Source of the DNA: Bodo saltans
Taxonomy: Eukaryota
Direction of reading: 5' to 3'
Length of the DNA stretch: 43,266 nucleotides
Assembly (NCBI GenBank): GCA_001460835.1
Contig: CYKH01000631.1
Location: 1 to 43,266, forward strand
Part shown: piece by piece, positions 1-43,266 of the stretch
Position numbering within the stretch: the stretch's first letter is position 1
Layout: each line of letters starts with the position of its first letter
The notes under the pieces: generated by a model
What the model was told of the DNA's origin: nothing
What the model saw: only the letters and a program-made list of their open reading frames with translations
Databases searched by the model: none
Position numbers and translations under genes: made by a program

Positions 1-206
1 ATGTGCTTAGTCATTCACGACGTGTGCGAAGTGATGTGTGCGCCAAAAGAAGAACATGAAATCAAGAAAACAACTTGGTAATAATGGAGCATAAGAAACA
101 ATCACTTACATCACGTTCTTGAAATCTTGTTTCTTATCATTGTTCGTCAACGTTCCTTTGCCTCTTTTACGCTTTAACGAGCCTAGCATTTACACATCTA
201 TTCTTT

Positions 207-635
207 ATGTTGGAAGAGGACGAAGAGGAGCTCCTTTTGACGACGTCAACTGTGAAAGTCTCCACCACTGTTCCCGTGCTATCTGGCGGAACCAAATTTT
301 CAGGCTCGTCGGTTGTTCTTGACGACGATGACGACGTCACCTTCGTGGCTCCCTCAAAGGCAACACTTCAAAGCACCAGCCTAAAGGCGCAGAGATTTAC
401 TTCCACCACCACTAAAGCGTCCGCTGTTGCTGCCACAAAGGCTTCCACTCTGTCAGCATCGATTGCTTTAGAAACTGCGCAGACAGATATTGACGAAGAG
501 GCAGAACGTCTGCGTGTTGAAGTGCCAAGTGACGTAGATGTGTTAGGCGATCGTGCTGCATTTGCCAATTGGAAAGAACGCCAAGAAAGACGTCGCCTGA
601 TGGGAAGGCTCGTGGGCATCGCGGCTGCTACGTAA
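207..635 (+). CDS. hypothetical small acidic/Ser-Thr-rich protein (weak)
   Basis: ATG-initiated 142-aa ORF on the transcription-unit strand. Low-complexity composition, no recognisable domain. Overlaps antisense ORF 368..742. Confidence 0.25.
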   Translation: MLEEDEEELLLTTSTVKVSTTVPVLSGGTKFSGSSVVLDDDDDVTFVAPSKATLQSTSLKAQRFTSTTTKASAVAATKASTLSASIALETAQTDIDEEAERLRVEVPSDVDVLGDRAAFANWKERQERRRLMGRLVGIAAAT

Positions 636-770
636 ATGAGTTCCCTTTTTGCACAACGAATGACATTTGTATGACCTGACCGCCAGTAACGCGCTTCATT
701 CCTTTGCTTCGATTTTATAGAATTTTCAGAAGGTCCACACAATTGAAGCGGTTTCGCTCTCCCTTCTCCA

Positions 771-786
771 CTCTCTCTCTCTCTCC
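771..786. repeat. (CT)8 dinucleotide polypyrimidine tract
   Basis: Direct reading. Lies 22 bp upstream of ATG 808 and is a candidate splice-acceptor polyPy tract. Confidence 0.7.
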
Positions 787-807
787 GCTATCTCCACACA
801 TACAATA

Positions 808-1686
808 ATGGAGTCCAAACTATTCCACGCAGGTCACCAGGGAGAGGAGGATGGCAGGGATGAGGAAAGGCTCAGTGGTGCATCGGAGGGGTGCTCACAG
901 ACCAACACTCCAGGCTCTACCAACGGGAACCAGATCACTCCACCATCAGTGGCAGTGTCGACTCCAGGCATGATGAGTTTTAATGCTCTTGCCGCCCCGT
1001 TCGTCCCTGCGACTGCAGCACTTGGCCCGTTAAAACCGACTTCAACTGACGGCTCCACTGCGCATGAGGGCTCGCCCGTCTCAGCGTCAACTGCCACGCA
1101 GCGATTCTTTTTTCCAGTGCGCCGCTGGTACTGCCAAGTTGTTGGTCCAGTATTCCTGAAGCCCTTGGACGAGGATCAATGGAAAGAGGAGCTTGAGCGC
1201 ATGACGCAAGTGCACGTGTCAGCGGTGGCTGTCAACCCGACAGACGGGCTTCGTGCATGCATCACGCTATCCTCGACCTCTGAGTCTTTAGCGCTGTACA
1301 ACGGCAGGAACATGATCTCAAAGAACGGTACGTGGACTCTCATCGCCGAGCGTTTGGTGCCAATTATCTTGACCGACACAACAACGGCAACCGCATCACA
1401 TGGAGATGGAAGTTCAGAAGCAAAGGTGTGGGATCACAGCCGTGCAGCGCTACAACAGCTGAGCAGCATCATGGGTTGTGATGTGTTCCCCCATGAAGGG
1501 GACGATGATCTGAGCACCGATGCCCGGCGGCTGGTGGTCGACGTGCGGGAGGGTGACGCTGCCTATGCGTTGGAATGGGACGGTGGGCTGGCCAGATCTG
1601 CACAGCATGGCGGGGGTATTGTGATTGGCGACAGTGTGCGAGTGGAACGGGCTGTACGAGCAGCGCCGACGCTCCCAGCTGCGTGA
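808..1686 (+). CDS. hypothetical protein
   Basis: 292-aa ATG ORF preceded by a (CT)n polypyrimidine tract at 771..786. Coding strand consistent with neighbours. No domain recognised. Confidence 0.45.
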   Translation: MESKLFHAGHQGEEDGRDEERLSGASEGCSQTNTPGSTNGNQITPPSVAVSTPGMMSFNALAAPFVPATAALGPLKPTSTDGSTAHEGSPVSASTATQRFFFPVRRWYCQVVGPVFLKPLDEDQWKEELERMTQVHVSAVAVNPTDGLRACITLSSTSESLALYNGRNMISKNGTWTLIAERLVPIILTDTTTATASHGDGSSEAKVWDHSRAALQQLSSIMGCDVFPHEGDDDLSTDARRLVVDVREGDAAYALEWDGGLARSAQHGGGIVIGDSVRVERAVRAAPTLPAA

Positions 1687-1977
1687 ATTGTTCAAGCAGA
1701 TTCAACCGAAAAGAATGTTGATGCGTTTGTAAGAGAATACACACGGAAGCGTGCTAAAGCAGCTTTAGCAACAGAGTATCTAAAATTATTTCTTGATTTC
1801 TTTTTTCTTCACTTCTTGATGACTCCAAAATCTGATCTGTCCATTCAGTACATAAGCAGCGCAAATTGATGGTGAGAGGGTTTGCTGTGAAATAACCCTA
1901 AACGAATTATTCTCTCACGGTTTGCCTCTTCTTTCTTTCTTGACTGATATGAGAACGACTTGGTCTCTTTAGGAATT

Positions 1978-2394
1978 ATGTGTACTGCCTCTACGGTGCT
2001 GGAAAGTCTTTTCACCGACGCAGACTTCTGCTTTGTTGGGCGAGATCTGCGTTTGTATGCCTGTTGGTGTCCGTTCTCAACCTGCGTCGGGTCGCGCTGC
2101 GAATTTACGCCCCTGACGATGGTGCTGGCGGTGATCGTTTCTATTATCGGCGTAGCGGCTGCGGCAACGTATATTTTGGCCAGCAGCGCATTGAATGACG
2201 TGCAAGCGAAGCACGATGCAGAAAATGCCATTGGCACTCACCATTACCGTGATGTGTTGTTTGGTGTGTACCAGGCAAGCAGTGAGGCAGGTCACCCACA
2301 GCAGCAGCTGCCGCCCCCCGCAGCAGCAGCTAGGGAGACCACACAACTCTTATCTGCCTCTCAGAAGGCAACAAAAGGCGGCGGCACTTTTTGA
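1978..2394 (+). CDS. hypothetical small membrane protein (one predicted TM, 'MVLAVIVSIIGVAAAATYILA')
   Basis: Track ORF 1960 starts at TTG and was trimmed to the first ATG at 1978. One hydrophobic helix. Weak support. Confidence 0.25.
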   Translation: MCTASTVLESLFTDADFCFVGRDLRLYACWCPFSTCVGSRCEFTPLTMVLAVIVSIIGVAAAATYILASSALNDVQAKHDAENAIGTHHYRDVLFGVYQASSEAGHPQQQLPPPAAAARETTQLLSASQKATKGGGTF

Positions 2395-2556
2395 GCCACT
2401 TTGAAACGCGAGTGTATGTGATGATTTTGTGGTGATTTCGTTTGGTGGCGCTGGCGATGTTGTCCATGACGTTCTTTTTCAATTCGCTGTAATATTATTT
2501 TGTCATTTTTTTTTTTTGCGAGCAGAAAAGAAATATATCACGCATCAGCCGACAAG

Positions 2557-4278
2557 ATGAGACGATCTGCCCACTCCTCAATATCGTCGAGAGACGACTC
2601 ATCTGACGACTGGCGTCTCAATTCCTCGCTGAGCTCCTCCCTCAGCTCCTCTGCGTCGTCGAGCGATGACAGCGACGACGACAGTGCGAGCGACCTGAGC
2701 AGCCATATCTGCGCCACACTTGCACCAGTGATCGGGCGCACAGACGTCACAAGCAGTCCCAATAAATCTAGAGCAGCGAGGTATGTGGACCCACAAGACA
2801 CAAGCACTCCCTTCTCAAACTTATGGAGGACGCCTACTTCCTCATCACCAGGCGCATCTACTTCTCCTCCAACATCGCCAGTAGAACAGATTCATTCTCA
2901 TCGAGCTAGCATCGAAGCAGGCTTCATGGATACACATACTGTAGCTGCCACTGCTGCTGCTGCAGTTCAACACCGACCCAAAGCATCCACTCAAACGTCG
3001 CATCTTTTGTTGCGTCTTACACCAGAAGTTGTTCGGCTTGTCTGCTCATACTTGCCAACAGTGACGATTCTTCAACATGTCGTGCCGATTTGCAAATCTA
3101 TTTACGCTGCTCTAGGTGGTGGTGCCAGAAGCAACCCTCAAATCGCGAAGCATTTCTGGGAGCAGCGATGGTCGGCGTCGTACGTGAATGTGCTGCCACC
3201 CAGAATATACTCGCTGAATCGGCTCGTTGCTCGAGACCCTTCGGGGTCGCCTGTGATTGCCCACCTTCAACGTTTTGTTGTGAATGGTAGTAGTACAAGC
3301 TTTCCCTCTGAAAATGTTGCAATTGATCAGCATCAGCGCGTGCAGCATTATCTCGACGTTCGTGGCGGCAGCCTTGTCATGTCATCCGAGCCGTCACGAC
3401 TAAAGGTGATTCGTATCACAGACAGCGAGCCCCATCCTCCAGACACAGAGTCTCTGGCAATGCTTGCTGACCAGGTTGCCTCAGCCCTGCAGTGGTGCTA
3501 CCTGAACGGTTATGCTACGCCTCAGCAGAAGGTTTTGGAAGAGTCGCTCAATTTTCGCACGTCGGTTGGTATGGGCACTGCTACTCCAGAGAGGCCTGGC
3601 TTTGGTGTGATTCTGCCCATGTATCACCACGTCGTTGTACGAGGGCACGGCGACAGCGCACTGAAGTTGGAGGAGGATTGCAGGCAGATGGGCTACTCGT
3701 CACCGCCCACCGTTGCTGACCAGTCGGATTCTAGCATCACGAGACCCGTCCGGCCGTATTATCGCCTCCAAGACTTACAAATGTATTGGTGGATGTTAGA
3801 GCGCACTCTTCTCTCCGATGTGAAACACTACGCCTGGTTTGAGGAGACCAAATTGGCAGCCTGCGCTACGATCCTGAGCCCAATCGGCGGTCATGCTGCC
3901 GAGGTCCGTTTTTACGCGGGATCCCTTCAGGGATCTATCCCAAGGTTCTACGTCAAGTGCGTCATGGCACCCGCCACCTCGTTGCCTAGTGAAGACATTG
4001 TCGACAATTTCCAAGATGCCGCGGAACTCTTTTGCGGTGGTTTTGGACGTGTGGAAGTTGATGTAGCGCCCCGTGTCAGACGAGCGCACTTTGAGGAGTT
4101 GCGTGATGCGTTAGGGCTGCATCCTACGTTTCCCTTGACACTTCTGTGGAACGTAGTGTGCGGCGCAACGGGATGCGTCGCGACCATCGCGAAGCAGAAC
4201 AACAGCTTTTTGATGTCGTTTGAGCGACAAACATTTGCAGATGTGGCCGCTGCAGTGTTGAAAGACGAGACCACGTGA
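2557..4278 (+). CDS. hypothetical protein with acidic Ser/Asp-rich N-terminus (CK2-like sites) and an F-box-like helix ('LTPEVVRLVCSYLP')
   Basis: Track ORF starts at TTG 2500 and reads through a T12 tract. First ATG is at 2557. Long intact ORF of 573 aa. Confidence 0.5.
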   Translation: MRRSAHSSISSRDDSSDDWRLNSSLSSSLSSSASSSDDSDDDSASDLSSHICATLAPVIGRTDVTSSPNKSRAARYVDPQDTSTPFSNLWRTPTSSSPGASTSPPTSPVEQIHSHRASIEAGFMDTHTVAATAAAAVQHRPKASTQTSHLLLRLTPEVVRLVCSYLPTVTILQHVVPICKSIYAALGGGARSNPQIAKHFWEQRWSASYVNVLPPRIYSLNRLVARDPSGSPVIAHLQRFVVNGSSTSFPSENVAIDQHQRVQHYLDVRGGSLVMSSEPSRLKVIRITDSEPHPPDTESLAMLADQVASALQWCYLNGYATPQQKVLEESLNFRTSVGMGTATPERPGFGVILPMYHHVVVRGHGDSALKLEEDCRQMGYSSPPTVADQSDSSITRPVRPYYRLQDLQMYWWMLERTLLSDVKHYAWFEETKLAACATILSPIGGHAAEVRFYAGSLQGSIPRFYVKCVMAPATSLPSEDIVDNFQDAAELFCGGFGRVEVDVAPRVRRAHFEELRDALGLHPTFPLTLLWNVVCGATGCVATIAKQNNSFLMSFERQTFADVAAAVLKDETT

Positions 4279-4474
4279 GCGCCTAGTGCGCCGCAAGTGT
4301 GGCCACACATGCGAACCGATATGATGAGAAGTAGAACGACACAACTCTTTTGCTTTGCTCCTCTCCGCAAACTTCACGTCAAGGTATCCGAAGGGCCGTC
4401 GAATGTTCGTTTTCTGATGATGTTTCTGTATTTCCATTGTTCTCTCGTGTAGGATATTAAACAGACAAGTTTCG

Positions 4475-6796
4475 ATGCAACACAGCGGTAACGAGGCAGC
4501 TAGCGGTAAGCCTACTGCTACTGCGCCATTTCGCGACATGGATCCCGAAGCCAAGCAGCTGTTTCGCCGCAAAGAGCGCGACGCTAAGAAAGATCGTGAG
4601 CGGACGTTGAGCTACTTCCAGGCGGCGAAGACTGCGTTGGACGACGCTGTCCGTGAGAGCTTAGACACGTCGATGGTGTCAGGCATTGTGGACGGTCTTT
4701 TCTCGGAGTTGTTGAAAAAGTTGCGTGATGATCCCCATCTGTACCTCCTACGCAATGGTACTGTGTGCCGGGCCATTGAAGCTGCCGTGCTGCACAACGT
4801 CAACCTCTTGCACACAAAGACGACCCTCTACCAGCTGCTAGGAAAGATGGATGAATTGGCGCAGTCCCCCACAGCAAGCTTCGTCCTCGAGGCACTTCTT
4901 AACAACCTTTCGATGCTGCTTGCATTGGACGAGAGCTCTACAGTCGATCCATCCATGTTTGAGAAGGTCGAGAGTGAAGTTGATCCCGACGGTGCAGGCT
5001 CTCACCCTGGAAGTGGGCTGCCAAATGCCTTCGTGCTGTTGGAACGTGTGGAGGGCGAGGTGAAGGATCAGCTGGACGTGCTTCTGATGCACAACGCAGG
5101 CAGTCGTGTTGTGCGAGCGTTGGCGTTGGTTCTTGCTGGACTCCCACCGACCCTTAAGAGCGAAGAGAAGGTGCCGCTTACCTCCACTGCTCAGCGGCCT
5201 GTCTTTGAGGATCTGCTGACCCATTTCACTCAGGCTATTTTAGACTCTGTCGAGCGGGTCTTCATGCCTGAATCTGAAGTCCAGGCCCCTAGGCGTGCTG
5301 ATGCGTGGGTGGCTGCAGCGTCCTGTACCTCAGCGAGCCTGGTGATCCAAACATTGCTTCGCTGTGGCGCTGTGTCCGACGTCAATGCCCTCCTTCGTAA
5401 AAAGTTCGAATCACTGACGTTGCGCAGCGGTGACGTGAAGACGCCGCTGCTGGCGCACCTTATGCGTGATGCTCTTGGATCTCATGTGTTTCAGGCATAC
5501 CTTAAGATGCCACCAACGCCAACGGAACAGGCAACACTCGCACGTGCCTCGGAGGAAGCAACAAGTGCAGCTGAAGCATTTGTGCGCGAACTGGAGAAGA
5601 AAACGCCCAAGTCTTCTGATGCTAGCGCTGCTTCGGTGGAGCCATGGTGGACGACAGTCCGCCGTGACCACGACGAACTGCTTCGCACTCCATGGGACGT
5701 TGCCCTCAACTACGTCATGTCCGTGTTGGACTCTGAGCTGCTGTGCGACGGTAGTGAGGAGGTTCGTCAGGCCTCATTTGTTCTGCAGGATCTGGCCACC
5801 TACAGCCCATCCCTGCTTCACCTTGGCTTATTCTACGGCGAAGTGCTCGCGCCTAGACTCCAGCTGTTTGTGGACCTCCCGGCGCTCACAGCTGTGCTCC
5901 TTCGTTTCTCGCGTAAGTGCGCCTACGACGGGGGCCTTCAAGTAAAGCGAACGGCCGCCCTGGCAGCCGCTGACCCTCGGTCGGCAGCAAGCAGCAGTTC
6001 CTCTGCCGGCCTTGCGTCGGATGTCGTAGAGCGGGACATTCGTGCAGGTGCCAAATATTTCTCGTGCCCAGTGGAGTTCCGCAAGTCTGTCTCCTCCACT
6101 CTCGTCAACATTTTCAAACCGCTGCACGCCAAAGGTGTGTGGCAAGCACTCCTCGTGGATCAATTGTTGGGTGAGCACGTAGGGTTTGAGATTGTGGAGA
6201 ACCTTTTGCTCTTTGGCCCAGTTGCCTCATCGATGCTGCTCAATGCGTTGGACAAGTTAAACGTGGAAGATCTCAAGACCGTCGCCACTCATGCACAAGG
6301 ATCCTTCTGTTTGCAGCAATGGATTAAGACAGCAGCACTACAGCAGCCCTCAAATAACAAGAGTAAAGACTCCAAGGAGAACAAAGGACCACAGGATCTT
6401 CTCGCGGTTCGCAGATTAGGTCGGCGAGTTCAGCCGTTGGCGGAAGCACTCGCGGGAGATAAGTACGGATGCCACGTGCTGGAGTGCCTCTTTGACGCAT
6501 CTCCCATTGACCTCAAGGAGACGCTCGTGCAGCAACTGATCCCTTTGTTTCACAAACACAAAGAAGCCCAAAAAGCACCAGCACTTCGCAAGCGTGAACG
6601 AGACGAGGACGGCACTGCTGAGGAGGAAGAGTTTGTGCTGCCGGAGGGTTCTACGTTATTTTATCAGTCAAAGGTGTTCACAAAGTTGTGCGTCGAGCAG
6701 TACCTCCACCGTGTGGAAGAGTGGAGAAATCATGTCGCTAAGGTCCAGCACGTCCAGCGGCTTATGTCCCGAATCCTGTCTGCAACCAACGCGTAA
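4475..6796 (+). CDS. PUF/Nop9-like helical-repeat RNA-binding protein (putative)
   Basis: Recurrent divergent Pumilio-like repeat cores ('GSRVVRALALVL', 'GSHVFQAYLK', 'GCHVLECLFDAS', 'GSFCLQQWIK') and a basic/acidic C-terminal tail. 773 aa. Confidence 0.4.
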   Translation: MQHSGNEAASGKPTATAPFRDMDPEAKQLFRRKERDAKKDRERTLSYFQAAKTALDDAVRESLDTSMVSGIVDGLFSELLKKLRDDPHLYLLRNGTVCRAIEAAVLHNVNLLHTKTTLYQLLGKMDELAQSPTASFVLEALLNNLSMLLALDESSTVDPSMFEKVESEVDPDGAGSHPGSGLPNAFVLLERVEGEVKDQLDVLLMHNAGSRVVRALALVLAGLPPTLKSEEKVPLTSTAQRPVFEDLLTHFTQAILDSVERVFMPESEVQAPRRADAWVAAASCTSASLVIQTLLRCGAVSDVNALLRKKFESLTLRSGDVKTPLLAHLMRDALGSHVFQAYLKMPPTPTEQATLARASEEATSAAEAFVRELEKKTPKSSDASAASVEPWWTTVRRDHDELLRTPWDVALNYVMSVLDSELLCDGSEEVRQASFVLQDLATYSPSLLHLGLFYGEVLAPRLQLFVDLPALTAVLLRFSRKCAYDGGLQVKRTAALAAADPRSAASSSSSAGLASDVVERDIRAGAKYFSCPVEFRKSVSSTLVNIFKPLHAKGVWQALLVDQLLGEHVGFEIVENLLLFGPVASSMLLNALDKLNVEDLKTVATHAQGSFCLQQWIKTAALQQPSNNKSKDSKENKGPQDLLAVRRLGRRVQPLAEALAGDKYGCHVLECLFDASPIDLKETLVQQLIPLFHKHKEAQKAPALRKRERDEDGTAEEEEFVLPEGSTLFYQSKVFTKLCVEQYLHRVEEWRNHVAKVQHVQRLMSRILSATNA

Positions 6797-6992
6797 CGCG
6801 CAGCGAGTAAATACAACGACAACATCAACGGTTAATCTACGAAGGGGACTTTATGAGTGAAGGCACGCTAATTGCATTTTATTGTGGACAGAGTGAACAA
6901 TGTGATCTTATTCTGGGAACAATGGTTTCATCGTGATATTTTTTTTTTCCTTTCTTCTTAACATTGCCACACATACAAGTCACCTAACATCG

Positions 6993-7679
6993 ATGGACAA
7001 CGGGGCGTCATTAATTTCATCGTCTTCTTCTCAATACGACGAACTATTTCGTCGTATTCACGAGCTCGACCAGAAACTGCAGTACATCGAGCGGAGAGCA
7101 CAAGACTCAACACGCCATACGTCCACACAATTATCGAGCATCGAGGGCGCAGCCCACAACTGTGCATCAACCGTAGCAAATGTGGAACTGAAAGCGGCTA
7201 AGGATATTGAGCGGTTGGAGGGCGACTTACAGGAAATGATTCAGCGAGAATCACAAGCCCGTGTGGACTCGGAATCTCGTCTAAAGAAAATTCTTGCGGA
7301 TGAAGTTGCAGCTGTGCGGTCATCTTTCTTAACGCAGGAACATCAGCGAGCCACCCAAGCTCAAGCATGGCTGCACCAATCCACAGAACTGGCGGATACT
7401 CTGCGAAGTAAAATGGACGCCACCTTTGACCATGTTCAACATCAAGTCGACGAGGTGGCTTCCGTCATCACTGACGAAGCTCGTCGTGTGGAGACGGTAC
7501 TCTCTCGGCACCAATCTGCACGGGAGGAGGCGGAAATGCAACTTCTGCGTGTGCTTGAAGACTCGTGCGTGCAACTGCATCAGGAAATTGTGCAGGAACG
7601 GTTAGAGCGAGTGGAAAGCCACAAGAGGCTAGAAAGACTTCTACTAGAGACTGTGAACAAAACATGGACGCGAACGTAG
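6993..7679 (+). CDS. coiled-coil protein (hypothetical)
   Basis: Track ORF starts at GTG 6933 inside a T/C tract. First ATG is at 6993 (MDNGASL...). Heptad-rich, E/R/Q/L-rich sequence. Confidence 0.45.
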   Translation: MDNGASLISSSSSQYDELFRRIHELDQKLQYIERRAQDSTRHTSTQLSSIEGAAHNCASTVANVELKAAKDIERLEGDLQEMIQRESQARVDSESRLKKILADEVAAVRSSFLTQEHQRATQAQAWLHQSTELADTLRSKMDATFDHVQHQVDEVASVITDEARRVETVLSRHQSAREEAEMQLLRVLEDSCVQLHQEIVQERLERVESHKRLERLLLETVNKTWTRT

Positions 7680-7882
7680 CCAAGAGAGACCTAGTCCTTA
7701 CTCGCGATTCCCAAGATTGTACAACGTAAAACACTTGATTGTTGATACCCTTTGCACTATGGTGTGCGACTTCCTTTCTTCTTAACAAAATGCCGTACCT
7801 TATCTCCCGTCAGCATCACAACAAAAGGTAGTAGATAAAGAACAATCCGACCCGTACCGAAAACAACGACAACACAAAGTAG

Positions 7883-10800
7883 ATGGCAACATTAGATCCC
7901 AGTGCTCTTGAAGAGTACACGAACCGAAACGGCACTGGTGGCGTTGACAGGCGTCGCACTTCCAACGAAAAGTTTATTGTCCTCTCACAGTACAAGACGT
8001 TTTGCGCCGAGGCGGGCTGCCGTGCGAATTCTGCTGTGGTTCGATTTCTTGAGAGTGTCCCAAGCGATAAGCCGCTGACGGAGATTGCGTTCCAGAACTT
8101 CTACTTGGGCCCTAAGGGCTTCACTCCTGTCCTTGAGCTGATTCAAGTCAACCAAACAATTGAAGTCATTGACCTCCGCGGCAATGGTCTTGACAATGCG
8201 GCCATCCAGGGACTCTGTGGCGTACTCGAGAAGCACTTGGGTGTCCGCTCCCTTTACATTGGGGGTAACCCCATCTCGGTGGACGGTGGCAAGTACGTCA
8301 TGTATCTCTTAGAACACAACCGCCGCATCACTGCCATTGATGTTTCCGAGACGAATGTGTACGAGTCGATGTCCACGCGCATGGATATGCAAGTGTCCGC
8401 AAATCGTGAAGCGGAGCTGTCTGGCGTGACACTCGTGCCGTCGAAGCCGTCTGGCGTTCGGAATGGGTCTGCGACGCCAAGCACTGCCCATGCACTCGTC
8501 GCCACCGCTCGCAACTCGAAGCCTGAAATCACTCTGCTTGACAAAGCATCGCTAGAAGAGACACCGCGCCGAGGTGGGCAGGCAGGCAAAGCTTCCCCGC
8601 AGAAGCGTAGATTATCCCCGCACAAAGGTGCAGCTACCTCAGGCAACACGATGGAAGATGTCGCCAACACGCAGGCTGGCGCACCAAAGCCACGCCCTCC
8701 CCCACCAGCCCTTGTCTCTCGCGAGACATCGCGATGGACAGAGAAGCAACGCCAAGATATGCTCGAGAAGTACCAAGAACGTTCAAAGATGTATCATCAG
8801 GTGGTGCGAAGCGATGCGAGCCGCGCTGCCGATCGTGCACGTGAAGAGCTCATGAAGATCGAGCAGGGCAGCGTGGTAGATGCCCAGCACGCAGTCAAGA
8901 GAGCGGACGTTGCACGAAGTCGCATTGACCGCGTGTCCCCAGGGCCCGCCGGTCCCAGTCACGAAGAGGCCGCACCTCGCCCCACCATCACAACACCGAA
9001 GGTTCAGCACCACACAACTCGCAAGTCAGTGTATGATAGTGATCATAGCTCCCTCGATGCGCCGTCAGCGGTGCGCTGGTCCGTCAGCGAGCTCCCGGCG
9101 CACGACGAAGACTACGAAGATGAGGAAGAAGTTGCACGAGTTCGCCGCTCTACCCTCATCAACGAAGCTCAACGTGTCGATGAAACTCTGCAGGATGATG
9201 ACGATGACGAAGGCAAAGCTGCACGCCTTGTACTTCAGCCCATTACCCTCACTCGTGACGAGCAGTTCAAGGAGCTATTCACCAAAGGATGCCAGCAGTA
9301 CAATGACAAACAACTCGATGCCGCCTACTTAACGTGGAACGAAGCGATGGACCTGGCCGTCACCAACAAGAACAGGGAATGGATGTCGGTCATCTCCAAC
9401 AACCTGCAGCGCTTGAGCTACGAAATCCTCGTCGCTGAGGGTGCCACACACTTAGATAATCTCCGATTGGAGGATGCAGACAAGGCGTTCCAGCTTGCCA
9501 TGGATGTGGCCCACAAGGCGAAGAATGCCCAGTGGGAGGGGGAGATGCATCGAGCACGCAAGAATGTTCAGCACGCAGTCTTCCAACGCAGCCACGAAGC
9601 CGCACTCCGACTGTTCGAGAAGGTTCAAAGCACCAAAGAGCAACGTGTCACCAACGACGACCGCTTTACGCTTCCAGGAGATCCACCAGGGAAATTAAGA
9701 GAGTACTCGTCGGAGTTCGTGACGGAGTGGACGAGAATGTTGCTCATTAAAGAAGCACTTGAAATGTGGGCAGATGCCATGATGATGTCCCGCCGCGTGA
9801 GTGGCTCCTCCGGCAAGGTCCTAGGTGAAGTCGTGACCGCTGCGGTGGACTCCGTCTGCACGTACCTTGCAAGGAAGTACTTAGTCCCAGAGCCCAACGG
9901 GAATATTCTGTCGCTTCAACGCACGTCACATTTCTCCTGCCACGAAGGCGTCAAGCTGATTGAGCTGTGGACCGATCTTGTCAGCAAGACGCAGACGGCG
10001 CTCTCTAACCGTACATGGGATGCCATCGGCGCATCCGTCTTAGGCAATTTGTACCTGGCCACCCACCAGCTGCCTCAGGCCCTTCATCAGTTCGACAAAA
10101 TTGTTGACATTGGCACCGACAAGCAAGACGCGCTACTTCTTGGCCTCGGCAACACGTACCTTGGTGTTCTGCATTGGCAACGAAGCAGCAACGCCGTCGC
10201 TGAGAAGTGTTTCCTCTCCGCTATGGAGTACTGGAGGAAGCTGCGGTCATCCTTCGGCGTCCACCGCAACGTAGCAGAGGACCATGAAGGACTTGGTAAC
10301 GTGAGTACGCCCACCTACGATGATCAGGGAGCTTTGACAAACCCCAGTAGCGCTGTTACAGTTGTGAATGGCGGGCGAGAGGACGTCGATGCAACCCAAG
10401 CGGCCTCCTCCCTCAGCGGCAGCATTTCGGTGGAGTACCTCAACGCTATGCTTGGAAAGTGCTTTACGTTCTTGATTAGAATCCTGTTCTCCACGTCACG
10501 CTATCGTGATGCCCTTGAGATGCTAGAGCGTGGGCTGCTGCATCGTTACAAAGATCGTCTCCACGATAAAATGTTGCGCAACTTCACCGCAAAGCCCACA
10601 ATGGACCACATCACTGCCGTTGCTGCGTCGCTTGACTCTCCCTTGGTGTACTACGAAACATCATATCGGTTCGATTGGAACGTGCACGTGGAGGCGTACG
10701 ATGTGTCGCAGCAGTTGATGGTGTGGGTCGTGGTGAAGGAGGGGGAGATGAAGGTGGTGCGCGTCGATGTCACGAATGACTTTGGCGTGGCTTCCATCGA

Positions 10801-11917
10801 TGTGCTGTTGGAGCAGGTGCAGAATGCACTCCACGTGATGCCGATTCCTGACCGAGGCGTGCAGGATCACATTATCACCAAACTGCCAGAGAAGACGTGG
10901 AGAGAGCCACTTGCGAAGCTTTACGAAATTGTGTTCCACCCTGTTGCTGATTTCATTTCGGCGCATGACGCACAACAGAACCACCGCGGCGGCGTGATCA
11001 CCGTCATTCCCAGCAGCAGTGTGTGGATGGTGCCTTTCAATGGGCTGATTATGAGAAACGGTCAGTTCCTCGTGGAGACCTACTCCATCCAGCACGCCTT
11101 CTGCAGTGTCCAAGCTGCTTTTAGCACACTGTCCGCTAGACGAGCCAAGGATCGTGATCTTCGCAAGAAGGTTGTCTTCGCCCATCCCAGCGACGCGTCC
11201 CACTCGGAGATGCAACTGAACCGCATGACCAACGAGCACCACGTTCCGTTCCCTATCGACATCATCCGGTCCCACAAGGAGGCCCAGCGTGTGGTGGATG
11301 CACTGGCACCCCTGCAGCAGTCCACTCGTCAACGAAACGGTGTGCGCTCATCTGATCACAGCGCCGTGATGGTGAACTCAGAACACCAGGCAGCTGGAGG
11401 CAGTTCTGCCGATATTGAGCTCGTGGATGATGTTCACACCCTCCGTGAGCTGCTCCCAAAGATTCGAATTCTTCACATCGCTGCCACCAACGCAGCGAAG
11501 GTTGACAACGACGACGGCAGTGCGGGCGCATTGATCGTTCCTGCAAGCCAAGATGAGCTTGCCCTCCTGCGCACATCAGAGGTCAGCACCTACGAGATGA
11601 TGTCGGAACTGGTTGTCCTACCGCACACCAACATTGCCTCCGACAGGATTCGAACTACCCGTGAAGGCACGCTTAGTTTATGCCGTGCATTCCTATCAGC
11701 CGGTGCAGCCGCTGTGATCTTCTCAAGGTGGTGCACGCCCGATTTGCTTCCCATTGAAATCTTCGAGCCGTTCTACCAACTCCTCCAGCAAAAGAAAGAT
11801 GTGAACAAAGCAAAGGCGATGACCGCTGTGCTGCGCAAGCTCCTTACTGATGACAAGTTCCGCTACAACCCTCGACTTTGGTGCGGCTTTCTGATGGTTG
11901 GTGTTGGAAACTTGTAG
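7883..11917 (+). CDS. large LRR (RNI-like) + TPR-like + C-terminal CHAT-domain protein
   Basis: N-terminal 'IDLRGNGLDNAAIQGL...LYIGGNPIS' ribonuclease-inhibitor-type LRRs. Central TPR-like helices. The C-terminus matches the CHAT-domain end motif ('LSLCRAFLSAGAAAVIFSRWCTPD...FEPFYQLL'). The putative His/Cys dyad positions read 'HIAATN' and 'LVVLPHTN', so the Cys is absent. Confidence 0.55.
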   Translation: MATLDPSALEEYTNRNGTGGVDRRRTSNEKFIVLSQYKTFCAEAGCRANSAVVRFLESVPSDKPLTEIAFQNFYLGPKGFTPVLELIQVNQTIEVIDLRGNGLDNAAIQGLCGVLEKHLGVRSLYIGGNPISVDGGKYVMYLLEHNRRITAIDVSETNVYESMSTRMDMQVSANREAELSGVTLVPSKPSGVRNGSATPSTAHALVATARNSKPEITLLDKASLEETPRRGGQAGKASPQKRRLSPHKGAATSGNTMEDVANTQAGAPKPRPPPPALVSRETSRWTEKQRQDMLEKYQERSKMYHQVVRSDASRAADRAREELMKIEQGSVVDAQHAVKRADVARSRIDRVSPGPAGPSHEEAAPRPTITTPKVQHHTTRKSVYDSDHSSLDAPSAVRWSVSELPAHDEDYEDEEEVARVRRSTLINEAQRVDETLQDDDDDEGKAARLVLQPITLTRDEQFKELFTKGCQQYNDKQLDAAYLTWNEAMDLAVTNKNREWMSVISNNLQRLSYEILVAEGATHLDNLRLEDADKAFQLAMDVAHKAKNAQWEGEMHRARKNVQHAVFQRSHEAALRLFEKVQSTKEQRVTNDDRFTLPGDPPGKLREYSSEFVTEWTRMLLIKEALEMWADAMMMSRRVSGSSGKVLGEVVTAAVDSVCTYLARKYLVPEPNGNILSLQRTSHFSCHEGVKLIELWTDLVSKTQTALSNRTWDAIGASVLGNLYLATHQLPQALHQFDKIVDIGTDKQDALLLGLGNTYLGVLHWQRSSNAVAEKCFLSAMEYWRKLRSSFGVHRNVAEDHEGLGNVSTPTYDDQGALTNPSSAVTVVNGGREDVDATQAASSLSGSISVEYLNAMLGKCFTFLIRILFSTSRYRDALEMLERGLLHRYKDRLHDKMLRNFTAKPTMDHITAVAASLDSPLVYYETSYRFDWNVHVEAYDVSQQLMVWVVVKEGEMKVVRVDVTNDFGVASIDVLLEQVQNALHVMPIPDRGVQDHIITKLPEKTWREPLAKLYEIVFHPVADFISAHDAQQNHRGGVITVIPSSSVWMVPFNGLIMRNGQFLVETYSIQHAFCSVQAAFSTLSARRAKDRDLRKKVVFAHPSDASHSEMQLNRMTNEHHVPFPIDIIRSHKEAQRVVDALAPLQQSTRQRNGVRSSDHSAVMVNSEHQAAGGSSADIELVDDVHTLRELLPKIRILHIAATNAAKVDNDDGSAGALIVPASQDELALLRTSEVSTYEMMSELVVLPHTNIASDRIRTTREGTLSLCRAFLSAGAAAVIFSRWCTPDLLPIEIFEPFYQLLQQKKDVNKAKAMTAVLRKLLTDDKFRYNPRLWCGFLMVGVGNL

Positions 11918-12149
11918 AGGCACTGCAACTCAAACAGCTTGCTGACAAGAATATGTAGATTGTGAAATTTTATTCGTGTGATGTTCTTTTTTTCGACAAA
12001 ATCTCCTTCCCTCGCAATTGCACTCCTCCCTCCCCCGCCTTCACCTTGTGTATTGCCCCTCAACACTGAATAGCACTATGAATTGCGTTTCGATCTTTAA
12101 CTGTTCAGCTCCACTTTTTCCCTCTGCTCGTTGACTTCGTCAGAAAGTA

Positions 12150-14054
12150 ATGTCGAGTCTACCTGTCGTCTTTGTAGGCAGCGTATGCCTGTTAGTGGAG
12201 CATAACAACGGGCAAGAAATGGTGATGTCTGTTGTGTTGCGCCCAAAACGTTCACAGCAACGCTGTGACTTTGCGTCTTTAGATCACACCAACACAGATG
12301 TGACGGTCAGTGAAGGGGAGTACCGCCATAGTGTTGTTCTTGGGAGCCACTCACCTCGAACGCCGAACTTCGCACCAATAGTGATTTTTGCAGATCCGCA
12401 AATTCCTGTCCCTGAAGATGTCGATCCCAATTTTGTCCCTCGCACAGCGTCCGCTGCGTTAGAGGAAGCACGAAAAGAACTTCAGCAAGAAGACGCGACC
12501 ACGCAGCTAGGCTCGTCCCAGGCGCTGGCGACGACCGTTGCCGTGGCATCTGTGGCCGCTCCGTTCCAACTGCCGCTTTCCATCGAAGTGAGCTGTACCA
12601 CTTCGTCAAAAGCATCGTACTTTTCAACAATTGCTGCGCCTAGTTTAGATGCCTTGACGTTACATGATCTTTCATTAGTCCTCCACCGCCAAGACGACGC
12701 CGAAGCCGCGCCGATTCATTGTTGCCTTCGGCTGCTTGATCTTTCGTTCGCAGTCGTGCCCACGTTACTCGCGCCATGGTCTGACCCTAGCCCTGTAGAA
12801 GGCGGCGTTGCACAGATCAGCGACTATTTGCAAAAGTCCATCAAGAAAGTGCTTGCAGCTGGCACCAGAGTACCGTATGGCATCATGCCGCTGTACACCC
12901 TTTACGACCATGCCGTCTTCTTTGCACGGGCGCTGTGTGGCCCTTTGGCTGCGCACTGTCGAGCCATTCCAACATTGCGACGAATCTTTGGGCAAACCAC
13001 AAGCCTCAAGGGACCGTTGTGTTGCGTGGTCCCCCACCCCTCTCCTGTGGCGCACCGTTGGGAGCTACTGAAAGACTTAGACTGCACCACCGTGATCCTA
13101 GGGGATGCTGGGTTCGCCCCTTTAGCAGTTGTGCTCACCTGCTGCCGCGGACTTCGACGCCTCATCGTAAACCAAAATAATTTGTCGTTGCCGAGCGCCA
13201 AGCGGTTAGTGGTCGCAGTGCGAAGTGGACTTGGTGGACTACAGGAGTTGTACCTCAGCGGCAATCAATTCTTTGAACTTGGTGGCGAAGAACTCCTTCG
13301 ACTTCTTAAAGGCGACGCAGGGTGCCTTGGCTTACTTGATGTGGCCAACAATGGCTTTTCCGATCGTCTATTGAGCCGCTTTGATACTCTGTCAAGAGCA
13401 GTCAGCAATCAAATCGTGGAGGATCCTCTCAATGCGATGTCTAGCCGGTTTGATTACCTTGTCCACATGGATGCCCTTCCTCCGCAGTGCTGGGAACAAG
13501 TAGAACCACTGTGGCGGATGCTTACGGTAGCACCACCACTGCCTCCAGGCCTGTCGGGGTCCCCGTCACCAGGAATTCCCGTGGCGGCAGCGGCTCCGCT
13601 CCTCTCAGAGATTGTTCGCAGTGTATTTGTCGAGGTTGCAAAAGAGAGACAAGACCCAGCGATTAGAATTGTGTTCGGACCTATCGGTTCCTATGTTCAG
13701 GACAATCTGCAACCTGCAGACAGCGTCTTCTCCCCAGGCTCCTCCACGTCAATGAGTGCCGATACAATGTACCTGCAGAGCTACGTGAAGATGCTAGTGA
13801 CGACCCTTCGTGTGGCATTAGATGCACCGATGCACTGGGACGATGCCGTGCAAACGTTACGATGCATTGGCGCCCAGCATGATCGTAACGGTGTAGATGC
13901 GGCACTCTACTGCGCAGCCAATCGTTGCTTGTTGAAGGCCCTCGAGGCCCACATCCCGGACGATACACTTAGCCCAAACGTGAAGGCAGCGGTAATTCAA
14001 GTGTTAGCCCTCATGACACGCTCCACTGTGGGGGGCATGACGCAGATTGTGTAG
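12150..14054 (+). CDS. hypothetical protein with RNI-like leucine-rich repeats
   Basis: 634-aa ATG ORF. Central 'LRRLIVNQNNLSL...LQELYLSGNQF...LGLLDVANNGFSD' LRR pattern. Confidence 0.45.
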   Translation: MSSLPVVFVGSVCLLVEHNNGQEMVMSVVLRPKRSQQRCDFASLDHTNTDVTVSEGEYRHSVVLGSHSPRTPNFAPIVIFADPQIPVPEDVDPNFVPRTASAALEEARKELQQEDATTQLGSSQALATTVAVASVAAPFQLPLSIEVSCTTSSKASYFSTIAAPSLDALTLHDLSLVLHRQDDAEAAPIHCCLRLLDLSFAVVPTLLAPWSDPSPVEGGVAQISDYLQKSIKKVLAAGTRVPYGIMPLYTLYDHAVFFARALCGPLAAHCRAIPTLRRIFGQTTSLKGPLCCVVPHPSPVAHRWELLKDLDCTTVILGDAGFAPLAVVLTCCRGLRRLIVNQNNLSLPSAKRLVVAVRSGLGGLQELYLSGNQFFELGGEELLRLLKGDAGCLGLLDVANNGFSDRLLSRFDTLSRAVSNQIVEDPLNAMSSRFDYLVHMDALPPQCWEQVEPLWRMLTVAPPLPPGLSGSPSPGIPVAAAAPLLSEIVRSVFVEVAKERQDPAIRIVFGPIGSYVQDNLQPADSVFSPGSSTSMSADTMYLQSYVKMLVTTLRVALDAPMHWDDAVQTLRCIGAQHDRNGVDAALYCAANRCLLKALEAHIPDDTLSPNVKAAVIQVLALMTRSTVGGMTQIV

Positions 14055-14219
14055 AGTGCAGTCAAACGATACTGTGTAGATACCATGTTCGATTTGTGTG
14101 TCACGTACTCCTTTTAAGTTAACTATCCTTGAGAAGATCCAGAGTGGAACAATAATTGTTCACTGTTTTTTTGATTTTCTTGACGATGATTCACTCAGTC
14201 ACATTGTTACTCATGTAAG

Positions 14220-15641
14220 ATGAGAAGAGCGCTTTGCGAACGATTACAGTCGAGCACGTTGGCCACCACTCCTACCACCACCAGCAGCCTTGGCCTTGCG
14301 CAGCGATGCATTCGTTTGAAACACAACATTCGCGCTACACCTGGGCACGAATTTCCCAGTGCGAAAGGATTTGGTGGCCATTCTTGGTGGCCGTCGCTAC
14401 CAATGATGATAGCACTTGCTGCTGGTGGATTGCTGTACGATCTCTGGGCCTCTCAGAAGGAACATGTGTGGCGGTGGCTGCAAGAGTGGTGGTGCACACG
14501 GGTGGAGCTCAGATCCGCCCAGCATCGTGAGTTGTGCGACGCATTTCTGTTTTGGTGCTCGCGCCGCACTGATGTTTTTGGCAGCCAAAATTTGTGTGTT
14601 GGGCCACCACCGTCAGAGTTGGAGCCAGCAGCAGACAATCTGAAGGAGTCCCAAGTCGCGCTGGCCCCTGGCTTTGGAAGGCATGTTCTATCCGTTTCTG
14701 TGGGAGACGGGTCGATGTCATCTCGCCGAGTAGTGTTCACCAGAGACGTTGACGAATCCATGAAACACAAAGGAGGTTTTCACCGAGGAAGCAACGGACC
14801 AACAGCTGACGAAGTGATTACGCTGACTGCCACCGGCTCTGACGCACGAGAATTTCTTCTCCGTGTCCTTAACGACGCACATGAGGAATACCGTGCCAGC
14901 CTCCAAGGTCACGCAAAAGTGTTCAGTAACGATGGTGGCTACTGGGATCAGTTGTGCTGGCGACAGTACCGGAGGGAGGACACCATGCAACTCACAACTG
15001 CACAGACACGTATTCTGAATGAAGTGAAGCAGTTCTTTGCTTCACGGCAGTCGTACGCCGCTCTGGGAGTTCCGTGGAGGAGGGGCTACTTGCTAGAGGG
15101 ACCTCCTGGCACAGGTAAGAGTAGTTTTATCTCTGTGGCAGCAGGAGCGGTGCAGGCACCCATGTACATTTTGTCGCTCCGTGACCCTCAGCTGAATGAT
15201 GCAACGCTGCTGCGAGCGGTGAACTCCATTCCGTGCGGCAGCTTTCTTGTGTTGGAAGATGTGGACAGCATTGCCGTCTCCGCCACCAGCGAACAAAGCC
15301 ATGCGCCAAGCACGATCTCCCTCAGTGGCCTGCTCAACGCAATCGATGGCATCGCGGCGTCAGAGGGAAGGCTTCTGATCATGACAGCCAATCGACCAGA
15401 GGTGTTGCCACCCGCTCTACTCAGGCCTGGTAGGATCGATCAAGTCATTCATTTTGACCAGCTCAGCTCTGTGGATGCTCGCACAATGACCCAGCGGCTC
15501 TACGCGTCGCAACTGCAGTCTGGAGGCAATCCCCAGACGGCTCCTGTGCCTCCCGATTCGAAGGCGACTAAAACAGCAGCCGAACTTCAACATGAGGTGC
15601 TTCAACGGCTCGTTTACTTGCCAAAGGCCAACGCTTCTTGA
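14220..15641 (+). CDS. BCS1-like AAA+ ATPase (divergent paralogue)
   Basis: Walker A 'GPPGTGKSS'. Walker B 'FLVLEDVDS'. 'LSGLLNAIDGIAASEGRLLIMTANRPEVLPPALLRPGRID' matches the BCS1 family. One N-terminal TM helix. Confidence 0.7.
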   Translation: MRRALCERLQSSTLATTPTTTSSLGLAQRCIRLKHNIRATPGHEFPSAKGFGGHSWWPSLPMMIALAAGGLLYDLWASQKEHVWRWLQEWWCTRVELRSAQHRELCDAFLFWCSRRTDVFGSQNLCVGPPPSELEPAADNLKESQVALAPGFGRHVLSVSVGDGSMSSRRVVFTRDVDESMKHKGGFHRGSNGPTADEVITLTATGSDAREFLLRVLNDAHEEYRASLQGHAKVFSNDGGYWDQLCWRQYRREDTMQLTTAQTRILNEVKQFFASRQSYAALGVPWRRGYLLEGPPGTGKSSFISVAAGAVQAPMYILSLRDPQLNDATLLRAVNSIPCGSFLVLEDVDSIAVSATSEQSHAPSTISLSGLLNAIDGIAASEGRLLIMTANRPEVLPPALLRPGRIDQVIHFDQLSSVDARTMTQRLYASQLQSGGNPQTAPVPPDSKATKTAAELQHEVLQRLVYLPKANAS

Positions 15642-17058
15642 TTTTTTCACGATTTTTGTCGCGACATTATGTTTTGCTCATTTTACAGGTCTCATTCAAA
15701 TGTGAAACCACGGTTTTTCTAGTTCATAATTTTTACTGTTTAAGGAAACAAAAAACGATCACATGGCCGATAAACTTGACGTTGCACGGCTCAAGCCCAA
15801 TCAATTTATTCACCTGCTGAACAACAACAGCAATGCCACCACGATCCTCACCGGCCCACTGACCTACACGAGGCTCGATCACGAGTACTTCACGACGACT
15901 TCGCCTCAACAGTACGTCAGCGTCCCTCCGCAGAAGTACTGCATCGTGCTCAACCCCGTTGTGCGTGATGCTGCAGGCGCGCTTGTGTTGGATACGCTTG
16001 GCCAAGCGAAGGTCCGACTGGGTAGCCGCGAGATCCGCTTCCACCAGGAGCCCTTTCCGCTGTATCCCGGTGAAGTGTTGCTCCAGGATGTTACCAAACT
16101 GCAGACCATTTCCGCGACGCAGGCACTCAACGTCGTATGCGAAAGTGACTTCGATGACATCCAAGCAGACGGCACTGTCGTGAAGCGTAAGGCAGGCGAC
16201 GAGTGGGTCTTACAAGGCCCCCTGACCTACCGTCCTCGTGTAGAGCTGGAGATTCAGGCTGTGATTGATGCAACGATCATCAAGGCAGATCAAGCCCTCA
16301 AAATCCGAGCCCGCTGGAACTTCACTGACAAGCGCGTCGTTGGCAAGGACGTCCTCCGCAAGGCGGGTGAGGAGTGGCTGATCACCGACGCTGGCGCCTT
16401 CATTCCCACTGCCGATGAAGAAGTGCTTGAGAGCATCACTGCCCAAGTCCTCACTGACCGTGTTGCCCTTCACGTGGTGACGGAGGTGAATTTTACCGAT
16501 CGGTTCGGAAACCCTCGTGCTGCAGGGGATGCATGGCTGGTCACAAGCGCCCAGACGGAGCTCTTTATCCCCTCGCCCGAGGAGCGAGTCGTGTCGCGAG
16601 TGCCGTTGACTGTTGTGAGCAACCGCCAGTACGCCATCGTCGAGAACGTCACCGTTGCAGGCAAGAACGTGTTGGGTCGCCGTGAGCTCCGCACTGGTCA
16701 CTGCACCTTTTTCCTTAACCCTGGAGAGTCGCTCAGCGGGGGCGACGTCAAAGATCTCTACGTCCTGTGCGCGAATGAAGCCCTTCTGCTGCGGTCCATC
16801 ACCGCCTTCACCGACGCCGCGGGTGTCTCCCATGACGCTGGTGACCGTTGGTTGATCCGCGGCCCGCTGGAATTCGTCCCGGCATTGGATGTGGAAGTGT
16901 TGGAGAAGCGCAGTGCCATTCCACTTGACGTCAATGAAGGCGTGTACATCCGCAACGTGCGCACCGGTGAAGTCCGCGCACACATTGGCTCCACGGTGTT
17001 GCTGAATGAAGACGAGGAGCTCTGGAAGAAGGAGTTGGATCCCCTTGTGGAGGAACTG

Positions 17059-17506
17059 CTGCTGACGCCAAAGCTCACGAAGACCATCACAGGTACGTCT
17101 CGTGGCGCTCCCGCTGTGTCCCGCCGTGATAAGAATCGCGTTGTGACCTGCACAGTTCCTCACTTACGCGAGCACGTTCACAAGCTGATGTTTTGTGTCT
17201 TCTCAGCGTAGAAGTTTCCAGGGCTAAACCACTACGACTACGGCCTACTTCTTAAATGACAGCACTCGGAGAGTCCACCATACGGGTTTTCCGGGCTACG
17301 GGACTTCTCGGAGACGTACGTGGAACCGGGACTCTACATGCGAGACGAGCTCGTTATCGAGACCCTCGACCACGCCCGCCTGCAGTTAGCCGTGTCCTAC
17401 AATTGGGAATTCGACCCCTCTGTTGCGGTAGATCAAGGAAGGGCATTCAGCGTCCCTGACTTCGTTGGCGATGCCTGCAAAGCGATCGCCTCCCGCATCC
17501 GCGGGC
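17059..17506. repeat. aberrant ~448-bp tandem duplicate of MVP segment 17507..17952: flanks ~95% identical, central 170 bp base-complemented
   Basis: 17059..17163 matches 17507..17611 and 17334..17504 matches 17782..17952, each with a few mostly synonymous differences. 17164..17333 equals the complement, without reversal, of 17612..17781. Confidence 0.85.
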
Positions 17507-18702
17507 CTGCTGACGCCAAAGCTCACCAAGACGATTGCTGGTACGTCTCGTGGCGCTCCCGCTGTGTCCCGCCGTGATAAGAATCGCGTTGTGACCTGCA
17601 CAGTTCCTCACAATGCGCTCGTGCAAGTGTTCGACTACAAAACACAGAAGAGTCGCATCTTCAAAGGTCCCGATTTGGTGATGCTGATGCCGGATGAAGA
17701 ATTTACTGTCGTGAGCCTCTCAGGTGGTATGCCCAAAAGGCCCGATGCCCTGAAGAGCCTCTGCATGCACCTTGGCCCTGACTACATGCGAGACGAGCTC
17801 GTCATCGAGACGCTCGACCACGCCCGTCTGCAGTTGGCCGTGTCCTACAATTGGGAATTCGACCCCTCTGTTGCTGTAGAACAAGGAAGGGCATTCAGTG
17901 TCCCTGACTTCGTTGGCGATGCCTGCAAAGCGATCGCCTCCCGCATCCGCGGCTTTGTCTCTAGTGAAACGTTTGACTCTTTCCACCGCAACTCGTCCAA
18001 TATTATCAAGCTGGCCGTGTTTGGACAAAATAAGGAGACTGGCGCTCTGAATCCCACGATGCACTTTGCTGTGAATGGACTTGTGATTACCAACGTCGAT
18101 ATTCACAGCGTCGACCCCGTTGACCCCAAGACTCGTGATGCCCTGACAAAGAGCGTTCAGCTTGCGATTGAGATCACGACGAAGTCACAGGAAGCCGTCG
18201 CTATCCAGCAGGCCACCACACTCGAGCAAGAAGCGAAGGGTAAACTCGAGCGTCAGATCATCCACGCCAAGTCTGGATCAGAAATGGAGCGCCGCCAGCT
18301 GCTGAGCGTTGAGGCGGACAATGCCGCGATTGAGTCCACTGGTGCCAGCAAGGCTCAAGCCGCCGCAGTTGCCGAGGCGACCCTTATCGAGGGGCAGTCC
18401 GAAGTCGATCTGGCCGAAAAGAGATCGGCTGCTATGGACACCAACGTTGAGGCGGAGCTGCAGGTTGAGGCGGCAAAGCAGTCTGCAGAGTTGGACTTCC
18501 GCCAAGCGTTGTATGAATTGGAAGTCGCCAAGGCCCGTGAACTCTCTCGCATTGAAACCGACAAGTTCCGCAAGACGATCGCTGCGGTTGGCAAGGACAC
18601 CATCAAGGCGATCGCAAAGGCAGGCCCTGAGCTCCAAGCGAAGCTCCTCGCTGGCCTTGGCCTCCAGGGGTACCTTGTCACGGACGGCTCGAACCCCATC
18701 AA

Positions 18703-18716
18703 CCTGTTCCCTGTTC
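18703..18716. repeat. 7-bp direct tandem duplication (cctgttc x2) causing a +1 frameshift in the MVP C-terminus
   Basis: The sequence reads 'aacctgttc cctgttc aacacc'. Removal gives ...PINLFNTAKGMTAAATGGSA*, which is collinear with metazoan MVP. Confidence 0.7.
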
Positions 18717-18804
18717 AACACCGCGAAGGGCATGACCGCTGCTGCTACTGGTGGCTCAGCATAAAGAAAGGAAACGACACCAGCGTTGTTTGCTTTGCAA
18801 GGGA

Positions 18805-18910
18805 TCAATATCCAACACACGGGTGGGTTCAACACACGGGTGGGTTCAACACACGGGTGGGTTCAACACACGGGTTCAATATCCAACACGGGTGGGTTCA
18901 ATATCGCACG
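18805..18910. repeat. compound tandem repeat (17-bp unit 'caacacacgggtgggtt' x3 plus partial units, flanked by 'caatatcc') in the MVP 3' region
   Basis: Direct reading of 18813..18863 shows three perfect units, followed by degenerate units. Confidence 0.8.
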
Positions 18911-19108
18911 ATGAATCAAACAAGAAGAAGCGTTGAAAGAAAAGGAGAAAAAAAAAACCACAATCTCAAAACAACAACAAAAATTAGCAACGACATTCTT
19001 CAAGTTTCAAGATCGAATCAAAGTGGTGGTTGCCGTGATTAATTTTTTTTTCTTTCATGTTGCAAGAAATTGAGTTATATTCTTGTTGTTGTTGTAACGT
19101 TAGAGGTT

Positions 19109-20287
19109 ATGGACGAGGCACCACCTAAGGTCATGGCGGAGATGGTCATCGGCACGGATGACGTGTTGCCCGATGTGTCCCTTCCTCCGATTCAATACAC
19201 CCCGCCTACCGACGACGATGTGAGCATTATTCTCACAACCATTGCAGGGCTCCACTACAACGGAGGAAACGCCATTGAGGGGTACGACTTGGACGTCATC
19301 CACGCAGTGCGAGATCGGCTTGATCAACTGTACTACTGGGCAGTCGAGGAGAAGCACTTTCGTGATAGCAGCCCACCACTTGTCCTCGCTAATGAACGTC
19401 TCGTCGCGTTGCTGGTGAAATTAATTGAAACTAATCGGCCGAAGATCATCGTGTCGGTCTTTAGAGCACTCCGTGAACTGCTTCTGCACCCAGCCCGCGT
19501 ACCGAACTATTCCGACTTTTTACCGCTGCTGTGCAAGTCACTACAGCAGTTCCCTAACATGGAAGACTTAGTGGAGGAGGGTGTCGCTACGATTGCAGCG
19601 ATGGCAACGGTGAACCCCGAGGCGATTCTTGTCAGCGACGGTGTCAGTGCGGTGTTACAGGCGATGCAGAAGGCACCAAATCTGCTCCCGGTGCATAGAT
19701 TTGGCTGCCTGTTGTTCGCGGCATTGGTTGATGGGAAGCGTCCGGATCCTACGGAAGCACCAGCAGCGCTCCTACTCGTCCACATTGGCGTGGTGGTAGA
19801 TTTTATGTGCCGAGCCTACCAACGCCAAACGCAGGACACTGCAGTGTCTGCTGCTGTTGCTCACACACTCGCGGTGATGGCCTCTATTCCACAGAACCAT
19901 GAAGAACTTGTGTCGCATCGATTGGTCCTTTCCACCCTCCGTCACCTCGCAGAGCACCACCACTTCACCACACGAACCGTACAAGACGCCCTCACTGCTG
20001 TGTCTGAGCTTTGCGGCGAGCTCGATCGTCTGCAGCAGCGCACCATTGCACTGTCCATCAAGGAACTCATGATGCGCACGACTGAAACAGAAACGCTGGC
20101 GACATGCGTTGCTGTCGTCCTCAAGCTGTTGCGAAATGGAGGTGAAGAGATGCAGCACTTTGTAGTGGAGAATCAAGTGCCCCAGGTTATCGCGATTGCA
20201 TTGGACCATTTTGGCGAAGACGACGACGTACTTCGCGACATCTGCATGACGGCCTTGCGAGAGATGGTCATCTCGAAGCTGCGCTGA
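19109..20287 (+). CDS. hypothetical armadillo/HEAT-like helical-repeat protein
   Basis: Track ORF starts at TTG 19070. First ATG is at 19109 (MDEAPPK...). All-helical repeat character, no catalytic motifs. Confidence 0.45.
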   Translation: MDEAPPKVMAEMVIGTDDVLPDVSLPPIQYTPPTDDDVSIILTTIAGLHYNGGNAIEGYDLDVIHAVRDRLDQLYYWAVEEKHFRDSSPPLVLANERLVALLVKLIETNRPKIIVSVFRALRELLLHPARVPNYSDFLPLLCKSLQQFPNMEDLVEEGVATIAAMATVNPEAILVSDGVSAVLQAMQKAPNLLPVHRFGCLLFAALVDGKRPDPTEAPAALLLVHIGVVVDFMCRAYQRQTQDTAVSAAVAHTLAVMASIPQNHEELVSHRLVLSTLRHLAEHHHFTTRTVQDALTAVSELCGELDRLQQRTIALSIKELMMRTTETETLATCVAVVLKLLRNGGEEMQHFVVENQVPQVIAIALDHFGEDDDVLRDICMTALREMVISKLR

Positions 20288-20434
20288 GTGAATGAAGTCT
20301 ACTGAAAAGCCTACATAGAATAGCTCACTCTCATCCTTTTCTTTGAGATCGCTGCAGTGTTGTTTTGGGTTGCTGTCTCTTTCTTATTTCCTTCGTTATT
20401 TTGTTTTTGGGGGCTTCGGTGAAGTGTAACGATC

Positions 20435-21661
20435 ATGCGCCGTCTTCTTTCATCAAGTGGCTTCGCCGCAGTGGCCTGCCGCGCCTACACCCAATATTCC
20501 GACTACAACCTGTGGGATCCCCTTCTGCTCACCGAGCAGCTCACCCCAGAGGAGCGTGAGATCAAGGACACTGTGCACAAGTACTGCCAGGAGTCTCTGA
20601 TGCCTCGTGTCACCCAAGCGTTCCGCACTGAGTCTCGCGACAAGCAGATCTTTCGTGAGCTCGGCCAGTTGGGAGTGATGGGCCCAACGATCCAAGGCTA
20701 TGGATGTGCCGGTGTCTCTAACGTTGCCGCTGGTCTCATTTCCCGCGAAATTGAGGCGGTGGATAGCGCCTACCGCAGCTCCTGGTCCGTCCAGAGCTCC
20801 CTTGTGATGTTCCCGATCAATGAATACGGCACTGAGGCCCAGCGCGAGAAGTTCCTTCCGCGCCTTGCGGCCGGTGAGCTGATTGGCTGCTTCGGCCTCA
20901 CGGAGCCCAACGCCGGATCTGATCCCATGAGCATGACGACAAAGGCGAAGAAGGTGGACGGTGGTTGGATCCTCAACGGCCGCAAGCTGTGGATCACCTC
21001 GGCACCTATTGCCGACGTTGCCGTTGTGTGGGCCAAGGACGAGAAGGGCACCATCCGTGGATTCATCGTGGAGCGTGGCTTTAAGGGCTTCGAGACGCCA
21101 GTGATTGAGGGTAAGGTGTCCCTCCGCGCTAGCTGCACCGGTGGGATTGAACTGGACAACTGCTTCGTCCCTGACGCAAACTACCTTCCCAATGCCGAAG
21201 GCCTCAAGGCCCCCTTTGGCTGCCTCAGCAGTGCCCGCTACGGCATTGCATGGGGTGCGATGGGCGCCGCTGAGTCGTGCTTTAAGATTGCTCGCCAGTA
21301 CACAATGGACCGCAAGCAGTTCGGCAAGCCGCTCGCTGCAAACCAAATTGTCCAAACAAAGCTGGCTGACATGACCACCGACATTACTCTCGCCCTCAAT
21401 GCGTGCCTGACAGCAGGTCGCCTCAAGGACCAGGGTAAGTTGTCTCACCAAGTCATTTCGATGTTGAAGCGTAACAACACTGGCAAGGCAATCCAGATCG
21501 CTCGTACTGCCCGCGATATGTTAGGCGGCAACGGTATCGTCGATGAATACCATGTCATCCGTCACGTCGTCAACCTCGAGTCCGTCATCACCTACGAGGG
21601 CACCTACGACGTCCACGGCCTCATTGTGGGCCGCGCCATCACCGGTATCAGTGCATTCTAA
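20435..21661 (+). CDS. glutaryl-CoA dehydrogenase (acyl-CoA dehydrogenase family), mitochondrial-type N-terminus
   Basis: 408 aa. Matches include '[14 protein letters not shown]', '[14 protein letters not shown]', '[18 protein letters not shown]' and a C-terminal '...ISAF'. The N-terminus '[18 protein letters not shown]' is presequence-like. Confidence 0.85.
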
Positions 21662-21842
21662 GGGAGAATGGAGCTTCCATTCCATCACGTTTGTTTTTTC
21701 ATATATCACATCCATTCCTGTAAGTGTTCGTCAAATTTGTCAATGCGAGAACTCATCAGTAATTCGTGTATGCACGATTAGTATTGACTTTGTATTTGTG
21801 GTATATGTTTCTCCTTTCCTTGTTTTTCAGTTTTGATTCATC

Positions 21843-23231
21843 ATGACTTCTGTGGGAGGTCATGTTGCACCCAGCAGCACCGTCGTGGAAGCTGCAACAG
21901 ATCTAGGAGCGCAACATGGACTTGTGAGCAGTGCGTGGAGTCATTTGAAATCGAACCCCTACTTCTCGGCTGGTGCCGGTCTGTACACACTGACCATCGC
22001 CGCGGTGGTTGGTCGCTACGCGTTCAAAATGTTCACCTCCAATGCTCGTCGTAAGTTTGTCGTGTCAATGGAGACGACGAATCGGGACCCGTCGTACGAT
22101 TGGCTGATGCAATGGCTCTCCCGTCACCCCACATTCAGTTTCCAGCAAATCAGCGTCATGACGACCAACGTGATGATTCATGCCAACGAAGAGACCACCA
22201 GTCACTGCACGTTTGCCCCATGCCCAAACATTCCGCATTGGTTCTTACACCGAGGTTGGCCAATGGTGGTCTATCGCAAGAGACAAGTTGAACGCGCAGC
22301 CGGCAGTGATGTGCTCGAGACGATCGAAATGTACACCATGGGGCTGAGCTCGCATGTCATGAAGGATATTGTGGCCGAGGCGAAGATGCAGGCGGTCACG
22401 CGCGATAGCGACAAGACTGTCATTTACCAAAATGCCGGTGGTCGCTGGACACGAGTGCAAGAGCCTCGATCTCGAAGGCCATTGTCCTCTGTGATCTTAG
22501 ACAAAAACTCCCGTGAAGAGATTTTGGAAGATGTACGATTGTTCCTCCAATCTCGAGGCTACTATCAAGAGCTGGGTGTTCCCTACCGTCGTGGGTTCCT
22601 GCTCCATGGCCCCCCTGGCTGCGGTAAGAGCAGCTTGGTGATGGCACTTGCAGGAGAGCTACGTTTGGCGATTTGTCTGCTCAGCCTCAGCAACCGAGCT
22701 CTGGACGACGAGTCTTTGATGTCGCTCCTTAACACCGCGCCGATGAGGTCCATTGTGCTCATGGAAGATATCGATCGCGCCTTCTCTCACGACAGCCGTG
22801 TCACAATGAGTGGCATTCTCAACGCACTCGATGGCGTTGGTGCCCAGGAGGGCCGTATTGTTTTTATGACGACCAACCACGTGGAGCGACTGGACGCCGC
22901 GCTGATTCGACCAGGACGTGCAGATGTGAAGGTGGAGATCGGCTACGTGTCTCACACCCAGGCTTCGCAGCTGTTCGCTAAGTTTTATCCATCTAGCTCT
23001 CATCGCGTGAGGGAAGCGTTCGCAGATGCGCTGCCTGAGTTCCGTTTATCTGTGGCGCAGATCCAAAGTCATTTATTCCTTCACAGAAATAGCGCGGAGG
23101 AGGCGGTGCGGACAATGCCGGCATTTGTGCGACAGTGCGACGCCTTCGAAGAGCAACTGGACAAGGCACGGGAGAAGGAGCGTAAATTAGCGAAGCTGAA
23201 GGCTCCCCCGCTGTTGCCGTTCCAGCAATAA
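21843..23231 (+). CDS. mitochondrial chaperone BCS1-like AAA+ ATPase
   Basis: N-terminal TM and BCS1_N-like region. 'YRRGFLLHGPPGCGKSS', 'IVLMEDIDRAF', 'LNALDGVGAQEGRIVFMTTNHVERLDAALIRPGRADVKVEIGY'. Confidence 0.8.
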   Translation: MTSVGGHVAPSSTVVEAATDLGAQHGLVSSAWSHLKSNPYFSAGAGLYTLTIAAVVGRYAFKMFTSNARRKFVVSMETTNRDPSYDWLMQWLSRHPTFSFQQISVMTTNVMIHANEETTSHCTFAPCPNIPHWFLHRGWPMVVYRKRQVERAAGSDVLETIEMYTMGLSSHVMKDIVAEAKMQAVTRDSDKTVIYQNAGGRWTRVQEPRSRRPLSSVILDKNSREEILEDVRLFLQSRGYYQELGVPYRRGFLLHGPPGCGKSSLVMALAGELRLAICLLSLSNRALDDESLMSLLNTAPMRSIVLMEDIDRAFSHDSRVTMSGILNALDGVGAQEGRIVFMTTNHVERLDAALIRPGRADVKVEIGYVSHTQASQLFAKFYPSSSHRVREAFADALPEFRLSVAQIQSHLFLHRNSAEEAVRTMPAFVRQCDAFEEQLDKAREKERKLAKLKAPPLLPFQQ

Positions 23232-23436
23232 AGGCGAACTACTTGATTGCTTGTATTGGTGTGTGGGTCTGCTGGGGCCCCACCCTTCGTTCATGTTTGA
23301 AAGAACACTTCACATCACAAATTCTTCATTCATTTCAACTTAACTACATTTCTTGTCTGCTAATGATCGTCACCACAGTGACTGCTGGTCATTACTATTT
23401 CTTATGCGTTGCTCTGTTGGTACAGTACATTTATAA

Positions 23437-24840
23437 ATGCCAGCGAATGGCTGGTTGTTCATCGACAATGGCGGGTACTCGTTAAAAGCGATGTTTTTGG
23501 CGAGCGACGCACCAGCGGCGACCAAACCAGCGTATGTTGTTGTGCCCAACGCTGTCGGTGCATCTGCTTCCATTGGCAGGGGCATCGTAGGGACGACGCT
23601 CTCGACGCTAAACCAGTATCACTCGCTGCTGCTCCGGCGACCACTCGATCAAGGACTGCTGGTGGATGGGGAGCTGCAATCTTTCATCTGGGATAGTGTT
23701 CTGCAGCACTTCACCATTGTCGATGAGCAGTCGATCGACTTGTTGTTTACTCTCCCAATCGGAACCCCTGAGGCCGTGTCGGAGCAGTGGGTGAGCGCGC
23801 TGATGCTCGGCTTCCGATTTCGCAGCGTCACCATCGTCAGCAGCAGTTTCCTTGCGCTGGTTGGCGCTGAGGTGTTGCACGGCACCCCAACCACGGGCAC
23901 CGGTATTGTTGTAGACTGCGGCTTTTCCGGGTGCACCATCACACCATACGTGGCGTATCGCCCCATGCGCTCGTCCATTGGCAGGACGTTGGTCGGTGGT
24001 AAGTTGTTGACCAACTGCTTGAAAGAAACGTTGAGTTTCTCCCAAATGAATCTTCTGGAGGACACATGGATCGTCAACTGCATCAAGGAGTCCTGCTGCA
24101 GAGTTGCTGAGGAGGGAGGGCCGCTCTCATTGCAGCGGATGCTGAAGGCCGCAAGCAGAAAACGAGCCCGTGACGATGCCGATGACGTTGCGTCACCAAC
24201 AGCCGCCGTTGGGGGACCTCTTGTCTATGCCCTGCCCACTGTCCCAGCAGCGATGCCTGCTGGATGCATCGCACAACCGCAGCAGCTCAAAGGTTGTTTC
24301 CGTGACGCGCAAACAGTGAAAGTGGCGCATGAAAGCTTCATCATCCCAGAAGTGCTGTTTTCACCGTGTGATGTTGGCCTCGATTCTAGCCTTGGGGTGG
24401 TAGAGGTCTATCAGCACGTGGTGTGCAGTGAGAGGACGTTGCTTGCCCAACTTTCACTTGTGTCACCGTCCGTGTGCAGGAACACGGTTGTGTTTGGTGG
24501 CACGTCGAACCTTCCTGGCTTCGTGTCGCGCTTTCAAAAGGACGTGACCGCTGATAGCTGCCAAAGTCTCATTGCGGGAGCACCAGTCGTCCGCTCCACT
24601 GCTGTGGAAGGTGACGTGCCTTCCATCAGTAGTGTTTTGGGTGCTGCGTCATCACGGTCGATCAAACATCGCACGCAGGAACTGTTGCCTCTCGTCGGGA
24701 TCAAAGCGCTCATGACGGCAACAAGTGGACATCTGGCTGGGCTCCGCTCTGACATGCAGCAGCGCGGCGGTGTTGTGGTGAAGGGGACCCCCAAACAAGC
24801 CTTAGAATCGTTTCAAAAGGCTGTGTCAAGACTGCTGTGA
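23437..24840 (+). CDS. actin-related protein (divergent ARP)
   Basis: Actin-fold landmarks: 'LFIDNGGYSLKAMF' (phosphate-1), 'GIVVDCGFSGCTITPYVAY' (phosphate-2), 'VVFGGTSNLPGFVSRFQKDV' (adenosine motif). 467 aa with insertions. Confidence 0.6.
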   Translation: MPANGWLFIDNGGYSLKAMFLASDAPAATKPAYVVVPNAVGASASIGRGIVGTTLSTLNQYHSLLLRRPLDQGLLVDGELQSFIWDSVLQHFTIVDEQSIDLLFTLPIGTPEAVSEQWVSALMLGFRFRSVTIVSSSFLALVGAEVLHGTPTTGTGIVVDCGFSGCTITPYVAYRPMRSSIGRTLVGGKLLTNCLKETLSFSQMNLLEDTWIVNCIKESCCRVAEEGGPLSLQRMLKAASRKRARDDADDVASPTAAVGGPLVYALPTVPAAMPAGCIAQPQQLKGCFRDAQTVKVAHESFIIPEVLFSPCDVGLDSSLGVVEVYQHVVCSERTLLAQLSLVSPSVCRNTVVFGGTSNLPGFVSRFQKDVTADSCQSLIAGAPVVRSTAVEGDVPSISSVLGAASSRSIKHRTQELLPLVGIKALMTATSGHLAGLRSDMQQRGGVVVKGTPKQALESFQKAVSRLL

Positions 24841-24962
24841 TGTTTATTTTTTCTCGATTTCGAATCATGTTGTTGCCTCTTTTGTACCAGACTTTCATCG
24901 CTTAATTCGAATGAATCTCATCATGTTTTCATTGACACTACGTCAGAGAGCTATTATCGATC

Positions 24963-26381
24963 ATGGCTAATCGCCTCGCCAATATTTTGGACCACATCGC
25001 CGCCAACAGCCGCGATAGCGACGAGATGAAGCACTTGAAGCAACGCATTGCCCTTGAATCGCTTCGTGCCCAGTTCCATCTCAGTGAAGATCGACTGAAG
25101 GAGATGGTGTACTTTATGATCCACGAGATGCACCAAGGCCTCGCGGGTCGGCCGAGCACCTTGCGCATGCTGCCAAGCTACGTGTACCGCAAGAATATCA
25201 GCCAGGCTGAAGGCGTCTACTACGCGCTGGATCTTGGCGGCACGAACTTCCGCGTGATCCGCATGCTGATTCGCCAAGGCAAGCTCATTAGCGTCGCGCA
25301 GTCCGCGTTCGTGGTCCCAAAGGAGCACATGGAGGGAACCCACACCGGACTCTTCAGCTTCATCGCTGGATGTGTTCTCCAGTTTATTCAAGAAAAGGGC
25401 CAGGAGGATATGAAGGGCGGCGCCCAGCGCACTATTCCACTTGGATTCACCTTCAGCTTCCCTGTGAATCAAGCAAGCGTCAATGAAGGCTCGTTGATCA
25501 AGTGGACGAAGGGCTTTAAGACAACTGGCGTTGAGGGCAACGATGTTGTGCAGCTCTTGCAAGCAGCCCTCGATAAGGTCAACGTCGACGTGCGCATCGT
25601 GGCACTGTGCAACGACACCGTTGGCACGCTTGTCGCTCGCTACTTCTCCGATGAGCACACCCAGATGGGCGTCATCCTTGGCACCGGTGCCAACGCCTGT
25701 TACTGGGAGCGCTCCTCAGCGGTCACCAAGGACGGAAAGGTCGCCAAGGAGGGCGCGAAGGAGACAGTGATCAACATGGAGTTCGGTAATTTCGATTCGA
25801 CGCACATGCTTTGCCTCCCGGCAACACCCTTCGACGATGCGATCGACAAGGCTAGCATCAACCCGGGGGCACAACGCTTTGAGAAAATGATCAGCGGTAT
25901 GTACTTGGGTGAAATTGCTCGCCAGGTGCTTGTCTCGCTCAGCAAGAACGGGCTTCTCCCTGAGTCCGTCGCGAATGGCCTGAACAAGCCGTACAAATTC
26001 GAGTCTCGCTTCAGCGGTCAAATCAGCGCTGACCACCTCCCAGGCCTCTTCGCTACAAAGAGCATCCTGCAGTCCAACTTTGGCGTGACCATCGATAAGA
26101 CTGAGGACCTGTTCCTCATCCGCAACGTATGTGTCCTGGTGCGGAATCGCGCCGCACAGCTTGCAGGCATGGCGATCTCCTCAACGCTGCTCAAGTCTGA
26201 GACCACTGGCAATGCCACCGTTGCAGTGGACGGCAGCGTGTACGAGAAGACGCCATCGTTCCGTGCGGTGATGCAGAAGACCATCCGCACGATCCTCGGA
26301 GATGAGTCTGACGTTCGTCTTGTTCTACAACGCGAAGGAAGCGGCCACGGCGCGGGCTTCATTGCTGCGCTTTCCGCCTAA
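24963..26381 (+). CDS. hexokinase with N-terminal PTS2-like glycosomal targeting motif
   Basis: 'LDLGGTNFRV', 'LGFTFSFP', 'GTGANACY' and 'GSGHGAGFIAAL' are hexokinase signatures. 'RLANILDHI' fits PTS2 R-L-x5-H-I. Confidence 0.9.
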   Translation: MANRLANILDHIAANSRDSDEMKHLKQRIALESLRAQFHLSEDRLKEMVYFMIHEMHQGLAGRPSTLRMLPSYVYRKNISQAEGVYYALDLGGTNFRVIRMLIRQGKLISVAQSAFVVPKEHMEGTHTGLFSFIAGCVLQFIQEKGQEDMKGGAQRTIPLGFTFSFPVNQASVNEGSLIKWTKGFKTTGVEGNDVVQLLQAALDKVNVDVRIVALCNDTVGTLVARYFSDEHTQMGVILGTGANACYWERSSAVTKDGKVAKEGAKETVINMEFGNFDSTHMLCLPATPFDDAIDKASINPGAQRFEKMISGMYLGEIARQVLVSLSKNGLLPESVANGLNKPYKFESRFSGQISADHLPGLFATKSILQSNFGVTIDKTEDLFLIRNVCVLVRNRAAQLAGMAISSTLLKSETTGNATVAVDGSVYEKTPSFRAVMQKTIRTILGDESDVRLVLQREGSGHGAGFIAALSA

Positions 26382-26539
26382 TGAAAGATTTATCGTGTGA
26401 GGGTCGCGCAGCAGTAGCTACCATCCAACCAGCGTTGTCGCAATACTAACTTTACTCGAGATCTTTTAATTTGTGTTGCCATCGATAATCTGCGTTGCAT
26501 CGATGATTTGCAAATGAGTGGATGATAACTGCTTTGTTT

Positions 26540-26564
26540 GTTGTTGTTGTTGTTGTTGTTGTTG
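26540..26564. repeat. (GTT)8 microsatellite in the 5' region of the PPR gene
   Basis: Direct reading 'gttgttgttgttgttgttgttgttg'. It would encode poly-Cys only if the non-ATG upstream start were used. Confidence 0.8.
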
Positions 26565-26571
26565 CCAAGCA

Positions 26572-28269
26572 ATGTTCCGCAGCGTTGCTGTGTGGCGTAA
26601 CGTCGCTGCTCTCAATCGACCGTTGCACCAACTACTTCAGCTGGCAACCACAGGAGACTTTACCAAAGCCGCTGCGTTTGCGGACAGAGAAGTGTATTCG
26701 AAGCTGAACGATGGAATGAGCCTTGCTGCGGTGTCGCAAGAACCTTCCGAAGCACGGGATCTTGCAGCGACGCTCATGAAGACGTACGCTGGTGTGGGGA
26801 ACCTTGCAAAGCTGCGATCTACATTCCTAATTGGCGTTCAGTACATGAGAGATAACGACTGCCTGAACGCGACTCTTTTTGACACGTACCTCGCTATCAC
26901 AGGACGCCGAACAAAGTTTTCCATCGAGGAGGTGCAGTATGTACTGAAGCTGATGGAGGAGCTGAACATCGCCAAGACGAGTCATACGTATCTGTATTTG
27001 ATAGAACTGCACCTCAGAATGGACCGCGACCCCTCAGCCTTGTGGTACGAGCTCCTCGAGAGCACTTCTGGGAGTGAGCCCCCCATCACTGCAGCGATTG
27101 TGAAGTCGCTCTTTCTACATGTGCTCCCCACTACCAAAGATCCAAGAATAGGACTTGGCGTGATGAGAGAGTTGCTTGCGCTGGACCATCTTGATCGGCC
27201 CTCTTTTGCTGCAGTTGTGACGCAGTGGATGGGCAACCGGGAAGTTGCACCGGAACACAGCCTGTGGCTCCTGTTCGAGTTTGAACAGCGTTGCATTCTT
27301 GAGAAGCAAACAGTGAGCGCCCATATTCAGAAGCAGCACGTTGCACAGCTGATGTTGCAGTGCGCCAAGTGTGCTGACGCTCTGTCCGCCGATAAGCTTC
27401 TTAGTTTTATGGATCGCCACATGCTCGTCAAGAGCGCTGATATCATGAGCCTTGTGGTGTGGTGCTACGCACAAGCAGAGTCGGTGGAGGCTGCACTTGA
27501 CGTGGTGGAGATCATGAGCAGGAGGGGGTACTTAGACGGGGCAGACATCTTTAAGCCCTTCACCGTGGAAGTCATTCACTACACAATGGAGCGGCATGTG
27601 CTGCTTCTGCTGGCAGATTCTTTGCACAGTGTCGCCCTTGTAGAAAGGGCCGTTGCCCACTTGCACAAACGGCGCGAGGCGGGAAAGATCGTCACCATTC
27701 CTACGCTGGACGTTGTGACCTTAGCGTGGAGCAAACTGGGGCACGAGGATCGTGCCGTTGCTTTTGTCGACGAGTACATGCCAACGTTTGGCGCCTCTCC
27801 GAGGACTCATACATACAATTGTTTGATGCTTGCGTCCATCGGCACCAGGAAGAGTTCTCTGCATCGTCAAATATTTGACCGCATGGTCACTACGGGAGTT
27901 GCTCCCAACTCTCACACATTCCGACTTGTGATTCGTCAAGCGATCAACTGCAACGACATCGACGAGGCGGTGCGGTACTTGGAGTCGGTGTCTTCCTTCC
28001 AAGGACTGCGAATTGAGATCGAAATGATTTTGATGGTCATGGAACGTGCGGCACGCGCTGGCGATGTACGCACCGTCAATCGCATCTCTAAATTTTCTCT
28101 TGATTGCGATTTGGGCATCGACTCAGTCGTCATCAAGAATGTGAAGGAGGCACTGAAGGAGCACGGCTGCGAGGTGGCCACGTTGGAATCACACGCGCCA
28201 CTCCACGAAGCCCTTAGATCCCGATCGAAAGCAGCAAGACGCCGAACAAAGTATGATGTCGGCTTGTAA
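26572..28269 (+). CDS. pentatricopeptide-repeat (PPR)-like mitochondrial protein
   Basis: Track ORF starts at GTG 26518. First ATG is at 26572, giving 'MFRSVAVWRNVAALNRPL', which is presequence-like. 35-aa helical repeats such as 'TYNCLMLASIGTRKSSLHRQIFDRMVTTGVAPNSHTFRLVIRQA'. Confidence 0.45.
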   Translation: MFRSVAVWRNVAALNRPLHQLLQLATTGDFTKAAAFADREVYSKLNDGMSLAAVSQEPSEARDLAATLMKTYAGVGNLAKLRSTFLIGVQYMRDNDCLNATLFDTYLAITGRRTKFSIEEVQYVLKLMEELNIAKTSHTYLYLIELHLRMDRDPSALWYELLESTSGSEPPITAAIVKSLFLHVLPTTKDPRIGLGVMRELLALDHLDRPSFAAVVTQWMGNREVAPEHSLWLLFEFEQRCILEKQTVSAHIQKQHVAQLMLQCAKCADALSADKLLSFMDRHMLVKSADIMSLVVWCYAQAESVEAALDVVEIMSRRGYLDGADIFKPFTVEVIHYTMERHVLLLLADSLHSVALVERAVAHLHKRREAGKIVTIPTLDVVTLAWSKLGHEDRAVAFVDEYMPTFGASPRTHTYNCLMLASIGTRKSSLHRQIFDRMVTTGVAPNSHTFRLVIRQAINCNDIDEAVRYLESVSSFQGLRIEIEMILMVMERAARAGDVRTVNRISKFSLDCDLGIDSVVIKNVKEALKEHGCEVATLESHAPLHEALRSRSKAARRRTKYDVGL

Positions 28270-28327
28270 CACAAACGCACACAATGTTTGATGGCCGCAT
28301 AAAATGACGCAATTGTCTGGAAAAAAA

Positions 28328-28356
28328 CCCTCTTTCTTTTTTTCTTCCTTTTTCTG
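28328..28356 (+). promoter_or_regulatory. polypyrimidine tract upstream of ATG 28365 (candidate trans-splice acceptor signal)
   Basis: 'ccctctttctttttttcttcctttttctg' lies immediately 5' of the ORF. Kinetoplastid-type processing signal by analogy. Confidence 0.4.
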
Positions 28357-28364
28357 AAGGTAAG

Positions 28365-30335
28365 ATGAAGTCTATCTTCTCAGTCCTTGCGATTTTCGCG
28401 TGCGCTGCAGCAGTCGCAGCCGCGAGTGAGGTTGACCCCTGCGCTCAGTACGCCTCCTGCGAAGTGTGCGTCTCCCACAACCTGTGTGGTTGGTGCAGCG
28501 AGCCCGTTGTCTACCCCGACAACCGCACCGGTACTCAATGCGCCGGTTTCAATTCCAACGGATCCAACCCGTTTGCGTGCAACGGTATCTACAGCACTGA
28601 CCAGTGCGTTGCCGGCTACACCTGCGACCTCGACACATTCCAGTGCACCCTCGCCTCCCCTGGCGCCGGTATCCCCCAAGCCGCCTGTGAGGCCAACTGC
28701 ACCGATGACGGTCAAGTGTACTTGTGCAACATGACCTCCCACACCTGCCACCAGGTCCCTCCGAACTCCCCCAACAACGGTAGCTACGCCATCTGCATGT
28801 CCGACTGCATCCACCCGTCCAGCCACCCCTCGTCCTCGTCCCCGTCCCCTGCGGCAGAGACGTACATCTGCAACACCACCAGCGGACAGTGCCAGCAGAC
28901 CACCGTCGGCCACGGCTCCTCCCTGCAGGTCTGCAACCAGTCATGCAGCAAGAGCGATGGTGAGCAGTACATGTGCAACTCCTTCCTGCAGCAATGCATC
29001 AAGCTCCCCCCTGGCATCAAGGGTGAGACCTACGCTCAGTGCGAGGCAGTGTGCAACCCCAAGCCCAACCCCGGCCCCCCATCCGCCTTCGTCGGCATGT
29101 GGCGCGGTATCGCTATCCAGAACAACTACAAGGTTGGTGAGTGGGACATGAACTTCACCGAGACGTCAGCCGTCATCATCGACATCGCCCAGGCTCAGAC
29201 CATCAAGGGTATTCCGTCCAACCAGCAGACTGCCAGCGGCGCCATCTTCAACATCAACATCACCTCCGGCCCTGGTGCTGGTCAGGTGTGGCGTGGTATT
29301 GGCGAGACCGCCAACCGTGGCCCCGAGACCTTCTACCTCACCGCCGCCTTCGGTGGATTTGGTCAACCCGCTCCCGGCAGCATCGACGCCGCCATGAAGG
29401 ACGGCAGCAGCACTGTGTTCTTCCTGAGCAAGTGTGCTGGTACTCCTGAGTGCGTCTTCACGATGCCCGCTACTTCCCAGAAGCGTGTCTTCGAGCGCCA
29501 AACGGTCCGCACCTCCGTCTCCACCGACCCATGCTCCCAATGGAGTGCTAACTGCACTGAGTGCCTCGCCCACGCCCTGTGCGGCTGGTGCTCCACCAAT
29601 GTCATCTACAAGGACGGCCAGACCGGCACCCAGTGCGCTGGTTTCAGCTCCAACGCCAACGAGAGCAATGCCTTCGTTTGCAACGGTCGCTACTCAACCT
29701 TTGACTGCACCGTCGGCTATGACTGCGATCAGTCCACTGACCAGTGCGTCCCTGACCCCAACCCCGGAAACGGCCTGCCCCTCGCTGAGTGCACTCAGCT
29801 GTGCCGCCCCACTCCCCCACCCACTCCCCCGATTGCGCAGTACATCTGCAACATCACCACCAAGCAATGCTACAAGTGCAACGAGACTTTCTGCCCCGGC
29901 TCCATGCCTGAGGCCACCTGCGCTGCTGCCTGCGTCAAGCCCAAGCCTGGCCCCACTGGCCTCGTCGTTGGCTCATGGCGTGGCCTCCAGATTCAGAACT
30001 CCTATCCGCTGGGCGAGTGGGAGTGGCTCTTCAACGCCAGCGCTCTCACCGTCTACAAGGAGAACGTTGAGCAGTGGTCCGCAACCATCATCAGCTATGG
30101 CGGTAACGTCATGCAGTTCAACGTCGTCAGCGGCAGCGGCTCCGGCAGCACCTTCTCTGGTATCTACTCCATCCAGAACCAAGGCGGCCCCCTCTACTCC
30201 ATCATGACCCTTGCCGTCGGTGGCAACAACGGTGCTGTCCCCCAATCCTTCTCCCCGCCCATGGAGACCACCGGGGAGTATGAGCTCGTCCTCGCCAAGT
30301 GCGCTGGCTCTCCCTGCTCCTTCGTCAATCCCTAA
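28365..30335 (+). CDS. secreted, heavily N-glycosylated cysteine-rich protein with two tandem PSI-domain-containing repeats
   Basis: Signal peptide 'MKSIFSVLAIFACAAAVAAAS'. PSI-like 'DPCAQYASCEVCVSHNLCGWCS' occurs at aa ~24 and again at aa ~398 ('DPCSQWSANCTECLAHALCGWCS'). Repeated 'YxCNxTxxxCxQ' modules and more than 14 NxS/T sites. No C-terminal hydrophobic tail. Very strong C/G third-position codon bias. Confidence 0.6.
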   Translation: MKSIFSVLAIFACAAAVAAASEVDPCAQYASCEVCVSHNLCGWCSEPVVYPDNRTGTQCAGFNSNGSNPFACNGIYSTDQCVAGYTCDLDTFQCTLASPGAGIPQAACEANCTDDGQVYLCNMTSHTCHQVPPNSPNNGSYAICMSDCIHPSSHPSSSSPSPAAETYICNTTSGQCQQTTVGHGSSLQVCNQSCSKSDGEQYMCNSFLQQCIKLPPGIKGETYAQCEAVCNPKPNPGPPSAFVGMWRGIAIQNNYKVGEWDMNFTETSAVIIDIAQAQTIKGIPSNQQTASGAIFNINITSGPGAGQVWRGIGETANRGPETFYLTAAFGGFGQPAPGSIDAAMKDGSSTVFFLSKCAGTPECVFTMPATSQKRVFERQTVRTSVSTDPCSQWSANCTECLAHALCGWCSTNVIYKDGQTGTQCAGFSSNANESNAFVCNGRYSTFDCTVGYDCDQSTDQCVPDPNPGNGLPLAECTQLCRPTPPPTPPIAQYICNITTKQCYKCNETFCPGSMPEATCAAACVKPKPGPTGLVVGSWRGLQIQNSYPLGEWEWLFNASALTVYKENVEQWSATIISYGGNVMQFNVVSGSGSGSTFSGIYSIQNQGGPLYSIMTLAVGGNNGAVPQSFSPPMETTGEYELVLAKCAGSPCSFVNP

Positions 30336-30455
30336 TTGCCCACATGGTGATTACATTGAGTGGGTGAGTAACGTTGCGATACCGTGGTTTCGTTTCTTCT
30401 TAAGTTTTCGATCTTCCGTCGCAGCAAAGGGAAGAGGAAAACAATTCAATGTCAA

Positions 30456-31211
30456 ATGGAAATAACAGCGGACACACACTACTCTACGTACAAAATAAAC
30501 ACACATACCGTTCCTACGATTGTTGGTGACGCTGTTCATGAAAAGTATTTGAAATTGCTCCTTGTTGTGTTGATAAGTGACAAGATGCCGATTGATCAAC
30601 CCTTCCGGCAGCGTTACGAGGGGTATTTTAACGAGCGACGAAGCCAAGCCCCAAAGTTCTCCACTGCTAGTCGCAACACGTTGCTCACACCATACCACTT
30701 TGGCGGCGGCTTTGGAACAGAACCGAAGGCTCCCCACAATGTGACGGCGACTCCAGTGGGCCCTCGATCGTACACGCCCACGACACGACATACGCCATCG
30801 GCTACATTTGGCACAGCTCGTCGAACTGATGTCTTTGGGAGCAACATCAGCGGTGTCGCCGAAAGGAGCGCCTCCCCTGCAGCATCCAGTAGGAGGCCGC
30901 AGACTGGTGCCGTTGGCTATCGGCAGCAATCGTTTCGTCATCAATCTCCTCAACGAGGTCACGAAGACTCTCTTCGTTTTCCTGGCCCGCAGTCTTACAA
31001 AACGAAGAGGTCCGACTTTGAGATCGCAAGGCCGATCGCAAAAGACCTTCACGCACTTAACGCAAAGTTTGCTCATGACGGCACTCATACGCCCCGACAC
31101 TACATCCCTGGTAGCAAAGGCGGTGCGATTCCACGCTCTCCTAGACTTACTACGACTCCGCTGAACACTCCTGGCCCAGCAGCGTACCACCCACGCTACG
31201 GCCTTGTGTAA
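30456..31211 (+). CDS. STPGR/SHIPPO-repeat (sperm-tail PG-rich, ODF3-like) protein, putative; alternative start ATG 30585
   Basis: Repeated P-G-P-x-x-Y / 'PGS..G..P' motifs ('VGPRSYTP', 'FPGPQSYK', 'IPGSKGGAIP', 'TPGPAAYHP'). Track ORF starts at GTG 30384. Confidence 0.35.
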   Translation: MEITADTHYSTYKINTHTVPTIVGDAVHEKYLKLLLVVLISDKMPIDQPFRQRYEGYFNERRSQAPKFSTASRNTLLTPYHFGGGFGTEPKAPHNVTATPVGPRSYTPTTRHTPSATFGTARRTDVFGSNISGVAERSASPAASSRRPQTGAVGYRQQSFRHQSPQRGHEDSLRFPGPQSYKTKRSDFEIARPIAKDLHALNAKFAHDGTHTPRHYIPGSKGGAIPRSPRLTTTPLNTPGPAAYHPRYGLV

Positions 31212-31342
31212 CCTGTACACCCATCACAAACCATTTCTCAAGAGACGTTGTTAGTCGAGAAGTGTGACGAATTTGGAAGCGACTTTTTTTGTTTATTTCT
31301 CGCCCTTCGTATTAGATTCAAGTTGCAGACAGCAAATATTTA

Positions 31343-32539
31343 ATGTCATCTTGCGAAGCTTGTGGGACATCCCCAGCGGAACTCCAGTGCCCGAAGTGCA
31401 AGGAAGTTGGGCTTCCGCCTTCACTATTCTGCTCACAGGCCTGTTTCAAGAAAGCGTGGGGACAACACAAGGAAAAGCACAGCATGTCGGCCTCCTGCAC
31501 GATCAAGACAATGAATGACACAGCAAAAATATCCTTTAATTTCACTGGGCCCCTTCGCCCAGGTTTGATCACTCCCCGCCGATTCGTCCCTCCCGCGATT
31601 GTAAGACCCGACTATGCCCTCAGCAAAGACGGCATCAGTCTTACTGAGCAGAAGTCGTACAACACCAACAGGCCAATTAAGAACAGCGCCGAACAGGTTG
31701 AGGCAATTCGGAAGGCCGCTCGACATACGCGCGACGTGCTTGATGTCGCCATTCGTGCTGCAGTCCCTGGTGTGACGACTGACGCAGTTGACCGTGCCGT
31801 GCACGATGCCTTCGTGGAGCGTGGCGTCTACCCCTCCACCCTGGGGTACATGAAGTTCCCCAAGAGTTGCTGCACAAGTCTCAATGAAGTCGTTTGCCAC
31901 GGCATTCCTGACTCAACGGTGCTGCAGGAAGGAGATATTGTGAATCTTGACATCTCTGGGTTCGTTGGTGGTGCTCATGGCGACTGCAACGAGACGATCT
32001 TCGTTGGGAAGCCCACCGAAGAGTCTGTGCGGCTTGTGCACACAACGTACGTCTGCACGATGGCCGGCATTGCCATGTGCCGCCCTGGTGCCATGTACAA
32101 GCACATTGGCGACACAATTGCACCGATCGCAGAGGGTCAGGGGTATGGCGTCGTGCGCAGCGTCTGTGGCCACGGCATCGGTGAATTGTTTCATTGCCCT
32201 CCAAACGTGTCTCACTACGCAAACAACAAAGCAGTAGGCCAAATGGCTATCAATCATGTCTTCACCGTCGAACCTATGATCAACGCCGGCACGTGGAAGG
32301 ACGTCAGCTGGCCGGACGACTGGACGCTGGTCACACTCGACGGAAAACGATCCGCTCAATTTGAACACATGGTCCTCATTACATCTGCAGGCAACGAAAT
32401 TCTGACGCTGAGCAACTCATGGGATAAGCCATACTACCAAGTGCAGCTGGAAGAGTGGGGGATTCCCCTACCAGAAATCATCAAGGTAACGGCCGCTGCC
32501 GAAGTTGTTGAGAAGGCCCCACAAACGATGGCTGAGTAA
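31343..32539 (+). CDS. methionine aminopeptidase type 1 with N-terminal MYND-like zinc finger
   Basis: 'CEACGTSPAELQCPKCKEVGLPPSLFCSQACFKKAWGQHKEKH' zinc finger. Pita-bread core with 'HGIPD', 'DISGFVGGAHGDCNETIFVG', 'GHGIGELFHCPPNV', 'FTVEPMINAGT'. Confidence 0.9.
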   Translation: MSSCEACGTSPAELQCPKCKEVGLPPSLFCSQACFKKAWGQHKEKHSMSASCTIKTMNDTAKISFNFTGPLRPGLITPRRFVPPAIVRPDYALSKDGISLTEQKSYNTNRPIKNSAEQVEAIRKAARHTRDVLDVAIRAAVPGVTTDAVDRAVHDAFVERGVYPSTLGYMKFPKSCCTSLNEVVCHGIPDSTVLQEGDIVNLDISGFVGGAHGDCNETIFVGKPTEESVRLVHTTYVCTMAGIAMCRPGAMYKHIGDTIAPIAEGQGYGVVRSVCGHGIGELFHCPPNVSHYANNKAVGQMAINHVFTVEPMINAGTWKDVSWPDDWTLVTLDGKRSAQFEHMVLITSAGNEILTLSNSWDKPYYQVQLEEWGIPLPEIIKVTAAAEVVEKAPQTMAE

Positions 32540-32652
32540 TTCGATTAACATGATGACTTCTCATTTAACACTCGCTCATTCTACTTGCAAATACATGAGT
32601 TTTTCCCGTTTTCCCTGTTTATTTTTATCTCTCAGTCAAACAACAAACGTCA

Positions 32653-34980
32653 ATGCACCGATCGAATCTACTTGGAGAGAGCAATGCAGGCGGTCTATTG
32701 AACGGGCGCTACCAGCTGCTTGAGATTATTGGCAAGGGCGCCAACGCAGTTGTGTATCGTGCAACGGACATCACCGCTGCCCGTGGTGCTACGCCAACGG
32801 TAGCGCTAAAGAAAATTATTCAAAAAGGCATAGGACGTGGAGCGGAAAGCGATGACGTCGCACATTGGCGTCGAGAAGCAGATCTCTTAAAATCTCTTCA
32901 CCACCCCAACATCGTCCAATATTTTGATGACTTTGTCGATGAGGAGGGGAACATGTACATCGCTATGGAATACGCTGCTCAGGGCTCTCTTCTTTCACAA
33001 ATTAAGCGCGTGCCACTTGCAGAAGAAGTCGCCGCCCCGTTCCTGTTTCAGACCTTATGCGGCCTTTCGTATCTTCATCGACGAAAAGTGATTCACCGCG
33101 ACATAAAAGCAGCAAACATTCTGCTCGGAGAGTCCGGCGTCGCAAAGCTTACCGATTTTGGGCTTGCAACACCGACTGAAGCAACCGGACAAAAGATGGA
33201 ACAGCTCACGATGCTGGTAGGGTCTGTGTACTGGATGTCCCCGGAAAGCATCTCGAAGGGTATCCAAAGTGAATCAGGCGACGTGTGGTCCGTGGGCTGC
33301 ACGGCGATTGAGCTCGTCACAGGAGTCCCACCCTTCTTTGACCGCACTCCGGTGAATGCCTTGTACCACATCGCCGAGAGCACTGAGTCGCCAGTACCAA
33401 ACACTGTGTCGGAGCTTATGCAGGATTTCCTTGCATGCTGTCTCCAGCGCAACCCTGATGTGCGCGCAAAACTGACAGAACTCGTGCACCACGAGTGGTT
33501 CGCCTCTTGTGGCGTAGACACAAGTGTTGTCCCGGATGGTGACCTTGCATCTTTGCTGTCAACCACGCACAATTCTAGTGGGTCTCCGGCTGGAGGGGCG
33601 GTGTCGTCGATTGCACAAGAAGTGGAGCGTTATTTATTTGGCGATCGCTTAGCAGAACGTGAAGATTGGCTGAAGAGCGGAGGCTTAGCGACTGCAGTGA
33701 ATGCGCTGACAACCATTACAGCCGAAGACAGCTATCGAATTGTGCGGAGTTTGGCATTCGAGTCCCAACGAGCAGCGTCGGAATCATCTGTCTTCTTTGA
33801 ATCGCTTGGAGACACAGAGTTCTGGGGACTAGATTTGGTCGTGTTAGCCACGATGGATACTGTTGCCACACTATTTAGTGACTGCTGTGACCATCAGCCT
33901 CCCACTTGCCGAAACTATGCACCGTCACACAAGCACGCCCTTCAACTTGTGTTGCGGTCTAGTGACGTTGGTCCGCAGTGCATCTCCGCACTTCACCGAC
34001 TTTTGGTCTGTCGCTTGGATGGAGAGGCATCGGCATCAACAGACGCTCCGAAGAATCGTCGTGAGCTTCGCCACTCCTCGATGTACATCGCTCCCACTGT
34101 GTCCACAGATGCGGCTCGTGTTAGATTTCTTGCCGACGACGGGATCGCCGTACTTCGGGATATTGTGCAGAGTATGTGCCTCCAAGCATTCCGAGAAAAG
34201 ACGGAGCCACTTGTTCGCTGGGAGAACATTGATAAGCTTTTGGAAATCGTCTTATCCTTTGCACCGGCTGCAGGGAGCGATCAGGAGGACAACCTGCCCA
34301 CCATGGGCGACAATTGGCTGATTGCTGTGCAGGAGGCCTGCATGCATAATTGTCCCTCCGCACTGCATCTCCTGATGTACTCCATCGACTCACGTGACGG
34401 CATTGTGTCGGGAGAGCGCGTCATTGTGGGCCGACTCATTTCGGTAGGCTCACAGCCCCTCCTCGATTACGAGACGAGACTGAAGGTGGCTGAGTGCCTC
34501 CCAAGGCTGCAGGCGCAGTACCCAGAGGCCTCCAAGGCGTTATGCGACGTACACGGCAATATCCCGCTGATTACGCACATGATGCGCCACGCTCCTCCAT
34601 CCGGCTCGGTGGATTCGATGTTGTCTGTCCTCACTGCATTATGTGAGTCAGGGGATATGGCAGAGGCTTGTGCATCGTACGACGGAATGCTGACGCTAGT
34701 AATTCAGAAGATCTTAGAGGCCCAACAACGCGGGTCCCCGCAGTGCCTAGACCGCAGCTTGCGGCTCACAGAACTGCTTTTTAGTCGAGCACCCCATCCT
34801 GAGTGGTTTGTGACATCCAGGCAACTTACCCAGCGGCTGATTGAGATTATAGGTACGCCCAGCCTTAACGTTGAATCTTCAGGCAATCCTGAAAGTGCGG
34901 ATGCGAAGTGCAGAACGTCAGCAGTAACACGTGCAAAGAGACTGCTCAATGCGTTGGCAGCGCAATCCATTAGCGTGTAG
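32653..34980 (+). CDS. serine/threonine protein kinase, STE-group-like (Cdc15/MAP3K-epsilon-like) with long C-terminal helical-repeat region
   Basis: 'IGKGANAVVYRA...ALKKI', 'HRDIKAANILL', 'DFGLATP', 'WMSPE', 'DVWSVGCTAIEL'. About 500 aa of C-terminal ARM/HEAT-like helices. Confidence 0.75.
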   Translation: MHRSNLLGESNAGGLLNGRYQLLEIIGKGANAVVYRATDITAARGATPTVALKKIIQKGIGRGAESDDVAHWRREADLLKSLHHPNIVQYFDDFVDEEGNMYIAMEYAAQGSLLSQIKRVPLAEEVAAPFLFQTLCGLSYLHRRKVIHRDIKAANILLGESGVAKLTDFGLATPTEATGQKMEQLTMLVGSVYWMSPESISKGIQSESGDVWSVGCTAIELVTGVPPFFDRTPVNALYHIAESTESPVPNTVSELMQDFLACCLQRNPDVRAKLTELVHHEWFASCGVDTSVVPDGDLASLLSTTHNSSGSPAGGAVSSIAQEVERYLFGDRLAEREDWLKSGGLATAVNALTTITAEDSYRIVRSLAFESQRAASESSVFFESLGDTEFWGLDLVVLATMDTVATLFSDCCDHQPPTCRNYAPSHKHALQLVLRSSDVGPQCISALHRLLVCRLDGEASASTDAPKNRRELRHSSMYIAPTVSTDAARVRFLADDGIAVLRDIVQSMCLQAFREKTEPLVRWENIDKLLEIVLSFAPAAGSDQEDNLPTMGDNWLIAVQEACMHNCPSALHLLMYSIDSRDGIVSGERVIVGRLISVGSQPLLDYETRLKVAECLPRLQAQYPEASKALCDVHGNIPLITHMMRHAPPSGSVDSMLSVLTALCESGDMAEACASYDGMLTLVIQKILEAQQRGSPQCLDRSLRLTELLFSRAPHPEWFVTSRQLTQRLIEIIGTPSLNVESSGNPESADAKCRTSAVTRAKRLLNALAAQSISV

Positions 34981-35021
34981 AGTGTTCGAGATACAATTTT
35001 GTGCGTCACTTAGCTTTTCTA

Positions 35022-36968
35022 ATGATGTTGTTGCTGCTACTCATTGCATTCTCATCGTTTCTGTGTGATAGTGTTGCAGAGATGCAAAAAGAAAGTGATC
35101 GCCCCTCGTGGATGCGTGATGTCAAGCGCAAGTTGCAGCGCGAGATGTTGATCAAACAAGCCCAGCCGGGTATGGCGACTCAATCAAAAGTTCACTACGC
35201 GTTGCAACTCCGACGACGCAATGAAACCTTCCGAGCCAACGCACCGCCCATTGCGTCAGAGTACTCGCCGACCATCATTCCATTCTCAGGAGAAGAAGTC
35301 AAACATTTCAACGGAACTATCCGCCCCTCAGGCAGCCAAAAGATTCCCCTCGACTCTCTGGGACGCACAGCTCCCTTGTCGATGGCTCCCACAGGAAGGT
35401 CTAAGCTTGCTGATGCAGTAGGAAGGCACATGGCAGGGAAGGGCTTCGATGCTCTGACCTCGCAAATGTTGACGTCGTACATGCTAGAGCATCCCGCGGC
35501 AGTGGAGCAGCTGCGCAAGGAACTCAAAGCAGAACGAAACGTGCATCGCAAGGAGAGAGCGCTGCAGGCAGCCGGTCACAAGCACGTCTATCCAGAGGAA
35601 TTACTTTTTGGTGGCCGCACCACTGCGTTCCCAAAAGCACCAATGGAAGAGTCTGCAAAAGACTTGACGTCCACAAGAACAGGTGGACCCTCAAAGATTT
35701 TGGAAGATTGTGCCACGACGATTGAGGAGGAGCGCTTTGAGCTACGGCCCGTTGTCATATTTCGCGAAGGCTTTGCCAAATCTGTGTCACATCGCGTCAG
35801 CCAAGTGCCCTCGACTACGGAGGGCCGCGCCTTTCTGGGAGACTTCTTTCCAACGTATGTGTGCCAGGGCATTCCAGTGACATTTGATCCGCCAACCGTG
35901 GCGACTCTCACCGCTCAAAGCGGCCGAGCAACAGACGCAGTCGTGGCCCAACAGACAGAAGATTTCGGCACATTGGAGTTCATGCCCATCCTTGAGGAAG
36001 TGCACGCATTGAGAGCACAGTATGCCGCTCACGTCTCAGAGGCAATTCACCCCCCTCGTCGATCGCCCACCCCCCAGCCATCAGGCGCTAAAGACACGCG
36101 GCCACGTCTAGAACCTGAGGAGCTGGACATGATGGAACTCCAACTAAGCCGCGCTGCAGACTCACAAGTAGAAAAGCGGCACAATCCCATTGCACGTGTT
36201 GTCGAGGCCCCTGAGGGGCTTCTGAAACAACTGCTGAGGGAAGTAGACTCGGACAGCGAAGGCAGCGAGGACGAGTTAGTCGATCAACGGTGCGTCATTT
36301 GTCACACCGCCAACGCCGAGGATCACTCAACCGGACCAGGCGGAAAGCTACGAAGCCTCAAGAGAGTTCCAAAGAGCAGCCTTGGCAGCAGCAACCGTGC
36401 CGCGGAGGCACTCCTTCGATGGAAAGCAATTCATCAGTTGTCTCAAGTGGATGCAAACGCATCGCTGAACTCACTTCTCATGTCGCGCGATGAACAAAGT
36501 CGAATAGTACGGCAGAATTTGAAGTCCCTAGCTGAAGTCTCCGAGAAGGCGAAACGAGACGCTGAGGGATGGCTGCGATCACGAAGCGGCGCGTCGCCAA
36601 CGCCCAACAACAGTTGTTGGACAGGGCCCTGTCATCGTATCGTTCAGCAACGAATTCGATGGCAAAGTTGCGTCAAGTTTTGGGATCGGCTGATTCAGTT
36701 TCTCGGCCTCTTGCAGTGGCCCCAGACGGAGAGCCAACTAGAGCTCATCCAAACACTTCAGACTATCATCGAAGGCCAGGGATACTTATCTCCCTGCACA
36801 TTGTTATTCTGGTTACATGCCAGTGGCCCACAGCTTTGTAAAGTGCGCGAGTATTATCGTGTGTTGGTATATGTTCGTGCAGCCCTTGGACTTCCCCATC
36901 GAGTGCTCCAAGCATGGGTGAAGCTTCCGTCGGTGCGTTCTGCCGGCTTTGATCTCGCATCGGACTAA
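35022..36968 (+). CDS. hypothetical protein with hydrophobic N-terminus (signal/anchor-like 'MMLLLLLIAFSSFLC')
   Basis: Track ORF starts at GTG 35001. First ATG is at 35022. Long intact ORF, no domain recognised. Confidence 0.45.
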   Translation: MMLLLLLIAFSSFLCDSVAEMQKESDRPSWMRDVKRKLQREMLIKQAQPGMATQSKVHYALQLRRRNETFRANAPPIASEYSPTIIPFSGEEVKHFNGTIRPSGSQKIPLDSLGRTAPLSMAPTGRSKLADAVGRHMAGKGFDALTSQMLTSYMLEHPAAVEQLRKELKAERNVHRKERALQAAGHKHVYPEELLFGGRTTAFPKAPMEESAKDLTSTRTGGPSKILEDCATTIEEERFELRPVVIFREGFAKSVSHRVSQVPSTTEGRAFLGDFFPTYVCQGIPVTFDPPTVATLTAQSGRATDAVVAQQTEDFGTLEFMPILEEVHALRAQYAAHVSEAIHPPRRSPTPQPSGAKDTRPRLEPEELDMMELQLSRAADSQVEKRHNPIARVVEAPEGLLKQLLREVDSDSEGSEDELVDQRCVICHTANAEDHSTGPGGKLRSLKRVPKSSLGSSNRAAEALLRWKAIHQLSQVDANASLNSLLMSRDEQSRIVRQNLKSLAEVSEKAKRDAEGWLRSRSGASPTPNNSCWTGPCHRIVQQRIRWQSCVKFWDRLIQFLGLLQWPQTESQLELIQTLQTIIEGQGYLSPCTLLFWLHASGPQLCKVREYYRVLVYVRAALGLPHRVLQAWVKLPSVRSAGFDLASD

Positions 36969-37098
36969 CACAACACATTGTATTGTAGAGTGAACGACAA
37001 GCGACACATTTTTTGAACATTTTGGGACCCTCACGCGGGCGTTTCCTTCATATTAGAGGCTTCTCCTTCAAAAATACAAAGAAGATATCGCAGCAAGA

Positions 37099-39294
37099 AT
37101 GAGCGGAGCAGCACTGCAAGATCGCCGCGCACGCATTCGCAATCAAATGCGTGAGTTTTACCAGTTTGAGGGTACTGGATCTCCAGGCCGCCAGGCGGCG
37201 CCGAAAAAGAGTGAAGGCCCAGCGGACTTGGACCTTGACAGCGAAGTGTTCGATGTGCAGAAGTACACCACTAACCTTTTGCAGCGTGAGTCGCTTCGTG
37301 GTTTGGTCGAGGCTGACACTGAGCTACTTCGTAAAGTTCGCAGCTTGGACGGTGAGTTGCAAGACCTGGTCTACAAAAACTATTCGAAGTTCATTTCTGC
37401 AACCGACACGATACGTCAGATGAAAGAGAATGTCAGTGATATGGACTCGAAGCTGAAGGCATTGTCCTCCAACGTCTCGAACATTGACTCTGTCTCCCGC
37501 ACCATCACCGACAACCTCCAAACGCATCGCACGAAGCTTGAGGAGATGCTTGTTGTGAACAAAATGTTGCGAAAGGTGCACTTCCTGCTTGAACTACCTG
37601 AACGACTGAGCCGATTTATCGAGATGAAGAATTACCACCAGGCGGTCAAGTTTTGGGTTGCTGGTGATGCTGTCCTTAGCAAATACCAGCATATGACCAC
37701 CTTCACCAAGACACGCGAGTTGTGCACAGCAGCAGCGTTACAGCTCTACAAGGCGTTGGAAGAGGCCGTGTCTCGGGTGTCTATCTTAGACCCAGAATCT
37801 CTCAACTCTGCACGAAAGCACATTGAAGACATGCGGCTGCTACGCTCGACATCCATTTTCAGCAACGAAGGTGCGGATGACTCGTTCTACGATGAACTCC
37901 GAGTTTCTGTGCTGGCAGTGTGCAAGCAGCATCTGGCAACAGCGGTCGACGAGGCGATTGCCCTTCTCAAGCCTTTCACTGGACCTCAAGACCGTGCAGC
38001 GATTTCCATTGATCAACAGTTCCACACAGCCTCCCAGCGCCTTCAAACAGTTCGCAACGTATGCCAGCTCATTAAGAGCGCGTTTTCTTCGTACAGCATC
38101 TCCTGCGAGCACAGTTACGACTTGGTCTCTCAGCTGGAGGACGCCGACGGCGATGATCACCTTCACGAACATATTTCACGTGAAGCACCACCGCTGCTTG
38201 ACAGCACCATGCACAGCACGTTCTTTGTCTTGGAGCAAATGCTTGTTCGTGTGGTGGAGAACTTAGTGGCATGCCCCTTTGATGCACCGACAGGTTCCGA
38301 TGCATTCAGTGCTGCGGCGGTTGTGTTTGCAGAACGAGTGGAGAATATTTTAAGCACTGATGCCAAGTCCCTCAAAGTCGTCCATCAAGCATTCCGCTCC
38401 ATTGCAGCAATACTGGGCCTACCTGCAAATTACGGCCTTAAGTCCCTTTCCACAATGGGAAGTACCATAGCTGTGTCGGTTGCCGAAGTCCTGCAGACAA
38501 CGTTAGATAACGTCACAGCCCCCAGCAGTCTTCTTGTTGCAGGCTTGATAGGCCGCCTAGTCCCTGATGTAGTTGTGGGCGATCTTTCCGTGACGTTCCA
38601 GTTGGACGACGCCACCGTGAATCAATCCGTGCGCTCCACCACAAAGAAGCTTCTGCAGTCGTACGTTGCTGCTAAGGGAGATTCACTCCTCCCCACGACC
38701 TTCGGCAGCGGCCCACGTGTCTCGGATGAGGCTGTTGCTCTGGCAGCCTCTATTCGAAACACTGCAACGCTTCATCGGGCCTGGTTCCCACAGGTAGACG
38801 AGGGGAATGTCAAGCACGAACGTACACACAGCACCGCATCGAACAGTGGAGTGCCAGCAGTCGAGGTGGTAAAAAAGGAACACGCCCCGTCTGTCAATGG
38901 TGCCACGATTATCCAGTCGCTCCGAACTGGGCGGAAGTCACATCAACAGATCGGCTCAGATACCGATCGTTCTTTGTCCAAAGCAACTGCGATCCTCACA
39001 ACAGCACCCTCGCCCCTAGAAGGCACTGCTCTTACGGAGGCACTTCTGACCCATATTGCCAAAGGCTACCAGGAGAAGCTTCGTGCGACTCAAGCAGTTC
39101 CTCAATCTCTGCTTCAATGCATTCACTGCGACTTGGCCTACTTGTTAGTTGCATTCCATAGCCTTGCGGTGCAGAAAGAACAATTGATCACTTCGCTCAT
39201 TCAGGAGGCACTGTTTTCCGCAGTGGACCGGTCAAGCGGGAGTCAGCCTTTGACTGCAGACGAAGTTGTTGCGGCAGTAGCTGCTCGACGCTGA
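37099..39294 (+). CDS. Vps51/Dor1-family tethering-complex subunit (GARP/COG-like), putative
   Basis: The N-terminus 'DSEVFDVQKYTTNLLQRESLRGLVEADTELLRKVRSLDGELQDLVYKNYSKFISATDTIRQM' matches the Vps51/Dor1 signature 'FD..Y...LL...L..L......I..LD...Q.LVY.NY.KFI.A.DTI..M'. Confidence 0.5.
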   Translation: MSGAALQDRRARIRNQMREFYQFEGTGSPGRQAAPKKSEGPADLDLDSEVFDVQKYTTNLLQRESLRGLVEADTELLRKVRSLDGELQDLVYKNYSKFISATDTIRQMKENVSDMDSKLKALSSNVSNIDSVSRTITDNLQTHRTKLEEMLVVNKMLRKVHFLLELPERLSRFIEMKNYHQAVKFWVAGDAVLSKYQHMTTFTKTRELCTAAALQLYKALEEAVSRVSILDPESLNSARKHIEDMRLLRSTSIFSNEGADDSFYDELRVSVLAVCKQHLATAVDEAIALLKPFTGPQDRAAISIDQQFHTASQRLQTVRNVCQLIKSAFSSYSISCEHSYDLVSQLEDADGDDHLHEHISREAPPLLDSTMHSTFFVLEQMLVRVVENLVACPFDAPTGSDAFSAAAVVFAERVENILSTDAKSLKVVHQAFRSIAAILGLPANYGLKSLSTMGSTIAVSVAEVLQTTLDNVTAPSSLLVAGLIGRLVPDVVVGDLSVTFQLDDATVNQSVRSTTKKLLQSYVAAKGDSLLPTTFGSGPRVSDEAVALAASIRNTATLHRAWFPQVDEGNVKHERTHSTASNSGVPAVEVVKKEHAPSVNGATIIQSLRTGRKSHQQIGSDTDRSLSKATAILTTAPSPLEGTALTEALLTHIAKGYQEKLRATQAVPQSLLQCIHCDLAYLLVAFHSLAVQKEQLITSLIQEALFSAVDRSSGSQPLTADEVVAAVAARR

Positions 39295-39419
39295 TGACGA
39301 AAGAACGCTAGGAAAATGCGATCACACGAAATTCAGTGATTATTTCGTCGACAATGTACAATGTTGCCAAATTTTGTCCTACATTCACAGGTTGTTTTGT
39401 TTCACTCATATTAAAGAAA

Positions 39420-40814
39420 ATGATGCGTGCTAGCCGTCCGAACGCAATTGCTCAATACAAGTTTGGGCAGCCTGCGTTGTCTAAGTCATTCGGTCCTCTC
39501 CCAAGGGAAAAGAAGGTCGCGGTTGACGGTGGCGTGAAGAAGACCACATTGGCAAACGGCGCCACGATCGTCTCTCATGACAAGGATGGTGGTCACAGCG
39601 CTCTTGGTTTCTACATCAATGCTGGTCCTAAGTCCGATCCTCTTGCCATTCCCGGTTTGAGCTACGTCATGCGCTTCGCGCTCTTGACGTCAAACTTTGA
39701 CAACTCCCTATTCCAAATTGATCGCGCCATGCGTTCCAATGGTTATGCTTATGGCCACGGCGAAATCCGCAAGAAGTTTTTGGCCCTGAAGGCTGAGGGC
39801 CGCCGCGACCTGTGGCAAGCACCCTTCCAGCAGCTCGCCACGTGTGTTGCCGCCCCTCGCTTTGCTGAGCCTGACATTGAGCGCTTCCGTGATACGATGG
39901 ACAACCAGCGCTCTGAGCAACGGTGGCAAGTCCCGCGCGAGTACTCTGTGGACCAGCTCGAGACGGTCGCCTTCTTCAAGGAGCCCCTTGGAAGCCCCCG
40001 CCACGTCCCTGCGTACTCCAACGATAAGGCAAGTAGCGTTGCGCTGATGGACCATTACGCGTCGCTCATCACGCCAGCAAATGTCACAATCGCTGCAGTG
40101 AACATCAATCACGAGGAGCTTGTTGCCGCGTATGAGACGCAGGCCTTCCCTCACTCGGCATCGGCACCCCACCACGCCAATGCCACCAAGGTGACCGTTT
40201 CCGACAAGGACGAGGCTGCTCAGTTCCATGCCGGTCGCATGTTCACTGAGTACGAGAACCGCGCCAAGGAAATGGGTACCCGCCCTGACATGGAGGACGA
40301 CGTTGCTGCTGCCGTTGGGTGGCTGGCTAACGGCCGTGATTCATCGATTGCATCGTACGCTGCCTCCGTCGTGTACGCTGAGCTCCTTAGCGCCTCCCTC
40401 AAGGTTGGTGCGTCCTTCAATTCACAGACAACTCAAGGCCTCCGCTCTTTCTACCGTCCATACTCTTCGACTGGACTCGTTGGCTTCACTGCCTACGGCG
40501 CCCCCTCCGCAATCCCTCAGCTGCTCCGTGACGGTGCCGCAAAGATTGCTGCTCAATTAGATGAATCTGCTATCAATGGCGCGAAGGCACGTGCAGTAGT
40601 TCGAATTCAAAATGAGAACCTCGAAGTCGCTCGTGACTACGCGGATTTCCTTGGCACGTCAGCGAACTCTGCCGAAGAAATTTTCAGCGCAATTCAAAAT
40701 GTCAGTGCCGCTGATGTCAAGCGTGCTGCTGATTTGGCGCGCTCTGCAAAGCCCGCAGTATTTGCAACAGGGAAGACGCTGGACTTCCCTTCGTATGACG
40801 CTCTTAAGCTGTAG
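39420..40814 (+). CDS. M16-family (MPP-alpha / cytochrome bc1 core-like) non-catalytic subunit, mitochondrial; alternative start ATG 39354
   Basis: M16 fold with 'TTLANGATIVSHD...ALGFYINAGPKSDP'. The zinc site is replaced ('SYVMRFALL' instead of HxxEH). Presequence-like 'MMRASRPNAIAQYKF'. Confidence 0.5.
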   Translation: MMRASRPNAIAQYKFGQPALSKSFGPLPREKKVAVDGGVKKTTLANGATIVSHDKDGGHSALGFYINAGPKSDPLAIPGLSYVMRFALLTSNFDNSLFQIDRAMRSNGYAYGHGEIRKKFLALKAEGRRDLWQAPFQQLATCVAAPRFAEPDIERFRDTMDNQRSEQRWQVPREYSVDQLETVAFFKEPLGSPRHVPAYSNDKASSVALMDHYASLITPANVTIAAVNINHEELVAAYETQAFPHSASAPHHANATKVTVSDKDEAAQFHAGRMFTEYENRAKEMGTRPDMEDDVAAAVGWLANGRDSSIASYAASVVYAELLSASLKVGASFNSQTTQGLRSFYRPYSSTGLVGFTAYGAPSAIPQLLRDGAAKIAAQLDESAINGAKARAVVRIQNENLEVARDYADFLGTSANSAEEIFSAIQNVSAADVKRAADLARSAKPAVFATGKTLDFPSYDALKL

Positions 40815-41067
40815 TATGAATGTGAAGGGGGTGATTTTGTCATTTAGCTATTTTGGGATTTAGGGCCACACACAACGAGAGTACACTTTTCAACTTTACC
40901 ATGATCATGAGACCTTATGTTCACGTAAGCGCTGATATTTCTTGTGCTCGCAACCGTCTAAAAGATTCGAAGGTAAATTCACGGCAACCCTAAATACAAA
41001 CTCTAATAAGCAACCATATTACACACCCACCCCACATACTTTTTCCGTCCCCACCTATTCGTCGAAT

Positions 41068-43066
41068 ATGTCTTCGCTCACAATGACCTGGAGTCCGGCG
41101 TTAATTTTTATTTCATACGGTGTTTCAGTTCAAGCGGCGTACACAGCTCTCCAGATTCTTCAAATGCGCATCTCACGTTGGTTGATTGCCATCGCGGCAT
41201 TGTGCCTTTCCGTCAGCGGTATTTGGGCGATGCACTTCATTGGCATGGCGGCTATGTCAATGGACGCTGAGGTCAGCTATGACATCGGGTGGACCGTCGC
41301 ATCTGTTCTATTTGCGTACTTCCCGACGTTTGCTGCGTTCCTTTTGCTCGATGCCACCATAGCCGCCGCCCAAGAAAGTGGCGAGGAAGAAGAGGACACA
41401 CGGGATATCAGCATCGATGCTCACATCAGAGCCTTACGACGTGCACCCCACCCACAAATTCTGCTTGGTGGCGCGTTGATTGCGTTAGGCGTGTGCTTGA
41501 TGCATTACTTGGGCATGCACTCCATGGAGGTGAAGGGAATGGTGCGTGTGATGAATTACGGCGTCATTGTCGCCTCAGTGATCATCGCCCTTGGTGCAGG
41601 CACTGCTGCATTGTACTTCGCTTTTGTCCTCCCTGCAACCCGGGAGTACACCATACCTACTGCCCTTGTTGCTGGAGTCGCTGTGTGCGGAATGCACTAC
41701 TGCGGCATGTACGGCATTCGCTACGAAAATGAATCGATGGTGCATAGTGAGTCCTCGTCCTCTATCGAGTCTGCTATTTTGTACATTGTGTTTGCTTCCT
41801 CCGCCGTGAGTTCCGCATCACTTGCCCTGTCGTCATATTTGTACCGCAAAAGTCTTCGTGAAGCAGCAGATGATGCCGAGGGACAAGCAGCGCTTATTTT
41901 AGCGGGTCGGTTTGACGAGCTGGGAGTTGGGCCTTCGGAGCAATCAGAGCGAGTTGACCCAATTATGGCTCGGCTCAAGCGCTCCAACGCTCTCCTCGGT
42001 GAACAAATGCAAAAACTGATGTCCTTCCTTCCACCTTCGCTGCTGGCGCAGTTTGAAGCTGCGCGAGACAAAGAAGCGTTGGAGGAGGGAGATGACGAAG
42101 GAGATATCATGTCTGCAGATCTCCAAGAGGCCCACAACAAGTCCTCTGGTGACATGAACGCCTCAAAGACTGACCTTAACGCGTCCAAACTGGACCTTGG
42201 CGCATCAAGGCTCAGCAGTAACTCCACCGGAACGCATCGCACTCTCCAGCCACAGCATCGCCATCAATACGACGTTGGTATGGAGCAACGTGCAGTGGGA
42301 GCACTTCAACTGTCACAACTTCACAGAGGTCGTGACTGGGAACGGAGTTCGTTTCCTCGGCATGTATGCGTCGTTTATCGACGGACTCACAAAGGTTGCC
42401 AAAGCGCACAAGGGTGTTCTTGACGTTGTGCATGGTGATCGAGTTTTGATGACATTCAACACCTCCATGAAGAATGCTTCGTATGCTCGCTCATGTGCCA
42501 CCGCTGCCGTTCATCTCGCAAAAGATGTGGGGGCTCCTGGAGGCAGCGGGTGTGTGTCCATTGGAGTGGCTACGGGGACTGCAAAGATGGGCAACATCGG
42601 ATCCAAATCAATGATGCGCTACACGATCTGCGGTCCTGCCATTTCCCACGCCTACAAATGTCAAGAGCTTGCGTACGAGCTGCATGATACGCAAGGCACC
42701 CACATTATTGGGCTCGTCAACGACGAAATGCGCATGTCAGTGCGAACGAGGGCAGTCGATGTGGTTCAATGGAAACATATGCCACTCCAAATGATTGCAA
42801 GTGAAGTGGTCAGTCTCATTGAGGGAGATGCCGATGAGTGGATGTACGAACTTGAGGCCTCCTCCGAGAAGGATCCATTCCACAACATCAACAACGCATT
42901 CAAGCAGTTGCTAGCTCCAATGTCGCCGACAACGATGGCGACGACAACGGACCTCAACGATGTCCTCCAGAACATTGATGAAGCCCACAGAGCTCCGCTT
43001 CTGTGCATGTTGCAAATGCCCACGAACCATTTCAGAATTTACCCGGTTAGCCAAAGCAAAGATTGA
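41068..43066 (+). CDS. MHYT 7-TM sensor domain fused to a divergent class-III nucleotidyl-cyclase-like domain; requires a +1 frameshift near 42160..42300
   Basis: Three 'MHxxGM' motifs in TM2, TM4 and TM6 (MHFIGM 41230..41247, MHYLGM 41500..41517, MHYCGM 41692..41709) form the MHYT signature. Downstream frame 42197..43066 carries 'VVHGDRVLMTFN' and 'RYTICGPAISHAYKCQE', compared with the cyclase motifs 'VGDxYM' and 'RYxxFGDTVNxAxRxE'. The N-terminal frame stops at 42423 and the C-terminal frame has no ATG. Confidence 0.5.
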
Positions 43067-43266
43067 TCACATTGGAGTGTCACGCTTTCAGGCGTCGGGG
43101 TTAGGGTTCTAAAAGTCTGACTGGTTGCCTTCACGTGGCAGAACCTGTGAGTAGTCCTTCGGGGCGAAACCAAAACCAGCAGCATTGTAAAAATTATTCT
43201 TGTTGCTTGTTGTTTGGAAAAGAAAAGAATGCACCTCCCTCTCCGTGGTTTTTTTTGTGTATAAAA

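Follow-up and report, generated by a model that had tools for sequence, protein, structure and literature searches.

Does the gene for the major vault protein (MVP) in Bodo saltans really carry a stretch of DNA that has been complemented in place without being reversed, or was that stretch created when the reference genome of strain Lake Konstanz was put together? The question was raised by an initial annotation of a 43,266-nt piece of this reference (the whole stretch analysed here, referred to as the window), according to which positions 17164..17333 complement 17612..17781 base for base (Watson–Crick) while keeping the same 5'->3' order, between flanks that are direct copies at about 95% identity. 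Base-by-base comparison after complementing one segment bore this out without exception: the two segments were complementary at 170/170 positions and directly identical at 0/170, and the counts for reverse complement (42/170) and for reversal only (50/170) stayed at chance level. The block has sharp boundaries (as written, TCCTCAC/TTACGCGAGC on the left), is colinear with its partner, and is adjoined on both sides by direct copies, which are as close as had been claimed (Table 1).

We then compared the window with itself by an all-against-all seed-and-extend scan covering four classes of match (direct, reverse-complement, complement-only, and reverse-only). The pair 17164..17333/17612..17781 was the sole complement-only exact match of at least 20 nt. 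Chance alone would give a longest match of this class of about 15 nt in 43 kb and is thus excluded as the origin of one spanning 170 nt. In a codon-usage scan contrasting the native and the complemented sequence, the same block gave the top signal for a complement that codes better than the native strand. Neither the self-comparison nor the codon-usage scan detected a second complement-only block in the 43-kb window, out of an assembly of 39.9 Mb in total; the runner-up in the latter, 39151..39360, was the ordinary end of a gene with intergenic sequence after it.

Pfam domains identify the affected locus as one MVP gene, intronless and cut into two open reading frames (ORFs): Vault, Vault_2, and Vault_4 were assigned to ORF 15763..17211, and Vault_3 and MVP_shoulder to ORF 17465..19042. 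The genes around it are likewise long intronless ORFs, packed on the + strand. Because the MVP gene is intronless in a kinetoplastid, there are no exons here, and the earlier description of the partner segment as exon sequence had to be dropped. The stop codon at 17209..17211 is created by the block, so that the first ORF ends 48 nt inside it, and the reading frame is shifted since the repeat unit in which the block lies measures 448 bp (3 × 149 + 1); both the stop and the +1 shift had been correctly noted from the sequence.

Table 1 Features of the MVP locus in the window
Feature	Position	Strand	Basis or remark
Authentic 5' part of MVP, 467 codons	15763..17163	+	Vault repeats; 97.9% colinear with L003 up to exactly 17163
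Spurious gene model 1, 482 aa	15763..17211	+	Identical to CUG07485.1 / A0A0S4J1A8, 'major vault protein, putative'
448-bp tandem repeat	copy 1 17059..17506, copy 2 17507..17954	+	Block lies in the middle of copy 1
Left flank of copy 1	17059..17163	+	100/105 identical to 17507..17611
Complement-only block	17164..17333	+	Watson–Crick partner of each true base, same 5'->3' order
Right flank of copy 1, resembling an alternative allele	17334..17504	+	164/171 identical to 17782..17952; 170/171 to L003
Two-base junction GC between the copies	17505..17506	+	Matched by neither copy (three-way alignment)
Spurious gene model 2, 523 aa	17471..19042	+	Identical to CUG07493.1 / A0A0S4ITY6, 'Hypothetical protein, putative' (P0021)
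Copy 2, complete 448-bp unit, correctly written, continuous with 3' part of MVP	17507..17954	+	Colinearity with L003
Rest of the 3' part of MVP, ending with the true stop (18762..18764), in two frames owing to the 7-bp duplication	17955..18764	+	L003 alignment
7-bp tandem duplication CCTGTTC/CCTGTTC, +1 frameshift	18703..18716	+	Exact search; absent from L003

Both truncated products exist as public protein records, and both bear the marks of the lesion. The last 15 residues of CUG07485.1, LREHVHKLMFCVFSA, come from the complemented block, being encoded by its first 48 nt. The N-terminus of CUG07493.1, MPAKRSPPASAGLLTPK..., crosses the junction from the tail of copy 1 into the head of copy 2; the wrong frame of the copy 1 tail supplies its first 12 residues, and frameshifted 3' UTR its last ~110. 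An exact-sequence look-up placed both proteins on one 60,358-nt NCBI contig of Bodo saltans. Since the broken ORFs are these two records, the lesion resides in the deposited Lake Konstanz reference and was not planted in the window; the records directly verify positions 17164..17211 and everything from 17471 onward, the rest of the block being seen in this window only.

The same records bear on the suggestion, which the initial annotation had left standing, that the block was a deliberate lesion, either edited into the window or engineered into the organism. A perfect 170/170 correspondence with sharp boundaries does look designed. However, the 482-aa product with its block-derived tail and the 523-aa product spanning the junction are NCBI and UniProt entries, and the strain is a wild lake isolate that was sequenced from bulk culture. 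We therefore rejected this explanation on the strength of the exact matches and regard it as extremely improbable.

Independent sequence of the locus came from a protein search, in which P0001, an 848-aa protein from a Logan assembly, was 99% identical over its full length to the rejoined MVP; P0021 (523 aa) was 100% identical to the second half of the rejoined MVP only. The gene for P0001 lies on L003, a contig of 3,109 nt assembled from SRR9332771, a shotgun DNA metagenome sequenced by MiSeq (2x250) from a hydrocarbon-degrading enrichment culture (PMC7012980); because the source is shotgun DNA, L003 is genomic DNA of a wild Bodo saltans-like strain. L003 aligned to the window at 97.9% identity over 15414..17163, then showed a gap, and resumed at 17507 up to 18849, with its positions 1640..2977 colinear with copy 2 and the 3' part of MVP. 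This strain, 2–3% diverged from the reference, thus has a single 448-bp unit without the complement block. Comparison with orthologues, which had been proposed as a check, gave the same answer at the protein level: P0001, P0122 (JGI), P0002, and P0003, of 848–887 aa and 79–99% identity, all run uninterrupted through the segment and lack the block. As a separate observation, L003 and a further contig, L001, reveal a Bodo saltans-like flagellate with 97–98% DNA identity to the reference in the metagenome of a hydrocarbon-degrading enrichment from groundwater; 'Bodo' and 'flagellate' have 0 occurrences in the paper describing SRR9332771 (PMC7012980).

Searches for further sequence of the MVP segment yielded little. 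A same-strain contig, L002, from RNA-seq of strain Lake Konstanz (SRR11935165; PMC8163844), was 99.84% identical to the window but begins at 19542, beyond MVP; PacBio reads of this strain are deposited as SRR11932788. It was obtained, together with L001, with the acyl-CoA dehydrogenase (ACAD) gene, and the two cover 19505..24449. Exact look-ups in the contig index with the 482-aa ORF, P0021, the upstream BCS1-like ORF, and the downstream 405-aa ORF returned no match. A W/S-coded pattern for the left boundary, designed to fit the normal and the complemented form alike, gave 0 matches in JGI metagenome contigs; the normal version was absent from them too, so this search was uninformative. A related-locus search with the intact MVP found only relatives at ≤54% identity, and a protein search for same-strain fragments with the duplicated segment only found shorter distant proteins only.

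To our knowledge, all known polymerases and all repair and recombination pathways make antiparallel complements, and none yields a complement that is not reversed, which leaves the block without a biological source. A copy truly present in the cell's DNA would call for parallel-orientation strand copying by a DNA-copying chemistry not yet known. The window contains no second block of this kind; the block disrupts a conserved gene within a false duplication of the sort that assembly errors typically produce, and the independent DNA of L003 lacks it; we take the probability of such copying to be practically nil.

The relationship between the two copies of the 448-bp repeat offers a further line of evidence. 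After re-complementing the centre of copy 1, we counted 12 internal differences between the copies, all of them in the flanks. In the MVP frame, 11/12 fall at codon position 3 (4/5 in the left flank and 7/7 in the right), and 10/12 are synonymous, compared with 24% expected for random substitutions in this sequence (P = 2.6e-5). In its right flank, copy 1 differs from the wild strain L003 at 1/171 positions and from copy 2 at 7/171, so it is closer to the former. After re-complementing, the copies agree throughout the central 263 bp; L003 has a single difference there, which makes this core no more than a well-conserved stretch. Because the differences are mostly third-position and synonymous, a signature of purifying selection, the copies read, on sequence grounds, as two functional versions (alleles or near-identical paralogues) that were stacked by the assembler and show no signature of decay. 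At the two-base junction, 17505..17506, we observed that each base is the complement of the one expected (C at 17953 and G at 17058); this might be one more, very small, complement-only scar, or a coincidence (about 1 in 9).

These patterns weigh against a more conservative explanation, in which the 448-bp duplication is real, MVP is a pseudogene at the Lake Konstanz locus, and the 170-bp complement is the only software error. The tandem junction is present in the deposited assembly, MVP contains a second frame-breaking lesion (described below), as a decaying pseudogene might, and another MVP paralogue, P0055, which we found in Bodo saltans, could cover the function. Yet a real, frame-destroying insertion of 448 bp would release both copies from selection, and later differences would then spread over the codon positions, which is not the pattern seen. 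Moreover, the wild strain and all close orthologues are single-copy, copy 1 is nearer in its right flank to another strain's allele than to copy 2, and tandem duplicates at closed gaps are a familiar error of gap closers. We consider a real duplication improbable.

The second lesion is a 7-bp tandem duplication 1.2 kb downstream in MVP, just before the true stop, and it is responsible for the nonsense tail of ~110 aa in CUG07493.1. It is probably a second scar of gap closure or joining. Its presence qualifies the expectation, stated in the initial annotation, that deleting 17164..17611 would restore a contiguous MVP reading frame: the deletion does rejoin the frame, but it does not by itself restore the native protein, as the 7-bp duplication remains. 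When one 448-bp unit and the 7 bp were both removed in silico, the product was 848 aa long and identical to P0001 at 841–842 of the 848 positions (99%), ended in the same C-terminus (NPINLFNTAKGMTAAATGGSA, then stop) as P0001, P0122, P0002, and P0003, and carried Vault, Vault_2, Vault_3, Vault_4, and the shoulder domain in one polypeptide. Further on, in the 3' UTR of MVP at 18813..18875, lies a 17-nt tandem repeat (ACACGGGTGGGTTCAAC-like) with more copies than in L003, where the alignment breaks; the extra copies may reflect natural variation in copy number or a further fault of the assembly.

How the reference was built provides a setting for such errors. The Lake Konstanz genome was sequenced by Illumina HiSeq only, from libraries of 500 bp and 3 kb, and was assembled by SGA correction, Velvet 1.0.18 (k = 41), and SSPACE, followed by GapFiller and IMAGE, with the cycle repeated three times; finishing comprised five rounds of iCORN and splitting by REAPR (PMC4728078). 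The window contains no N runs, so all its gaps were closed. Gene calling marked ORFs >100 aa (PMC4728078), which accounts for the two separate models given to the halves of MVP. Misjoins and indels made by these gap closers are described in the paper on GapFiller itself. Neither that paper nor the one on IMAGE mentions lower-case or strand handling, or a half-done reverse-complement bug, and a phrase search of the literature ('reversed but not complemented' and similar wordings) returned deliberate control designs only and no reports of an assembly artefact.

One sequencing technology could generate this geometry directly. In the two-base encoding of SOLiD, which is invariant under complementation, two colour miscalls, if each flips the decoding by the 'complement' permutation, would cause every base between them to be written as its complement, giving a colinear complement block of any length. 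The symmetry fits, but all Bodo saltans libraries were Illumina HiSeq and the Velvet assembly was made in base space (PMC4728078). We rejected this candidate for that reason and put its probability at next to nothing.

Taken together, we consider it very likely that the block is an artefact of assembly or gap-closure software in the deposited reference and is not in the organism's DNA, because the lesion is present in the deposited records, the pipeline closed gaps iteratively, an intact single copy exists elsewhere, the copies bear a signature of selection, and the repaired product is a regular protein. The initial annotation's preference for an assembly or editing artefact over biology therefore holds. 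Against this reading, the intact copy comes from another strain, 2–3% diverged, and both REAPR and iCORN left the block in place, though no read should map there. Against a software bug in particular, the window contains no other such block to indicate a systematic error.

As to how the artefact could have come about, the true locus would be one intact intronless MVP gene of ~848 codons. Two slightly different versions of the 448-bp stretch may have been laid head to tail, and not merged, during iterated scaffolding and gap closure: the variable arms would have been assembled twice but the core common to both a single time, with the pieces then set in series by a scaffolder or gap closer. The 170-bp piece bridging the contig end at 17163 to the alternative-allele piece at 17334 would then have undergone a half-executed reverse-complement operation. 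Three routes can be envisaged. A minus-strand piece may have been reversed and not complemented; a plus-strand piece may have been complemented and not reversed; or a scaffold may have been reverse-complemented by a case-sensitive transliteration (tr/ACGT/TGCA/), which lower-case gap-fill would escape. Each of the three would leave an in-place, colinear complement, since rev(RC(x)) = comp(x). The case-sensitive route is attractive because the pipeline was iterated with scaffolds flipped between rounds, and because Perl tools of this pipeline family presumably use routines in the style of tr/ATGC/TACG/. We infer which program and which bug produced the block from these considerations, and any particular software mechanism is offered only tentatively, as one possibility that could well turn out to be wrong.

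For the biology of the organism, the consequence is that the MVP gene of Bodo saltans at this position is most likely intact and ordinary. For data quality, it follows that CUG07485.1 / A0A0S4J1A8 and CUG07493.1 / A0A0S4ITY6 are halves of one gene with nonsense tails. Bodo saltans is the key free-living outgroup for inferring which genes were gained and lost when trypanosomatid parasitism arose, and split or truncated models in the reference can bias such counts. The reference has 18,190–18,936 gene models, compared with 11,121–13,166 across seven Bodo genomes from single cells; genes split in the way MVP is could contribute to this excess. It is doubtful that complement-only blocks form a systematic, unreported class of error in assemblies of the SSPACE/GapFiller/IMAGE era; if they did, genes would be silently split and gene counts inflated. 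A complement that is not reversed escapes normal repeat and alignment tools, and a complement-only self-scan is a cheap means of detecting it.

Several other loci in the window deserve mention. Two BCS1-like AAA ATPase genes (BCS1_N and AAA domains), at 14220..15641 and 21837..23228, flank the group formed by MVP, an unknown ORF, and the acyl-CoA dehydrogenase gene; L001 and L002 also show the second, as a gene of 462 aa. ORF 40936..42420 of this kinetoplastid contig has three repeats of MHYT, a domain whose description is that of an N-terminal repeat in bacterial signalling, and it overlaps the next long ORF, 42158..43063, by ~260 nt in another frame; the overlap may be another frameshift or split gene. 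A protein-kinase ORF, 32599..34977 (793 codons), abuts 34974..36965 (664 codons, no Pfam match) with a 4-nt overlap and a change of frame, and the pair may represent either separate genes or a single gene broken by an indel error.

Among known systems, the locus most resembles the haplotype stacking associated with SSPACE, GapFiller, and IMAGE, in which near-identical versions (here ~96%) are placed head to tail and no Ns are left. The 448-bp unit is about the size of one library insert (400–500 bp), the differences between the copies look allelic, independent assemblies have a single copy, and a small 7-bp tandem scar lies nearby. Unlike ordinary false duplications, which are direct copies throughout, the repeat has a middle of 170 bp that is a non-reversed complement. 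In this respect, the block is like the products of strand-handling bugs (reversal or complementation alone, or case-sensitive transliteration): it lies in place, with sharp boundaries and 100% fidelity. It also shares with SOLiD colour-space errors an in-place A<->T, C<->G permutation over an arbitrary length, and differs from them in that the platform was not used here. The repaired gene is a regular member of the MVP family, ~50% identical to the MVPs of Dictyostelium and others; it departs from that family only in its database representation, as a gene split into entries of 482 and 523 aa.
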